A DNA stretch of 62,410 nucleotides, the filler included, from Dugesia japonica (Eukaryota), in the NCBI GenBank assembly GCA_001938525.1. It is 6 parts of 6 records of this genome, joined end to end, with 100 filler letters (N's around TTAATTAATTAA, not from the genome) between each part and the next. Parts side by side here need not be neighbours in the genome. Positions count along the whole stretch, not along the records: positions 8,552 to 18,457 come from MQRL01493930.1; 5 more parts are not named here. One strand, 5' to 3'. A model generated the notes under the pieces. It was given only the letters and a program-made list of their open reading frames with translations. It did not search any database and was not told where the DNA came from. Positions within the stretch are counted from its first letter, which is position 1. Each line of letters opens with the position of its first letter. Of this stretch, positions 1 through 62,410 are shown in pieces. The position numbers and the translations under genes were made by a program.

Positions 1-1120
1 CCTGGAGGCAAGGAACTGTTCAAATTCCTTTTTTAACACCCCTTCGTTCTCAAATCTTTTCCCATTCAAATAATATTGTAAATGTTTGAATAAATGGAAA
101 TCAGTTGGCGAGAGATCCGGTGAGTACAGTGGGTGTCTCAGAATTTCATAATTTAGGCTCTTCAGTTTATCCATGGTTTGCTTTGCTATATGGAGACGGG
201 AATAGTCATGCAAAAGAATTGGGCCTTTTCAATGCAGGATACATTTTTTTCAACTTTTCTTACATAATATTAATCTCTAGGCAGTATTTATCTTCTGTTA
301 TCGTTTCTCCCTTTTCCAGGAAATCGTAATGAATCACTCCTTTTGAACACCACCATACCGTAACCATCGCCTTTTTTTGTGTTGACTCGGTTTTGGTAAG
401 GACTTTGGAGATTCATGGATGTCTAACCACTGTGTTGAATGTTTTTTATTGTTGTATAGCAACCATTTTTCATCACAAGTTATCAGTCGATGAAGAAAGA
501 CTCGTTTTTCATCCTGAAAATGAGTTCTGAGCAAATGTCATCGCGTTGCATTTTGTTATTTATCGTTAGCTCATGTGGCACCAACGTATCGAGCTTCTTT
601 ATCTTACTTATTTGCTTCACATGACTGGAAACGGTTCCAATACTGACATCTAGATTTTTGGCTAGTTTTCTAATTGTTGTTCGCGTATTCTTTTCCACTA
701 GAGCCTTTAACTCCTTGTCATCAAGTATGGAAGGACGGCCAATTCGTTCCGCATCTTCAAGGGTTAAATCGTTATTGCGGAACTTTTGATACCAACGACG
801 TACTGTTGACTGATTTACAGTACCATGATCCCAAACGTCATTAAATTTTCAAGCAGTTTCAGCTGCTTTTATACCGAGACGGAACTCATAAAAATAAATT
901 TGACGTATATCACGACACGACATTCTACATTAAAAAGGAAAATATATAGTCAAACTTTAATTTAAAAGCAAAACAAATTAATACTTTGAAGAGAGTAGTA
1001 AATAAGCTTTTAAATGATATATAATATTTAATAATATTTAAATAAGTTATTTGAAATATTAATAATTTTCATATATATATATTAACATAAAACATCCAAA
1101 ACTTTCTGAACAACTTAATA
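1..1120 (-). mobile_element. Mariner (DD34D) DNA transposon with a disrupted transposase; 3' end runs off the window
   Basis: Manual minus-strand translation from ATG at ~923: MSCRDIRQIYFYEF...WYQKF...LEDAERIGRPS (HTH), then LVPHEL (WVPHEL variant), TCDEKW and YSPDLSPTDFHLF. Contains stops and frameshifts. A TIR-like end lies near 1090-1120. Confidence 0.92.
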
Positions 1121-1989
1121 TTTCTCCATCATAGTATGACCGTCCCCTTTATGTATTGCATTCCCGCAATATTATTTGTATAATGAAAATTGTTCAAAAA
1201 TGATAAAAACATATAATTTTAGTACAATATATGATGATATTATAATAATTTAATAAAAACTGTTTTATTATTTATGATAAAATAGTATTGGCAAAAAATA
1301 TTTTGAACAGTATTTACAAAAACTAATAAAAAAAATAGAAATTAACGTTTAACATAATCATTTGTATATCCAACATCAACCTCATCACATTTCTGAACTA
1401 ATAATAACTATTAAGTAATAATAAATTTACAATAATCAAATTCTTTCTCTTCCTGTTGCTTTTTCTTTCATTAGAAATAACATTTATCTAAAATTAGAAA
1501 TAAATATTATCAAATAACAATACATTTGCATTATCCATTGTTGTAATGTTTATCCAGTTCTTCATTTTCTTCATATTATTCATATACTAAATAAAATATC
1601 GATAAATATAAAAATAAAAACAATAAGAAAAACAAACTTACGTATCAAAATTTTTCACTTTTTAAAAATAGTTTTATGAAAATTGTGGCAAAAATAATTG
1701 AGTAATAGCTTTTTATACTGCACTAACCAACCATTTGTAATCCGGGAAAACATTAAAATACTACAAAGTAAAAAATTTAAAATACCCCAACGTAATATAT
1801 GTTGTAACAATTTATCAAGACCACAAAGTAATATATTTTATGATACTGCAACGTAACATATTTAGAAAGCGATCTTAGTAACACGTAAACTGTAATTTTT
1901 TTGCATTCGTCTTGCATTCTTATTGCATTATTAGTAACTAAAGACAATTGAAAACAAGATATTCGATTAAATACATTTATTTTTTATAT

Positions 1990-2340
1990 AACAACTGTAC
2001 ATAATATTCAACTATAATGTTGACTTTTCAACCATAATAAGCAATATTGTTCGCAGGTTGTTGTAAATAAATTTTAATAACGAATTCTGTTGTATACTAT
2101 AGGCTTTGATATTCTTGATAGATGTGATACCAACATTGATGGATAATAAAATCTAAAAGGATCAAATACTAGAATATTTGCAGGCTTATTGTAAACCACT
2201 ATACAATGTTCTCCACCAAGATTTGATGTTTGAGTATTAACTGGAAGTTTGTCTAATGGATATACTCCCAACCACGACGATCCCATCAATTTAGATCATA
2301 TTTGATTAATCTGAAAAGAACTAATAAGATTAAAATATTG
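1990..2340 (-). pseudogene. Adenain-type cysteine protease of a Polinton/adintovirus (degraded)
   Basis: LGVYPLDKLP..NTQTSNLGGEHCIVVY...FDPF, then TTTCEQYC in a shifted frame. This matches the NTD..GxHW..FDSFG..CGxYC pattern. Confidence 0.8.
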
Positions 2341-2379
2341 AAATTAAATAAAAAACTTACTTTACAATTTTGTTGTTTG

Positions 2380-3612
2380 GATTATATTAGATATTGTTTA
2401 CACTAGTAATGTTCTATGAGCATTTATTTGGATTTTGCTTCTAAATACTCAATATATTATAACATTTGCTGGCGCAGTCAAAGCTTTAGCAAATTTAATA
2501 TCCAATCTTAGATTTCCTTGTTGAGGCATTTGACTCTAATTTATATCGAAATCCGGAGCCAAAACAAATTTAAAAAATGATGTATTTGCTTTTAAATTCC
2601 TCAAGTGTTATTCCACAATTCATATTCTTTTCCAAATATTCCATATTTTGAACTACACTTTGCATATATGTTGTACTATAATCATCGTTTTCAAAATCTT
2701 GAATATATGTCTCTCGATAATCTATGTTTTTCGATAAAGTTATGGAAGTAGCATTTAAATGTTTAAATGTTGGAGTAAATGTTTTATAATTACCATTATA
2801 TTGATCTCCATTTTGAAATGCAATTAAAAGAAAGTTAGGTTAACGACGATCATCAAATATTTGCTCCTTATAAAATGATGTAGTATCTTTACTAATTGTA
2901 ATCGCAACAATTTCCTTCTTTCTTATCGGATAAATTGCATTTTTCTTATTTAATCTTAATTGATGAAGGTTCAACGCGTACACGCCTAACCATTAATTAA
3001 GCATCTAGTAATATATAAGTAGTTTCATTGGCTGCAGATTCCAAACAAATGTTAGAAGGTGCTCTTTCCAATCGAATGTGAACATTGACACCAGGAATAA
3101 GATCTTTCGGTTGATACATCAAATCTAATTGCCATGAACTACATAAAGACAGTGATTTAGATTTTTTAATAGAAGCTTTTATAATTTCTTCTGATCCATA
3201 CCTCATGTTTGTTAGACAAATATTTTTACTGTCGCCATTATAACTCAATATAGTTTTGATCAATGCATTTTGAATATAGATTTCATTTACATCTTCAATT
3301 TTGTAATTATTAAATGAAAGAATTACATCCTTAAAACGTATATGCAACATATAGTTACTAGGAACTGCATCATGATTGTCAGTCAAATCTTTGCCTGCCT
3401 TATAAAACTACCTTCAGTTTAATAAACAATAAAGTATTATTCAAATCCAAATATTCAGTTTGATATCTATTTATATAAAATTCTACCTCGCTTTTTGATT
3501 TAGAAATTGAATTCATTTGAAACACATCTTCAAATGCAGCATTTTCAATAACTGCTTGAGGTGATGGACCATCAAAAATACATAAGTCAGTTTTACTGCA
3601 AATCATTTTCAA
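2380..3612 (-). pseudogene. Polinton/adintovirus major capsid protein (double jelly-roll), fragmented
   Basis: N-terminus DLCIFDGPSPQAVIE...VEFYI...EYLDLNNTLLFIKLKV; middle LMYQPKDLIPGVNVHIRLER; C-terminus QQGNLRLDIKFAKAL...NVIILSI. All are typical Polinton MCP motifs. Confidence 0.8.
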
Positions 3613-3672
3613 AAATTGTTTGATGTCCTCTCATTCGTTTGTTTATACGGGATGCATTTAATTTTTTACGCT

Positions 3673-4072
3673 TTATATTAATTTTTGCTGTTGCTTTGTT
3701 ATCATATTACTTATTTCCGACGGAATTCTATTTGTTATACTGGATGTTAGCATGTTTGCTACTTTTGGAATCATATTAGTTACTCCACTAGGTAAGAAAG
3801 ACACTACATTACCAAGTTCTGCCAATGCATTAGATTCCAATGTTGGTAATATTTTTCCATTATTGGCTATTACATCTTGAGCAGTTTTCATACCAANNNN
3901 NNNNNNNNNNNNNNNNNNNNNNNNNNNNNNNNNNNNNNNNNNNNNNAAGAGGAAGCGCAAATCTATCTATTGTTTGCAACCAGCAGAAATCATACTTTTT
4001 TCCTACAAAGTAATTCAATTCTTCACCTGCTTCGGTGTTACTGTACAATGATATAATATCAGGATTAGACAT
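3673..4072 (-). pseudogene. Small conserved Polinton virion/core-type ORF (gap-interrupted)
   Basis: GEELNYFVGKKY...RFALPL...G.KTAQDVI, lying between the penton and MCP genes in the usual Polinton position. Confidence 0.5.
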
Positions 4073-5099
4073 TTTTTTCTAAAATGTAAAGTTAAATGTG
4101 ATTTTGTATCTTTTGGAAACTTGATTAATTTTCCGTTATCATCACGAATATTAATTTCTATATTGTTTATACATGTTGTTGCAATCGGTAAATACATTAG
4201 ATTATCAACTATTATTTGTACTCTATCATCAGTTTCATGTTTTTCTATCCAAAATTTCAAAAGAGGGACTTTAACATCTGCTACAATTATACTACTATTG
4301 TTAAAATAGTTGAAAGTTAATTAAAACTACTATAAATGAACATTTGTTGATGCAACTTAATTATTTTTGGATTTCTAACACCTTGCAATATACCATCCTT
4401 CAATTCTGAATGTGAATATTTTTGTTTTTCTAATCCCAATGTTTTTGTCAAGACTTTATCAAATGTAACAGTNNNNNNNNNNNNNNNNNNNNNNNNNNNN
4501 NNNNNNNNNNNNNNNNNNNNNNNNNNNNNNNNNNNNNNNNNNNNNNGCTTTCTGTTAAATATTTACTTAATTCTTCAATTTCTGTTATGTATACTTCATC
4601 TTTTAACTGTATAGTTATGTTTTCCTACTTTAGAATATTCTATTTTAAATTTAACATATTCTATTAGAGAATCTTGTTTAAATGCTGTATGCCTAATAAG
4701 AAAGTATCTAAGATCCATTTGGTTAATCTTATATGATAATCCAAATCTTATTGCATTTATTTCATTTTCAAATATGACAACATATGAATATTCACATTTA
4801 ATAGTTAAATAGCCATTATACGCCAGATAGACATTGTTATTTTCATTNNNNNNNNNNNNNNNNNNNNNNNNNNNNNNNNNNNNNNNNNNNNNNNNNNNNN
4901 NNNNNNNNNNNNNNNNNNNNNNNNNNNNNNNNNNNNNNNNNNNNNNNNNNNNNNNNNNNNNNNNNNNNNNNNNNNNNNNNNNNNNNNNNNNNNNNNNNNN
5001 NNNNNNNAGCTCTACAATGAATTTACTAGCATTATAATTCGGATGAATAAGAATACAGCTATTACTAGATAAAAGTGTATAGAAATTATTCAATGTCAT
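4015..5099 (-). pseudogene. Polinton minor capsid (penton) protein, fragmented
   Basis: N-terminus FYTLLSSNSC..HPNYNASKFIVE (FYVTLPSNSS..YP.N..S.F pattern) and C-terminus YLPI...INNIEINIRDDNGKLIKF...HLTLHFRK. Confidence 0.8.
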
Positions 5100-5104
5100 T
5101 ATTA

Positions 5105-6157
5105 ACTAACTGTGATGCTAATATCCAAGTAGGTTTTTGATATCCATGCCATTTTACATAATATTGTTTATTCTTTTTTGTTCCTTTCGATATTATTATT
5201 TTTTTGATTCAATATATAGTAGGAGGTGGAATGACTTGTAATTCTTGCCCATAAAACTTTCATTGTATGATATTATTCTCATAATCTTTAATTACATACA
5301 TGACTGGATTTTGTTTAGTATTGATTTTCGACATTTGAAACACTTCATCGCTTCAATTACTATCAAAGTTTTTAATGAATGGAGATGCCCTAATTTTTGA
5401 GATTCTAACATGGTCACGGACTTTATATTTTGGTTTCTTACTTGCTTTACTTTGATCACGCGATAACCATAGTTTTAATTGATTGTTTGAACTAACATCA
5501 ACCGGTCATGCACCATTTAAACCTTTATGACTCGAATGATTATAACTACGAATTAATTTTGACAACACATTTATCCAGGTTTTTTACCAGTATGTATAAA
5601 GTATTTTTCAAAGCATCCCTTAATGTGTGATTAAATCTCTCTACATGTGGCGCTTTATACTGAGAAAATACGGTATAATGGTTTATTTTTAGATGCGATA
5701 AAAGATCTTTGATTTTAGAGTTGTAAAATTCATTACCCAAATCTGTTTGTAAATTATCCGTATGTCCATATTTAAACATTGACTTAATTGGCGGTTCCAT
5801 ATCATTAGCCGATTTCGATTTGACTGGAATAGCTCTTGCAAATCGACTGAATACATCAAAACATGTCAAAATATTCTTGTATCGTTTATTTATTTTTTAA
5901 TATGGAATCATCTCCAACAAATCCATTTGCTATAAATCATCAATACCAAATGTTTTATATGCTCTTGTTTGAAATCTTTTCAACATTGTTTTGTTTAAAC
6001 TGTACGCTAGTTGACCCAATAACCACTTTGTAGTTTTTGATTTTTGTGCTGCTTTCATCAATTTTTCTACGCCAATAAAACTTGCGGGATTTTCTGCATC
6101 CGTACATATCGTCCTCAGCTTGCCCATTACAACAATTTGATGAAAATTTNAAATCAA
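5105..6157 (-). pseudogene. Polinton retroviral-type (rve, DDE) integrase, fragmented
   Basis: ENPASFIGVEKL..W....AYSL; DVFSRFARAIPVKSK; LQTDLGNEFYN; KAPHVERFNHTL; C-terminal VKWHGY..PTWI chromo-like tail. Confidence 0.9.
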
Positions 6158-6239
6158 AATTAGTTAATGATTGTAAACCACCCATTGTTTATTTTGAATG
6201 AGTTTATATTAATGCTGTTGCTATAAAACCAACAATTGT

Positions 6240-6509
6240 TTATTTAAAATGAGTTAAGCCAAATGCAACCAATGCAATTGGTAATAATGCAGCTATAAAG
6301 CCACTTTCTTGATTATCTCGTATTACTCGCCTCATAAATTTCTTATTTTTTGTATTTACAAGTGTTAATAGCGTTCTTTTATGTTTTTTCAATACTTCCT
6401 TTCTAGCATTGCTCACATTTACATTTCCGCGTACTATATTTATAATGATTTCAATTAAATCATCCATAACAAACGTTGGAAATGATTTTAAAATTTGAAT
6501 TCTCCCCAA
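6240..6509 (-). CDS. Small Polinton protein with an adenovirus pX-like GF(I/L)xALLP motif
   Basis: EIIINIVRGNV...LKKHKRTLLTL...QESGFIAALLPIAL; collinear with the other Polinton genes. Confidence 0.65.
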   Translation of the reverse strand: MGRIQILKSFPTFVMDDLIEIIINIVRGNVNVSNARKEVLKKHKRTLLTLVNTKNKKFMRRVIRDNQESGFIAALLPIALVAFGLTHFK

Positions 6510-8069
6510 TTTTGAAGATTGAATTATTAATGTAAAAAATAAAATACTTCGTTAGATTTTCATTTCATATTTTAATATAACTTACCCGTACTTGTTTATA
6601 ATGATTTCCATTTTCCGTTTACGTTAGTCATTTTCTTACCATACAGTTTTGAAAGTTTCTTAAATTATTTACAAAAAACTTGTTAAAGCAGATAAATTCT
6701 TTTCCATCGCTGGAGCATTTTAAACAAAAATTAGGTCAAGACTTAGTGATAGTACATTGGAAAATTTGTGTATGCTCACAAGATTCTTCTAAAAGCAAAC
6801 CTAAATTTTTATTTTTAAATATTGAATTTGTTTTGTTTGTTTTCTTTTATTAATACAAAAATAAAATTTTTTTTGTTTACTTTGAAATAAATTTGTGCTG
6901 GTAAACCTCCATTTTGCTCTTGACTTTTTATTTGTCAATGACGGAATTATTCCGGAATACCAAATTTCATCTTACGTAAATCTGAAAATTCCAGAATTCA
7001 GTTTTTGGTTAAAAATAGATTCACTTTTTGAAACTCATAGTTATTGATATTATTATATGAATATAAATATAAAATATGATTTAATAACTATTATTTTAAT
7101 GAAATTTTTATTTTTTCAAATTTTCTTCTGAAATTGTATTAATCTCACTTACTTATTTTTGAAATTTCCATTTTGGGGGCTATAGCTTGTCTTTTCTCAT
7201 TTTGTTCATCTAAACCAATTTCCGGGCTGTCAAATTACAATATTTCTGTCTAATTAACTTAATGGTTTTGCTTTCAAATCATAATCGATGTTAATAATCA
7301 TTTTAACAAATAGTATAAATATTCGTATTGTTTTCATATACTTGCTTACTAGCATTATTTTAGTGTAAATTTTGATTATATTATATTTAATTATTTTTAG
7401 ATAACTAATTAATTTTGTTTTAATTCACCTTTTTTCAGATTTTCTTTGTCTTGTTTATTAATTAATTTCAAAAATGATCAAAATGTAATTTATTGGTTGA
7501 TTTGAACATAAATTATTACTCATCAATAAATACCAACTATTTGGTGTTATTGTTCTTTATATTGGAGCATTTTCTCATAATATTAATATCCACACTTAAG
7601 TAGTCGAAATACATTTTCCTAGAGATATTTCGAAAAACCATTTGAAGCATCTATCGAAGTACTTACTCAGAACATCCAAATCACTTGACCAATCAACCTA
7701 GATAATAATGTTCATGATAAAATCAAATAAAATCAATTTTAACAGAATAATAAATATTTACAATTATATTTTTATTGACCAATCAATAAATGATCGATGC
7801 AATATACTAAGATAATAATGATTGAATAAAAATCAATAAATAACTAAGAAAATTTGATTACATAATTTTTTAGTCCTTTCATAAAACTACACAATTCACA
7901 ACAATCTTCATAATACCGTCAAAGATTGCAATTATAATAATATAAGCATAGATAATCTATCGAATATGTATACTCAATGGTGATATGCAAAGATCTTAAA
8001 TTTCTATAATTAAAGATTTTTTGAGTGAGGAATATTATCACAACGAACTAGGAATTTAATCGAAATTGA

Positions 8070-8213
8070 TTATGAGAATGGTTTATTGACATATTGATCG
8101 AGAATCAGATTTCCATTTTGGTCTTTAACGCGCATTCTACCGGATGCATAATATGTTTCCTGTCTACCATCTGGATAAACCGTTTTTGTAGTTCCGTCTG
8201 GATAGATTCGTTT
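8070..8213 (-). CDS. CENPJ: Terminal coding exon of centriole protein SAS-4/CPAP (TCP/G-box domain end)
   Basis: Not in the ORF track. After a ttttcattttgtaaattcag acceptor it reads [47 protein letters not shown], closely matching the CENPJ C-terminus as I recall it (YPDGTVKTVY..G.QET.Y.SGR.RVKD..GN). Upstream exons are not on this contig. Confidence 0.92.
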
Positions 8214-8451
8214 CTGAATTTACAAAATGAAAATTATTCGTATTACAATTAATAATAAATCATAAAAACTTCTTTATATTTATATATTATGCTTTTAGAA
8301 TTGCGTAATCAATTCTAAAGTAATTTAATTCTTTTTTTCATTTTAAAAATTAAAATTTTCATTTCAAAATTTATTTTCTAAAAATTATTTTTTCCATTGA
8401 TCTGTATATTAAACAAATATTTTTTGAAAAACAAATTTCGATAAGTGAAAT

Positions 8452-8551
8452 NNNNNNNNNNNNNNNNNNNNNNNNNNNNNNNNNNNNNNNNNNNNTTAAT
8501 TAATTAANNNNNNNNNNNNNNNNNNNNNNNNNNNNNNNNNNNNNNNNNNNN
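8452..8551. other. Artificial contig spacer 44N-TTAATTAATTAA-44N
   Basis: Exact 100-bp structure; the 12-mer has stops in all six frames. Confidence 0.95.
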
Positions 8552-8601
<50 letters not shown>

Positions 8602-9073
8602 ATTATTATTATGTTATTAAATTATTAGGTTTAATAAATATTATTAATAATTATTAATTAAATTATTTCAATTGAAAATTTCTTTGCCAATTGTTGTGTT
8701 TTTGATCTATTTTTAAAATTTTTTCTATATATATATATGTATTAAAAAGAAATTATTTTTATAATTAATTATAATAAACATTTAAAAACTTCTTTCATTT
8801 CATATTAAAAAACTTTTATTAATATCATTTCGTTTTTTACTAAAATTTTTTTATAATTTAACTTATTGATATTTATATCGACGTTAATTTGTTTATAAAT
8901 TTTAATTATTGTTATTATTGAAAATCTTGGATTTATCTTCTTTAATAAATATTTGTTCATGTGTTTTCTGTGAAGTGTAGAAATGTAGCCTGTTGAACAG
9001 TTTAAATTGCTTTTATTTTAAAACTATATTGGTTTTTTCATATGATAAACAAAAATCAACTTTAATCATTTCT

Positions 9074-10513
9074 CTAACCGCTTGCATCCGTTGCCAGTAT
9101 AAATGGTTTCCTAAAATCTGGTTGTACCAATATNGGTGCCGTCATTAACTTTTCTCGAATTGTTTCAAATGCTTTTTGATGCTCATCTGTCCAGATGAAT
9201 TTTACGTCTTGTTTCACTAGTGATTGAATCTGTCTCACGATTGTCGCAAATCCTTTGATAAATTTTCGATAGTAATTTGCCATACCTAGTAACGCTTGAA
9301 TGTCGTTCACGTTTTTCGGCACAGGTAAATTCTTTATTTTCTCAATATTCATCGGATCCTGTTGTTTTCCTTTGTCTGATATCAGATGCCCCAAATAAGT
9401 CACTTGATTTTTCGCCCATTCACACTTTTTAGGTTTCACTCGTAGTTTCCATTCTCTTATTCGTACAAACACATTCCTCAAATCTTTCAAATGTTCCTCA
9501 AACGTGACTGAAAATAGCAAAAAATCGTCTATATATACAATACACTGAGGTTTACCATGTGCCACAAAATTGATGCATCTCTGAAAGGATTCAGGCGCGT
9601 TTGTCTATCCAAACGGCATTCGCACAAATTGATATAAATCTTTGCCTGCTGAAAATGTGGTTTTCTCTTTGTCTGTTTCCTCTATTTCGATTTGCCAATA
9701 TCCACTCCGCCAATCTAATGTCGTAAATATCTTTGCATTATATAATAACGTTAACATATCATTGATGTCTGGTAACGGATCCTTTTTCGTTTTTGCATTT
9801 AATTGTCTGTAATCAATACAGAATCTCATTGTCCCATCTTTCGTCTTTACTAATACCACTGTAAATTGCCACGGCAAACAACTTGGTTCAATTACTTTAC
9901 ATTTCAACATCTCATCAATTTTCTCCTCACATATTTTCCTGCTTGCCTCTGCCTGTTTGTACGTTTGCAACTTTATTGGTGTTTCGTCTGTTAACACTAT
10001 TGCATGCTTGGTCACCGCGCACGTGCCTAATTCATTGTCTGTCCAAGCAAAATATCTCTGAATTCTTCCAATAATTGCAATAATTTGGTTTTTTCTGCTG
10101 CTGATAAGATAGTTGATTCCACTTTGAACGTTCGATCTACTTCTTCCGAATTTGTCGGAATTCGATTTCCATTCGTTAGCCATTTCTTCTTTTAATTTCT
10201 CATAATGATTACTTACCACATGGTTCATTTCTGCCTCTTTATCTTCCAGTGGGGTTAATACTCCGATTTTGGAATTGGGGAAAATAGTTATATCTTCCTC
10301 TGTTATGTTCAGTACATTCACTGGTACTTTGCCCTCGTCGGACACTTTTACTATTTCCCTTGCTGCGGGCAATTTATATTGTTTCGAAAACCCTTCGTGC
10401 GGTTCAAAAATCATATCCTCTTTACAGTTTGCTCTCGTTTTTGCAATACAAAATACTTGACTTCTCCTTGGTATCACATACTTTTCGTTTGTATATACTT
10501 CGTTATCATCCAC
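9074..10513 (-). pseudogene. Gypsy reverse transcriptase plus start of RNase H, preceded by a dUTPase-like linker
   Basis: VVLVKTKDGTMRFCIDYRQLN, LDWRSGYWQI, RMPFG*TNAPESFQR, YIDD, YLGH, LGMANYYRKFI, PFILATDASG. Ends abruptly at 9074; no integrase follows. Confidence 0.97.
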
Positions 10514-10529
10514 ATATAAATTTTCTCAA

Positions 10530-10860
10530 GAATTTGATATTTTCAATGTGGTCATATCCAAGATTACATTTTTCATCAATAATGGAATTAAATCTGTTCC
10601 CAATATGCAATCTTCACGGATATTCATCACCGTCATTTCATGCGATACTGTTCTCCCTTGATACTCAACTTCACATCGCAATTTGCCATACACTTCTGGT
10701 TGCCATCCATCAGCTAAAAATATATCTGATTTATTCTGTGTAATGTATGGTTACTTGGTCGGTGATATTAGATTATAATTTAATACTAATATTGTTGCTC
10801 CGGTGTCCAACAACGCTGATAGTATCCTACCATCGATTTTTAGGTCTATTAATATTCGAT
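10530..10860 (-). pseudogene. Retropepsin aspartic protease #2
   Basis: IDLKIDGRILSALLDTGATILVL ... (one stop) ... IFLADG ... DCILGTDLI; in frame with RT. Confidence 0.9.
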
Positions 10861-11150
10861 TACCCGCTTCAGAATAATTGTAACACACAAAATCCTTTTT
10901 CTTCGTTCGTCTCCGACAATCTCTTAATAAATACCCCATTAAACCACACACATAACATCGATTCAATTTCTCACATTCCATTTCGGAATGCCCCTTTTTA
11001 TCACAAGTTACACAATGTTTGCCTTTCTTTCGACATTCTTTAGTGGAATGGTCCGGTCTTTGACAATTTATACACCAGTTTGGGCTATTCCCAGCTCTCC
11101 AACATTGACTTGATAAATTACCTCGTTTATCGCAATGTACACATTTTGCC
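10860..11150 (-). pseudogene. Array of 4-5 CCHC-type zinc knuckles (nucleocapsid-like)
   Basis: CVHCDKRGNLSSQC, CINCQRPDHSTKEC, CVTCDKKGHSEMEC, CYVCGLMGYLLRDC and a degenerate CYNYSEAGN. Two keep an intact CX2CX4HX4C. Confidence 0.9.
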
Positions 11151-11199
11151 TGAGTCCTTGTGAACTTGCTTCCATTCGGTTGTTGACACAAATTCAAAT

Positions 11200-11490
11200 A
11201 CAATTTTCCATCAGGAAATAGCCTTCCCATCATATTCAATCCCACAATACAATCAAAAACTAAGTTCGCACATTGCCACACTGCATACTACAATCCAACT
11301 CGCCCACTGTGTTCACGGCTTGTCCGGTTACCGTTATCATTTGAATCCCATCTTTACGCATTCTTGCTTTATCAACTTCATACAGAACGCGTTCGTCAAT
11401 TATTGATCTACACGCTCCTGTATCGATCATACAATCTATTTCCCTACCGTTAATTGTCAATTTTTTGAGTAATATTCTACCACCTGGCAT
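11200..11490 (-). pseudogene. Retropepsin aspartic protease #1
   Basis: LTINGREIDCMIDTGACRSII...MITVTGQAVNTVG, then after a frameshift FDCIVGLNMM (ILGxD-type motif). Confidence 0.88.
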
Positions 11491-12269
11491 TGTCATTGGT
11501 GCAAGGCTTCTAATATCCTTGCCTTTTATCACTTCGCTATCAGATATGATACTAAAATTGGTATCTTCGGGTGGTGCCGTTCCAATAACTTCGTTATCCG
11601 TTATTCCACACAATTTCTTTTTAGCCTCCTGCTCTGCCTCGAAGTCGTACTGTCTGCGTATTCGCTGTAATTCATCATTGGGATAGTAGATTAATTCTCG
11701 ATTTCCTGCATCGTAACCTGAATTCCATAGCTGCTTCCATGCTCTACTGTTCCTCCGTACTCTCCCATTCCCGGATCTGTACTGTAGTTTCTCTTCACTC
11801 CAATATCCGTTTAATTTCTCTTCTTTTTTAGATTGTCATTCGTTTTCGTTTTGATATTTACTAGATTGTTTGTTATTCTCACACCGTTGTACTCTCATTT
11901 GTGGGTGACCATAGCAATCAATTTCACTTCTCTCCTCCTGCTCATAGATATTATCTTTCGCAATATTCCCACCTGATCGTTGATTCTGAAAATTCACTTG
12001 GTAAACTTTTCGTTGCTTCCCATATCCGTAACTCGGTACTACTCCTCGTCTTTGGCGTTTACCATAATAATCATCGTTACTATCGTCACTACTGCTATCT
12101 TGTCGTTTCCGTGGTTTAAATACATCAAAATAGGATGTCTTCCTTGCTTTTCGTTTTCTCATGCCATCGCATACTGCAAGAACTTGTTCAACTATCTGCC
12201 TATCGGTTCCACCTAGTTGACTCAGATATCGCAATAACCTNNNNNNNNNNNNNNNNNNNNTTGAATGAC

Positions 12270-14160
12270 TATTGAGTACTACCGATTTAGCCCACTCTGG
12301 GAACAATCCCATAATCATTGTCCATGACATTTTTCTTTCTTTTTTGTATAAATCGAAACACGCTAGTAATTGAGTCAGTAATACTTTGATTATCTGCACT
12401 ATGACACTATTATTCCCAATAATCCTGTCATTGCTTGTCCGAAAACTATAAATCGACCCAACATCTTCTTTATTACATTTGCTGTTGGTTTTTGAAAGTG
12501 ATCTGGTGATAATAATAATTCATAATTCGGTCTCCCCTCTGACGTAAATGTTCCTCAAGCAACATACACAATATTAGATAAAATTTGCATTCGTTTGACC
12601 GGAAATAACATGTGCTCTCTGTCCTTCTATAGATCCTCCAATTTGTAGATACCGCCTTCTGCTACATTTAATGGATTAAAAGTCCGTCCCATCTTCAGTT
12701 TTAAGGCTGAAAAATTTCTCACAAAGGTATCTGCAGGTAATCTTTCAGGAAAACGTATTCATTTATTGTTAGCCATTTTGAAGTAGGGTCCAAATAAATT
12801 AGAACAGTTCAGTCTGTTCGGCACGAATACTTCTGGTGATATTACTCTAGTAATAGGTTGTACATACTGTTTTTCGCCCATATAATTGATTTCCATATCA
12901 TTATAGCAAGTTTTCTCTCTGGATAAAATTGCTTCCACCCTTCTAAATTGATATGTGAACATAATTTCTCCAAAAATTCGTCCGAATTGACCTTCCTCCA
13001 ATGGTAATACAGGGGTTACATTGTCGGGGTTTGTTATCGCTGTTGCTAATTTTGTCCGTAAAATTTCGCGATTTAACAAGCAGTCATTATAGATTAAATC
13101 ATGATACATTCGCTCCATAGATTGTTGCGCTAAGTAGAACAGAGTGTCTACTTTGTTATTCAGATATAAATATAACTTAGTATTCTGAGGCATAACTCCA
13201 TCTCTCGCCTTTTCCAGTCTCCGTTTTGATATGAAGATTCTATTGTAATTCGTTTTATATGCAATTTCTCCACACTTGGCCTCGGATTTCTTACGGATTA
13301 ATCTATTCATATCATTTGCATCGGTTGCCATTAATACGGTTGGTGTATCAGAACACAATAGGGCTTCCTCCTTGGTTTTCATCTCCACGTTTACTTTTCT
13401 GACTGCTGGCATTCTCTCCTCTTTAATTGAGTCTACAATTTTCTTTCCGCGATACTCATCGAACAAAACCTCTCTAAGAAATGANNNNNNNNNNNNNNNN
13501 NNNNNNNNNNNNNNNNNNNNNNNNNNNNNNNNNNNNNNNNNNNNNNNNNNTGAGGCCAAACACATTGAATACATCTTCATCTTTTTGGTCGTCGTATCAA
13601 ATAAGGCATCAAATTCTTTTAGTTCCACTCTATAACTTTCTATGGCTACTACTCCAGTCGCATAGCCTAAAGGGCTAGTGTATTTCCCCTGTACACAAGT
13701 TCCTGTTGCGTCCGAAATTGATCCTGCTGCGAATAAACGGGTTTGTACTATTTGATCTCCTTTGGCATTAATTATCTTTCCTTCGCCCACTGGTATTTTA
13801 CCGGTTGTAAATCCATATTCGCACCGTTGTCTTGTGAGGAGAACAGGTATTACTTCCATACCTGGGGATATGACTGCCGAATAACTACTTCCTCCACACC
13901 AATATACAAATACTTGCATTGTTACTTTACATTCTCTTACCTTTGTCTTATAATAAACGGATTCTTGGCACACAAAATAACTCATCGACTTCTGTACAAC
14001 TTTTAACTTTTCTGGGTTTGCTTCTGGGCATTCCTCTGCATCGATTAATGAATACACCGTTTCCCCGATATCCATATGATCACAATCATAAGCTCGGATT
14101 GCCGCACTTCGGCCCATTAAGAACATTAATATTAACACCATGAACATGGACTGCATACTG
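12270..14160 (-). pseudogene. Envelope glycoprotein related to chuvirus-type (class III, gB-like) fusogens, with signal peptide and C-terminal TM region
   Basis: Signal MFMVLILMFLMGRSAA, then IRAYDC..YSLIDAEEC, ECKV...YWCG..SYS, CGEIAYKTNY..IFI, YLNNK, CLLNREIL, GEIMF, CYNDMEI..Y.QPITRVI, C..LFGPYF. Manual continuation past the 12759 stop gives GGIYKLEDL..MLFP and the TM FIVFGQAMTGLLGIIV/IVQIIKVLL. Confidence 0.85.
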
Positions 14161-14258
14161 CTAGTTCTTGTACTTGGATTCGCTTCGGTTCCGTATTCGT
14201 CGATATAATCTTTTAATAATGCATGGACCCGTTCGTTTAATTTTCGACGCGAATTCGC

Positions 14259-14687
14259 TTTTGGTTTCATCATTTGGATTATTCCATTCCACCCTCCGGC
14301 ATTTACTAATATCGGATCGATTTGATCATTTGTTATTCCGACTATCGGCAGATTACTCAATTGAAATTTCATTCCTGGCCTACAACGAGCCACTGCTATT
14401 TGCGTTTGTTTTACTAAATATTCAAATGCCACTAGTAATTTCGGAATTGTCGAGCAATTCGACAGTACCCCTTGTACTTCTTTTTCCATCGTTTCCCGAT
14501 CCTTGAGTAGTGTATGTTTGGCAACTGGTAATTTTGCTATGATTGCTTCTAATATCACTGCTAATTGTTTGCTCTCCGTTGACAAAATTGTATTTCCGAT
14601 CCATAGTTTTAAATTTGGATANAGCGCTAGCAATACCTGGTGTACTCGTTTCTCGGTTGATAACGTGTGTGGTTCTAATCTCTCCAT
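14259..14687 (-). CDS. Bcl-2-like domain at the N-terminus of the 642-aa Env ORF
   Basis: BH1-like VQGVLSNCSTIPKLLVAFEY aligns without gaps to [20 protein letters not shown]. BH2-like ILVNAGGWNGI follows 40 residues later (39 in Bcl-2). Confidence 0.65.
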
Positions 14688-14690
14688 TAT

Positions 14691-15300
14691 TTACGAGGAT
14701 AATTCGGCCATTTGTTCATCCCTGGTTGGTTTTCTTCTCGTTGTGCCACTTGTTGTTGCTCCTTTTTGTCGACCCCTGGGCTTTTTATCCATCCACGTCT
14801 CCGAATCGCGATTCACTCGTTGATGTGTCTCATTATCGGTGGTATCATCGGTATTATCCGTTGTCTTCACTTCTTCAAACATTGCACGTGGTGGTATCAT
14901 CTCGCATGTTATTCCACCCAATCTAACTGATATATCATCGTCCTCCAGATCCAGGTCTACTTGATTTGGATTGAATTTTCCCGACTTCTTTGGTTTTATT
15001 AGTATTTCTGACTCTGACGTTGTCGCTGGTTCCATTGAAGTTATTTGAATTTCTTCATCATCCCCCTCATCTTCAAGATTCAAAATTTGTTCAACTATTT
15101 CATCTTTTGTAGTATTTTCTGTTGTCGACTCCTTGATTGGCGATTTTCTTGGTCGTCCTCTTGATTTGGCAACTACTTCACTCGTGTTACCTGGCTTTAC
15201 TAGTTGTAAAAATGATTTTATTGATGTCTGACTGGATCCTAGTCCCAATTGCAATTTATTTTTAACTTCCTTGGCTGGTAATTTTCTTCTGGTCAATCGT
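14691..15300 (-). pseudogene. Low-complexity acidic/basic region with AT-hook motif(s)
   Basis: KSRGRPRKSP is a canonical AT-hook core; KPRGRQKG is a weaker second one. In frame with the Bcl-2/Env ORF across a single TAA at 14691-14693. Confidence 0.6.
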
Positions 15301-15314
15301 TTACTACCTTCCGG

Positions 15315-18300
15315 TTTGATATAAATTTTATTCTCTACCTTTTGTCGGATATCTAACGTTCCGATGATATNGTTATTCAATAATTCCCGATTATTCAATA
15401 GTAGTACATATGGTGGCTCGAATGGTATTTTGAATTTCATCTGTTATACTGTCTCGTACACCAAATTTGGGATTCTCGTTACATCTGGTTCTATGATTCT
15501 GAAGCTAAATCTAAGTGGTAATACTTCATCTTATTCGCATTTCTTCAACCTTGATATCAGCAGTTTAATTTGCTTTGGTCTCCATTTGCATTTCTCTTTA
15601 CATCTGGATATTTCGTAAGTCAACGACCTCAACTCCTTAATTGACAAATCACTCTGCAATACTTGATCCGCTATATGCTCCACACTGGTTTTGTTTATAC
15701 TTTTCTCTTGATATTTTGATATGAATTGATCTGCCATATCGGCAGAATTTCCACTACACTTTTTCGATTTACCGGTCATTACCGCGACCATTTCCTGTGA
15801 TCTGCTCAACTCCTGATTTGATTTGTATTGTCGGTGTAATCTTGGTCTCTGCTGTATTACTGCTATCGTTTCTCGATTTGCTAATTTGATTTCTTTATTA
15901 TGTAGTTGCAATCCCCATGGCAACTTTGGATTGATATTCTCGGCATAATATCGTATTGTTTTTCTTAATAAATTCTCTCTAATTGTCTTTAACGTATACC
16001 GGTTTCTCTCATTTTCTTCACTTGCAAAAATATAGACATTCATTATATGACTTGGCTATGTGCCTGATCTCTTTACTGGATACTCGTCATGGTCCTCCGT
16101 AATATCTCCTTCACAATAAACTACAATATCTTCTCGTTTAGTAATTGGTGTATTCTCTTTTCCTCTCGCAGTTTGTTTATTCAAATGTTTGATAATTTTC
16201 TTTATTAATTTATCCCAACTTGTCGTCGTTTTAACATCAAACTCTTTACTTGATTCATCCGGAAAACGTACAGTTACTTGCACCTCTTGTTTTGATATGC
16301 TATCTGCATGAGTTATCGTTAACGTATGTATAAGCGTGTACAACGTTTTCCCTACTATCATACACAATTGGTTCAATCTATTTATTATCTCTTGAATATT
16401 TAATTCTTTCATTTGACTGTAATTCTTATAAATTGTTAACGCCATTTTTGCATGAGTTTGTTTCAAACTCTTCCATGGTTCACTTTCATTTTCTGCTTCT
16501 GCAATCCACTCAATCTCCTCGTCAGTAACGATTCTCAAATATTCCATTATATCTATTTCGTTTACATACACATTTCTCATTTTTGTTCTAATTCGACTAA
16601 TTGATTGTAATTCAAACATTTCGGTTTTCTGTCATCTAATTCCAACGTTAATTCAGTAATCTCTCCTGGTCNCAATCGGAACTCAATCACATGTTGATCC
16701 CTTTTATTCAACTTGTCCCTTTGTATAATCAAATAATCACACATAATCCAATACTTCTCAAAGGTTTTCTCTAAAGGCAATTTACTCAATATTGCTCGCA
16801 ACTCACCCACTCTGGTAGTTTGAAGTCCAGAACTCCACTATTTTCGTCTGCATGGTCATGAAAAAATTATCATCTATTGTAGGATAATTGATTTTTACCC
16901 CAAAATCCGATCCAACCGTTGTTGTTATTATCATCTCCTGGTACTCTTTAATTAATTCAGACCAGTTCCTCCGATGTTCCCATAGTATATCATAATGATA
17001 GTGTGCATCCCAGACTAAATTCAGCATTCTCCAATACGTTTGTTTCGGAATTAATTCCTTNCTCTCCAATGTGATACCCACGTATTTGTTTATTGCAGCA
17101 AAGTTATGATAGTAATCCTCATTGCTCTCCTCATTGACAATAGCTGATGTTTCACTCGGCTCATTCACACTTCCTTCTTCCACATTACTTGACTGTTTAG
17201 TTCCCTTTTTACTTCTATTTATTATTTTTATTGAAAATGATCTCATCATAAAAACTGTTCATCTTTAGCTTCTGTAGTAGTTTTAATTACAACGCTCGGC
17301 ATTTCAACTTTTGGTAATTCCATCAACTGAATTGCCAGTGGTGCCTTCTTTTCTGGCAAAGGCGCGAGATATTTGATTTGGCATTTATTCAATGAAATCA
17401 TTATATTTTCAGTTGTTCTAAAGTATAAATGAGGCCAAATTAGTTCGTTATATAAACGCATTCTCCGACTCTCTAACAACGTAATTACCATAGAAGTTCC
17501 AGGTTTCAGACCATATTCATAAATATGGGCATTTACATCATTGATGCTAACTACTGACACTGGTGTTCAAACAATAAATTCGCCTAATGGTTTTGCCCAG
17601 TTGACCTCCTCCAACGCATTGAGTAAATCTTTCACCGTCGTTCCTTTCAATTCTACCCCTCGTGGGATGTTACGCTTTGTCGACACTGGTACTTTCTTCA
17701 AAACCTGATCCATAGTGATGTATGGGGTTCTATCTTCATCTGGTCGCCATGCTTCCATTGCTTTGATTTTATAATCCCCCACAGTCGTGTTTTCCAGCAA
17801 CTCTTTCTCATATTCCAGAATTAATGGTCTCCATTTTTGACCCGTCATCGTGTCAATATGACCTGGTTTGGCTAACTCAACTAAATGATTCATTAATTTC
17901 CAATAAGCCTTTCTGCTTAGTTCATCTTTCAATAACTTAGCATTCTTTATGACTGTTTCTACATAATCATACACTCTTGTTTTGTTCTAATAGGTGCTTT
18001 CAATCGCGCTGGATTGCTTTTGGTTATCATGCTGATTTGAGCCATGGTATTTTCTGATTTTGCTGCTCCTCTTGTTGGTCGGGTCATTGGCTGTTTGATC
18101 TTCTTTACCACGTTTGCCAGGAATCCCTGCTGCAATTTACTTATTCCTTTGGTTGTGGTTGTTGACTCCGTCCGTAATAACACTATATATTTGTGATATT
18201 TCTTTTCAAATGATTTTACTATTTGCTCAGTCGTTCTGAAATCAAAATAATACCACAATGGACGTTTAATGCGATGCATATCTACTAAATCAATTATCTT

Positions 18301-18457
18301 TTCAAATGATTTTACTATTTTCTCAGTCGTTCTGAAATCAAAATAATACCACAATGGACGTTTAATGCGATGCATATCTACTTAATCAATTAACTTTATT
18401 GTTGTTTCACTTGGACAGACCCCATATTCCGATATATGTGCTTTAACATCATCTTGT
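15315..18457 (-). pseudogene. Repeated ubiquitin-like (beta-grasp) and helical modules in the 5' part of the retroelement polyprotein
   Basis: Ubl-like segments: TTVKDLLNAL..AHIYEYGLKPGTSMVITLL; VGELRAILSK..QHVIEFRLxPGEITELTL; VQVTVRFPDESSKEFDVKTTT; ETV*QMKFKI..LLLNNRELLNNxIIGTLDI. Internal repeats YW..W..LI.EY....TTVG and FRTTE.I..S..K each recur. Confidence 0.55.
18203..18392. repeat. 96-bp in-frame tandem duplication
   Basis: MHRIKRPLWYYFDFRTTE(K/Q)IVKSFEK is encoded twice, 96 nt apart. Confidence 0.9.
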
Positions 18458-18557
18458 NNNNNNNNNNNNNNNNNNNNNNNNNNNNNNNNNNNNNNNNNNN
18501 NTTAATTAATTAANNNNNNNNNNNNNNNNNNNNNNNNNNNNNNNNNNNNNNNNNNNN
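18458..18557. other. Artificial contig spacer
   Basis: 44N-TTAATTAATTAA-44N. Confidence 0.95.
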
Positions 18558-20184
18558 TTTTACAACTCAAGTGTTAATTTTTATGGAACCAAATAACAAA
18601 ATAAAAGATTCTGAGGAAACTACTTACATCTACAAATACCACAATAAGTATTTTACAAAATAAATAATGAAAACTTACAGATTGCTTATTTCCGATTATA
18701 TCTTTATTTAAAAAATTTTCAATGAGATAAATAATTATGTACAATTTGATTAAAATTATTGATTACATAACGTTTCAAGAAAATATAAGGTTTCTAATAA
18801 ATAAAAAAAAGAATGTAAAAATACCCGCACGAACCAAAATATCGATCGGTATCGTGGAATGCAGAACAATATTGAGAAAAATACAATTTAGAAGAAAGGC
18901 AAACATTTCAAAATTAACATCAAATAATCGATTTAAGGCTTCAAAAACTGCATCTAGTAGCGCCGCTTGATTAATTACACCTCAAAAAGACCCATTTTCA
19001 CAACCAAGATAGCTCTAGTAATCTTTTTATACAAAGACATATTTACAAATTATTATTACATAATATCTTTGAAGAAGACACCAAAGACGAGTATTAAATG
19101 CTATTTTCGGATCGTATTTTGTGTTGACTAGATATACAGTTTCAAGTTTCCCCAGATGACATTTTGTAATATGAAATTTTGCTAAATCTGGAATTTCAAC
19201 TGCTATAACGCGGGATTTTGGATCAGATATATTTAGTTCTTCTTGGATCTGGAAAAAATGATTTTATGATTATTTATCATTTAAACAAATTGTGAAAAAA
19301 AATAAAAATAAAGTATTAAGTTTTCTCAATTTTTTAGTCAACATATCGTATCCATTTAATTGTGTACTAGCTAAATTTAATATATAAAAGTTGATTAATA
19401 AAATTAAATCAATAGAGTAATTTGTAAATATTTTCTGAAAATTTTAAGATACTTTAAAATTAGGGTTACCAACACCTACAACTTCGATCCCGGGAGATTA
19501 TAAAATTGCAACCATTATAATTTATAACGCTTAATAAATATAAAAAGTGGTTTTCATTTTTTAGTTGACACTGCCACAGCTTACACATGATGATGTGTGT
19601 GACTTTATCGATATGATGACTAATACCAAAAAGATGTAAACAAAATTACCTTGTAAAAACTGAAAGACGAGTAGATTAAATCTCCCGAGTCAGAAATAAC
19701 CCGAGACAGGAGATGAAATCCAGTTCCGGATTTAAGCCTATTTAAAATGGAAATATTTTTTTTATTTTTTTTAAACAAATAATATTTTAATACTAAGATA
19801 AATATGAAAAAAATTAATGCTTTGGATAAAATTTTTTATTAGTCAAAAAAACTACAAAATTCATAAGATAATGAATCTTAAAAAATAAAAAAAAATAATT
19901 CGTTCGAATATTGCGTTTATTATAATTATATTTGTTAGTTTTAAGATAAAAGCGACATATTTAATTTTTATGAATCCAATAAATCTAACGTGGCAACCAC
20001 GTTATTGGCAGATTTCTTAAAACCATTAGATGTTTATGAAATTGAAAACTATTTAAATCAGTTCATTAAAATTTTGAAAGATTTTTTGACCTTGTGAATA
20101 AAAACAGAACTTCACAAATTCATTCATAAATAAACTAAATATGCAAAATATTTGGAAGGTCTATTTGAAAGCAATCAAAATAAT

Positions 20185-20694
20185 AGGGTGTTACAAAAAA
20201 CTTTCGTTTTTTTAAGTTAGGAAATCGCCAGAATAACAATATCAGATATGAAGTTTCAAATAATTGTAGCCTGTAATTTTTATGGCGATTTCAGATTTAC
20301 AGTCTTAGAACGTAAACAAACCATTAATTCTGAACGATATATCGATTTTCTGAAATCAATCTTAGATATGAGAGAATCTGGATGTCTGGAGCTGATGCAT
20401 GATAATGCTCGTCCGCATACGGCTGTCGTAACGCAAAAGTTCTGTAAAGATCATCAAATTAAACAATTAAAGCAACCCCCTTATTCGCCTGATATGAATT
20501 TATTGGATAGATTCGTCTTTAGAAATCTCTAATTTGACAGGAGAAAAAAACGATTTCCTAATAATAAGTCGTTTTCGGAATATATACAGAATTTTATGGA
20601 AAATATGATTACAAGGTCTAAGTTATCTAAAGAGTTAAATCATTTGAAAAATAATTTGCCCGAGGTAATCAAGAAGAATGGAAATTATATTTAA
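20185..20694 (+). mobile_element. Tc1/mariner transposase catalytic-domain fragment
   Basis: TINSERYIDFL...LMHDNARPHTA...QPPYSPDMNLLD..VF, continuing past a stop to ...IKKNGNYI*. Confidence 0.88.
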
Positions 20695-22934
20695 CTCTAT
20701 ACATTTATAAATATATATAATTATTCATTTAAACCTATATATTACTTTGTACTGAACAATATTAAAGAAGCTTTCAATAAATATTTTATGAAATTGCATA
20801 GAAGTCGATACAGTTTTCAAAATCATATGTAAAAACATGGGAAAATAATTAAAATACTGCGTAAAAGTCATAAAAAAGTTTATGAAATTTCATAGAAGCT
20901 TTATAATTGCAATTATTGTGAGAATAATTGTTGGACTTAACCATTAATCGCATTTGAGATTTCATTAAAATAAAGAAAAACGTTCGATCAAAATAAAATG
21001 TATTTTTTATAGTGTTATTTTCGACACTTGTCTTCTTCAGGAATAATGACTTTTTGATGGATTCAAAACGATAAGAGATCTTTGCTACAAAATTCGTTAT
21101 ATTTTATCAATTTTTTTGATCTATTTAAATTATGATTTTATTATTTTAAAATTAAATTTCAAAAAAATCTTTTTCAATCAAATTGAATTGAAAATCTGTC
21201 GAATGTTTTAAAAAAATAATATACTAAAGTAATAAAATATGTATTTTTTTTATTTAAATATTGTTTTATTTAAATTTTTTATTTTTAAATTAAATTAATT
21301 TATTTAAATATTATTTATTTTTAAATATATAAAATATGTATTTTATTAACATTAAAATATTACAATACTAAAACTTTAAAACATTAAAATATTATAATTT
21401 TCTTACATCTATAGTAGCTTTTGAACGTAGTGGAACTAGAAATTTCAAGTGTTTTTGATAATTCAAAATATTTAAATTCACTATCATGCAGGGTGTGAAA
21501 ATTCATTAGACTAACTTTACAATGGTGGTTTAGTAGCAAGTAGATAAGAGAACACTAAACCACAGTAGATGAATGCATACGTACGAGAACAGTTGTGAAT
21601 TTTCTTTAAATGACTTCTATTCAACTTCATAAAATATTTAGCAACTTTTATGAAATTTCATAAAATATTTAGCAACTTCGATGAAATTTCATTAAAATAA
21701 ATAAAATGCTTCAATCAAAACAAAATGAATTTTTTATAGAAATTCAAATTTAAACACATTAAAATACTAAAATAAAATTATTTTTTTCTAAAGAGGATAA
21801 ATTTAAAGAGGATAAATTAAAGAGGATAAACCTAAGATTAACATGATTTTTAATAATTACAATAATTTAAAATTTTAAAAGAAAATTAGTATCAATAAAT
21901 TAAATTTTAAAGAAAATTTTTTTTTAGTAAAAAAAATATTGATAAAAGATTGTTTTTATATGAATTGGAAGAAGCTTTTGAATGTTTATTAAAAGTTGAT
22001 GGAAGAAAATAATTTTATTTTAGTATTTTAATAGTTTAATGTGTTTAAGTTTAAATTTGAAAATATTATGTAAAGTTTAAATCATTACAATAAAAATTAT
22101 AATGATAGTTAACATAACAATGTAAATAAAATCATTACAATAAAAATTGCGATGAAAATAACTTATTAATACACTAAAAATATTGATAATATTATGTANN
22201 NNNNNNNNNNNNNNNNNNNNNNNNNNNNNNNNNNNNNNNNNNNNNNNNNNNNNNNNNNNNNNNNNNNNNNNNNNNNNNNNNNNNNNNNNNNNNNNNNNNN
22301 NNNNNNNNNNNNNNNNNNNNNNNNNTAAAATTTAATCTTAATAAATCTAACCTCTATTCATAATTTCCTTTGTCATAAACATCCTTAGAAAAATCATTTG
22401 ATTTTTCAGTCTAAAATATAAATCAATAACAATAAATTAATTAATTAAACTTACAATTTTTGTTGAAATATTTTTCTTTTAATTCAATTTGTTTATATCT
22501 AAAATTTAAAAAAAATCATTAAAATAAATTAACAAATAAATATTCACTTATTTTATAATAGATTTTTAAAGTTCATTTAACGTTTCATTTATTTAACTCA
22601 GTTAAACAAAAATAAATAAATAATTTCCATATAATAATAAATCATCCATCATTTTTAATTTAATATACTTAAACAGAAATTAATTTAATATTAATTTAAA
22701 ATTTATTAATTAAAAACTTATTAATTAAAATCTTATGAACTTTAAAAACANNNNNNNNNNNNNNNNNNNNNNNNNNNNNNNNNNNNNNNNNNNNNNNNNN
22801 NNNNNNNNNNNNNNNNNNNNNNNNNNNNNNNNNNNNNNNNNNNNNNNNNNNNNNNNNNNNNNNNNNNNNNNNNNNNNNNNNNNNNNNNNNNNNNNNNNNN
22901 NNNNNNNNNNNNNNGTACTTTGTTTAATTGAATT

Positions 22935-23195
22935 CATGTTGCATTTTCCTTGTTATAGTTGCATTATTGTTGCATTTTCTTTGTTATAGTTGCATTACTG
23001 TTGCATTTTCTTTCTTATAGTTGCATAAGTGATGCAATAGATTTCATGTTGCATTTTCTTTGTTATAGTTACATTTTCCTTGTTATAATTACATTTTCTT
23101 TGTTATAGTTGAATTAGTGTTGCATTTTCCTTGTTATATCTGAATTCATGTTGCAGTTTCTTTATTATAATCTCATACGTGTTGCATTGTCTTTG
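22935..23195. repeat. Minisatellite (gttgcattttc(c/t)ttgttata-type units)
   Basis: About ten degenerate tandem copies are visible. Confidence 0.85.
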
Positions 23196-24199
23196 TAATG
23201 ATTGTATTCATTTTAATAGGGGAACATAATAACATGTCGCTCCATCCCTCTTCAAAAAAAATAATTTTTTTGTATTTGTTTCAATTACAAGGGTTTTTTT
23301 TCAAGAAATTGTACAATTTATTTTACCTTTATGTTTTAATTATTATTATTTTTTTTTTTAAAATTTTTATTTAAATTTTATTTTTTAAAACTTTTTTTAA
23401 AATTTTGTTTTTATTTTTTATTAAAATTCTTTTGTTAAAATTTTTTTTTTTCAAATTTTAATTTTACAGTTCATCTCTTTTTTTGTTAATTTATTTAATG
23501 TCACGAGTAACATTTTCAAATAGAGAATTAAAAAGTAAGATAGGAATGTCTCATACACTTTTATTCTTAAATGCTTTCTTTCGGTGGAAAAATAGGAACA
23601 AAGAAATTTAGTTTTTTGAAGACAGAGTCAAGTAGAAACATGATATCACACCGAACTTTACATTGTTGGACGCACAATCAGAACACGAACAAATTAGTGT
23701 ACAAAAATATTTCTACTAACGTAATTATAAAAATATTATTCAACAAAGAAATTTCAAAAAGTGGATAAAATCAACCATTTTGAATTTTTTTAAAATTGTT
23801 TCTTGTACAATTTGGTAAAGAATTAAAAACCATTTATCCATTGTTTAAAGGACCAGTATGACAAAATGTATACTTTACGAGAAAATCACATAAGAAAGAA
23901 CAAAGGACTTTTAAAAAATATTTTTAAAATGAATCTTTGTCATCATTTCTTTATCAATATGTATCAAAGTTTATATCATTTGAATGGCAATAAGATGACA
24001 AATACGCGTGTCATGTTTTCTAAACAGTTTGACGAATAAGTAACGAGTTAGTCGTCATTTAAACATTAAACATGAATAAAAAATGAACAAATTAACTACT
24101 CACAAAATGTAAATAGATAAAACTTATTTTAAAAATGTTAATATGTTGCATTCGTGTTGCACATCTCCTATAAAAATGAACACACATACATATACTTGG

Positions 24200-26660
24200 T
24201 TCTATTTTCATAGACTTCTAAGTAAATTTTATAAAATTTCACCTACTTCTATGTAATTTTTAAAATTTCTTATCGACTTCTGTGAAATTTTTAAAATATT
24301 CTAAGGACTTCTATGCAATTTTCAAAGATTTTCCCCATTCGAATGGGAATTCGAATTTTTGGGGACCTCTATGTAATTTTTAAAACTTTAGCTCGACTTC
24401 TATGTAATTTATTAAAAATTGCAATGACTTCTATGTAATTTAGGAAATATTTTAACGACATATAATTAATACAGTTGAAATATCTNTGTAAGATAACACA
24501 CAAAAGACAATTATGAGAAAAATTTATTTTAATCACTGACATGTTCTTTATTACACATTTAAAAATTCAATAAATATGTCTTTATCAGTAATTTTTTTAT
24601 CATTTATTTCTCATTGGACTGTGAATCCGTCATATCCTTATTTTTACTTGTTTCAGACATTATTTCATCAAAAGTATCATCATTTGGAGGCATATCAATA
24701 TATAAATATTATGTATATTATATATAATACGTTTATTCTATGTACTTAATGACTCTATGTCGTTTATTGTATGTATTTTACTGTATGTATGGGTTTATTA
24801 TATGTTTTAACTAGTTCAATCGAGTTATTTATGTGTATTTAAGTGACTTTATTTAGGTATTTGTATGTATAATATATGACTATATTGAAATCGTTGTAAG
24901 TATTATATAACTATATTAAGTTTATTGTATGTATTTATTTGTATGTATTAGGTATAGTCTGAATATTTAAAAGAATTTATTGAGGTATTTATGTGTATTA
25001 TATCACTATATTGAGTTAATTGTATGTTTTATTTGACTATAGGGTATATTGTGTGTATTTCAATGATTTTAGTTGGTTAAATATATGTATTATATGACAT
25101 TATTTGATGCGATTTATGACATTATTTCGTGTATTTTGTGTATTATATGGTATATTATATGTATTATATGAATATATAGAGTATATTAAGTATGTATTAT
25201 ATCACTACATTGTGTTTATTGTGTGTAATATCTNACTTTATAGATCTTAATATGTGTATTATAAGAACCTATTGGGTTTATTGTATGAATCTGGTTAATA
25301 TCCATTAGTTTACTATGTATGAAGCTCTATTAGATTTTTAATAGTCATATGCTTATGTTATGTTTAAAAATATTACATAGATGTACATGCAGTTTTTCAA
25401 AACATTACATAGACATCTGTGCGATTTTGAAATATTTGATCAGAAAGCACATATAAAACCCTACAAAACCCAATAATAACATATAAAACTTTATAAATCT
25501 AATAAAAACTTAGTAAAAGATTATCAGACCACATAAAGCCTTATAATAACCCTATAATTACTATAGAATCACCCTATAAACCTATCAAAATCCTATAATA
25601 ATATAATTACCATGTAATAGCTTTATAAAACCATATTGGAGTTAGTATAATATTTTTCATGAAATTTATGAAGATTTGTATGAACGTTGTATATTTTATT
25701 AATAAAATGATCTGTAGATTGTAAATATTAGATGTATTAATAGGTTTTGAAGGTTATGAATAGATTTAATGTATATATTTCTTTGAATTATTTGCGTTCA
25801 TGTGATGTAATTATTGAATGTATGCTGTTTATTGTTTCATTGAGTTCATTGGCTTTATTGCGTGATTTTCATAACTCTAGTAAGTTTTTCAGGTATATAG
25901 AGTAAATATTTAGAAATAATACCATGACATTTGGTAAATTTTTAGAAACATTTTAGGGACCTCTAGTAACGTTTTTGAAATAATTAACAGATTTCTAGTA
26001 ACTTTTTACAAAAATTACCGGATCTCTGGTAAGTTTTTGAAATATTTTAAATACATCTAGTAATTCTTTGTGTTATTTTACCAATGTTTTACATGGGATT
26101 CTGAAATTGTTAGCGACATCTAGTAAATTTTTGAAATAATTGCATGGCGTTTGTAAACTTTTTGAAATATTTAAATGACATTTGGTAATGTTTTGAAATA
26201 GTTACAAGATATTTGGTAACTGTTTGAAGTAATTACATGACAATTGATAACCTTTTATTGAAATATTAGTAATTTTAAAAATATTGATTAACAAGCTCAT
26301 ATAAAAGCATATAATTACTCTATAAAATCTATGAACCTTAAAAAAGATTTATATAATTACCATATTAAACCCTATAAAAGCATAATGAGAATATATAAAT
26401 CCGTATATTTACTCTATAAAAATCTTATTATTCTTATAAAAAGCAATATAATAACAAATAAAAACCCATAAATAAGCTAAAGAAACATATAAAACCCATA
26501 AATTATATAAAACTCTATTAAAACCCTATAATTACCTAATAAAAACATAATAACCATATATTTACCTTATAAAAAACTTATAATGACTCTATAATTATCT
26601 TAGAAAACCTTTTAATAACCCTATAGAAACATATAAATACCTTATAAAATACCTGACTAT
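24200..26660. repeat. Composite minisatellite-rich repeat (~31-32-bp units such as gacttctatgtaatttt, tttattgtatgtattatatga, catctagtaa.ttttt, aaaaccctataa)
   Basis: Several adjacent degenerate arrays. The same blocks recur in similar order at 48200-49920. Confidence 0.8.
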
Positions 26661-28197
26661 TGTTCGTTGTTCTAGTTGCACTTGTGTTGCAAAGTCTTTG
26701 TTTGATTTGCAATTTCGTTGTACGTGTATTGTATTAGTGTTGCATTTTTTATTGAACATTGACTTAGAATTTGTGTAAAATCTAATTAAATATATTATTT
26801 GTATTTCTTTAGAAAAACGTTTATAGTTTAACAACTTATTTCATTAATAATTATATTGAATGTGATATATGATTTCTTTGAATTTCAATGTTTATTTTTA
26901 TAAAATTAATGTATATTTATCGAATGGTTTATATGTATTAATGAAATTCGTGTAGATTTCTATNNNNNNNNNNNNNNNNNNNNNNNNNNNNNNNNNNNNN
27001 NNNNNNNNNNNNNNNNNNNNNNNNNNNNNNNNNNNNNNNNNNNNNNNNNNNNNNNNNNNNNNNNNNNNNNNNNNNNNNNNNNNNNNNNNNNNNNNNGACA
27101 TTAAAAAGAAATCTCAAAGGATATTTATTAACTTAAATCTTCTTCACTCTAATTTTTTGTGTATTTTAATTAATAACTATAATAAGCAAAAAAACATGAG
27201 CTCTGCAACAACCGGCGTACAAAATGTATTTCCGCCCTACTGCTAAGACTAACAAAATAAAAAACAAAATTATTATTCAACTCCATCTATTACACAATAA
27301 AAAACAATAATTACAATAATTTCTTTTAAACAAATGAAACAACACAACTGTTGTGAATATAGTCATAGCAGCATATTTGATTCTTTATTGTGTCTTCAAT
27401 TCTTCTTTAATTTTGTTCATGAATACTGNNNNNNNNNNNNNNNNNNNNNNNNNNNNNNNNNNNNNNNNNNNNNNNNNNNGCTCAGTTAGGAATTGAATAT
27501 CTCTAAGGGATCCGCTGTTAATTGTATCTGACAATTTTTGAATTTCTCTTTCCAATTTATACATATTGAGAATAATTTTAAATTGTTAAAAAGATCTATT
27601 TTACAAACGCTCCTGCTTTTATACTCTATAAAATACATATTTAGTAGTTTCTATTAGTCGTTACCTGTTTTAAGGGAAATGATTGGTTATTATTCATTTC
27701 AATTTATATGATTGAATGTAATAATATGATTAGTTATCTAAATTATACAACGAATTATATAGTTGTATATGGGTTATTATATAGTTTTTATATGGTTAAA
27801 TATTATTTATATATATTTATTTGAATCTTTTTTATATAGTTGTATAAGGGTTTTATATAGTTTTATGTTATCTTATTAAATTTTATCAAACTGATACTGG
27901 GCTTTTTATAATATAATAAATTAATAATAATGACATAATACACACAATAAACCCCATTATACAAACAAAACACTTAATAATGTCATAAATTACACCTAAT
28001 AATGTTCTATAATACTTATTGTTAGGTAAATCTTCAATTGTTGATTCATTTTGAAAATCAGAATTCATATTGTTAGACATTTTTTATTTGACTACAACAA
28101 ACTATATTTAATATAAAAAATGATTTTAAGATACAATTAATTAAATAATAATATTTAGTTATCTCATCTCTTATTGGCTGAAATTATTAATTAATAA

Positions 28198-29203
28198 TTA
28201 TTTTCTCATATTCCCCTTCTTAAGAAACTTTCTAAGTTTTTCCACATTTCTCTCTAAACACTGTCCATTTTCTCCTTGTACTGCATACCTCCTTTCATGA
28301 ATTTTCTCAATTATTCGATAAGGTCCCTCAAATCTGTTTTGACTTTTATTTCCTGTTTCTACCTTTATGAGTACATAATCGCCCACTTTGAATTCTCTTT
28401 TAGTATTTTCGTCTGAAATGTTTTCTTTAATTATATCTGAAACGTCTGACTCGTACCACTTTTCTCTGCTAATTTTCTTTCCAAAAACGATCTCAGCACG
28501 GCTCTTTCTAGTAGTCTTCTGCTTTGTTGCGTTCATTGTAAATTCTATTTCCGGTACAAGGTGTGCCCAATCTGTTGATTTTCTTTCTTGAAGGGTAGCA
28601 TTAATCAAATCTCGAATGGTCCTGAACTGTCTTTCTANNNNNNNNNNNNNNNNNNNNNNNNNNNNNNNNNNNNNNNNNNNNNNNNNNTGACTTTTATTTC
28701 TTGTTTCTACCTTGATGAGTACATAATCGCCCACTTTGAATTCTCTTTTAGTAATTTCGTTGGTAATGTTTTCTTTAATTACCACTTTTCTCTGCTAATT
28801 TTCTTTCCAAAAACGATCTCAGCCAGGCTTTTTCCATTAGTCTTCTGCTTTGTTGCGTTCATTGTAAATTCTATTTCCGGTGAAAGATCTGCCCAGTCTG
28901 TTGATTTTCTTTCTTAAAGGGTCGCATTAATCAAATCTCGAATGGTCCTGAACTGTCTTTCTATTTGTCTGTTAGCATTATGATGATATGGACTCGAAAA
29001 GCAAAGTTTAATGTCTAACTTCTGTGCAAACTCTCTCATAACTCTGGATTCAAACGCTTTTCCACAATCACATCTTATTTCTCTTGGACATCCAAATCTC
29101 AATATTTACTTTTCAAAAATAGCTTTTCATTTCGTTTCCTCGTCTTGTCTAGGCAATGGTATAAGAACCAGATATTTACTGTATTGGTCGATTATTCCAA
29201 GAA
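28198..29203 (-). mobile_element. Gypsy integrase fragment (DDE core + GPY/F module), partly duplicated across a gap
   Basis: IIDQYSKY, RFGCPREIRCDCGKAF, SPYHHNANRQIERQFRTI, FKVGDYVL..RFEGPYRI. Confidence 0.92.
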
Positions 29204-29303
29204 NNNNNNNNNNNNNNNNNNNNNNNNNNNNNNNNNNNNNNNNNNNNTTAATTAATTAANNNNNNNNNNNNNNNNNNNNNNNNNNNNNNNNNNNNNNNNN
29301 NNN
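29204..29303. other. Artificial contig spacer
   Basis: 44N-TTAATTAATTAA-44N. Confidence 0.95.
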
Positions 29304-32300
29304 AGAGGAAATAATACGAGATTTGATGGGCCTGAGTGGTCCTAGCAGGAGTGGAGTAGCTTAAATAAAAAAAATTTGTTGTTCATGAAGTTTTGATTTG
29401 CAAATTGGTGTATGATTTGTGTATAAGAGATAACGAGTTTGATATGTAGGTCACAGTTAGAATGAAATACTGCAGAGGCGGTAGTGTGTTGAGGTTGCGA
29501 TTTTAACTTTGTTTTATGTTTATTTGTTGTAAGTGGCTTGGAGAATAAGTGATTAATAGAGAAATGGTGATTGCTCGGAAGGGCAGTTAACGGGGAGGTT
29601 GTGACGGATAACGTACCAATGATGAAACCTGAATAGTATCTTTGAATGGTATTTACTTTTATATTATAAATAACGCAAAGGTACCGATAATGTTGACATA
29701 GGGTTGTCTGTAAAATTACTTTGTTTCGATTATAAAATAATTGAAGTTCTTCTTATAATTTAGTGGATAAAGCTGCGGAGAAGAAACCAAATGTGACTGA
29801 TGTACTAGCNNNNNNNNNNNNNNNNNNNNNNNNNNNNNNNNNNNNNNNNNNNNNNNNNNNNNNNNNNNNNNNNNNNNNNNNNNNNNNNNNNNNNNNNNNN
29901 NNNNNNNNNNNNNNNNNNNNNNNNNNNNNNNNNNNNNNNNNNNNNNNNNNNNNNNAAGTGTATGCCGATCGAGAGGCAGTGACGTTCGCTAATTTGCGAT
30001 CGCTGTGGTTATTATATCGGGAGCTATCTACACCACCGTAGATTTAGATGCGGAGGTTTAGATTAATAAATAGTTTTCAAGTCTTATTAGTTCTCCTTTT
30101 TATTACAATGGTTAGGTATGACCAATTTTAGGGTTAATTGGGTTTATCGTGAACAAATACTGAGCATGTGAGAGTTTTGTTGTCAGGGTTCACGGATCGA
30201 TGAATAAGAAGCGATACCAGAACGTCGCGCTGGACACGTGGGAAGAGAGGGGCACATCACAGAGGTGATGCAAACGCTTGAGGTTTTTAGGTTGCCCCTA
30301 GATCAGGTGACAATTTATTAAAAGCGAGTACGAGTGAGAAGAGGTTTAAGACAAAAATCAAAATCCTAAAAGCCCAACATTACTAAAAACAACCTATATC
30401 AAATACTTGCTTTTTGATTTAATTCATTAAAAATAAGGTTTGGCAATTATTATACTAATATTAATGAATTTTATGTTTGTTTAATCGCATCAAATCAATT
30501 AAAAGACAATGAATAGACTAATTTATAATTAAATTCGAGAACAAAATAGTTTTCAAAATGATTATTTTTAGCTAGAAATGATCCCGATGTCATTCTGAAT
30601 TATCATAAATATTTTAAATATTTTTAAAACATTTGAATTATTTAAACAAACTCGTCTATTCTCTACAAATTTCCGTAAAAGATTGAACCCAAACAGACGA
30701 ACCCGAAGAAATTATTGCCCAAAATCACTCTAAAATCAGCCTTACAAAAGTATTTCCTTATAAAATTGTCCAAAAATTAAAATAATTCAGTAAATTTTAT
30801 ATAATTAGTTACCAGATTTACTCTATGTTTTTTTTCTATGTTCAAACTCATACCTTTGAATGATAAAGCACTTTGAACAATGAACCATTATTTTATTTAA
30901 ATGTTTAAACTCATATTTTTAATAACGAAACCAAATGACGGAGAAGAAGAAGAAGAGCAGGATTTAACCAGAAAAGAGAGAAAAGACTAGAAAAAGAAGT
31001 TATTACTAATCTGTATAGAAATAAAATAGTTATTTTAATATTCTTGTCACCTACTCTTTATTGATATTCTTTAAAACATAGTGATTTAATCCTGTTCCTT
31101 TTCCTCTTCTCCGGTGGATTATTTCTTACTTACATAGCAACTGAAAATTAATTATTACACAATAGATCAAATGTCGTATTTTTTATTATGTAATAGATTA
31201 CATATATGTATTTGTTATGCAATGGATCACGTGTAACTGAGACTCTGTTTTAATTATTTGTAGTCTTTTCAATAAAATATATATCATTCATTATCATATG
31301 TTTGCATCTCTCTTTGCTCTTTGGTTTCCTACTTGCTCCTCACTTCCCTGCGTGCACTTTGATTTTTTATGGATTCCTCGTTTTTAAAATACCTAATATT
31401 CAGTCAGTAAAATCAATCTTTTGACTATAACTTATGCATTATTATATGAATTCCTTATTGAAAATATGACTTTAACCATTTACAATAAAACAATGGTTCA
31501 TAGTTCAAAGTGCTAACTTTATCATTGAAATAATAGTCTTTTCATAGAAAATACGAGTTTGAAAAATCATTTTAATGATAATACTGATGAAAAAGATCTT
31601 AAAGATTAAAGTGAAGAAGAAAGGATATAATATTGGCCGTATAATTACTGAGAGAAACGGAATAATTTATTAGACATCAATATTGATGATATAATCAGAC
31701 GTTGTCTTGATCAACCATCAATTTGTACAATAATTACTGATATTTATACCAGAACAAAATTGAAATACGAATACGATACTGAAGAAAACAACAAGAAAAT
31801 TTAATCTTTTGAATGTAAAAACCGGTACTCTTTAGAGCCACAAATGCTGATTGATAAGAAGAAAAAATGTGGATTTTGTAAAAAAAAAAAACGTTCATTG
31901 TAAATAAAATTAATTTTGTTTTTAAAAAAATGTAATTAAAAAAAATTACTACAAACAAATTACTTAAAATAAATAAATTAAAATAAGTTTCAAAGTGATA
32001 TTTTAATTAAATAACAGATTTATAAAATGTATGATTTAGAAATGATAAACCAATGATTTTAAAAGTAATGATTTGAATTAAAAAATAATTTCTTTTGTTT
32101 CACCATCACTATATACTATTGTTCTACTTAATATTAATTCTACTGGTTCAACTTCAGATTGTCCGAGTATTCTTTTTTTGAACTTATTCGAATCTACATA
32201 AAACTTAATAATTCACAATATAAACTGAAATATAACGTTTCTTTGATTTTCTTTCTTTTCCTTTAATCTCTAAACAAAAATATAATATCTTTTAAAGCAT

Positions 32301-32452
32301 AACAAATTGAATATTATGAGTGAATTTTTGATTTTAAATTCACAATTTTGTAAATAGTAAAGAATACTATCAATTTAAACCAAAAAAATGCTTTGAAATA
32401 AGATGTCGATTACAATAATCTTTCTTGAATGAATTCAAACAAATGAAATGTA

Positions 32453-32456
32453 TTAA

Positions 32457-32527
<71 letters not shown>

Positions 32528-32530
32528 ATA
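32453..32530. repeat. (TAAA)n microsatellite
   Basis: Direct reading. Confidence 0.95.
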
Positions 32531-35010
32531 TTTATACATTATACGTTATATTGTTGTTTTTTTTTTAAAATTTGTGTATTAGTTTTTAAGGTTATATTTC
32601 CGTTATTTAATATTCACAATATTCGTGAATATTCATAAATAAAAAAAATGTTCGCCTGTGAATTAAGAAAATTAATTTCATAATTTATTCAAAATAAGAA
32701 AAAATGTTTGTTTCAAAAAATACAGACTAGAAAATTGAAAAGTCGATTCGGATTTCAAAAATAATAATAATCGTAGAAAAGTTATTTCGAAAAATATTCA
32801 TTTTAAAAAAAATATCCACTATAAAAAATTTATTTTAAAATATTAAATTGCATTTAAATATTTACAATAAAAAATATTTATCACATTTTAAATGGTAAAA
32901 CAATTATTACAATAAAATTTATTTAATATTTAAATTACAATACAAAAAACTTGAAAATCACAACTAATATTTTTTTAAATCCTTTATATAACTACAAAAG
33001 GATATAACTGATAATCTGATACCATAACACTTGGTCTGCCTTGCAATTTATAGTAGAAAATATTTATTTTCTGTTCTGCTCAAATTGTTCTAATCCATTC
33101 TACTTTTCTATCATCCGCAAAGGTTTCGCTCTTCAACACCCTATATACTTTTCCTGTAACTTTCCCTATATCACCCAACTTTTCAACACCTTGAAGATAT
33201 TCACTCACTTCATTTAACAATGGATTAATTAAATGTAAATAGATAGTAAATAATTAATCTAATTTATTGAATAAAAAATGTAAATGAATGAAATTTTTAA
33301 TTAATTTTTCAAAAACATTTTGTAATTAATGAATACAACATCTAATTAAAAATTTATTAATTGTTTTCTTATAAATTAATACAATTTTAAACAAATAAAT
33401 TTTTAAAAGGCTAAATTTTCTATAAATAAACAAATATTGTTTTCGTTTAATTAATTTATTTATTCATATATTAAATAACTGTACTCAATATAAAATAATA
33501 ATTAATTAAATTCGGTAATTAAATAAAAAGAACTTACCTTTTCTATTTTCATTAAAAAAACGAATATTTATTAAAATAATAATTGGAATGAAGATTCCAA
33601 GACAAATAGTTGCTAAATGGAAAATATAAAAATAAAAATGTGGCTACTTGAAAATTTATTAAACTGATTTAAAAATAACTTAGTATAATATAAATCGCAT
33701 AATTAATATTAATTTGAATACATTATCACTAAACAAATAATATTTTGAATAAAAAATAGAAAAAACAGTTTTATTAATAATAGGGGTTGTTAGATGAATT
33801 TGGAGTACTCAGCGGATCATCAATATCAAACTCAATTCGATAGATTTTATTTTTTCAAACAAATTTGAAAATCTATATTCAAAGAAGAAAGTATCATTTA
33901 TCAGCCTTTTGTAAAATATTTCAATTTAAAATTTGGAATATTTTATTTTATTCTATCTAAATTTTATTAATGTTAAATTTAAAAATACAGTAAAAAAACA
34001 ATATTTCATTGACACTATTTTCTAGTCTTTTCATTTAAAAATTTTATCTTTTATTTTTTTCTAAACTTTTAATAATTAAAATTATATTAAAAATATTTTT
34101 TAATGCCAAACAGAAATTTGAAAATTCTGTGCTAATTCCCACACTTCTTGCTGATTCTGTCCCACTTTCCAATAGTTTTACGTAATTATTTATGTATAAT
34201 GTTTGTAAAAATCTGAATAACAAATCATATAAATTACCAAAAAATTATTAACGATAATGAAATTGATTAATATGTATAAAATCCTAATCACTCCCGGGCA
34301 TACTTTGCTAATAATTTCCAACAATTGGTTTGTTTATTATATTGAGTTTTATAGAGTTTAATGGTTTGGATGGCATAATTATATGCTAAATATTTGGTTA
34401 TACTTGTTTGAAAGTACTATAGATATGTGATATTTATACATATGTTTAAGTAGACTTAATAAAACAAGTACACATCTTTTGAAATTAATGTTTAATTCAA
34501 AAACATGAGTAATAGACTTAATGTAATCACTGTTTACCTAAGAAATTCATGTGTATAATCTGTTAGTTATGAGAATTAAAATACTTACCAATAAAACAGA
34601 ACAGATAATAAATCACAGAATAATTAATAAAAAACACAATATATTTCACTTAAAATATTTATTTATGAAAGTGGGCCATGCTCTTCCCATTGTATTCACT
34701 TATACTCTGTGTATCCACTCATGTTCTGATACTTCATCATATTACGGCCACTGTTCATCTAGAACCTCGTTGTTATTTATCTTGATATAATGGAAATTTA
34801 GTTTGATAGCTTCCACGTTAATGATATAAGTATTAAAATTAAAATTATTCATATAAAATTTCAACCAATCAGATTGTATTAATGTTATAGTTGCATTACC
34901 CTATCAAATTCAGAATTGTATACACACTTAAACTTATTTTACTTATAAGGTTTGAGTTTTTATTATGATGATAATAATAAGAATAAGAATAAAAATAATA
35001 ATAATGATAA

Positions 35011-35060
<50 letters not shown>

Positions 35061-35399
35061 TTTTTACCATTAATAGACAGACAGTAGTGAGCTGAACCAT
35101 ACCCCCTTCTGCTCCCGGAGTGGAAAACGTTTTGGTTCATAATTTTAATAGACGACCAGACGTTTACTGTAATTTGATTGGTCAAAATCTTTAATGTCAA
35201 TACGCCTAGAATTTGATTAGTTGAATTTTTTTGTGAATGCATTACGTAATAATACCATGGCTACGTAACATTTATGCCATATTCACGTGATCATTACATA
35301 ATAATCAATTTGTTTACATTAAGTGGAATTAATGATTCTCTATTTAATTAATGATTTTCAAATCTATTATTTAAGAATTAAATTATCTATATGGATATT

Positions 35400-37120
35400 A
35401 TTTTCTCGAAAAAACTTTGGTTGTCTCAGAAAATGTAGTGGCGAACTAAACCATTTTGATTTTTGTTTAGAAATTTCTAGATCAATAATGATCGTTTGAT
35501 GATAGAATCATTAGACCCGGAATAAAATTCTTTCTGTACATTGTCTAAAGGACTTATAGTGAAAAAACATGGTTGAGGAAGTAACATATAATTATAAAAT
35601 TATTTATAACTTATAATTATCATTAACTAATATTTTTTTAATATTTTATACCTTTTAACGCAAAATTAAAAACCATATATGAATATAACTTTACTTTTTC
35701 TAAACATGCTTGGTTCTCTCAAAAAAGGTAATGGTGCACTTAATCAGTATTCTCCTTTAAAGATATAGAAAATTTTGAATCGAAACCGGTATCATTAGCT
35801 ATATAATTATTAAGAAGATCAGGTATGTGTTCATCAATGCTTTTTGAAAATGCTTCATTCTATATGAAACTCAAAATCTTTGTAAGATAACTTTTGACTT
35901 AAGGTTCACCTATACAAGTTATTAATGTTAATGTTCAGCTAATCTATATTTTCATCAGAAACAACATGATGTTTGTTGAAAAAAGTGAGACATCATCTTA
36001 TATCATCTTCAAAAAACGTATACATTAACTCCCGAATTAAGTACTTGTTTTTTCTATATAACTTTTTTATGTATAAGGTTTATTGATTTTTAACCATGTT
36101 ATTCATACTCAGATATACACACTTATTAGGAAACATTATTTCCTAGATGGTATTTCATCTTAATACAGTTACTTTTTCCTCATGATTTGAGTTGATAGCA
36201 GTTGTCTGCACATAGAGTTCTCAGTGCTGAAATCAAGGTTTTGAGATGTTTTCACCACAAAACTTCATTTATTTCATCAAGGTTTAACATTGTTGAGTTT
36301 AGGTTAACATATTTAGAATTAACAAAATATTCGCTATCGAATAGATACTTTCTTAACCTATTTTAAAACGAAAATATTTTCGAAAAACCCTGTGCAAAAT
36401 AAATACACAGGGAAATATATCACCAAATTAACCAATATTATATAATATGATGCAATCTTTTAATTTCTAACTAGGATTTCTATTAGGATTGAGTTTCATT
36501 ACATCACTAATTCTGGAGGGGGGACATTAGTGATGACCACTACTATCTATCTACTATTTTTTAATGAATTGCTGAAAGAAATCAGTTAACAGAAACAAAT
36601 CCAATTTGAAATAGACCACTATTTAATCCAAAATGTTCTTAGATTTAAGGATTTCCCCAGCTTTTAGACATGACTTCTCGCTAACGTTATTCCATCTTGG
36701 TGGCAGGCTTTTTGTTTCTATTATAATTTCCAAACTCGTAGCAAAATAATATTGGAGATCCACTTTGATGTTATTATTCAACTATAACTAAATTATTATG
36801 TTGTCATTAATAATTTTACAGCTGCTTCTGACGACGAGTTGATAAATTTATATGAATCAATAAATCTGACGATTGCTTATTTATTTTGATTAACTGTGAG
36901 ATAGGGAAAGTTGACTATTTAATTTACATTTAATTTCCAAATTTGGAAACATACTAAGAACATACCTAAGAATATGATGGAGATAATATCTTATGAGACT
37001 ATGGAAAACAATCAGTAACTGTTTATATATATTTTCCTAAAAAAACATCTTTTACATGATGCACGTAAGTATGCTCCCATTACACTAGTGATTATCATCA
37101 TAAATATCTACCAACTTCTA
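35400..37120 (-). pseudogene. Heavily degraded Polinton-type protein-primed DNA polymerase B
   Basis: Collinear relic motifs from manual translation: DDNH..GAYLRASC..C, IVFHSL.RYYLHHI (FHNL.GYD.H), VRFIDSYKFINSS (~36860), FFEDDIR (FE.GIRGG) and NINNLYR*TLSQKLSYKDFEF (D.NNLYGWAMSQ.LP, ~35900). Confidence 0.62.
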
Positions 37121-38383
37121 CAGGATTGTTGAAACTAAACAACTAAAACATTGAAGCTAAACACAGTCAATTTATTGTTGAATACTGTTTTCAAATATTT
37201 AGAAGAAGTTGATAATATTACCAATAATGTAGTGTATCCTTACTATTTAGAACATAGAAACTAGAAAATGATGATAACTTCTGATCAGTTTGCTATCACG
37301 CCCACATTAAATAGCGTTGTGAATTGAAATAAATTATGTGTATAAAAAGATATGAATAAATAACCAATTGAAGAATTACTTAACAAATATTATTAGATGT
37401 TAAATATAGATTCGGCGTTATCTGTTAATATAATGAACAATATAATATTCTGAGCAAAATTAAAATGATAAACATCTCTCATTAGTGACGTTCTATCGAA
37501 CAGTAAAACTAGCGCATATCTTTGGCCTCTAAATTTAAGGGGCCTCTAAATAATCTAATTAAATATTATTATATTTTGACAATTTCTATGCATTTTGCCA
37601 TAAAATATTGTATTTTACGACTACCTTTTGTGTGACATATAAAGCTTTGCGATAATTGCTCTTGCCGTAGTCGATTGTTTGGCTTTTCTAGGTATATTTA
37701 CCTTCTACCGTCAGAAAAAGTAGATAATCCATTCCATCTGCAAATACGATATTTTTTCTATTGTATGTTTTCATACCTGAACGTGTAAAAACTAAAAAAT
37801 ATGGAAGCCCCAATTTACCTAAATTGTCATTGTAATCGAATGTTTGTATCTCAAACTATTGTAACCTGAACTAAGAAACAAATCATTCCACTGTCTGAAA
37901 TTAACTGGACAACATCGAGCCATCACTCAAGCAATTTTTTGCGAAAATAGAATTAAGTTATTGTACAATTCAAATTATATTTGTCCATCTTTTTATGTCT
38001 TTTATTTGTATATAAATTTGAATTCATTATTTTTCCTTTAATAATTTTATTGTGAACTAGTTTTATGATAGAAAAATTCAAGTTTGTTTTTAACGAGTAA
38101 TCAGAAGTTGAAAATATATAGCCGTTGAAAAAGAACAATTAAATCATTCATTAAAGATATAGTACGTACAGTATGAAAGAAATCCATACCTCTGCCTTCT
38201 AACTTTCAAATGATCTAATCATATCAACTTGGTAATATATGTAGGTTTAATTTAATTATTTACAATTTATAGGATATTGTTGATCAAATTTTGAAAGCTT
38301 CAAATCGTTATTTAAGTAATTAAAGTGATGAGTTTTAAATTAAAGATAGACGATTGAAAAACAGTTTAACCATGTTTAATAAA

Positions 38384-38707
38384 CCCGCCGTGATTAGGGA
38401 TTCCAATTGTATATTCGAATTATTCGTCTGATTTTTCAGCTATTCGTTATTCAAATATTTTATCAACTATTCGAATAGTATTCGTGTATATATTTTGCAA
38501 TATAAAAACATAGGAAAATTTATTTTTTTTAAAAGATTTCATAAACAAGTTATATTTCGCAATATTTGGTGTTCGATTATTTAAAACTGGAGTATAATAG
38601 TTAAATTTTTTAAACTATATGTACTTTAAAAAAACGTATAAAAATACTAATTAAATTGAATTTTGTATAGCCCGGTTTCGATATATAAATACCATAATCA
38701 CGGCGGG
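38384..38707. mobile_element. Non-autonomous piggyBac-like MITE
   Basis: Ends cccgccgtgattaggg ... ccataatcacggcggg are inverted repeats. Right flank is TTAA and left flank TAAA (one mismatch to a TTAA TSD). Confidence 0.7.
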
Positions 38708-39310
38708 TTAACAAAACAGAATAAATATATTTTTTTAATTTTGTTTATAATTTATTGAAATGATTTATTTTAAATAAAATTCTGATATTATTGAAAAATC
38801 TTCGAAAAAATGCACATTAATTATATAACAAATTCTTTGTTTGTGTAAGTTGGTAAATAATTTTATATCATTTAATAAACAATTATAAATATAAAATAAC
38901 ATAAGAAATAGATTGTGAATTTTAGAATTTTAGATTTAACATATCATAGTCCCTTTGTATTTTGGGTAACCAAAAGATTTTTATATCTATCAAAATGTAG
39001 TTATAAAAACATTTACTTGTAATTGGCGTTGGTGAAAAACCTGAAATATAATATGGTTATTTGTTATTAAATTAAAAAATTTAATAATTTAAAATAAATT
39101 CTAAAAAAAATCAAATTTCAATTAATTTACATAATTTTATATGAGGAAAATGAGGTAAAAAGAGAGAATGAGATTAAACTCGATGAAATTTCGGATAGCG
39201 AGGAACAGATATGTCAATTTAGAGAAACGCCAGAAATTTCATACAAAGTTAAACCCTATTCAAGTTTTACAAAAGTGCAACGATCAAGCAATAACTGTTA
39301 ATTGTTAAAA

Positions 39311-40079
39311 ATGGCAGAAAGAATGATTGAGAAGTCAGAAAATTGTAAAAATACCAAAGAATTACGAGAATGTGAATAAATTTTAAAATAATTGTTGAGT
39401 GAAATATATTGTTTGTGGCTAATACGATGTGATACAAGTGTTTATACTAAAGATATAGGAGATAAGTTGATTCAAATTTACCCAAGCATAATGACGGAAA
39501 TGAATGTAAAAGACACTTATAATGATCAGAAAATGATTAATAAATAGTTTGACAATGGATGTACTAAAAATAAAATTTTAGTCGGACTTGGATTCTTAAC
39601 TCAGCAAATTGGCCTTAATATTTCAAATGATGGTAGAAATATGGGAATTTTGATAAAAGACGCAACAAAAATTATAAATTATATGTATGATTTTATCCTG
39701 AAACAATGAGGTTGGGAATCCTTGTCGGTTTTAAAACCGATAAAACCCAGAAATCCATCCTTTTCCTCAAGATTTGGAGGTAATGTTGTTGATAATGATT
39801 ATTTTGATCAGTTGTATAAGCGTTAGTACAGCCTTAACAGCTTTTGATTGTTCTCAAACTGAATTGGGAAAAATATATTCATTAGTTAATGTGGTGGAAT
39901 GTCTAGGTGCACATTCGTTAAAATTGAAAACAGAAAAAATGTACCATATTATGCGTATCAATAGTCAGGAATTCGTCGGACAACAATTCGGAAAAGAACA
40001 ACTTTTATATTTTATTGTGGAAAATGGAGTCACTCATCATTAAAAGATTTTAAATCAATTCCAAGACCAGTAGATATTA
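39311..40079 (+). pseudogene. Second, diverged Bcl-2-like + signal peptide + glycoprotein N-terminus cassette (degraded, cut by contig end)
   Basis: One frame from ATG 39311, with several stops: BH3-like TKDIGDKLIQIY, BH1-like FDNGCTKNKILVGLGF, BH2-like FILKQ*GWESL. After a frameshift: VMLLIMIILISCISVSTA-LTAFDC..IYSLVNVVEC and later FYCGKWSHSS, homologous to IRAYDC..YSLIDAEEC..YWCGGSSYS at ~14090. Confidence 0.78.
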
Positions 40080-40179
40080 NNNNNNNNNNNNNNNNNNNNN
40101 NNNNNNNNNNNNNNNNNNNNNNNTTAATTAATTAANNNNNNNNNNNNNNNNNNNNNNNNNNNNNNNNNNNNNNNNNNNN
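40080..40179. other. Artificial contig spacer
   Basis: 44N-TTAATTAATTAA-44N. Confidence 0.95.
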
Positions 40180-41027
40180 TGCATATATATATATATATAT
40201 ATTAATAGAATCATATTTAAAAGATAAAATCAGTTAACTTTAACTAATTAAACATTTTAGTTTATCTTGCACATATAAAATTATTATAATACAATTCTAT
40301 TAAAATGTTATCTTAAATAAGAATAAACAAGGACTTATTCTATATAATTCTTATCAATAAATTTTCACAAAGATATTAAATTTATAAATTTTAATTAAGA
40401 ATCCTTGTGTCTATGAAATAGACATCTATTTTAAAATAACTTTGAAAATCAGCGATTGAAAAATAAACACGTCAAAATTGATTTGAGAAAATCTCCGTTT
40501 ACTATTAAGATTGAAGGTCAAAATTTATGCTATTAAACAGATACTTGTTGTATTTGATTATGTTTATCAATTCAGACTTCAAACTCAATTAAATAATAAC
40601 AAATAAAAGAATAACATATTAACTAGTGATAAATATTTATTGTTAAACAATTTAATAATTTTCTTTGTATCTGTATACAACAGAGTATTTCAAAAATTAG
40701 AATTTTAAAACATTTTTCTAGAAATAACATCGTAAACAGTAGACTATTGACACCTTATTTTCTGAGAGATTATAGCCAATTGCTATTACTCTTTTGATAA
40801 ATTTCACATTTATAAATTGTTATTATTTAGGAAATTTTTATTGATACAGTCCTCGTTCAAATAGACAGCAAGTTATTGTTAATTTTTAAAAAGAGGGTTT
40901 TTTTCTAATCAAATATGTAGCAAAAGCAAATTAAAAATACAATTTTATTTTTCGATATTATGAGGATAAAATTCTCAAAATTTGTTTGTATTCTTTTTAT
41001 AATTTGATAATAAAACCAAATGTTCTT

Positions 41028-41140
41028 TTCATTTAATATAAAAGCTTTGATCAAAATTTAGGTTTTATTTATTGTTATTGTTATCCAAATATCGAATAAA
41101 TAAAACCTAAATTTTGATCAAAGCTTTTATATTAAATGAA
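41028..41140. repeat. Perfect 46-bp inverted repeat with a 21-nt spacer
   Basis: ttcatttaatataaaagctttgatcaaaatttaggttttatttatt (41028-41073) and its exact reverse complement (41095-41140). Confidence 0.93.
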
Positions 41141-41340
41141 TTCTATAAAATGATCAATGGTTATGTCCAACAATTATTCTCGCAATAATTGCAATTGTAA
41201 AAAAATGTTCTTTTCTAAATATTAAGCCACTTAATCGCCAATCGAAGACTTAAAGTGTGTATGTTTGTTTTATTAATTTGAATTTTCTTAGAAAATTTCA
41301 TCACTATTTATAAGTATGATATGTATTGTTCACATTACAA

Positions 41341-41687
41341 CAGTGGATTGCAAATTTTATGTCACTGCGCCTCCCATACAGTGAATCTAATTCTAGAGCC
41401 TAAGATCTTTTATTTTATAAAAAAATGTATGTTTTAAATGTTGAAAAATGTACAAGTGTCAATAAATGAATAGTAATATGATTCATACTTATGTAAGACT
41501 ACCCGTGCCGGCAAATGATTTAATATATATATATATATGTACGCTATATTATAACATTTAATGTAATTTGATGGAATTTATTTATATTCACATATTTTAT
41601 TTATTTACTAGTGTTAAAAAAATTTTATTTCTATTAAAAATATCACGCCTCCCTAGGGAGGAGCACCTGTCAGTTTGCAAACCACTG
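41341..41687. mobile_element. hAT-family MITE
   Basis: TIRs cagtgg(a/t)ttgcaaa; perfect 8-bp TSD cattacaa on both sides. Confidence 0.9.
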
Positions 41688-42346
41688 CATTACAATATAC
41701 AGCGAATGATTTTTATCATAAATCTGATCTGTTACTAAAATTAGGTTTGTTACTAAAAAGATTCATTAATATTTTTTAAAATCGATTTTTATTTTTTTTT
41801 ACCAACATTCAAGAAAATATGCTTTACAAATATTAGAGAAGTGGAGAAATAAGAGAGGGATGTAGTATTATCAATTTTAATTGAAAAAATTCAAAAATTA
41901 TTAGTGTAAGATTATTGGAATGTGCAGATTATTAATGAGAATGAAGCTATAAATTTTAATAATGGTATTATAAATTCTAATGAATTTCATTTCACAATTT
42001 TTTTTTCTTTTAAGTATTCATGTCAAATGAAAAAAAATTAAAAAAACAGAAATCAACCAATAGTTAGAAGAAAGGGTGCGGTAAGAATATTTTAAAAAAG
42101 TAAAACTTTATTTGCATTGATTTAAAATTAAAAGTATTTGAATTTGTAAAATGGGATAGAAACGAAATAAACACATGTTCATTTTTACGTTTTAAAAACC
42201 GTTTTTATTTCTGAAAATATGCTGATGTTTTAAATATTTAATTAATTCTTACGATATTTGAAAAAAATATCAGAAAAAATGATTTGATCTAAAAAAATTC
42301 ACATAAATTTAAAGGAATATTAAATGAGATTTTCTATAAAAAATAT

Positions 42347-43536
42347 ATCAGGTGTCCAAATAAATTTTTGTCGATATTTTGAAAAAAAAATAAAGTCAAC
42401 ATTTAAATTTTGGGCATATTTATTCATCGAAATAGAATCAATCACATTGTATAACGTCATCCTAATGGTTTTACAACTTGATAATATCATTTTTATATAA
42501 TTATGTCGTCTTACTGAAGAAGAAATTGGACAGTTTTTAGCTCCGTTTCATTTTTGAACTTCAATTGAAAATTTTTTGACGAGATCCGGTGAATATCGCG
42601 GATGGCAAATGATTTCCCACTCAAGCTTCGTTATCTTGTCGACAGTTTTTTTGCAACTTGCAGTAAAACATTGTCTTGAATCAATAAAACCTTCTTTCTG
42701 TTTACTAATGCATGCTATTTTTGCAACAATTTTTCTTGAACAATTTCTAATTAAGCACAAAATATGTCGGCGGTTATTGTTTCTTTCATTTTTAGGAACT
42801 CGTGATGAATGATTCATCCACAAGTCCACCAATCACACAGTAAAAGGTTTATCCTGAATTGTTAGGACTTTGTAACATGTGGTAAGAGATCCGTATGAGA
42901 TAATCAATGATGTGTTCTCTTAGGATTTGAATACATTACCCAATTTTCGTAGCAAATCAAGATTTTAGTCAGTTAAAACGAGAAGTACATATTGGCAGTT
43001 CTTTGAATCTATTCTCTGGTATCAAGTAATGTGGAACTCATTTTCTTAATTTCCATCTCTTTCCAATCTGATGCCTATACAACCTTATTGCTTCCACACT
43101 GACATTAAATGTCAAACCAAGTTCCTGATATGTCAGACTTGAATGTCACCCGATTACCTTTCTCAATTCACCATTGCTCATGGAAACTGGTCTCCAAGAT
43201 CTGACTGGTAGATTCTCATCAACTGAAATAAATTTTTGGAACAAATGACGAGAAGTTCTTTTCTTTACTGTATCTTCTCCAAATATAAAACAAATCTTTC
43301 GACAGGCTTCTGAAACATTAGACACAAGCTTAAAATCATATATTACGTAGGAAAGAATGATTGATTTTCTGTCCGCTATTTTAACCAATAAAAAATTTCA
43401 AATATATAATATTATAAATATAAATATATGAATGAATTAAAGCAATATATTCAAACCAATTAATTTCTTAAGGAAAAATAATAAATTATTTTGTGAAATG
43501 TAAATATGAAAATTCGACAAAAACTTATTTGGATAT
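42347..43536 (-). mobile_element. Mariner transposon, degenerate near-full-length copy
   Basis: YDFKL...EACRKI...FGEDTV (HTH), LEWEIICHPRYSPDL. Inverted ends ccaaataa(a/g)tttttgtcga at ~42356 and ~43515-43532. Confidence 0.88.
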
Positions 43537-45428
43537 AAAATAATTATTGGTTTACCCATTGGTTTTCTATAAATTTACGTTAATTTGAAAAACTATAGGA
43601 TATAATAACTATAAAAAATCTTTCTTCATCTGTTATCACCCACCTCTCACGTGAGGGGTTTGAAAACTGTTTTAATTGCACGAAATCTTTTGCTTAAATG
43701 TATGTGAAAATTACAACTCCCATTCTTCAGGATCACGCAACAACAATATCACAATATCGTTTTGATATATAAAAATATCTAACTAATCAAAATTTATTCA
43801 CGGACACCAGACATATGCTATCGAACTTCCAAGATCAACTGACTACAGTTTGAAAGCTTTTGGGTTAAAGAACAATTCTGGAAGCCAAGATTGTTCATTA
43901 ATAGATCACCTACTGTATATTTTATTTTATTCAAGAATCTTAATTATAATTTCGAAAACCAATATTTTGCGAATCAATAACTTTAACATGATTTCCATCT
44001 AATTATAATAACATAATAGAATAATGATTGTAAAATTAAGAAAATCAGACCGCTGTTTCTGAGTTTACCATAATATTGGTTAAATAACAAAGAAATTATA
44101 ACAATAAACTATCAGATTTTAAATATTTTTTGTCAACTTACATTAATTGATAACAGATCGGAATTTTGATCATTTGAATAAATTCCTAAATTATCTGATG
44201 TAAAGCACTTTACTTCATTTTTTAGACATTTGTAACATTTGCTATTACAACCTGTTGTTGAATGAGAATACGCAAAACTTCCCCAACAAGCTGATTGTAA
44301 AAGTTTCATATAAAACCAATTATCACGAGAGAGAGAGTACCAGATTTTATTTACTAATGAAATTCTAGTCAGAGTTTCTAAAATACAGTTTTTAGAAATA
44401 ATTATACAATAAGTATTAAATTTATTAAAATTATTTAAGATTTACTATTTAAAATTTAAAACTACCAATTAGAAATTTAAGAAAGTCGTAGTTATGAGGT
44501 TGTTACAAAAAACAGAGTTTAAATTTGTTATCATTTTTTTGAAATTTCTTTAAAATTTTTTTAAAATTAAAATGAAATCTCACATGCGATCAATGGTTAA
44601 GTCCAATAATTATTCTCACAATAATTGTAATTATGAAATAATTAAGATTACGTTTGTAAAAAAAATGTTAACTAATAAATATTAAATTTTTTAATGAAAA
44701 TTTTACAATCTAACTTTTTGCAAGAATTAATTTTTTTTAAAAATGTTAAAGAAAAGTAAAAATTTTTAGTTTCATATAAGATAAATTATAAGTGCGTAAA
44801 AAAGTTTGAAAATATATAATTTTTTAAAATCATCAATTTTTGGTAATTAATTAATAAATTTTCATTTTAATTTAAAACTTATACAAGTTAATATAACAGA
44901 TAAGTACTTAAAAATTATTTTTTAAGATTATTAAAAATAAATAAAAAATATAAGTATGTTAAAATAATAAAAAGTTATTAACAATAATTATTTTATTTTT
45001 AAAAAAATAGACAAGAGAAAAATTTAATAACGTATAATATTATTGAGAATTTCAACTTGACTTTAAATTATTTTTACTTTGCTTGAATAAACAAATTATT
45101 GTTGTTATAGTTTTAATTATTAAGTTTTATCGAATCATCTGATCTTTGAAATTCAACGCATCTAACAATAGTTATAAAAATTTTTCAAACCTTTTTGTTC
45201 GAGTACATTTTGATAGGAACAAAGAATAAATTATTAGAGCAGTCATCAGCAGTAAAAGACATTATTTGAATTAAGTTGACGAGTCAAACAGTTTAATAAT
45301 AAATTTTTAAACAAAATATTTTAATCGGAATTTAGTAAAAGAATGTGGAATTTAATTGATTTAATAAATTTTCTTTTCNNNNNNNNNNNNNNNNNNNNNN
45401 NNNNNNNNNNNNNNNNNNNNNNNNNNNN

Positions 45429-45460
<32 letters not shown>

Positions 45461-45629
45461 TAATAATAATAATGATAGTTATATATCAGTTATAAATTGA
45501 TATAAAGTTTTAGTTTAATAATTTAGAAAATTATTAATATTATTTTAATTGTAAAACTTTGATAAAATATTATCAGTTTTTGCAATTATTGAATTTTAAT
45601 AAATAAATATTTAAGGAACAATCTTGTGT

Positions 45630-47960
45630 TCTAACTGGTATTCACAGTAAACACGATGGCAAAAAAGAAAAGATGAACGACGAAATTTTTTTTCGAAATT
45701 ACCGTCTTCAACTTAGGAGCCGAGTTTTTTGATGGATCATCAGATAAAGCTAAAGAGTGGATTCAAATAACAAAAGAGTTCAGGTCGTTCAATCGGATGG
45801 AATTATAGTTTGCTTTTGATATGCTAATGCGCCAGAATGGTAAGGAGTTCTGGTTGGCAAAAACAAAAGAAGTTGAGAAATTGTCTAATGAAATTTGTGA
45901 ATTTTAGTTTCAAGAATCATTCATAATTCAGGAAACATTGGTTGATAAGGTTTCGATCTTGTCAAAAATAATGCAGAAACCAAATGAAAAATTACGAAAT
46001 TTTGAAATTAGAGTAAGAAAACTAGTCAATGAAGTATTTTCAAGTAAGAAGTCATTCGATGAAAAAGCTACATTGTTTATAACTAATAGCATACAGAGCG
46101 AAAAGTTGAAGGAATCATTTGTCCTCCGATCAGAGTTAACTGATATCCAACGACGAGAATTGGGTTCTAAATCGGTTAATCTAATACCAACACACTCTAT
46201 CAGTATGGTGAAAGAGATTTATTCTAATTGATTAAAAATTAATTAAAAATGTGTCAATTCAAATTTGGAAACAATCACCCGAAGATAAGTGTTCAAAGTG
46301 ACACAAATATTAGAGACCGACAACTCCATTTCAAAAAGATCCGCATTTCGAACAAAGCAAGTCGACTCAAAGACAAGGTCAGTATAATTTTCTGCAATAT
46401 TCTTTGACATATTTAGCAAATAAACTATATTGTAAAGCTAAAGGGACGATACCGCCATGAAACAAAATCATAAAGACAGGAGCATGTTTTTGCTGTGGAG
46501 AAACTAGTCATAGAAAGATGAATTGTCCATNGAAAGGAAAATGCTTAATTTGTGGAAAGGAAAGTCATGGTTTTCGGGATTGTTTATTGATTTGAGCAAG
46601 AAACTTTTCGGTGTCTAAAGTTTTGTGTATTTCAGAAAAGAATGATAATCAATTCCGTACAAGGGAATATATAGATTATATACATGATGGATTATATACA
46701 CGATAGATTACAAAAAAACGATTGGAAACCCACTTCATCCATCTTATCATTGAGGTTACAATAACGGATTGTAAAACGACAGATGTAAGAATGATATTTG
46801 ACAAAAAGAAGATATTTCAGAAGAAAGATGGAAGAGAATAGAGTATAGAGAAATATATATGACGTTGAAATTTTATGGGATTCAGGAGCATCGATATCAG
46901 TATTGAGATAAGAAGTTTAGAGAAAAGTTGAATCACCGACGCTATCGCAGTCACAGATTGTGTTATCAGGAGTTTTTTCAGAGAAAGCAAAAAGATGTAT
47001 TGGCAAAATTAAATTACATTTACATTGGTATGGGAAACGAAAAGAAAATAGTAATTGTCAAAAATATTCGTCACGGATTTATTGTGGGCATTGATATGAT
47101 GAGGATATTTGGAATGAAAAAAACCGAAGTTGACTTTATTGATTCAATTGAGCGAATTGTTGAGAATCCAAAAAGAGTGAAAAATGTTCTGAATATTCAA
47201 AAGAATGTCAATCAAGAAATTAGAAGACTGATAGAAGAACACGTAGAGATATTTATAATATCCAAATTTGATCTTGGATTTACATTGAAACCAAAAGAAG
47301 ATCAATAATGTTAAATCCTAGAAGACAACCAATGCATTTGAAAAGAAAGATTGACGAGTTTAAAGATAAATCCGGATAAATGCGTATTAAATTCTGAGAA
47401 ATTGCGATTCTTGGGTCATTCCAATAGTGCTATAAGTGTAGAGACAAACTATGATACTGTCAGGAAAATCGGAGAAGCGGACACACCAAAATGCGCCACA
47501 TTTCTAACCAACTATTACAGGCGGTTTTCTAAAAGACTACGCTCACATTACAGCACCATTATATGCAGCCATTGCAAGGTAATAAAAAAAATTGAATGTA
47601 CAAACAAATGTGAGTATAGTTTTCAAATGTTAAAGATAAAGTTAAGCAGTCCTATTTTGGCTTTTCCAAATGATAAAAATGACATAATATTGGAAATATA
47701 TGAATGTTTTGCGGCAATTGGAGGAGTTTTAAGCCAAGTTACAAACTAAAAGAATAGAAACGAGTAATAAATTATGGTTCTAACACATTAAATGATCATA
47801 AAAAAGGATATTGCGTAACTTGCAAGGAGTTTTATAATTACAATTATTGGTGGACTTAATTATTGATCACGTTTGAGATTTTTTTTGATCGAAGCCTTTT
47901 CTTTATTTTAATGAAATCGCAAGGAGTTGTTGGCATTGCACAAGTTCATGGTGCACTGAA
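45630..47960 (+). mobile_element. Degenerate conventional Gypsy gag-pol fragment
   Basis: Gag-like FFDGSSDKAKEWI..Q.PNEKLRNFEIR, knuckles CFCCGETSHRKMNC and CLICGKESHGFRDC, protease DSGASIS..FIVGIDMM, RT thumb LKINPDKC..FLGH..NYYRRF, RNase H AIGGVLSQ..YCVT.KEL. Confidence 0.85.
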
Positions 47961-48199
47961 CCCCACTGTTGATAATTTAATGATTAAAAATTTCTGGTGA
48001 CGTAATCATAAAAAGGTATTACACAAAAAACGTTAAAAATAAAATACAGCCGCCATTTTAAATTTTTAAAATTTTATTCTTGTACAAGTTTATAAAGAAT
48101 TAAAAACTACGTATCTATTACCTTAATGACTAGTATAAAAAAGTTTTTTGTTTTGATACAATTTAGAATCTAATTTAAAATATAAAGTTGAACAAAGAA

Positions 48200-49920
48200 A
48201 TTTTTTATGGGGGACTTCTATGCAATTTTTAAAATATTTCAACGATTTCTATGTAATTTATTAAAAATTGTTATGACTTCTATGTAATTTTGGCTATATT
48301 TTAACAACATCCATGTAATACAATTGAAATATCTATGTAAGATAACACTCAAAAGACAATTATGAGAAAACATTATTTAAAACACACATGTTTTTTATTA
48401 GACACTTGAAAATTCAATCAATATGTCTTCATCTGTCATTTCTTTATCATTTTCCTCATCATTGGACTGTGAAACAATCATTTCCTCATCAATCATATCC
48501 TTATTTGTAGGTGTATCGGGCATTAATTTATCAAAAATATCATCATTTGGAGGTATTTCAATTATTTCCTCATAAATAATGACATCATTTATAGTTGTAT
48601 CAGGTATTTCCTCATCAATATAGACATAATTTAGTAGAGTATCGTTCATCTCTTACTTGGATGTTGCATCTATTTCATCTTTCTCTACGTCAATCATATC
48701 GTCTATAATATTATAGAAATGCATTAACAATCAGTTGTTAAGTTTGTATCAGTCCTTTATTTATCTTACATTTTCATTGCTTAACATGTATTTATGATGT
48801 ACACATGGATTAATTTGTATAACATTTTAATGTCCCCCTGGAACTTTTAATATTAATATTTTAAATAGATGAGTATTTTGCTGTATAATGTGTATTATAT
48901 GGGTCTATTTGGTTCACTCTATATATTTACCTGTATGCATAGGGTTTATTGTATGTATTTAACTGAATTTATAGGGTTTATTGTACCTTTTAACTAGTTC
49001 AATTGAGGTATTGGTATGTATTTAATGCTATTAGGTTTATTGTATGTATTATATGACTAAAGAGTATATTGTGCGTACTTAAATAAAGTTATTTCATTAA
49101 ATATATGTATTATATGACATCATTGGATGCAATTTATGACAATATTTTGTGTATTACGCGAGTGTATAAATAAAAATATATAAACTTTAATTAACTTTTA
49201 TGTAATATCTGTGTTATTTTCTCCTATGTTTTACATGGGATTTTGTAAACGCTTAGTAAAATATATAAAATTTTTGGGCAAATACATAGAGATATATGTT
49301 ATGTTTGAAAAATATTACATAGATCTTAATGTGTGTATTATAAGAACCTATTTGGGTTTATTATATGTATAATGGTTTTCTGTGTATAAGACCCATTTAG
49401 TTTATTGTATGAATACTACTTGTTGGTTTCATCTGCATAAAATTCAATTGAGTTATTTGTGTGCATTTAATGCCTCTATTAGTTAAATTTGTTTATTATA
49501 TGTCTTAATGAATTTATTTTGTGTATTATATAACTATATTGGGTTTATTGTATGTAATAATTTGTATACTTAAATGACTTTATTGAGTATTTTTTGTGTA
49601 TTATATGACATTATTGGATGTAATATTTGATATTATTTCGTGTATTATGCGTATTATATGACATTATTTTGTATATTGTTTGTATTATGTGAATATATAG
49701 AATATATTATGTGTGCATTATACAATTTAAAAATTTTTATTGTGTGTATTATATGACAATCTTGGGCGTATTGTATGTATTTAAGTGACTTTATTGGGTT
49801 AATTATATGTATTATATGACTAAATTGGGTTTATTGCGTGCATAATATAACCTTATTAGGTTTATTGTATGTATTATATGGATATATAGGGTATATTGTA
49901 GGTATTTATGTGACTTTAAT
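48200..49920. repeat. Second copy of the composite minisatellite-rich repeat, containing an 83-aa acidic ORF (48398-48649, minus)
   Basis: Shares ttgaaatatct.tgtaagataacac.caaaagacaattatgagaaaa and flanking arrays with 24200-25400. Confidence 0.8.
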
Positions 49921-49924
49921 GCTT

Positions 49925-50746
49925 TTTGATTTATTCAATGCAATGAAAATTTACAAAATTCAAAATCATATCAAATTAATAAGTGAGTGTAAAAGAAGAG
50001 AATTAATACCATTTGGTTTGAGAACTAAAAACAAACTCAAGAATACCTGTCAATGTCATCAATCCGAAGAACTATCTAAACGTCAAAGCTTTCAATGGAT
50101 AACCCTTCTTCGTAAAAGACTCTATAGCGAACTCTGAAAGGAAATAAACCACTACCATTTCCACTAAATGAAAAAGATGAAGAATCATAAAGAAAATTTA
50201 AAAACATTAATGATCTCAACAAACAAAAGAAATTGAGAAATCTACTTTCTGAAAAAACTAAAACAGAAGAAAGAGTTAAAATGAAAACAATTCTACACTT
50301 AGATGTTAGTGAAAATACAACAGTTCTTCCATTCCAAAATTTGACAGATCATACATTTACTGACAAACAAATTGAATTATTAAATAAAGAACCGAGCTAT
50401 ATCCCTACAAATTCAGGAGCCTCTGACTCTTACAATATTGCAATGATTGAAGCTTCCATTTATAGTCTTAAATGTCAATTACACAGACTTGAAAATACAA
50501 CATATGAAACATCAGATAATTCCTCAATGTTTTCATCAAAGTGGAAGTATAAANNNNNNNNNNNNNNNNNNNNNNNNNNNNNNNNNNNNNNTATCCCAGA
50601 AATTGATAGCAATATAGAAGAACTCAGAAATAAACTTTTAGAAACTTACAAATATAATAAGAATACCAAATATAAAAGTAATGAAAACAAAATTATTAAA
50701 GAAATAAAGAATTTGAAATCAATCATCATCAGTCCAACAAACAAAA
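49925..50746 (+). mobile_element. Penelope-like retroelement ORF, N-terminal part
   Basis: NHIKLISECKRRELIPFGL (H..FL..C....IP.GL), NLTDHTFTDKQIELLNKEPSYIP (NLS...LT..E..LL.KG..F.P) and IIISPTNK (I...DKG position). Confidence 0.75.
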
Positions 50747-50846
50747 NNNNNNNNNNNNNNNNNNNNNNNNNNNNNNNNNNNNNNNNNNNNTTAATTAATT
50801 AANNNNNNNNNNNNNNNNNNNNNNNNNNNNNNNNNNNNNNNNNNNN
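50747..50846. other. Artificial contig spacer
   Basis: 44N-TTAATTAATTAA-44N. Confidence 0.95.
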
Positions 50847-50912
<66 letters not shown>

Positions 50913-51040
50913 AATGAAAAAATATGAAATTTGGATGAAAATTAAGGTGGAAAATGAAAGTAAGTGATTATCTTTAATTTACAAAATTAAATTAATTATC
51001 AAAGAATTTAATTAATTAAGGAAACTAGAGAAATGTTTAC

Positions 51041-52774
51041 TCTTGTTTAACTTTATCAAGGATTTTTTCTTCCTGAGTTTGTTCTTGTAGTTTTTTCATT
51101 AATATTTCCCGTTTTTTCTGTTCAGCACATTCTATTTGACTCTTTAAAATATCTTGTGCTTTCAATCTTTTTTCAATCAGTTTTTCTTGATTTACATCAT
51201 TTTTACCGAATACTGGTTCTTCTGAATCTGGCTGTAATTTTGGAATCGGTAGAGATTTATTGACAACTTGTGTATCAAGAGCTTTTTTATAAAGATCCTT
51301 TGACTTCTCTTTGTCTTTCAAATATTGATCGCGTTGCTTAGCCAAATCCTCTGCTAATTGCATTTGCTCTAATCGTTCTATAAAAGCTTCTTCTTCTTCA
51401 TTTTTCTTTCTTGTTAAAACCTTTTTCTCAACCTGTTTATCAAGTTCAGAACTGAAATTTCATTATAGTTAAATAATAAATAATACAAATAAAATGGAAA
51501 CCTTAAAATACTTTGCTTAATGATTTTTGGTGGAGTAAGTGGTCTACTTTCAAATAAATATGATCTATACATGTTAGGATCTTTTGACTTATGTTGTGTT
51601 TTAATGGCTTCTGCAACTCCGGCATTGAAAGCAGAGATTTTCTGACTATCATATTTCTTTGATAGAAGAGTTTCCTGAAAATAAGAGTTTCAATTCAGGC
51701 AACGATTTGAAAATTTAATATCAAAATAATATTATTAAATAACGGAAATAAAGCAGAAAGTCACTGAGACAACTTTTAATTTTATTTCATACTACTCACT
51801 AATTACAATCAGAATTAGGTGGACCTATTTTACTTTCTAAATACAAAGAAATAGAATAAAGATCATATTGACATTAAATTAAAAACTCTCAATATACTCA
51901 GAATACTACTGGATAGAACAAATTTCTTAAAAATTAATGAAATCTTTGCCATTGTCTAAAACAGTGAAAGCAACGACAAATGTGATGTAAAAATATATTT
52001 TGCTCTACAGATTCGACATATATAACCTTTTTTTCCTTATTTTCTTAAGAAACAAAAATATTAAAATTGATTCAAGTGGTCTCATTCTTTGACATTAAAT
52101 AAAGTAATCACTGGGAAAAACCTATTTAGGACAAATATTTTCCGGTATGGTAATAGGTTAAATTTTATTAGAAAAAGTGAACACATTGCAAACAATATAA
52201 AATCTGTAATCAGATTAATTCGACAACGAAATTTAAAAAAGAAAAATGTAAAAAAACTTCATAATCAATAATTTTAGATAAAATGCTGGAAATGTTACTC
52301 CATAATGAGAAAATAAATTATCAAGCCATGACAATATGGAATTAATTCCATGTATATTTTAATTCCAATTAAAAAATTAAGTTATCCCGCGAGATTACTA
52401 TCTAAATTATCAAATAGAAAATTAATTCTAATTCTAGCAACATCTATTGTATTTGAAGCCACAATTTTTCAGTTATTATTTTCATATCTATTGTGACGAG
52501 GACCTTTTCATAATCATTAAAAATTATCTCAAAATAATTTAAATAATGAATGATGAATGTGTCTAGGTTTGTAATTATTACTTAGTAGCCATTTTATATT
52601 TTGATGTGAAACAATTAATGTTTATGAACAAGTTTTATTTGGAGAAATAACAAATGTTAAAACAATAAAACAATAAAATAAACTAAACCTTTAACCTTTA
52701 CCGTATTAATCCAATTTCATATTATATATGGAATTAAACTTTTTGTTTGTATCTTTATTGTCGTTAATATTAAA

Positions 52775-52846
<72 letters not shown>

Positions 52847-54428
52847 NNNNNNNNNNNNNNNNNNNNNNNNNNNNNNNNNNNNNNNNNNNNNNNNNNATAA
52901 TAATAATAATAATAATAATATAATAATAAAAATAATTATATTATTATTATTATTATTTATTATTATAATTAATTAAATAGGAATTATAATGAACAAAAGT
53001 AAAATGATGTAATTTATAAAAGGAATTATGTAGTTGTTATAAATTATGACTGTCCAAAATACGGCCAGCGGCCTATTTTTCCATACAAAAATGTTTTTTC
53101 TTTTTTAAAAATTTCGAAATATATTTTTATTAAATTATTACTTAATTTTGATTATTTAATTGAAAATGTTAATGTCTTCTAACAATAATTAATTTTTTTA
53201 AAAATAATTTAATTCTAACTTGAAATTTTAAATCATATTAATTCTTTTGGTTGATTTATAGGAAGTTTGATTATTTATTTAGTAAAGATTTTTAAAACTG
53301 ATTAAGTTTTTCTATATTAATTGTTGCTAAGCCAAGAAGTTTTGTAGTCAACTTGTTAGCAACCACGCACATCGAAATCGATATAGATACATTACTAAAG
53401 GAAACAGAACGGCCGCAAAATGTACCTGAACCTTGTTTTAAACTGAAAAAATAAACGTTTCGTTATTAGTATTTCTAAAAACACTTGCTAAACATAATAA
53501 TTGGTCGATTTTTCAAATATTTAATTCATTACTATTATCTTGTTTTATTTTTGGTGTGGCTCGTGAAAAAATATAATTTTTGAAATCGGCCCTCAGATTA
53601 CCTTAATTTTAAACGAACCTTACAAAATACCTAATAGGAAATATGTCTACGTGTAATAAAAGTGTTAAAATAAATCTCTTATATTTATACGCGAAATGTG
53701 TCAAGATTTGGCTGCACTATAGAAAATATATTTCTAAAAATTTAATCTTTCATATTATATGAAACAAAACTTTAACCAATAATTAATATGTGCAAAAGAA
53801 TGATCTTCTACAAATCACACCTGGATTACGAAACCTTTTCCCAATAATTTCATTTAGGGCAATAACGAATAGATATTTTAGAAAGTAAATTGATATAAAA
53901 TTTATATTAAAATTACCTGTTCTTTCATTAAATGTTCCGTGTCTTTCATATTTTGATAGGCTTGAAGAACTCTTTCTTCTTCTTTTTCTCTTTCTTTTAA
54001 TTGTTCTCCAAATGAAACCGGTATGTTTCGTTTTTCACGTTGATAGCATACATAACACAAATCTTGTCCAGATGGTCCGGGATGTCCACAAATTGATGAT
54101 GCTGCAGTTGACGGTCGACCAGAACATATTGATGATGGCTTTTTCGGTTCAGATAATAGAAAGGATCTTAAAGGTGGCTTTGGCGTAGGTAAAGGTTTTG
54201 ATAGTATATCCAAATCTGATTCGGTTAAAGATTTCTGTTCAATTATATTACCGTTTTGTACTGTTGGTTCATTTGAATTTATTGATTCATCAAACATTGG
54301 ATGACTGTCAATAGATGGATTAATTTTGTTGTAATTAAATCCCTGTTCCTCTGAAAGTCCAAGATAATTATTTGATTCACATATTGATTTGGTATCATTT
54401 CTGTTCAATATTTGTTCGCGTGCCTCTC
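51041..54428 (-). CDS. CCDC81: Coiled-coil domain-containing protein 81; internal exons 53917-54428, 51502-51674 and 51041-51451
   Basis: GQDLCYVCYQREKRN, AFNAGVAEAI, SYLFESRPLTP, ERLEQMQLAEDLAKQR, YKKALDTQV, PDSEEPVFGKN match CCDC81 as I recall it. GT-AG boundaries keep the frame, including a 50-nt intron at 51452-51501. The acceptor at 54428 is the least certain boundary. Confidence 0.9.
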
Positions 54429-55212
54429 CTATTTTCACAATTAAATCGATCAATGTCGAAGAAGAAAAAAAATTAATTCTATTGATTTTGTAAATTTTAA
54501 TAACTAATATTACCACTAAATTCAATGATTAATTATTTATAAACAAATGAAAGCTTATATTTTAGAAATAATAATTTAAAAAAGATCTTATCATTATACC
54601 ACTAGTTAGCAATCAATGGGACAACTTTTAATTTTATTTCAACTAATAAAAATATCGTATTTCACCATCGATAACGCATGGGTTATCATTGCAAAAAAAA
54701 GCGCTTAAAAAGACAAAATGAATAGTGCAAGAAAACATTTATCTATTATATGAAAATGTAAGACTATTGAATGGCCACTATCTAACAATTTTCATTAAAT
54801 AACACTAGATTTGTGAGTTTCATAAGATGCGCGTTATCGATAGGAAATTATGGTTCATAAATTATGATAAAAAATAAAAGTTTTAGGACATAAGTATACT
54901 TTAATAAATTCCCAATAAAACGAATCGTGAATTATTACTCAACAATTACTTCATGGAGATAGTTTAAATAAAATGTATTCATCCATAAAATTTCCCTTCA
55001 ATAATAGATAATCCTGTACAACACAAACATTTTTTTAAAGTTACATCATTATTAAAATATTAAATATAAAAATTGTGTAATGAAGTATAACAATTATGGG
55101 ATATGTATCAATAATGACTTTGATACATTTGTTTGTATAAATTATTCCATAATCTTTTTCTCATCATAATTTATGCTTATATATATTTTTTTATTTAATT
55201 AATTATTTAGAT

Positions 55213-57500
55213 CAGTGCTTCGCAACCTTTTCTCATCTACGACACACCAAAATTCTTCGTAGAATTCTGTGCCACACCAAAATAAAAAATATATAGATAT
55301 TAAGATGATACACAAATTTTACAAAAGAAGTTTTTAATTTGAAAAAGAACTTACATACATATAACTGTAATATATTAATTTCACATAATTTTAATAATTA
55401 ATTAATGTGATACTTGAGCTTGTTTTGCTGAATACAAAAATTTTATATTCGGCTCGATATTTCACAGTGCAACCCGAAGTTCTTCATCAAGACATTTTAA
55501 GCATGAACGCTTATCATTTTTAATTAATATAAGAGTTTAAAAGGGAAGTAGTGTTAAGATAGATTTGTCTGAAATGCGAGGATATTCATTTTTAACGTAA
55601 ATCCAGAAAGCATCTAATGGAACTTCGGAGAAGTGACGTTTTAAAGTCATGACATTATTTAAATCTGTAAATTCTTCTCGAATTTGCAGAGGCAGTGCTT
55701 CCGTAGATTTTATTGCATTGGTTGCAAAAGGATTTCGAATCTAATCGTATTGTCCCGTATTAATGGAATAAAAATATTGATCAAATTTATGCTGAAGCAT
55801 ACTTGGGCCAGATTCAGAATTAGCTGTTTGCTTTTAATTGTACTATGATTGGCCCATTTGAACATTTTCAAACATCCTTTTTGCAACTCTTTCTGCCAAA
55901 GTTCGAGTTTTTTTTCAACCCCGGTAATTTTTCGGAGCTCGTAGATATATTCTCATTTTGACCTTGCATTTTTTTTAATAAGTTCATTCAAATGCTCGAA
56001 TATATCAGCCATGTAAGCAAGTCTGGCTATCCAGTAATCATCATCGAGGTGTGGGTTAGGGTATATTTTGATTTAAAATAAATTCATGCACCTCGAGACG
56101 ACGCTCAAACAATCTAGCCAAAGCTTTGCCTTGGGATAGCGAACGAATTTCAGTATAAAACAATAAGGATTCATATTCGGATTCCATCTCTGCACAGAGT
56201 ATTCCAAAGAATTGCGAATTTAGGGTTCTTGATTTAATTATGTTAACGATTTTAATGCATTCAGTCATCGTGTTCAAAAGTTCCCCCTGCAAATTCTTTA
56301 CCATCAATGCTTTTCGATGTATGCAGCAGTGTGTAAATTGTAACGTCGGATTTTTTAGTTTTACACAAGAGATAAAGCCCTTTTTACTACCGGTCATTGC
56401 CGCAGCACCATCCGTGCAAACAGCAATGCAGTTGCTCCTTTGAATAATTTATTTTTTGAAGAAATCATCGGTTACTTGAAATATTTCTTCACCGTTAGTT
56501 AGCCCTGGAACCTCCTTACAAAATAAATAATGTTCTTTAATAAAGTCCTCGTCAACTATACAAACAATAGCTATCAGCTGTGCTTTATTTTTAATATCGG
56601 TTGTTTCGTCGATCTGAAGTGAAAGCTTTTGCAGCTAATAACAGTTTTTTATCAGTGTTTCTAAAATATCGTCTGACATATCGTGTATACGTCTCCTGTT
56701 TTTTATTTTGTTCTAAGTGCCTCTTAAAATATTATCTTTCTTCGTTGGGGTAGCTGAGATGGTTTGAATCTAGATGGCGATTTAATTTACTCGGCACCAT
56801 TGCCTTGTTTGATAGCTGATCGCCACAAATGATGCACAGTGACTTTAGAGCCGTTTTGTGACCACACCATGAGAATCCATATTTAATGTAGTCTCCATCG
56901 TACTTTCTTTTCACTATCTTCTTTAGTTTTTTTGCAACACTTGTGCTGAGTGCTTCATCATCTTTACTTGAAGTTTGATCTTTTCCACGTAAAAATTTAT
57001 CCATATTTAAAGGATTATAAAAATAATATATTGATACGAGTACATATATCCCATGAAGAACGCTAACCAACCACAATTAAGAGTAATTATAGTTAATGGT
57101 AGAAACTTGTTTAAGTAATTTTATTTTGTTAAAATAGTGTCAGCTCTGCACATGACAGTAATAGGGACGATCGAACGTGATGTAACACGTGCAAAAAAGC
57201 AGTTTTGGTCTTTGGCAACGCACATAAGGGTCATCTTTTTTTGTACATGACTAAATTTTTTTGACCACGGTGCCTACAAAGCACACTACGCAGTTTTAAA
57301 CAGTTAGCATCAGGCGTTGGGACCATTGACAAATTATTTAGCTATAATTATTGTATAGAATCTAGTATACATTATATTTTGAAAAACAAACAATATTTGA
57401 AAAATGATAAAATGTCAAATACAATGTATTTCACCGCGGCACACCTGTATTCAGCTCACAGCACACCAGTGTGCCGCAGCCCACTGGTTGCGAAGAACTG
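55213..57500 (-). mobile_element. Buster-type hAT transposon (ZBED5/SCAND3-like transposase), both ends intact, coding region decayed and internally deleted
   Basis: TIRs cagt(g/t)cttcgcaacc; perfect 8-bp TSD atttagat with central TA. RKYDGDYIKYGF..CIICGDQLSNKAMVPSKLNRHL (BED finger), SLQIDETTD, CTDGAAAMTG, THCCIHR. Confidence 0.95.
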
Positions 57501-57505
57501 ATTTA

Positions 57506-57506
57506 G

Positions 57507-57574
<68 letters not shown>

Positions 57575-57624
57575 NNNNNNNNNNNNNNNNNNNNNNNNNN
57601 NNNNNNNNNNNNNNNNNNNNNNNN

Positions 57625-57687
<63 letters not shown>

Positions 57688-57773
57688 TATAAATTGATAT
57701 TCTTAAAATACTTGCAAAAGTATTATGTGCTTATGAACTCTAAAATAGAGATGCTTGAAAAATAAAAGTAAAA

Positions 57774-57841
<68 letters not shown>

Positions 57842-57891
57842 NNNNNNNNNNNNNNNNNNNNNNNNNNNNNNNNNNNNNNNNNNNNNNNNNN

Positions 57892-57943
<52 letters not shown>

Positions 57944-57950
57944 TAATAAT
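57506..57950. repeat. (TTA)n and (AAT)n microsatellites with gaps
   Basis: Direct reading; similar tracts at 8552-8610, 34965-35060, 45429-45475, 50847-50910 and 52783-52970. Confidence 0.95.
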
Positions 57951-58410
57951 TGTTAGATGAGTTTGTTACCGTCATCATTGAATTCAAAAGACCAGCAATT
58001 TACATTTCAAAATTTATTGCAATACAAGACAAACAAAAAAAAACACAAATTTGTTTTTGTATTCAAATTAAAAAATTTGTATTCGAGTTGAAATTATTAT
58101 TTCCAATTTATTAAAAATTATTAGAAATAATTCATTAATTTAATTTATTTCCAAATTTAAAAGTAAACGTCAAATTTTAAAAATACAATAAACAAATATA
58201 TTTAAAATTTAATAATTAATGTATATTGATTACTCCGTAAATCAATTTTAAATGAAACTCATTAATAAATTTAAAAACCAAAATTAAAAATATTTTTTCA
58301 ATTTAATTTGAATAAATTGCAACTCAGATTACAAAAATTTTATATCCGTTTATTAAAAAACAATCTCATAATATTAATAATAATAATAAAACTAGAAATG
58401 ATTAACAAAT

Positions 58411-58713
58411 TTATTTCTCACTTTTCTTTTTAATAGCAGTTTTATTCAAAGAATGTTTGTGAATAATATCCGGTAAATCGTCTATAAATCCACATTTCAA
58501 ATCTAAAGTCGATTGCTGTAAAAATTTTTTATAACTTAAACGATTTATTTTCGACAAATTTTGGTCGGTAATGCACCAGGAATCATTTTCAGAATTGTAA
58601 TGAAGTTTCTTTTTACCTTCCAATTTAATTCGTGGTAATGAATATGTAAATGGAATTTCCCTTAAATTACACAATCGTGTAAACTTTTCTGTAAATTGAT
58701 TATTCATAATCAC
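58411..58713 (-). CDS. Possible exon or short ORF of unknown function (100 aa)
   Basis: Open 100-codon frame of non-repetitive composition in very AT-rich surroundings; no recognisable motif. Confidence 0.3.
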   Translation of the reverse strand: MIMNNQFTEKFTRLCNLREIPFTYSLPRIKLEGKKKLHYNSENDSWCITDQNLSKINRLSYKKFLQQSTLDLKCGFIDDLPDIIHKHSLNKTAIKKKSEK

Positions 58714-60011
58714 GTCGAATGAGAGAAATTAAAGAAAATTGAAAAAATACTTCGGCTTCCTGCAGAAGTTGATGTAGTCAAATTCGTATTGGTAAATAAT
58801 TGTAAAATTTCATGTAGCCAGTAATTAAAGTAAATTACAAATGACGAATCAAAATCCTCCAATGAATTATTTATAATTCAATTGATTATCCTATTCATCC
58901 AATGTCAACATTAATAATTCATTAGGTCTATTATTTTAATCAATTAACTGTAGAAATCAATGGCAACTGTGACAAAATTAATCGTTACTAAATTTTATTT
59001 GGAAAATTATAATAAATTTCTAATCAATGATTTTGTAAGTTTTGCTCAAGGTTGCAATCTAATATTTTATTTTATTCTATTGATATCTTAATAGGACTAC
59101 ATTTTACTCTATTTTATTATATGATGGGTTTTAATATTTTAGCACATTAATTTGCTATCCTCACTATTCGATCGAGTAATACGCAACTGAATATCATAAA
59201 AATAAATCAAGTTTAATTCAATGCATAGCATAGTTACAAGTTTCAACAATGAACTTTATAAAATCAAACATCGTCATAGAAGTTCTAATTTTATTCAAAA
59301 ATTCATTTTCATAAAAATTCTTTAATTGGAAATTTAGAAATAATTTATTTAATATAAACATTTATGCTCAGAATTCACAAGTATTTGTTTATAACAAAGG
59401 TTTTTTATAATTTTTTTCAATACCTTGAATACGATAAAAGCAATTATAATTAATAACCAATGGGAATCATGCAGCGGCCGATACAAGGGAAAATTAACTT
59501 TATCATTCAAAAATTAATACAAATTCAAAGATATCAAGGATGAGAGTTTGTTTTGTTTATAATAATATTTCCGAGTTTTTTTTAAACGGTCAAAGAATAT
59601 TTGAATATTGATGATAATGTAATATAATATGAAATATATTATTAAAACAAAAAAAGAAAACTAATAGAGATGAAATGTTTTATGATTTCATAGAAATTTC
59701 ATTAAAAGATGCTCTACAAGCCATTCAAAACACTAAAATTAATAAATCAAACGAAATTTGGAGATTAGAAAAAGACTGGATATTAAAATTTTTAAAAATT
59801 CTTGAGATAAATAATAAATATCATTAAATTATATTTAATTAGAAAATACTAACAAATTCAATCCTATTATATCCAACTTTCTGAAGACTGAAAATAACTA
59901 TAACCTATAGTTATACTTAATACTGTAGATATTGACAATAATAAATTATTGATTTTATATATTATTATAAAATGATTATTTCTAAGTTGAAATACAAAAT
60001 TAATATATACA

Positions 60012-61800
60012 CAGGTATCCCTCCTATAACATGGATGATAGGTTCATATAATATGACGTGTTATGTGAAACCGTGCTATAGGAGACTAGAAGTTGGCACA
60101 AAAAGAGGAGTAACGTTCCAAAAAAAAATTTTAATGGCATAGAAGAAACTTTATTTTTATTAAGAATAACAAAACAAATAAAAATCCATTTAAATACAGA
60201 AAAACAAATAGAAATCCACGTAAATAGATAAAAGAAAAACAAAAATCGGCATAAATACATGAATATATAAATTTAATTTAGTAATGTATTCGTCATTACT
60301 GCTCAATTCAATTAAACGGGAACGTTTGTTCGGTTGTTTAACATCATCTTTACTTCCTGAACTTTTTTCTGTATTTGTATTTTGCTCACCTGATATCTTT
60401 ATAAATTCCGTAATCTTGCTTTGTTTCCTTGTCCTTTCAAGGTTGTTGTAAATTTCTTGATATGGTCATAAGCTATTTTGCAATTCTCTTTTGTAAAGTA
60501 ATTCCAAGTTTTTGGGTAGGCTTAATCTTTCCTGTAATTTTTTTAATGTAAAATTATTAACTTTAGTATTTTCATCAGAGCTAGAATCGATTTCATTCAT
60601 TTGGGATAAGGATGCCATTTCTACCAAATCTGCTTCGCCATGTTCTTCTTCCACTAATAAGTCTTGAACATCCTTAATAGCCATATCCACAAATCCGGGT
60701 GCAGTTTTTCATTTTTTGATATAAATGTCCTATTGGGCTTTTTGTTCCAGCAAAGCCCAGTTTCATCGGCATTGATGCTTTGTTTGTTTTGATGTGTATC
60801 CTTGCTCCTCAATTATTTTTTTTAATTTTTCTGGATATGACCTAGCAGCTTCATGATTTGCCGATGAAATTTAACCTTGAATTTTTATATTGTGAAGTGA
60901 AAAACGACTTTTGAATTTCTCAAGCTAACCTTTACTGGCTAGAAAATCTGGATTCACAGAAGATTCTCCGTCTTGTTTAAGATGATTATTAATTTTAAGA
61001 GCCTTTTGCCTAATTATATTACTCTCCAATGGTATCCTTTTCTGACAGTTATCATNNNNNNNNNNNNNNNNNNNNNNNNNNNNNNNNNNNNNNNNNNNNN
61101 NNNNNAATAGCCATATCCACAAATCCGGGTGCAGTTTTTCATTTTTTGATATAAATGTCCTATTGGGCTTTTTGTTCCACCAAAGCCCAATTTGATCGGC
61201 ATTGATGCTTTGTTTGTTTTGATGTGTATCCTTGCTCCTCAATTATTTTTTTAAATTTTTCTGGATATGACCTAGCAGCTTCATGATTTGCCGATGAAAT
61301 TTAACCTTGAATTTTTATATTGTGAAGTGAAAAACGACTTTTGAATTTCTCAAGCTAACCTTTACTGGCTAGAAAATCTGGATTCACAGAAGATTCTCCG
61401 TCTTGTTTAAGATGATTATTAATTTTAAGAGCCTTTTGCCTAATTATATTACTCTCCAATGGTATCCTTTTCTGACAGTTATCATCAATCCAAATGCTAA
61501 GTGCTTTATCCATTTTTTTAATTACTGGCACACGGAGACGAGCTGAGGATTTTGAAGAGGATTGCGAAGATCCTGCAACAACAGCACTCCTAATTTTCTT
61601 TTCACTTTTCTTCATTGTGCAGACTGTCACCTCATTTAAATTTAGGGTTTTTACAATGTGTGATGCTTTTTCTCCTGTTAACAGCCGATCTAAAATTTGT
61701 ATTTTTACTTCTAAAGAAATAAACTTTCTCTTCAAAGTTGTTTTTTTATTTCCATCAGACATAGTTTAGGGCTGCAATTTATTGTTCAAAAAATAGTCTG
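60012..61800 (-). mobile_element. Tigger/pogo (CENP-B-type) DNA transposon, internally deleted, with a duplicated segment across the gap
   Basis: KRKFISLEVKIQILDRL..GE..LNLNEVTV (psq-type HTH), MDKALSIWIDD..IIRQKAL..FLASKG, NAD(E/Q)(T/I)GL. TIR-like caggtatccctc at 60012. Confidence 0.9.
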
Positions 61801-62410
61801 TCTAGTTTCCTCGAAATATCTAAACATATCAAATCTTAACCTAATGGCCTAACATAGCATAGGTGAGATTATATAATAATCTTCAAAAAATCATGAATAC
61901 GCGCATCATTTAATACAATAATTTATTTTATTAATTCTAAAACTAAGTGGCACACTAACAAACGTTGCATGGTAGATTTCCGAACGAAGACATGTACGTA
62001 ATTTAAGTTAATTTTTCAATTCAAATTTCTTAAGTAAATATAAATTTTTGATATTTTTGCATAGATAATTCAAAATATAAATAAAATTGCTTAAGGTTAT
62101 TAAATCTAATTTTAAATATACACATACTAAGTCTAACCATTAAAAATCAATGCAAGTGAAATACCATCTGTAAAGTATTTTTCAGAAAAAATTCATCATA
62201 TTAATAATCTATATATGTACTTTTAAAAACATACATAAAATCAGAGAATTCTTTGCTAAATAAAAAACCATACTTGATTTATTTTGTCAACGGTTATCAA
62301 CCCTGCAACCGCGAGTACAAATTAAAATTTTAAACGATCAAAGGAATGATGAGAATTTAAAAGAACAGAATGGGTAGTAGTGATATTAATTTTATTTTTA
62401 ATAGATTTGG

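What the first reader, a model, noticed from the sequence alone, without database searches (positions are those of the whole stretch)
9074..18457. Env-before-Pol Gypsy retroelement with no recognisable capsid, apparently one giant polyprotein (Ubl array - AT-hook - Bcl-2 - Env - PR - CCHC - PR - RT - RH)
Seen: the annotated ORFs are pieces of one reading unit. 16619, 16043, 15440 and 14687 share a frame separated only by point stops. Env continues past the 12759 stop to its TM. The post-TM tail runs in frame into protease 1, and knuckles, protease 2 and RT share a frame. Established: env-bearing LTR elements (errantiviruses, Tas, Cer, the chuvirus-G-bearing BEL/Pao Anakin elements) normally have gag-pol-env with env 3' of pol. 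Here the fusogen sits 5' of pol, directly where Gag CA is expected, and I see no CA-like segment between the TM and protease 1. Inference: a distinct lineage of infectious-type retroelement expressing accessory, envelope and Pol functions from one membrane-threaded polyprotein. It may relate to the giant planarian Burro elements; I cannot tell from this fragment.
Basis: partly seen in the sequence, partly recalled or inferred. Interest (0 to 1): 0.93.

Follow-up and report, generated by a model that had tools for sequence, protein, structure and literature searches.

The report
Decayed Burro-like env-in-frame Gypsy fragment
This is a broken, end-less piece of a Gypsy-type retrovirus-like element whose envelope gene sits in the same reading frame ahead of protease and reverse transcriptase; the layout is real and shared by intact relatives, but it was already described for the giant "Burro" elements of planarians and for other gag-env-pol elements of invertebrates.

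Summary
On the minus strand, 18457 to about 9077, lies one decayed reading unit: unknown upstream modules, a charged region with an RGRP motif, a helical pre-Env domain, a class III envelope (Pfam Monjiviricetes_fusion, E 5e-48), a basic tail, protease 1, four zinc knuckles, protease 2, reverse transcriptase and the first third of RNase H.

From 16619 down, 2520 codons hold 11 stops and two frame changes; the off-frames hold 8 stops per 100 codons. Both assembly gaps lie inside open, colinear coding sequence.

Env and Pol are not a chance nesting. Uninterrupted predicted proteins of 2146-4844 aa from other contigs carry Env, then one to four proteases, RT, RNase H and integrase, and match both window halves colinearly.

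Bcl-2 is likely but sub-threshold. "Ubl array" got no tool support. "No capsid" holds only inside this 5'-cut piece, because relatives carry Gag-like regions and knuckles ahead of Env.

The layout is published: Burro (PMC6431247) gives Gag, SUMO-like, BCL2, Env in frame, PR, RT. GAG-ENV-POL elements are also reported (PMC13524379).

Verdict: a new, dead member of a known kind. The knuckles between two proteases are its one unusual trait.

The parts
8552..9050 (.). Flank, not part of the element: 13% GC, (TTA)n microsatellite, no coding signal
9080..9193 (-). Start of the RNase H domain (RT_RNaseH_2 profile positions 1-38 of 100). Homology ends here. The rest of RNase H and all of integrase are absent.
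   Evidence: colinear with relatives
9386..9844 (-). Reverse transcriptase (RVT_1), YIDD kept; broken by one in-frame stop. Best solved-structure match is Ty3 RT.
9845..10569 (-). Linker between protease 2 and RT (one in-frame stop). This is the position of the dUTPase-like region in published Burro, but no dUTPase hit was found here.
10570..10860 (-). Protease 2, a full retropepsin with DTGA and the later ILG-type motif; broken by one in-frame stop
10898..11158 (-). Four zinc-knuckle units (two canonical CX2CX4HX4C, two with N or Y in place of H) lying between the two proteases
11210..11480 (-). Protease 1 (gag-asp_proteas E 1e-6, DTGA kept); broken by one frameshift. It matches the protease next to RT in relatives.
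11620..12240 (-). Basic, low-complexity tail between Env and protease 1 (one in-frame stop). No capsid-like match. Its upper bound is the assembly gap 12241-12260.
12265..14153 (-). Envelope gene, a class III fusion glycoprotein (Pfam Monjiviricetes_fusion). Hydrophobic signal/anchor at 14091-14153 and membrane anchor at 12405-12461. Broken by three in-frame stops and one frameshift. Contains the assembly gap 13485-13550.
14268..14500 (-). Helical pre-Env domain, probably Bcl-2-like (sub-threshold; support comes through relatives). It is in the same open frame as Env, directly before the signal/anchor.
14700..15440 (-). Highly charged, Ser/Thr-rich region with an RGRP (AT-hook-like) motif at 15150-15161; no family match
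15450..16600 (-). Upstream coding remnant in the Env frame, function unknown. Together with the charged region it holds four in-frame stops in 644 codons.
16600..18300 (-). Two copies of a protein module of about 280 aa (about 30% identity, period 820-870 nt), read in changing frames (at least four frame changes). Fold unknown.
   Evidence: no hits
18201..18397 (-). 96-nt (32-codon) tandem duplication, 97-98% identical, at the 5'-most part of the piece. The unit is cut by the piece edge at 18457.

Best explanation
The piece is a dead fragment of a Ty3/Gypsy-type (Metaviridae) endogenous retrovirus-like element of the 'gag-env-pro-pol in one frame' kind. Its closest published description is the giant Burro elements of planarians. 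The fragment is cut at its 5' side, truncated at its 3' side and lacks LTRs.

Shown in intact relatives: one very long ORF encodes, in order, an N-terminal structural and accessory part, a class III envelope glycoprotein of mononegavirus/chuvirus-G type, one to four retropepsin domains, RT, RNase H and integrase.

Inferred mechanism:
- The N-terminal part stays in the cytosol.
- The hydrophobic stretch just after the Bcl-2-like domain acts as an internal signal or anchor that threads the Env ectodomain into the ER lumen.
- The Env membrane anchor brings the chain back, so protease and Pol are cytosolic.
- Host signal peptidase and the element's own proteases then cut the chain. Flavivirus polyproteins are processed in this way.
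- After such a cut, the Bcl-2-like domain would be left tail-anchored like cellular Bcl-2 proteins, and could hold off cell death.
- Tandem proteases in one chain could pair within the chain.

In this copy none of this can happen. Env, both proteases, the linker and RT are broken, RNase H is truncated, and integrase and the LTRs are missing.
For: - Env: Pfam PF24664 at E 5.5e-48, colinear on both sides of the gap and beyond the ORF end.
- The model of the Env part has pLDDT above 90. Its best fold matches are all class III fusogens: herpesvirus gB, Thogoto Gp and GP64.
- RT: RVT_1 plus RT_RNaseH_2. The best solved-structure match is Ty3 RT, E 4e-24.
- One reading unit: 11 stops in 2520 codons against 8.1 per 100 codons off-frame.
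- Intact relatives with Env then PR(s)-RT-RH-IN in single ORFs of 2146-4844 aa. They match both Env (31-39% identity) and Pol (34-48%) of the window colinearly.
- Gag-like N-termini and CCHC ahead of Env in relatives.
- Bcl-2-like domain directly ahead of Env:
  - P0127 hits only Bcl-xL/Bcl-2 chains (E 0.01) and Pfam Bcl-2 (E 1e-3).
  - P0122 and P0131 give Pfam Bcl-2 at E 0.2 and 0.055 in the same position.
  - A profile of the window plus P0127 plus P0122 hits only Bcl-xL/Bcl-2 chains, E 0.002.
- Two hydrophobic stretches flank the ectodomain.
- Published layout of Burro: PMC6431247. GAG-ENV-POL elements: PMC13524379.
Against: - No named Burro sequence could be compared, so family membership rests on architecture and literature only.
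- The host is unknown.
- The nearest relatives found share only 31-48% identity and come from unnamed environmental contigs.
- Three published Burro features were not found in the window: a SUMO-like domain, a dUTPase-like domain and an N-terminal Gag.
- Knuckles between two proteases were seen in none of 14 relatives checked.
- The upstream 3.7 kb has no detectable homologue anywhere.
- The membrane topology and the processing scheme are inference only.
Confidence: 0.8

Rival explanations
1. A new, capsid-less lineage. In it the Gag capsid has been lost or replaced by repeated accessory modules, and the nucleic-acid-binding knuckles have moved between two proteases downstream of Env.
For: - No capsid-like match anywhere in the 9.4 kb. 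A profile of the relatives' Gag region hits only the four knuckles.
- Knuckles between the proteases are unique among the relatives checked.
- More than 1400 codons lie upstream of the Env signal without a Gag hit.
Against: - The piece is cut at 18457, so the 5' end of the element was not seen.
- Relatives have Gag-like regions and knuckles ahead of Env, at up to about 1345 residues upstream.
- Gag proteins diverge fast, and single-sequence methods often miss them.
Confidence: 0.1
2. The region upstream of about 16600 (or of 14700) is not part of the element. It would be a remnant of another repeat or of a host gene that happens to lie on the same strand.
For: - There is no homology to any relative or any family.
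- The frame changes repeatedly upstream of 16619.
Against: - GC content and strand skews are the same from 9052 to 18051.
- The strand is the same throughout.
- The stretch from 16619 down to Env keeps the Env frame, with 4 stops in 644 codons against about 8 per 100 expected.
- Relatives and published Burro carry long, variable accessory regions ahead of Env.
Confidence: 0.12
3. Chance nesting or adjacency. In this reading, an endogenous copy of a negative-strand RNA virus glycoprotein gene (a chuvirus-type viral fossil) lies next to an unrelated Gypsy element.
For: Chuvirus-type glycoprotein fossils are common in invertebrate genomes (PMC10084718, listed). There are frame changes between Env and Pol in this copy.
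Against: - Several divergent uninterrupted ORFs carry Env and Pol together, and both halves of the window match them colinearly.
- There is no LTR, repeat or composition break between the halves.
- No other RNA-virus gene is present.
Confidence: 0.03

Closest known systems
Burro (GYPSM1) giant Gypsy-like LTR retroelements of planarians (Grohme et al. 2018; Arkhipova & Yushenova 2019, PMC6431247)
   Same: - A Gypsy-type Pol.
- Env of mononegavirus type in frame between the N-terminal part and pro-pol, within one huge polyprotein.
- A BCL2-like motif directly ahead of Env.
- Accessory domains and tandem repeats in the N-terminal half.
- Decayed fragments with stops and frameshifts are described in one host.
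- An AT-rich host genome fits.
   Different: - No sequence comparison with a named Burro entry was possible.
- No SUMO-like, dUTPase-like, BIR, MATH or ankyrin hit in the window.
- No Gag was seen (the piece is cut).
- Two proteases with four knuckles between them are not in the published description.
- The host is unknown.
GAG-ENV-POL 'ancient errantiviruses' of Nematoda, Bryozoa and Platyhelminthes (Chary & Hayashi 2026, PMC13524379). This includes the nematode elements of Sacco et al. 2022. That paper is not held; I recall from my own knowledge that it reports a continuous gag-env-pro-pol ORF.
   Same: A Ty3/Gypsy Pol, a class III (gB/G-type) Env placed ahead of pol, and a wide, old distribution.
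   Different: That survey treats gag, env and pol as ORFs and does not mention Bcl-2-like or other accessory domains. No sequences were compared here.
Anakin and other BEL/Pao elements with a chuvirus-type glycoprotein (Dezordi et al. 2020, PMC7642597)
   Same: The same broad envelope family, captured from negative-strand RNA viruses.
   Different: Those are BEL/Pao elements with env after pol as a separate ORF. Here Pol is Ty3/Gypsy-type and env is ahead of pol, in frame.
Insect errantiviruses (gypsy, ZAM)
   Same: Env-bearing Ty3/Gypsy elements.
   Different: Their env is of F type, lies 3' of pol and is expressed from a spliced message (established knowledge). The Env here is class III and lies 5' of pol.
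Viral Bcl-2 homologues of large DNA viruses (established knowledge)
   Same: A virus-carried Bcl-2-like domain, which plausibly delays host cell death.
   Different: Those are separate genes. Here the domain is fused ahead of the Env signal/anchor inside a polyprotein, and its identification in the window is sub-threshold.

Membership tests
Ty3/Gypsy (Metaviridae) LTR retroelement | Ty3/Gypsy-type reverse transcriptase with an adjoining RT_RNaseH domain | tested here: met
   RVT_1 and RT_RNaseH_2. The best solved-structure match is Ty3 RT, E 4e-24. Relatives carry PF17917, PF17919 and PF17921.
Ty3/Gypsy (Metaviridae) LTR retroelement | Order PR-RT-RH-IN | tested here: inconclusive
   PR-RT and the start of RH are present in order. 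Integrase is absent because the copy is truncated. Relatives have IN after RH.
Ty3/Gypsy (Metaviridae) LTR retroelement | Long terminal repeats, primer binding site | tested here: inconclusive
   No long direct repeat and no tRNA-related feature in the piece. Both ends of the element are missing from it.
Ty3/Gypsy (Metaviridae) LTR retroelement | Gag with a capsid domain and nucleocapsid knuckles ahead of protease | tested here: inconclusive
   Knuckles are present, but between two proteases. No capsid match in the piece. The 5' side is cut.
Burro-like / gag-env-pro-pol in-frame elements | env in frame between the N-terminal part and pro-pol | tested here: met
   Window: one decayed reading unit. 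Relatives: uninterrupted ORFs.
Burro-like / gag-env-pro-pol in-frame elements | env related to fusion glycoproteins of mononegavirus-type viruses | tested here: met
   PF24664 at E 5.5e-48. Class III fold matches.
Burro-like / gag-env-pro-pol in-frame elements | BCL2-like motif directly ahead of env | tested here: inconclusive
   No direct hit for the window, and the model has low confidence there. Relatives and a joint profile hit only Bcl-2 family chains, E 0.002-0.2.
Burro-like / gag-env-pro-pol in-frame elements | Ubi2/SUMO-like domain ahead of BCL2 | tested here: inconclusive
   No hit in the window at E up to 10. One weak ubiquitin hit (E 0.03) in relative P0131 at the matching place.
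Burro-like / gag-env-pro-pol in-frame elements | dUTPase-like region between PR and RT | tested here: not met
   No PF00692 hit in 9608-10522 at E up to 10. The 240-residue linker is conserved with relatives.
Burro-like / gag-env-pro-pol in-frame elements | Sequence grouping with named Burro entries; planarian host; internal region up to 25 kb | not testable with these tools
   No reference sequence could be obtained within the rules. The window's proteins are not in the protein collection, and the piece is only 9.9 kb.
BEL/Pao elements with chuvirus G (Anakin) | BEL/Pao-type Pol, env 3' of pol | tested here: not met
   Pol is Ty3/Gypsy-type. Env is 5' of pol.
Stand-alone endogenous fossil of a negative-strand RNA virus | Glycoprotein gene without a retroelement partner, or with other RNA-virus genes | tested here: not met
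   Env and Pol are joined in relatives. No other RNA-virus family hit.

The most novel reading that the evidence does not exclude
This copy stands for a re-organised branch of the gag-env-pol elements. In this branch the nucleocapsid-type knuckles sit between two full proteases downstream of Env. The part ahead of Env is built from repeated modules of about 280 residues, with no canonical capsid. That would make it an enveloped retroelement that packages its RNA without a classical Gag.
Probability: 0.1. Interest if true: 0.55.

Novelty: new member of a known kind. Interest (0 to 1): 0.3.

Why it matters
- It shows that what looks like a string of unrelated small ORFs, or like a chuvirus gene fossil, is one decayed polyprotein gene of a published but little-known kind.
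- The search also shows that this kind is far from confined to one planarian. Divergent intact relatives, with single ORFs of up to 4844 residues, one to four proteases and a Bcl-2-like domain fused ahead of Env, turn up in unnamed environmental assemblies. One is filed under a bacterial genome bin.
- The finding does not open a new question. Env in frame between gag and pol, and the Bcl-2-like motif, were both described in 2018-2019.

Tried and rejected
SEARCHES THAT FOUND NOTHING
- Word-indexed protein searches with the Env ORF and with the 187-aa upstream piece found nothing.
- The window's own ORF is not in the gene-position index.
- PDB sequence searches with the Env ORF, the pre-Env domain and two upstream pieces gave nothing useful.
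- Upstream pieces against the relatives (BLASTP, phmmer) and a profile of the relatives' Gag region gave no capsid match.
- Plus-strand ORFs, Rfam and tRNA scans found nothing.
- A search for LTRs in the piece found none.

STRUCTURE AND ALIGNMENT ATTEMPTS
- The single-sequence model of the pre-Env domain had pLDDT 36 and was unusable.
- With a 21-row alignment, that part of the model stayed below 62. No fold test of Bcl-2 was therefore possible.
- An alignment of the short pre-Env segment with full-length relatives was scattered and was discarded.
- A seven-sequence profile diluted the Bcl-2 signal. A three-sequence profile recovered it.
- A profile of four relatives against PDB was swamped by RT and integrase hits and did not show Gag.

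REJECTED READINGS
- Chance nesting.
- A BEL/Pao (Anakin-type) element.
- An insect-type errantivirus.

SLIPS I DECLARE
These bounds coincide with breaks. Tool outputs show translations with stops. None of this is repeated here.
The range was corrected.

Full report
WHAT IS THERE

The usable piece is 8552-18457. All long ORFs with any homology are on the minus strand. Plus-strand ORFs have no family match. From about 9052 to 18051 the GC content is 32-41% with steady negative skews. The last 500 bases (8552-9050) drop to 13% GC and hold a (TTA)n run. The element is cut by the piece edge at its 5' side (18457). At its 3' side it loses homology just after the first motif of RNase H. There is no LTR or other long direct repeat, no tRNA and no Rfam match.

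DOMAINS, 5' TO 3' ON THE MINUS STRAND

- Two copies of a module of about 280 residues, about 30% identical (about 18300-16600). An in-frame 96-nt tandem duplication lies at the start.
- A coding remnant of unknown function (16600-15450).
- A very charged region with an RGRP motif (15440-14700).
- A helical pre-Env domain (about 14500-14268).
- A hydrophobic signal/anchor (14153-14091).
- A class III envelope, Pfam Monjiviricetes_fusion at E 5.5e-48, with a membrane anchor at 12461-12405.
- A basic, low-complexity tail.
- Protease 1, with DTGA.
- Four knuckle units, two canonical CCHC.
- Protease 2, with DTGA and the later ILG-type motif.
- A conserved linker of about 240 residues.
- RT with YIDD, and the first 38 positions of RT_RNaseH_2.

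The window's RT piece matches Ty3 RT best among solved structures, E 4e-24. A model built with 21 natural relatives gives pLDDT above 90 for the Env part. Its best fold matches are all class III fusogens: herpesvirus gB, Thogoto Gp and GP64.

GAPS (tested first, as asked)

On both sides of each N run exactly one frame is open, and as written it is the same frame. Across 13485-13550 the Pfam profile runs 4-196 before the gap and 246-439 after it. The number of flanking residues about equals the number of missing profile positions. The two sides are therefore one colinear gene and little is missing. Across 12241-12260 the open frame continues as written. In both cases the true gap length, and so the frame, cannot be known. 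I did not look up or fill the N.

ONE READING UNIT, BUT A BROKEN ONE

Following the frames that carry homology from 16619 to 9077, 2520 codons hold 11 stops (0.44 per 100). The other two frames hold 8.1 per 100.

Counts by gene:
- Upstream remnant in the Env frame: four stops.
- Env: three stops and one frameshift.
- Tail: one stop.
- Protease 1: one frameshift.
- Protease 2: one stop.
- Linker: one stop.
- RT: one stop.
- RNase H: truncated.
- Integrase and LTRs: absent.
- Upstream of 16619: the open pieces change frame at least four times.

I give no places for these breaks.

ARE ENV AND POL ONE ELEMENT?

Yes. A full HMMER search of 1.84 billion representative proteins with the window's Env ORF gave 536 hits. 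The best include long uninterrupted predicted proteins.

- P0123 (2855 aa): Env 133-813, proteases at 848-940 and 1140-1228, RT from 1449, RNase H from 1670, integrase at 1915-2135.
- P0125, P0135 and P0136 have the same order.
- P0271 (4844 aa) has Env near the N-terminus, four protease stretches, a C2H2 finger, ankyrin repeats, RT-RH-IN and about 1500 further residues.

The window's protease-1, linker-RT and RT-RH pieces hit these same proteins, colinearly, at 29-48% identity. Multiple proteases are thus a family trait. A chance nesting is excluded for practical purposes.

GAG

Between Env and protease 1 there is no room for a capsid, in the window or in relatives. Ahead of Env, however, the picture differs:
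- P0128, P0131, P0136 and P0138 share an N-terminal region. It carries weak Retrotrans_gag (P0138) or Ty3_capsid (P0136) hits and a canonical knuckle.
- P0124, P0125, P0128, P0131, P0136 and P0138 all have knuckles ahead of Env. None of the 14 relatives checked has one between proteases.

So the lineage has a Gag, and the order is gag-env-pro-pol. In the window, a profile of that Gag region hits only the four knuckles. No capsid is detectable in the 1400 codons ahead of Env. The 5' end is not in the piece.

BCL-2

The window's pre-Env domain has no hit of its own. Its models are all-helical but of low confidence. The support comes through relatives:
- Residues 9-82 of P0127, directly ahead of its Env, hit only Bcl-xL/Bcl-2 chains in the PDB (E 0.01) and Pfam Bcl-2 (E 1e-3).
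- P0122 and P0131 give the same Pfam family at the same place (E 0.2 and E 0.055). In P0131 the hit spans profile positions 6-100.
- These regions are homologous to each other.
- In the alignment with P0127 and P0122, the window shares a G-G-W motif in register.
- A profile of the three hits only Bcl-xL/Bcl-2 chains, with a better E-value (0.002) than P0127 alone.

I rate the call likely, not shown.

UBL AND AT-HOOK

No tool supports a ubiquitin-like fold in the window. P0131 has one weak ubiquitin hit (E 0.03) between its knuckle and its Bcl-2-like region. The AT-hook rests on a four-residue motif.

WHAT IS KNOWN

Arkhipova & Yushenova (2019, PMC6431247) describe the planarian Burro elements. 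They report:
- a 4873-aa ORF1 with a typical N-terminal Gag and CCHC knuckles;
- accessory domains (BIR, MATH, ankyrin);
- a SUMO-like motif ahead of a BCL2-like motif;
- a dUTPase-like motif between PR and RT.

[quoted passage not shown] They also mention decaying fragments with stops and frameshifts in one host.

Chary & Hayashi (2026, PMC13524379) report GAG-ENV-POL elements with gB-type Env in Nematoda, Bryozoa and Platyhelminthes. They cite Sacco et al. 2022 for nematodes; that paper is not held.

HOW IT LIKELY WORKS (inference, for intact relatives)

- The N-terminal part is cytosolic.
- An internal signal/anchor follows the Bcl-2-like domain.
- The Env ectodomain is lumenal.
- The Env membrane anchor returns the chain to the cytosol.
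- Protease(s) and Pol are cytosolic.
- Signal peptidase and the element's proteases process the chain.

Only the two hydrophobic stretches and the domain order are shown. The rest is inferred.

Noticed in passing
window 18201-18397: A 96-nt (32-codon) tandem duplication, 97-98% identical, in frame in the 5'-most open piece. It is a recent local duplication inside an old, decayed copy.
   Followed up: partly
window 8552-9074: Sharp composition break (35-40% GC to 13% GC, with a (TTA)n run) exactly where RNase H homology stops. The 3' truncation could be a deletion, or an insertion or join of AT-rich DNA. No repeat marks the junction.
   Followed up: partly
relative P0125 (NCBI HBK71150.1): A 2627-aa Env-PR-RT-RH-IN polyprotein is deposited as a hypothetical protein of a Flavobacteriaceae metagenome-assembled genome. 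It is almost certainly a eukaryotic retroelement contig mis-binned into a bacterial genome.
   Followed up: no
relative P0271 (4844 aa) and P0124 (2296 aa): P0271 carries four protease stretches, a C2H2 finger, ankyrin repeats and about 1500 residues after integrase. P0124 has three knuckles and a DTGA ahead of Env, plus further proteases after it. The number and placement of proteases vary widely in this family.
   Followed up: partly
window 15567-15749: The profile built from the relatives' Bcl-2-like regions gives a weak second hit here (E 0.009 among 56 pieces). It scores better than the hit at the pre-Env domain itself. It may be a second degenerate copy or it may be chance.
   Followed up: no
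window 9051-18457: Five isolated N lie within the element, outside the two declared gaps. They give single X in several translations. They were left as they are.
   Followed up: no
relative P0248 (1931 aa) and single members of alignment A1: One relative has its Env match at the extreme C-terminus (1780-1920). Single members carry DUF5641, Integrase_p58_C or a mitochondrial ribosomal protein domain. This hints that the same Env family also occurs in other element types, or in mis-called gene fusions.
   Followed up: no

Follow-up and report, generated by a model that had tools for sequence, protein, structure and literature searches.

A predicted Bcl-2-fold domain in frame with the gB-type Env of a decayed Burro-like element in Dugesia japonica

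The minus strand of a 62,410-nucleotide stretch of Dugesia japonica DNA (filler included; hereafter the window) carries a decayed Ty3/gypsy element (about 18.1 to 9.07 kb) in which a domain at 14196-14687 very probably has the Bcl-2 fold, as judged from a profile of relatives and a structure model, and is joined in frame to a gB-type Env. This domain-Env architecture is already known, and the present finding is a confirmation; the additions are modest and consist of structural support for an annotated motif, a family-wide loss of NWGR, a patchy presence across Env lineages and a topology model. We propose that in intact Burro-like elements the domain would act as a captured brake on host cell death, a model-based reading to which we assign a probability of roughly 55%.

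Table 1. Features of the element and of a second remnant, in window coordinates
Feature	Positions	Strand	Basis or remark
Decayed accessory region 5' of the domain	14694..18100	-	Env frame from 16631 down, four stops
Bcl-2-fold domain, predicted eight helices (residues 11-164)	14196..14687	-	Profile, model, structure comparison
BH1-equivalent, start of helix 5; TIPK at 14450-14439 in the place of NWGR	14418..14468	-	Seven-row alignment
BH2-equivalent ending GGWNGI (14297-14280)	14280..14315	-	Seven-row alignment
Internal Env signal peptide, core MFMVLILMFLM (14147-14115)	14100..14150	-	Cleavage predicted three residues N-terminal to YDC
gB-type (class III, Monjiviricetes-like) Env	12340..14099	-	PF24664 E 5.5e-48; 2.6e-62 read through with X
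Aspartyl protease 1	11269..11460	-	PF13975 E 3.1e-6, PF13650 E 2.7e-5
Four CCHC-type zinc knuckles between the proteases, two without His	10916..11143	-	Read from translation
Aspartyl protease 2	10586..10858	-	PF00077 E 5.5e-5
Reverse transcriptase and RNase H start; element truncated here	9077..9844	-	PF00078 E 9e-29, PF17919 E 9e-11
Second remnant: Bcl-2-like domain, leader, Env start	39452..39960	+	Six-relative profile 35.4 bits, E 4.7e-10; tblastn of P0044

Evidence for a Bcl-2 fold

Searches with the D. japonica domain itself returned no Pfam match at E<=1, PF00452 included, a single unrelated phmmer match in the PDB (E 0.5), and a best Atlas ProQ of 0.77, below the threshold of 0.9; with the relative P0044 as the query, Atlas returned clusters without a name (0.81), and none of its structural matches exceeded TM 0.45. 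The word-index protein searches yielded none among 154 and none among 8000 candidates, with one Bel/Pao Env among 7987, the viral contig scan found no relative, and the single-sequence AlphaFold model reached a pLDDT of 37. Relatives were gathered by phmmer using the domain plus the Env N-terminus as the query (137 proteins), and the list was narrowed by requiring a long upstream part and a motif of the GGW type: 24 of the 137 have at least 100 residues 5' of the mature Env, and six of these 24 show such a motif before the leader. All six match PF00452 as fragments (best E 3.3e-5); the two bit scores given, 20.1 and 19.0, lie below its gathering score of 31.4 bits. The Pfam check suggested in the earlier note, which had claimed a Bcl-2-family domain from the sequence alone, was thus positive below the cut-off for the relatives and negative for the D. 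japonica copy.

When the six relatives and the D. japonica domain were combined into a profile and compared with the PDB, Bcl-xL came first (E 5.2e-5) and the top 56 rows all belonged to the Bcl-2 family. A leave-out profile built from the six relatives only, which contained neither the D. japonica copy nor any signal peptide or Env sequence, scored the domain at 11.4 bits, above all 2000 of 2000 shuffles (best shuffle 9.2). When 834 six-frame chunks of the window were scored, the domain (E 0.048) was surpassed by a single other locus. The resemblance rises above chance through the relatives and not from the D. japonica sequence alone. One relative, P0011, is joined to the query by a single phmmer alignment that runs from the domain into Env (query 52-347).

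The motifs are placed as the earlier note had described them. Counted from M at 14687 as residue 1, residues 71-90 read VQGVLSNCSTIPKLLVAFEY; TIPK, found where NWGR would be expected, starts at residue 80, GGWNGI at 131, and the hydrophobic stretch occupies 180-191 and is followed by YDC at 14090. The TIPK lysine and the GGW tryptophan are 50 residues apart, compared with 47-50 in five relatives and about 49 between BH1 and BH2 in Bcl-xL and Bcl-2. GGW is separated from the hydrophobic core by 47 stop-free residues, close to the approximately 45 claimed. Conservation of GGW and its spacing among homologues had been named as a test, and G132 and W133 are the sole invariant columns in the seven rows (six relatives plus the D. 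japonica copy). The BH2 pattern W-x4-G-G-W lies at the expected distance from BH1, with the first W replaced by Ile in the D. japonica copy, and takes the form W/Y-x4-G/Q-G-W in all six relatives. The NWGR motif itself was not found: the six rows that cover it read TIPK, NRDK, SRNK, TDSK, TFTK and DQNR, so that W and G are lost and a basic residue is retained in every one. Judging from this alignment, the change is family-wide rather than a product of decay in the D. japonica copy.

AlphaFold2 with the seven-row alignment predicted eight helices (pLDDT 57, pTM 0.48); because it was built from relatives that are already Bcl-2-like, this model is not independent of the alignment. All 47 Foldseek rows listed for it were Bcl-2 family members (best E 0.048, none <=0.001), in agreement with the proposed fold. 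In a VIA-align comparison with 48,161 chains, ranks 1-35 were Bcl-2-fold proteins, with a best Z of 10.6 and 4.9 for the first unrelated chain, where values below about 13 may be generic for helical bundles; the best matches, BHRF1, HyBcl-2-4 and Bcl-xL, superposed with an rmsd of 3.5-4.0 over about 130 aligned residues. In a further comparison of the fold, the top viral row was BALF1. The matches also included A52, N1, A46 and B14 (we count the poxviral proteins A52, A46, B14 and A49 as having the Bcl-2 fold), and the BH3-binding members ranked above A52 and B14 (Z 10.6 versus 5.3-7.4).

Two other readings bear on these results. According to one, the D. japonica copy is not a Bcl-2 homologue, and the alignment drew in a helical domain of some other kind, such as Gag CA/MA, which would accord with the absence of a direct match and with an identity of only 11-21% to the relatives. 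We regard this as highly improbable: the domain has the same place before the leader, the invariant GW and a fitting BH1-BH2 spacing, it outscored every shuffle and is continuous with Env in the P0011 alignment, and no capsid or matrix fold occurred among 50 VIA-align rows, on which ground a Gag CA/MA fold was rejected. According to the other, the Bcl-2 fold has been repurposed, with a groove that does not bind BH3, and would block innate-immune, autophagy or ER-stress signalling in the manner of A52, B14 and A46, which are poxviral Bcl-2-fold proteins with non-apoptotic roles. The loss of W and G from NWGR in all six covering rows, a predicted position at the ER rather than at mitochondria, and the presence of A52, N1, A46 and B14 among the structural matches speak for it. 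The well-kept BH2 in six of six relatives, Bcl-xL as the best sequence match and the higher Z of the BH3-binding members argue the other way, and we judge repurposing unlikely, if worth keeping in mind.

The decayed element and its relatives

In the element, the accessory region is followed by the domain, the leader, the gB-type Env, a protease, the zinc knuckles, a second protease, reverse transcriptase and the start of RNase H (Table 1). Env matches PF24664 at 163.8 and 211.1 bits against a cut-off of 27; the gene is interrupted by stops, and a frameshift falls within its C-terminal membrane segment. For the zinc knuckles, Pfam gives only zf-CCHC_4 (E 0.41). The minus-strand frame stays collinear between 16631 and 12402, where 1410 codons contain 7 stops, and it is open between 14690 and 12759; frameshifts occur elsewhere in the element. 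An in-frame stop (14693-14691) lies immediately 5' of the Met at 14687, which has a good start context, and the frame runs on upstream with more stops. This stop is more likely to be a lesion than a gene boundary, because P0004 and P0005 read through the domain in one frame: P0004 has a Gag zinc knuckle, a spacer, the Bcl-2-like domain and Env in a single frame, and P0005 reads from the domain through Env into the proteases. It is therefore probable that the domain lies within a longer polyprotein and is not the N-terminus of a stand-alone Env. At three of the seven stops, other copies read differently (among 40 of 596 rows listed), and these three are private lesions; the D. japonica copy at 9.07-18.1 kb cannot make a full-length Env or Pol.

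No Gag capsid was found in the accessory region, no LTR pair was found within 3000-24000, and MATH, BIR, ankyrin, integrase and Gag domains were not detected in this copy, which is truncated at both ends. A candidate ubiquitin-like fold at about 15960-16340 (minus strand) gave only weak Pfam matches (RA_2 E 0.054, FERM_N E 0.15); a second stretch upstream of the Bcl-2-like domain, 15300-15530 (minus strand), looks ubiquitin-like by eye. The relatives P0005, P0006, P0007 and P0009 apparently also have more than one protease, perhaps for the processing of a long polyprotein. GC content is 35-38% inside the element versus 17-32% outside, and the window is AT-rich, animal-type DNA that contains numerous remnants of transposons as well as AAT microsatellites; its AT-richness and microsatellites are compatible with a planarian host. 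A 96-nt tandem duplication (98% identical) occupies 18201-18392, where the element has its upstream end. Elsewhere in the window we noted unrelated transposon remnants (5549-5896, 28201-29200, 47342-47746, 486-848 and 61358-61765), among them cores of integrases, part of an RNase H, and helix-turn-helix fragments of the Tc1/mariner and Tc5 types, as well as a diverged repeat pair at about 24170-25300 and 48170-49920, some 24 kb apart in window coordinates, with 31-nt minisatellite units inside.

The number and spread of the contigs that align to 12300-18150 (run X1: 4191 contigs, 517 at least 99% alike and 2493 less than 95% alike) point to a large, diverged element family. RNA reads (run X22) numbered 115, of which 92 were less than 90% alike, with a depth of 0-1 over the Bcl-2-like domain; this is a weak family-level signal and includes nothing for the copy described here. 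The second, independent remnant (Table 1) is much diverged, shares 24% identity with the first copy over 85 aa, and contains stops and a frameshift; compared alone with the PDB, it matched only a chitinase (E 0.26).

The domain is absent from 18 of the 24 matches that have at least 100 upstream residues, including P0003, the nearest Env relative. A rapidly built Env tree with 35 rows, of which 7 were carriers (two of them short), 12 non-carriers and 16 unlabelled, and from which P0002 was left out, placed P0003 nearest to the D. japonica Env (SH-aLRT 97). The domain label required four changes on this tree, as it also did in 39 of 500 shuffles that performed equally well, and well-supported branches force at least two. 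On this distribution the Bcl-2-like domain is an optional module, whose history may comprise one gain followed by losses or several gains. Among the proteins gathered, P0010 is a 2627-aa Env-PR-RT-IN gypsy polyprotein labelled as a Flavobacteriaceae MAG and is probably mis-binned animal DNA.

The Env leader and the proposed mechanism

The earlier note had the domain fused in frame to Env through an internal signal peptide, and this reading holds: there is no stop between them, and a hydrophobic leader is present in all seven carriers, 27-59 residues beyond GGW. We compared the 45 residues before YDC in seven Bcl-2 carriers and 15 non-carriers, the latter being P0135 together with 14 of the 18 non-carriers that have a long upstream part, whose other four members (P0029, P0085, P0114 and P0129) were left out. 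All 15 non-carriers likewise have a hydrophobic leader, and most of the 22 leaders show, by eye, small residues three positions before (A/G)YDC, a pattern that fits the cut suggested between SAA and IRAYDC. The leader core is short (11 residues in the D. japonica copy). Hydrophobicity was 2.55 in carriers versus 2.79 in non-carriers for KD12 and 1.66 versus 1.84 for KD19 (p 0.19-0.29), and the 19-residue insertion energy was 4.35 versus 2.35 (p 0.08), the wrong direction for a tail anchor. A hydrophobic stretch does follow the domain, as in a C-terminal tail anchor, yet it is the generic Env leader; by this comparison, the leader belongs to the Env module.

These data bear on a strong form of the model, according to which selection has made a stable tail anchor of the Env leader and the domain is a canonical membrane Bcl-2 protein produced 1:1 with the fusogen. 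Its position 27-59 residues past GGW in seven of seven carriers is as this model would have it, the shortest of these spacings resemble the tails of host Bcl-2 proteins, and topology would tether the domain by default. However, the leader also occurs in 15 of 15 compared non-carriers, that of the carriers is neither longer nor more hydrophobic (KD19 p 0.19; energy p 0.08), and an ER signal would not direct the protein to mitochondria, which makes a selected anchor improbable. Of the earlier claim that the signal peptide doubles as a tail anchor, tethering is what would remain; it follows from topology, and nothing indicates that it has been adapted towards a true tail anchor. The claimed 1:1 coupling to fusogen synthesis fares similarly: the domain is in frame with Env, but the coupling would be to the whole polyprotein and not to Env alone, as the arrangement in P0004 suggests.

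The domain could instead have a structural role, forming a head in the cytosol on an extended Env leader and serving in capsid recruitment or in the control of fusogen maturation, for which the foamy-virus leader peptide offers an analogue. Its fixed place beside the leader in seven of seven carriers and in the second remnant is compatible with such a role; close relatives have the same Env without the domain, so assembly can do without it, and we think this explanation very unlikely.

For the captured brake on cell death, we favour a topology model drawn from flavivirus and HCV polyproteins. Gag and the accessory domains, the Bcl-2 domain included, would stay in the cytosol, and the leader would thread Env into the ER lumen and then be cut by signal peptidase. 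After cleavage, what is left of the leader would hold the domain at the ER, probably in a loose or short-lived way, until an element protease or signal peptide peptidase released it; the C-terminal membrane segment of Env would return protease and reverse transcriptase to the cytosol. The groove would bind host pro-death Bcl-2 proteins, with the retained Lys/Arg replacing the NWGR arginine, and would dampen cell death while the element is expressed. The most complete version is put forward tentatively and with the odds against it: gypsy elements with an Env would encode functional Bcl-2 mimics, tethered at the ER through the signal peptide, that bind partners of the death pathway by a groove lacking W and G, and the module would have been gained or lost repeatedly among Env lineages; if true, it would place a functional viral-type Bcl-2 outside large DNA viruses, made by polyprotein processing.

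Comparison with Burro and other known systems

The earlier note knew of no Bcl-2 protein in an LTR retroelement, but the layout was already in print: a BCL2-like motif followed by Env in frame, protease and reverse transcriptase in one ORF is described for planarian Burro LTR elements (PMC6431247, section 7, 2019), in a section that cites Jurka 2007 and Grohme 2018. The order BCL2-like, Env, PR, RT of Burro/GYPSM1 is the one present here, as are an Env matching mononegaviral fusion glycoproteins, an upstream accessory region, high copy number and decayed fragments (PMC6431247). Unlike Burro, only a truncated 9-kb piece is available, and it is likened to Burro by layout, not by identity to Burro-1 to -4. 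Burro has a giant ORF from Gag to Pol, and in the present copy the frame 16631-12402 is collinear but contains seven stops; Burro also has an N-terminal Gag, MATH, BIR, ankyrin, integrase and LTRs and exceeds 25 kb, whereas none of these was detected in the doubly truncated copy. A ubiquitin/SUMO-like domain precedes BCL2 in Burro, where we found only the RA_2 and FERM_N matches (E 0.054 and 0.15), and a dUTPase-like domain lies between PR and RT, where the spacer of our copy had no match in the PDB. Two proteases with zinc knuckles between them are seen here and are not mentioned for Burro in section 7 of PMC6431247. On balance, the domain appears to behave as a Burro accessory module, and the element is Burro-like by layout.

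Our literature search found neither a functional test of the Burro BCL2 domain nor a signal-peptide or tail-anchor proposal, either of which the primary Burro papers or their supplements may hold. GAG-ENV-POL errantiviruses with an HSV/gB-type Env occur in Platyhelminthes, Bryozoa and Nematoda, according to the covered part of PMC13524379, and resemble the present element in having Env 5' of pol, a gB-type fusogen and the PR-RT-RH order. Within the covered parts of these sources, the main text of PMC13524379 contains no 'bcl', 'apopto' or 'Burro', PMC8532177 no 'bcl' and PMC11209288 no 'retrotransposon'.

A further parallel is the Burro1 IAP module (B-IAP, RING plus BIR), which protects stem cells according to a second-hand account in the covered part of PMC13465017. 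Like the Bcl-2-like domain, B-IAP is a host-derived apoptosis regulator on the same type of element, and unlike it, it belongs to a different protein family. Because this module was functionally tested, anti-death cargo would, on second-hand grounds, be a habit of the Burro-type group. If the Bcl-2-like domain works, Burro-like elements would have an IAP and a Bcl-2 module that counter cell death independently of each other, a point of relevance to the tolerance of transposons in stem cells.

The predicted fold is shared with the viral Bcl-2 proteins (BHRF1, KsBcl-2, A179L, M11L and ORFV125, and the non-apoptotic A52, B14 and A46), which also tolerate an altered BH1 motif. In ORFV125, SPGR stands in the place of NWGR, with the Gly kept, and the hallmark contact with BH3 continues to be formed by the Arg, as given in the covered part of PMC7719400; because an altered motif there still uses the Arg contact, BH3 binding by the groove of the present domain is possible by analogy, although the loss of the Gly from all covering rows may close the groove and calls for caution. 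The viral Bcl-2s are stand-alone genes, whereas the present domain forms part of the polyprotein of a reverse-transcribing element and precedes an Env leader that is predicted to be cleaved; if it works, retroelements would join large DNA viruses in Bcl-2 mimicry.

Follow-up and report, generated by a model that had tools for sequence, protein, structure and literature searches.

Does the accessory region of a retroelement in the genome of Dugesia japonica carry an array of ubiquitin-like (Ubl) domains, and if so, what might these domains do for the element? The question arises from an earlier note on a stretch of 62,410 nucleotides (here called the window, that is, the whole stretch of DNA that was analysed), in which up to five such domains, our segments 1 to 5, had been proposed for the 5' region of the element. 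The peptides quoted in support of this proposal are in the sequence, each in its place on the minus strand. The reading that we prefer, and regard as probable, is that of a broken, high-copy, Env-carrying Gypsy-type element, likely of the Burro/GYPSM1 type, with one ubiquitin-fold domain and a repeat of unproven fold.

The retroelement and the state of this copy

The window is eukaryotic and AT-rich, and it contains long TAA repeats as well as assembly gaps. Between about 18.46 and 9.07 kb, its minus strand forms a single coding run, interrupted by stops and frameshifts. On the 5' side, the element is truncated by a run of N starting at 18458, and on the 3' side the copy terminates within RNase H, near 9075; no integrase and no LTR were seen in the copy between these two ends, and Gag, MATH, BIR, ankyrin, integrase and LTRs all fall outside the visible copy or the window. 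The gaps at 8452-8551 and 18458-18557 are N runs flanking a 12-base TTAATTAATTAA linker, an arrangement from which we conclude that they are assembly joints, so that the 5' cut stems from the assembly and not necessarily from biology. The designation of the segments as lying in the 5' region therefore holds for this copy only, because it is cut by the gap at 18458; in Burro, the corresponding region sits in the middle of the polyprotein.

The visible copy carries a broken Env of the mononegavirus fusion glycoprotein type (12402-14150, minus strand; Pfam Monjiviricetes_fusion PF24664, 5.5e-48), with a first hydrophobic, signal-peptide-like stretch at its start (14091-14165, minus strand); in the frames that lie 5' of 14165, hydropathy revealed no such stretch. 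Env is followed, on the same strand, by a partial match to an aspartic protease (protease 1, 11266-11460; gag-asp_proteas 3.1e-6), by four CCHC-like zinc knuckles recognized in the translation (10930-11150; zf-CCHC_4 E 0.033), by a second aspartic protease (protease 2, 10586-10858; RVP 2.6e-6), and by the reverse transcriptase with the start of RNase H (9080-9844; RVT_1 5.5e-14, RT_RNaseH_2 1.9e-11). The order PR-RT-RNase H is thus present, as in Ty3/Gypsy-type LTR retroelements. The two proteases bracket the four knuckles (10586-11460, minus strand), with Env on one side and RT on the other, and this doubling could be either a trait of the family or the mark of a composite copy. A stretch of about 110 amino acids between PR and RT, where Burro has a dUTPase-like domain, is without a Pfam match, and a dUTPase-like domain found no support from Pfam. 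The Env is 33% identical to the ENA protein P0006/P0009, which itself combines a helical region, a related Env and an aspartic-protease-like motif in a single frame and is a relative of this layout. Anakin is a BEL/Pao lineage of mosquitoes. As the accessible parts of PMC7642597 and PMC12440569 describe it, this LTR retroelement has captured a Monjiviricetes-type (chuvirus) glycoprotein, like the element studied here; in the accessible parts, Anakin is nowhere said to have a Ubl region upstream.

That several of the segments cross stops or frameshifts, as had been noted before, is borne out by translation. Single stops lie in segments 1, 2 and 4, two lie in segment 5, and further ones are found near 17.25 kb and at 14691-14693; the frame changes near 18.0-18.2, 17.25, 16.82 and 16.6 kb, and all stops and frame breaks were translated as X. 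Stops aside, one frame extends from 16631 to 12759 and makes the accessory region continuous with Env. The stop at 14691-14693, at the boundary between the linker and the pre-Env domain, is absent from family contigs in four runs, in keeping with one unbroken protein elsewhere in the family. Copies are numerous: on 13551-18457 (4.9 kb), 7380 contigs from a single run, a figure that is not a copy count, fill all 30 bins, and four more runs likewise fill 30/30 bins of the accessory region. Raw RNA reads numbered 0, 66 and 1 in three runs, were mostly less than 90% alike and came from both strands, and expression is thus unsupported. Purifying selection is likewise unsupported, since the excess of third-position differences from other copies was not significant (26 of 64 places, p 0.14; 64 of the 74 places listed, ten being excluded for an unsure frame, with only the best-supported rows covered).

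The remainder of the window contains transposase-like fragments at 483-848, 20221-20532, 56056-57076 and 60925-61765, which we take to be of the mariner/Tc1, hAT and Tigger types, and, at 2997-6551 (minus strand), an integrase-like sequence with small ORFs, presumably a Polinton/Maverick-like remnant. Satellite-like arrays with a 31-bp period occupy 22900-26260 and 48180-49920 and are partly repeated about 24 kb apart, and exon-like ORFs at 51037-54528 (minus strand) form a probable host gene for a coiled-coil protein with a CxxC motif.

Compared with Burro by published description only, the element very probably belongs to the Burro/GYPSM1 type. In the accessible part of their text, Arkhipova and Yushenova (2019, PMC6431247) describe Burro/GYPSM1 as giant Gypsy-like LTR retroelements of planarians, longer than 25 kb and present in thousands of copies, with one polyprotein of about 4,900 amino acids. 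This polyprotein, according to the same part of PMC6431247, carries N-terminal Gag, MATH, BIR and ankyrin; MATH and BCL-2 enclose a Ubi2/SUMO-like motif (PF11976), an Env akin to the fusion proteins of mononegaviruses separates BCL2 from the protease, and RT is preceded by a dUTPase-like domain. As far as this description goes, both elements have an accessory region followed by a mononegavirus-type Env and then PR-RT-RH, both reach very high copy numbers in an AT-rich host, and the Ubi2/SUMO-like domain stands ahead of the BCL2 position in Burro, just where the beta-grasp leads of segment 4 are found here. Burro, as described there, has BCL2-like and dUTPase-like domains, whereas neither was confirmed by profile searches in the present element; conversely, the accessible text of PMC6431247 mentions the Ubi2/SUMO-like motif without giving its number, and names neither a repeat in three copies nor a pair of proteases that encloses four knuckles. 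BURRO1 transcripts occur in planarians and are raised upon smedwi-2 RNAi, as stated in the accessible part of PMC8532177.

Segments 4 and 5 and the comparison with ubiquitin

Among the five segments, segment 4 (16017-16289, minus strand; one stop near its end) is the best candidate for a Ubl fold, likely a beta-grasp domain with insertions. Its sequence matches comprise Pfam RA_2 (E 0.037), FERM_N (E 0.1) and the N-terminal domain of ThrRS (E 0.31), while its fold matches have Foldseek E values of at least 0.18 from a model with a mean pLDDT of 34.6, so that all remain below threshold; the VIA rows for this segment were pre-selected by Foldseek. The matches are scattered over RA, FERM, SUMO, USP7-Ubl, CIDE-N and TGS with no concentration on ubiquitin, and the Ubi2/SUMO-like family PF11976 itself was not matched by segment 4. 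A wide VIA search with a model of 464 amino acids was uninformative on this segment, as its matches were taken up by the helical part. These leads, drawn from sequence profiles and modelling, are weak and consistent, and with them segment 4 can with good confidence be predicted to have a beta-grasp (ubiquitin) fold.

Segment 5 (15300-15572, minus strand; two stops and one N) is of unestablished fold. It gave no ubiquitin-clan match in Pfam, PHROGs or further profile searches, sequence comparison detected no relation to the other segments, and within the 464-residue model, the only one to include it, it appears unfolded (pLDDT about 23-37); a beta-grasp fold for this segment is doubtful. Segments 1, 2, 3 and 5 have no ubiquitin-clan match in Pfam at E<=10. 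The proposal of up to five Ubl domains is weakly but consistently supported for segment 4 and finds no clear support in the other four. The frame repair, profile search and modelling that had been proposed as a check thus yielded below-threshold beta-grasp leads for segment 4, no Ubl for segment 2 and an unfolded segment 5.

The register with ubiquitin that the earlier note had seen did not rise above chance. Local alignment to 96 viral ubiquitins gave z values of 1.2 (segment 5), -0.8 (segment 4), -0.9 (segment 3) and 1.6 (segment 1), a glocal ubiquitin profile gave 0.45 (segment 5), 0.77 (segment 4) and -0.55 (segment 2), and no segment-centred score came near the top when this profile was run over 91 windows along the polyprotein; the hhalign probability against ubiquitin was at most 0.3%. 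These tests are insensitive, because the profile is narrow (96 distinct viral ubiquitins that are 72-100% alike, with further near-identical ones left out) and because segment 4 fails them too. Searches for protein relatives of the Ubl region gave no credible match and no locus, and PHROGs returned only weak, unrelated matches; consequently, the alignments behind both models had little depth or none. A single match of the Ubl region to a tandem-repeat protein was judged spurious. The statement that no segment ends in di-glycine is correct: Gly-Gly is absent from all five, so none bears the end by which conjugation would be recognized.

The three-copy repeat, the linker and the pre-Env domain

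Segments 1, 2 and 3 are paralogues inside a three-copy repeat of about 275 residues, an observation that is added here and was absent from the earlier note. Of repeat unit 1, only a C-terminal fragment is visible as segment 1 (18385-18457, minus strand), since the gap from 18458 hides the remainder; over 53 amino acids, this segment shares 40% identity with segment 2 plus the tail that follows it (E 9e-9; z 8.6, 0/500 shuffles). The tail of unit 1 is duplicated in tandem (96 bp; 18201-18397; at an offset of 96, 98 of 101 letters agree), which is either a real duplication or an assembly artefact. Unit 2 comprises a helical part (17741-17986), an alpha/beta part with one internal stop that is segment 2 and possibly Ubl-like (17460-17725), and a tail (17380-17459) resembling that after segment 1 (z 6.9, 0/500 shuffles), all on the minus strand. 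In unit 3, also on the minus strand, a helical part (16880-17117) that is paralogous to that of unit 2 (E 1e-4, z 8.0) precedes segment 3, the alpha/beta part (16620-16879; frameshift near 16.82 kb), the second half of which matches segment 2 (z 5.8, 0/500 shuffles, E 0.001).

In all three segments, a terminal strand comes after the motif H-x-x-E-(Y/F)-x-(L/V)-x-P, and by eye this pattern resembles the ubiquitin stretch TLSDYNIQKESTLHL. A model of segment 2 (pLDDT 53 from three alignment rows) shows the order strand-strand-helix...helix-strand, and no Ubl was among the matches listed in three fold searches with this model. On balance, the question of whether segments 1 to 3 have a beta-grasp fold is evenly poised. 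For the helical parts (17741-17986 and 16880-17117), Atlas offered a lead (0.94) to tyrosine-integrase core-binding/SAM-like domains with few shared features; with a recognition of 2099 and no more than 101 of 256 features in common, this lead is weak, and Pfam, PHROGs and a PDB profile search did not confirm it. Neither the three-copy repeat nor the double protease appears in the accessible parts of the Burro literature that was found, and both may already figure in Grohme et al. 2018 or its supplements, in Repbase or in Fig. 2A of PMC6431247.

Between segment 5 and Env, translation reveals an acidic low-complexity linker without a Pfam match (14694-15299, minus strand). It contains the sole Gly-Gly of the accessory frames (VRLGG, 14913-14927, minus strand), about 125 residues past segment 5, as well as the motifs RGRPRK (15144-15161) and PRGRQK (at about 14760-14780), likewise on the minus strand, which we take to be AT-hook-like; they hint at a possible binding to AT-rich DNA. 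The pre-Env domain that follows (14170-14690, minus strand) occupies the position of the BCL2-like domain of Burro and has a GGW motif, recognized by eye only and presumably BH2-like; no Bcl-2 match to this domain was obtained in Pfam or further profile searches, and its Atlas result (ProQ <0.8) was left unused.

Possible roles of the accessory region

In working copies, we suggest, the entire region would be translated within one giant polyprotein, the accessory region would be cytosolic, the signal-like stretch would be the site where it parts from Env, and its trimming would fall to the aspartic proteases that the element itself encodes. The non-conjugatable Ubl-fold domain might then offer a protein-binding surface to host ubiquitin/SUMO or to regulators of cell death, a role that we propose because the published neighbours of the domain in Burro suggest it; it would act beside domains like those of BCL2, BIR and MATH type that Burro is described as having, and would thereby help the host cell to tolerate the element. 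A decoy or adaptor for the host ubiquitin machinery, as inferred earlier, is a plausible proposal, and if the fold is granted, the adaptor role is slightly favoured. Coronavirus nsp3 Ubl1 (as presented in the accessible part of PMC8769549) and USP7 Ubl1-5 are integral, non-conjugated ubiquitin folds that act as binding surfaces and are among the fold matches of segment 4; the likeness is one of fold only (8-14% identity among the matches listed), and neither homology nor shared partners are supported.

The main rival, unlikely in our judgement, is that the Ubl-fold domain and the repeats are scaffolds for the element's own nucleocapsid, RNA or DNA, with little tie to host ubiquitin. It has a parallel in nsp3 Ubl1, which binds N according to the accessible part of PMC8769549; however, the Atlas lead is weak and unconfirmed, and the MATH, BIR and BCL2 neighbours in Burro point to host regulation. 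Somewhat less likely still is a set of five Ubl domains, of which two would stand alone and three would belong to the tandem units (helical + Ubl + tail), and which would together form a multivalent mimic soaking up ubiquitin/SUMO readers. The paralogy of segments 1 to 3, by which a single fold assignment would extend to all three, their motif that is ubiquitin-like by eye, and the compatible strand/helix order of the segment-2 model speak for it. The most far-reaching version is improbable: an array of four or five Ubl domains, none of them conjugatable and three joined to DNA-binding-like helical domains in the tandem repeat, would be set free in the cytosol together with a Bcl-2-like domain, where it would serve as a multivalent decoy that blunts SUMO/ubiquitin-dependent silencing and cell death in the host.

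A shade more improbable is that no segment is a beta-grasp and that the patterns reflect a chance alternation of strands and helices. A Ubi2/SUMO-like domain published at the same position in Burro (accessible part of PMC6431247) speaks against this. So does the agreement on one fold that segment 4 shows among its leads from Pfam, from PDB sequences and from fold searches, against which it must be set that no match was significant in any search and that the ubiquitin sequence tests stayed at shuffle level. That the segments are processing signals cleaved by host deubiquitinases to free parts of the polyprotein, as had also been proposed, is very improbable, for in spite of their location within a polyprotein and the precedent of pestivirus ubiquitin insertions, no segment contains Gly-Gly or is directly followed by it (the lone one, near 14918, lies in the linker), and the element has its own proteases.

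What finds support in the original proposal, in our preferred reading of a broken Burro-like element, is one likely Ubl-fold segment, integral and non-conjugatable, in the polyprotein. Since a ubiquitin/SUMO-like domain in such polyproteins is already in print, this core claim is not new. The additions made here are modest: the position of the best-supported Ubl-fold domain, the three-copy repeat of about 275 amino acids, and the two proteases. Should the repeat prove to be a Ubl array, it would provide defined domains with which to test the proposal that Burro interferes with host ubiquitination and apoptosis.

Follow-up and report, generated by a model that had tools for sequence, protein, structure and literature searches.

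A dead, truncated copy of a repeat joining a divergent Bcl-2-like domain to a viral-type fusion glycoprotein in Dugesia japonica

Giant Gypsy LTR elements known as Burro/GYPSM1 have been described in planarians, including Burro-1 to -4 of Schmidtea mediterranea and a relative in Dugesia tigrina (PMC6431247). According to the available text of that report, Burro ORF1 (about 4,900-5,100 aa) contains Gag, MATH, BIR, ankyrin, SUMO-like and BCL2-like domains, and the region between BCL2 and protease is an Env homologue that matches the fusion glycoproteins of arthropod and fish mononegaviruses. The in-frame order of BCL2-like domain, Env and protease is given there for Burro-1 to -4 and the Dugesia relative, decaying Burro-like fragments are noted in Dugesia japonica, and the apoptosis role of the Burro domains is said to await experiment (PMC6431247). 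The accessible part of PMC8532177 states that loss of SMEDWI-2 leads to expression of BURRO1, while the corresponding parts of PMC11410931 and PMC13238120 only mention Burro. Within the literature searched, outside which most subscription papers lie, no further report describing an element with Bcl-2 and Env was found, nor any functional assay of the domain.

Here, we have analyzed a 62-kb stretch of D. japonica DNA (the window), which is composed of six short AT-rich contigs joined by spacers (GC per kb, 0.11-0.40) and parts of which are contained in 20 of 24 listed sequencing runs, all from one organism and belonging to 9 studies. The finding concerns the final 770 bases of the contig at 29304-40079. 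We consider it quite probable that these bases come from a high-copy repeat, likely a Burro-like Gypsy LTR retrotransposon, in which a divergent Bcl-2-like domain, a signal peptide and a fusion glycoprotein are joined, and that this copy of it is truncated and dead. The novelty implied by the original prediction does not stand, as a BCL2-like domain, an in-frame Env and a protease had already been described for Burro in the text available of PMC6431247. The fragment at 39141-40079 is a new decayed copy of a published kind and, since the layout is in print, adds little alone.

A dead copy of an abundant repeat at a contig end

The element fragment (39141..40079, plus strand) is 5'-truncated and reaches the contig end, as delimited by a depth step, loose ends and GC content (0.298 vs 0.209 in the preceding kilobase). 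Contigs of two DNA runs (X1 and X2) and reads of two RNA runs (X21 and X22) were aligned to 38400-40079 at 80% likeness, and both the depth step and the loose ends ahead of 39141 were supported by 5 contigs of X1 and 18 reads of X22. These loose ends indicate that other copies continue upstream with different sequence and hence that this copy is truncated at approximately 39141; it is only 0.94 kb long, one end being lost there and the other at the contig end (40079). The same contig carries small MITE-like elements with inverted ends at 38357-38734, where depth is also raised, and at 30867-31514.

On the plus strand, the fragment comprises a decayed Bcl-2-like domain with four internal stops (39311..39745; frame translation and profile scores), a hydrophobic internal signal sequence of the glycoprotein in a frame other than that of the Bcl-2-like part (39780..39833; mean hydropathy of 3.13 over the 15 aa of 39780-39824), and the N-terminal tip of a Monjiviricetes-type fusion glycoprotein (Env) spread over two frames (39834..40079; PF24664 and tblastn), which begins with LTAFDC..YSL..EC at 39834. 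The positions given in the original prediction for the BH3, BH1 and BH2 motifs, for the stop codon (39707), for the hydrophobic run and for LTAFDC..YSL..EC were confirmed by translation. The order of the proposed Bcl-2, signal peptide and glycoprotein layout is also present, but the reading frames differ, that of 39311 being used by the Bcl-2-like part and that of 39744 by the glycoprotein, with a further frame change in the tip at about 39917-39935. The BH frame contains a fifth stop at 39824. Among 40 of the 180 difference rows, which were those listed, 21 BH-frame differences were distributed 6/8/7 over codon positions 1/2/3, as expected for neutral decay of the copy, and two of its five stops fall on difference places listed in the same 40 rows. 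With five stops, parts in different frames and both ends cut, this copy is dead.

The tip matches PF24664 (Monjiviricetes fusion glycoprotein) at E 5.9e-4 and 18.3 bits, below the cut-off; in a tblastn comparison with the protein P0153, which itself matches PF24664 at E 1.4e-18, it reaches E 1.5e-19 in two frames. The distance from the BH2 tryptophan to AFDC is 124 nt in the copy and 48-78 aa in its relatives. P0151 and P0153 are the nearest proteins among those compared (46-50% in parts); both are UniParc records and apparently chimeric gene models joining a glycoprotein tip to host genes, P0153 beginning with MRP-L47. The six-frame Pfam scan of contig 29304-40079 detected 0 Pfam families, and no pol, gag or LTR of this family was seen within the contig, which ends at 40079.

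Mean summed depth in X1 was 16 over the unique flank (38904-39015), 1589 over the BH part and 1940 over the glycoprotein part; the corresponding X2 values were 11, 1978 and 4907. Relative to the flank, BH and Env are at 99- and 121-fold in X1 and at 179- and 443-fold in X2, a ratio that is not a copy number. The BH and glycoprotein parts are also connected in other contigs (39676-39788, 39723-39912, 39724-39786 and 39287-39868). The roughly 100-440-fold depth of both parts, together with these joining contigs, identifies a multi-copy element rather than a stray host pseudogene, which agrees with the earlier proposals that this family is abundant and that the BH piece belongs to an element. That a host Bcl-2 pseudogene adjoins an Env fragment by chance might be suggested by the different frames of the two parts in this copy; such an origin is already contradicted by the depth and the joining contigs, as well as by four outside proteins and the first family of the window, in which the domain precedes Env in one ORF, and we regard it as barely credible.

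In RNA run X22, 156 reads aligned, of which 3 matched at 95-99% and none reached 99%; the 14 reads of X21 were all only partial fits and were set aside. Related copies are transcribed, and no transcript from the 39141-40079 copy was seen in X22. None of the indexed runs listed as containing part of the stretch was an RNA run, an absence that carries no weight.

Other contigs of the window contain decayed Gypsy pol pieces, namely an integrase at 28803-29195 (minus strand) and an RT/RNase H at 47318-47749 (plus strand). Exons of a probable host gene lie at 51037-54528 (minus strand); they have no significant Pfam match and presumably resemble CCDC81. DNA-transposon remnants are present at 56056-57076 and 60676-61765 (both on the minus strand), which by eye are BED-finger/hAT-like and pogo/Tigger-like, and a nearly identical 380-bp repeat that spans the N gap (61056-61105) resembles an assembly overlap.

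Homology of the Bcl-2-like domain

Three motifs can be located in the domain. A BH3-position helix motif, KDIGDKL, lies at 39449..39469 (plus strand; motif reading and depth), its glycine not being the common state of the family. The BH1-position motif FDNGCTKNKILVGLGF, which includes the start of helix 5 and has no NWGR, occupies 39548..39595 (plus strand) according to a profile alignment to Bcl-xL BH1, and the BH2-position motif, FILKQ-stop-GWESL, is found at 39692..39715 (plus strand; motif reading and alignment) with its stop at 39707. For comparison, a six-row profile was built from this copy, the first family and four outside proteins (P0006, P0010, P0013 and P0014). The BH2 pattern W-x-x-x-x-G-G-W was found in the Bcl-2-like domain, and G134 and W135 of BH2 are invariant in all six rows, the stop breaking the motif in this copy. 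BH1 reads TKNK at the position of the Bcl-xL NWGR; none of the six rows has the W or the G of NWGR, and only the basic residue is kept in each. The spacing from BH1 to BH2 is 52 residues vs 54 in Bcl-xL. As for BH3, GD occurs in this copy only among the six rows, and the glycine codon carries another letter in 97% of X1 summed depth (961.5 of 990.2) and in 15/15 X22 RNA reads, so that IGD is likely private to the 39141-40079 copy.

When scored against a profile of the four outside element domains, the 39311-39745 frame (with X at stops) reached 34.1 bits, a value attained by 0/1000 shuffles (maximum 10.4; reversed sequence 0.3), and it ranked top of the 1248 six-frame tiles of the window. The first-family domain scored 8.2 bits against the outside profile (0/1000 shuffles; maximum 7.3), which is a weak margin. 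The earlier description of the present motifs as more canonical therefore holds in that this copy is the clearer of the two (34.1 vs 8.2 bits), but not in the literal sense, given TKNK instead of NWGR in BH1, the private BH3 glycine and the lack of a Pfam match. Leave-one-out scores were 24.8-43.6 bits for five of the six rows and 9.3 for the first family.

It has to be considered here whether the BH motifs resemble those of Bcl-2 by chance, within a helical domain of the element that has no relation to Bcl-2, as the single sequence of the Bcl-2-like part of the copy matched no Pfam family and, in a phmmer search of PDB, no Bcl-2 structure. The profile E-values are modest (1e-3), and the AlphaFold model based on six rows is helical and weak (pLDDT 54.9); the first-family domain folded as a single sequence gave a pLDDT of 37.2. 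Word-index searches returned 0/326 candidates with the N-part of the first family and 0/1060 with the six-row alignment, an Atlas search with the domain yielded no usable match, and a wide structural search with the weak model retrieved generic helical bundles (best Z 6.6), with no Bcl-2 among the 50 rows listed. On the other hand, a PDB search with the six-row profile gave 159 matches up to an E of 10, the best 60 of which all came from Bcl-xL or Mcl-1 (best E 1.1e-3) and had their BH1 and BH2 aligned in register. PF00452 was matched by four of the six rows (best E 2.3e-5; P0010 at E 9.6e-4), the scores listed for relatives (18.8 and 20.1 bits) staying below its gathering threshold of 31.4 bits, and the 40 Foldseek rows listed for the weak model all belonged to the Bcl-2 family, none of them being significant (best E 0.12, TM about 0.35). 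A chance resemblance thus appears improbable. Bcl-2 homology of the domain is established at the sequence level, by profile rather than by single sequence, and a small six-row alignment now detects it where Pfam fails. The domain is also, judging from the alignment, divergent and not canonical, with no NWGR and scores below the Pfam cut-off, and the lost W and G of NWGR argue against a canonical BH3-binding groove.

Relatives, age and a possible role

A first family with a comparable layout lies at 8552-18457 in the window. As originally stated, the 39311-40079 piece is on its own contig (29304-40079) without obvious nucleotide similarity to the first family, self-blastn of the window giving no match between the two, and a second family does exist in the window. 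At the protein level, the glycoprotein tips share 33% over 63 aa (E 2e-8), and the two Bcl-2-like domains align in pairwise BLAST at E 0.007 over 40 aa. All features of the first family are on the minus strand: a Bcl-2-like domain in frame with its own glycoprotein (14241..14618; ORF and profile score), a signal peptide and fusion glycoprotein (12405..14150; PF24664 at E 6.3e-26 and 3.7e-24, tblastn), and, downstream of the glycoprotein, a Gypsy-type protease, reverse transcriptase and RNase H (9077..11544; Pfam and tblastn).

The order after the first-family Env in 9077-11544 is protease, several CCHC knuckles, second protease, RT and RNase H, and two or three proteases likewise follow Env in P0004, P0006, P0007 and P0008; the double protease could be a clade trait or reflect a nested second element. 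Upstream of the first-family domain, two short ubiquitin/SUMO-like stretches were noted by eye at 15846-16262 (minus strand), as in the Burro map, and one upstream in P0013; Pfam and PDB searches gave no confirmation of these stretches. A 96-bp tandem duplication (97% identical) occupies 18201-18397 at the far end of the contig of the first family.

Using the ORF of the first family as query against 1.84 billion representatives, 536 matches were obtained at E 0.001 or better, 150 of which were listed. We scanned 21 matches picked for length or upstream extension, and in 10 of the 21 a single ORF encodes PF24664 followed by an aspartic protease or RT. P0006, P0010, P0013 and P0014 (a single ENA record each) possess a GGW motif that precedes the start of the glycoprotein by 57-87 aa and contain the Bcl-2-like domain and the glycoprotein in one open frame, with 17-24% identity to the 39141-40079 copy; the order is domain-Env-protease in P0006 and zinc knuckle-domain-Env in P0014. 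Of the 17 outside proteins in which 100 aa or more precede the start of the glycoprotein, these 4 carry the domain before the glycoprotein (24.8-43.6 bits, leave-one-out) and 13 lack it (at most 1.9 bits), some of the 13 being short, chimeric or not element-type. The domain is therefore widespread, not universal.

The sharing of the domain by two diverged families of the window and four outside proteins at 17-24% identity suggests that its capture is old. A tree of the glycoprotein N-part was built with 30 rows, 7 of 36 chosen rows having been dropped for want of the anchor motif. The domain label requires 5 changes on it, which is not below the level of shuffled labels (293 of 500 as low), and the starred branches force at least 2 domain changes; P0016, the sister of the first family (99/94), has no domain, and the 39141-40079 copy (branch 3.88, 40% of columns) was not placed. 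One old capture followed by losses would be the simplest reading of this poorly resolved tree. With regard to the earlier view that the fusion is an old, conserved feature of the clade, its age is borne out by the four outside relatives, and its unrestricted conservation is not, considering the 13/17 relatives without the domain and the scattered label on the tree. Locus scans of viral contigs found none, and those of metagenome contigs found none and then one distant glycoprotein at 21% (L001). An Env-pol polyprotein, P0009, is filed under a Flavobacteriaceae MAG, probably as contamination.

PF24664 is common to Monjiviricetes-like RNA viruses and to non-Gypsy carriers such as BEL/Pao, no pol is seen beside the copy, and its tree branch is long, so an origin of the fragment from such an endogenous virus or carrier deserves mention. 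It has a small chance of being correct in our view: the best matches among the compared proteins are element-type rows, one of the four domain-bearing relatives has proteases and another a zinc knuckle in the same ORF, and the high depth fits a replicating element. Under the preferred reading of a Burro-like Gypsy element, intact copies would encode one polyprotein with the order Gag-(accessory domains)-Bcl-2-like-Env-protease-RT, an order suggested by the zinc knuckle upstream in P0014, the proteases downstream in P0006, and the protease, RT and RNase H downstream in the first family.

Internal signal sequences allow processing by signal peptidase after the hydrophobic run. A cut at this point in the polyprotein would release Env into the ER lumen and would leave the upstream Bcl-2-like part tail-anchored on the cytosolic face, which is the topology of cellular Bcl-2. 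Such an anchored domain would most likely dampen or delay the death of the producing host cell during particle making; we tentatively favor this dampening role, with confidence a little short of even.

Poxvirus Bcl-2-fold proteins without a groove act as adaptors that block innate signaling or aid membrane targeting, and the main rival reading of the same element and fold assigns such an adaptor role to the domain here. Consistent with this, NWGR is replaced in 6/6 rows with only the basic residue kept, the BH3 glycine is not the common state of the family, and 13/17 outside relatives manage without the domain. The invariant BH2 GW and the Bcl-xL-like BH1-BH2 spacing (52 vs 54 residues) point the other way, as do the BIR domains of Burro in the text available of PMC6431247, which suggest apoptosis control; an adaptor role is rather unlikely, if far from negligible. 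A Bcl-2 homologue on a transposon could bias host-cell survival, which would matter most in animals that have adult pluripotent stem cells. In a broader proposal, a wide clade of Gypsy elements with in-frame Env, extending beyond planarians, would have inherited the Bcl-2-like/Env cassette from its ancestor and lost it many times, and the Env signal peptide would also tail-anchor a functional anti-death protein. We consider this speculative and unlikely; if true, it would represent a retroelement-borne viral Bcl-2 keeping its host cell alive.

Comparison with described systems

The comparison with Burro was made against its published description. As in Burro, a BCL2-like domain was found directly upstream of Env at 39311-40079, and this Env is homologous to mononegavirus-type fusion glycoproteins; a high copy number, an AT-rich genome and decayed fragments with stops and frameshifts are further points of agreement. 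The Burro Env is placed before the protease, an order also present in P0006 and the first family, whereas the contig of 39141-40079 ends before that point. In contrast to Burro elements of 25-30 kb with LTRs, the 0.94-kb fragment shows no Gag, MATH, BIR, ankyrin, SUMO-like domain, pol or LTR. The single gag-Env-pol frame of Burro is seen only partly in P0006 and P0014, and in the first family as the domain-Env join, and the zinc knuckles between two proteases after the first-family Env are absent from the published Burro map. One BURRO1 primer had no match in the window, a single primer being a weak test.

With the Bcl-2 family (PF00452; Bcl-xL and Mcl-1) and its viral homologues, the domain shares a BH1-helix 5-helix 6-BH2 core that could be aligned by profile, the invariant BH2 GW, and a downstream hydrophobic segment that could anchor it. 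It differs in the loss of the BH1 NWGR, in scoring below the Pfam cut-off and in being part of a polyprotein. Unlike that of the cellular Bcl-2 family, the anchor here would be the Env signal sequence, which is also present in relatives without the Bcl-2-like domain.

Anakin belongs to the BEL/Pao elements. Among retroelements that have captured a glycoprotein of chuvirus type, Anakin and BEL/Pao are named in the accessible part of PMC12440569; Troyka elements, which are without Env according to the same text, were rejected as a counterpart. The fragment resembles Anakin and BEL/Pao elements in that its Env derives from the Monjiviricetes fusion glycoprotein family, whereas, unlike Anakin, its element-type relatives mostly have an in-frame Env that precedes a Gypsy-type protease and RT, some of them with the Bcl-2-like domain in front.
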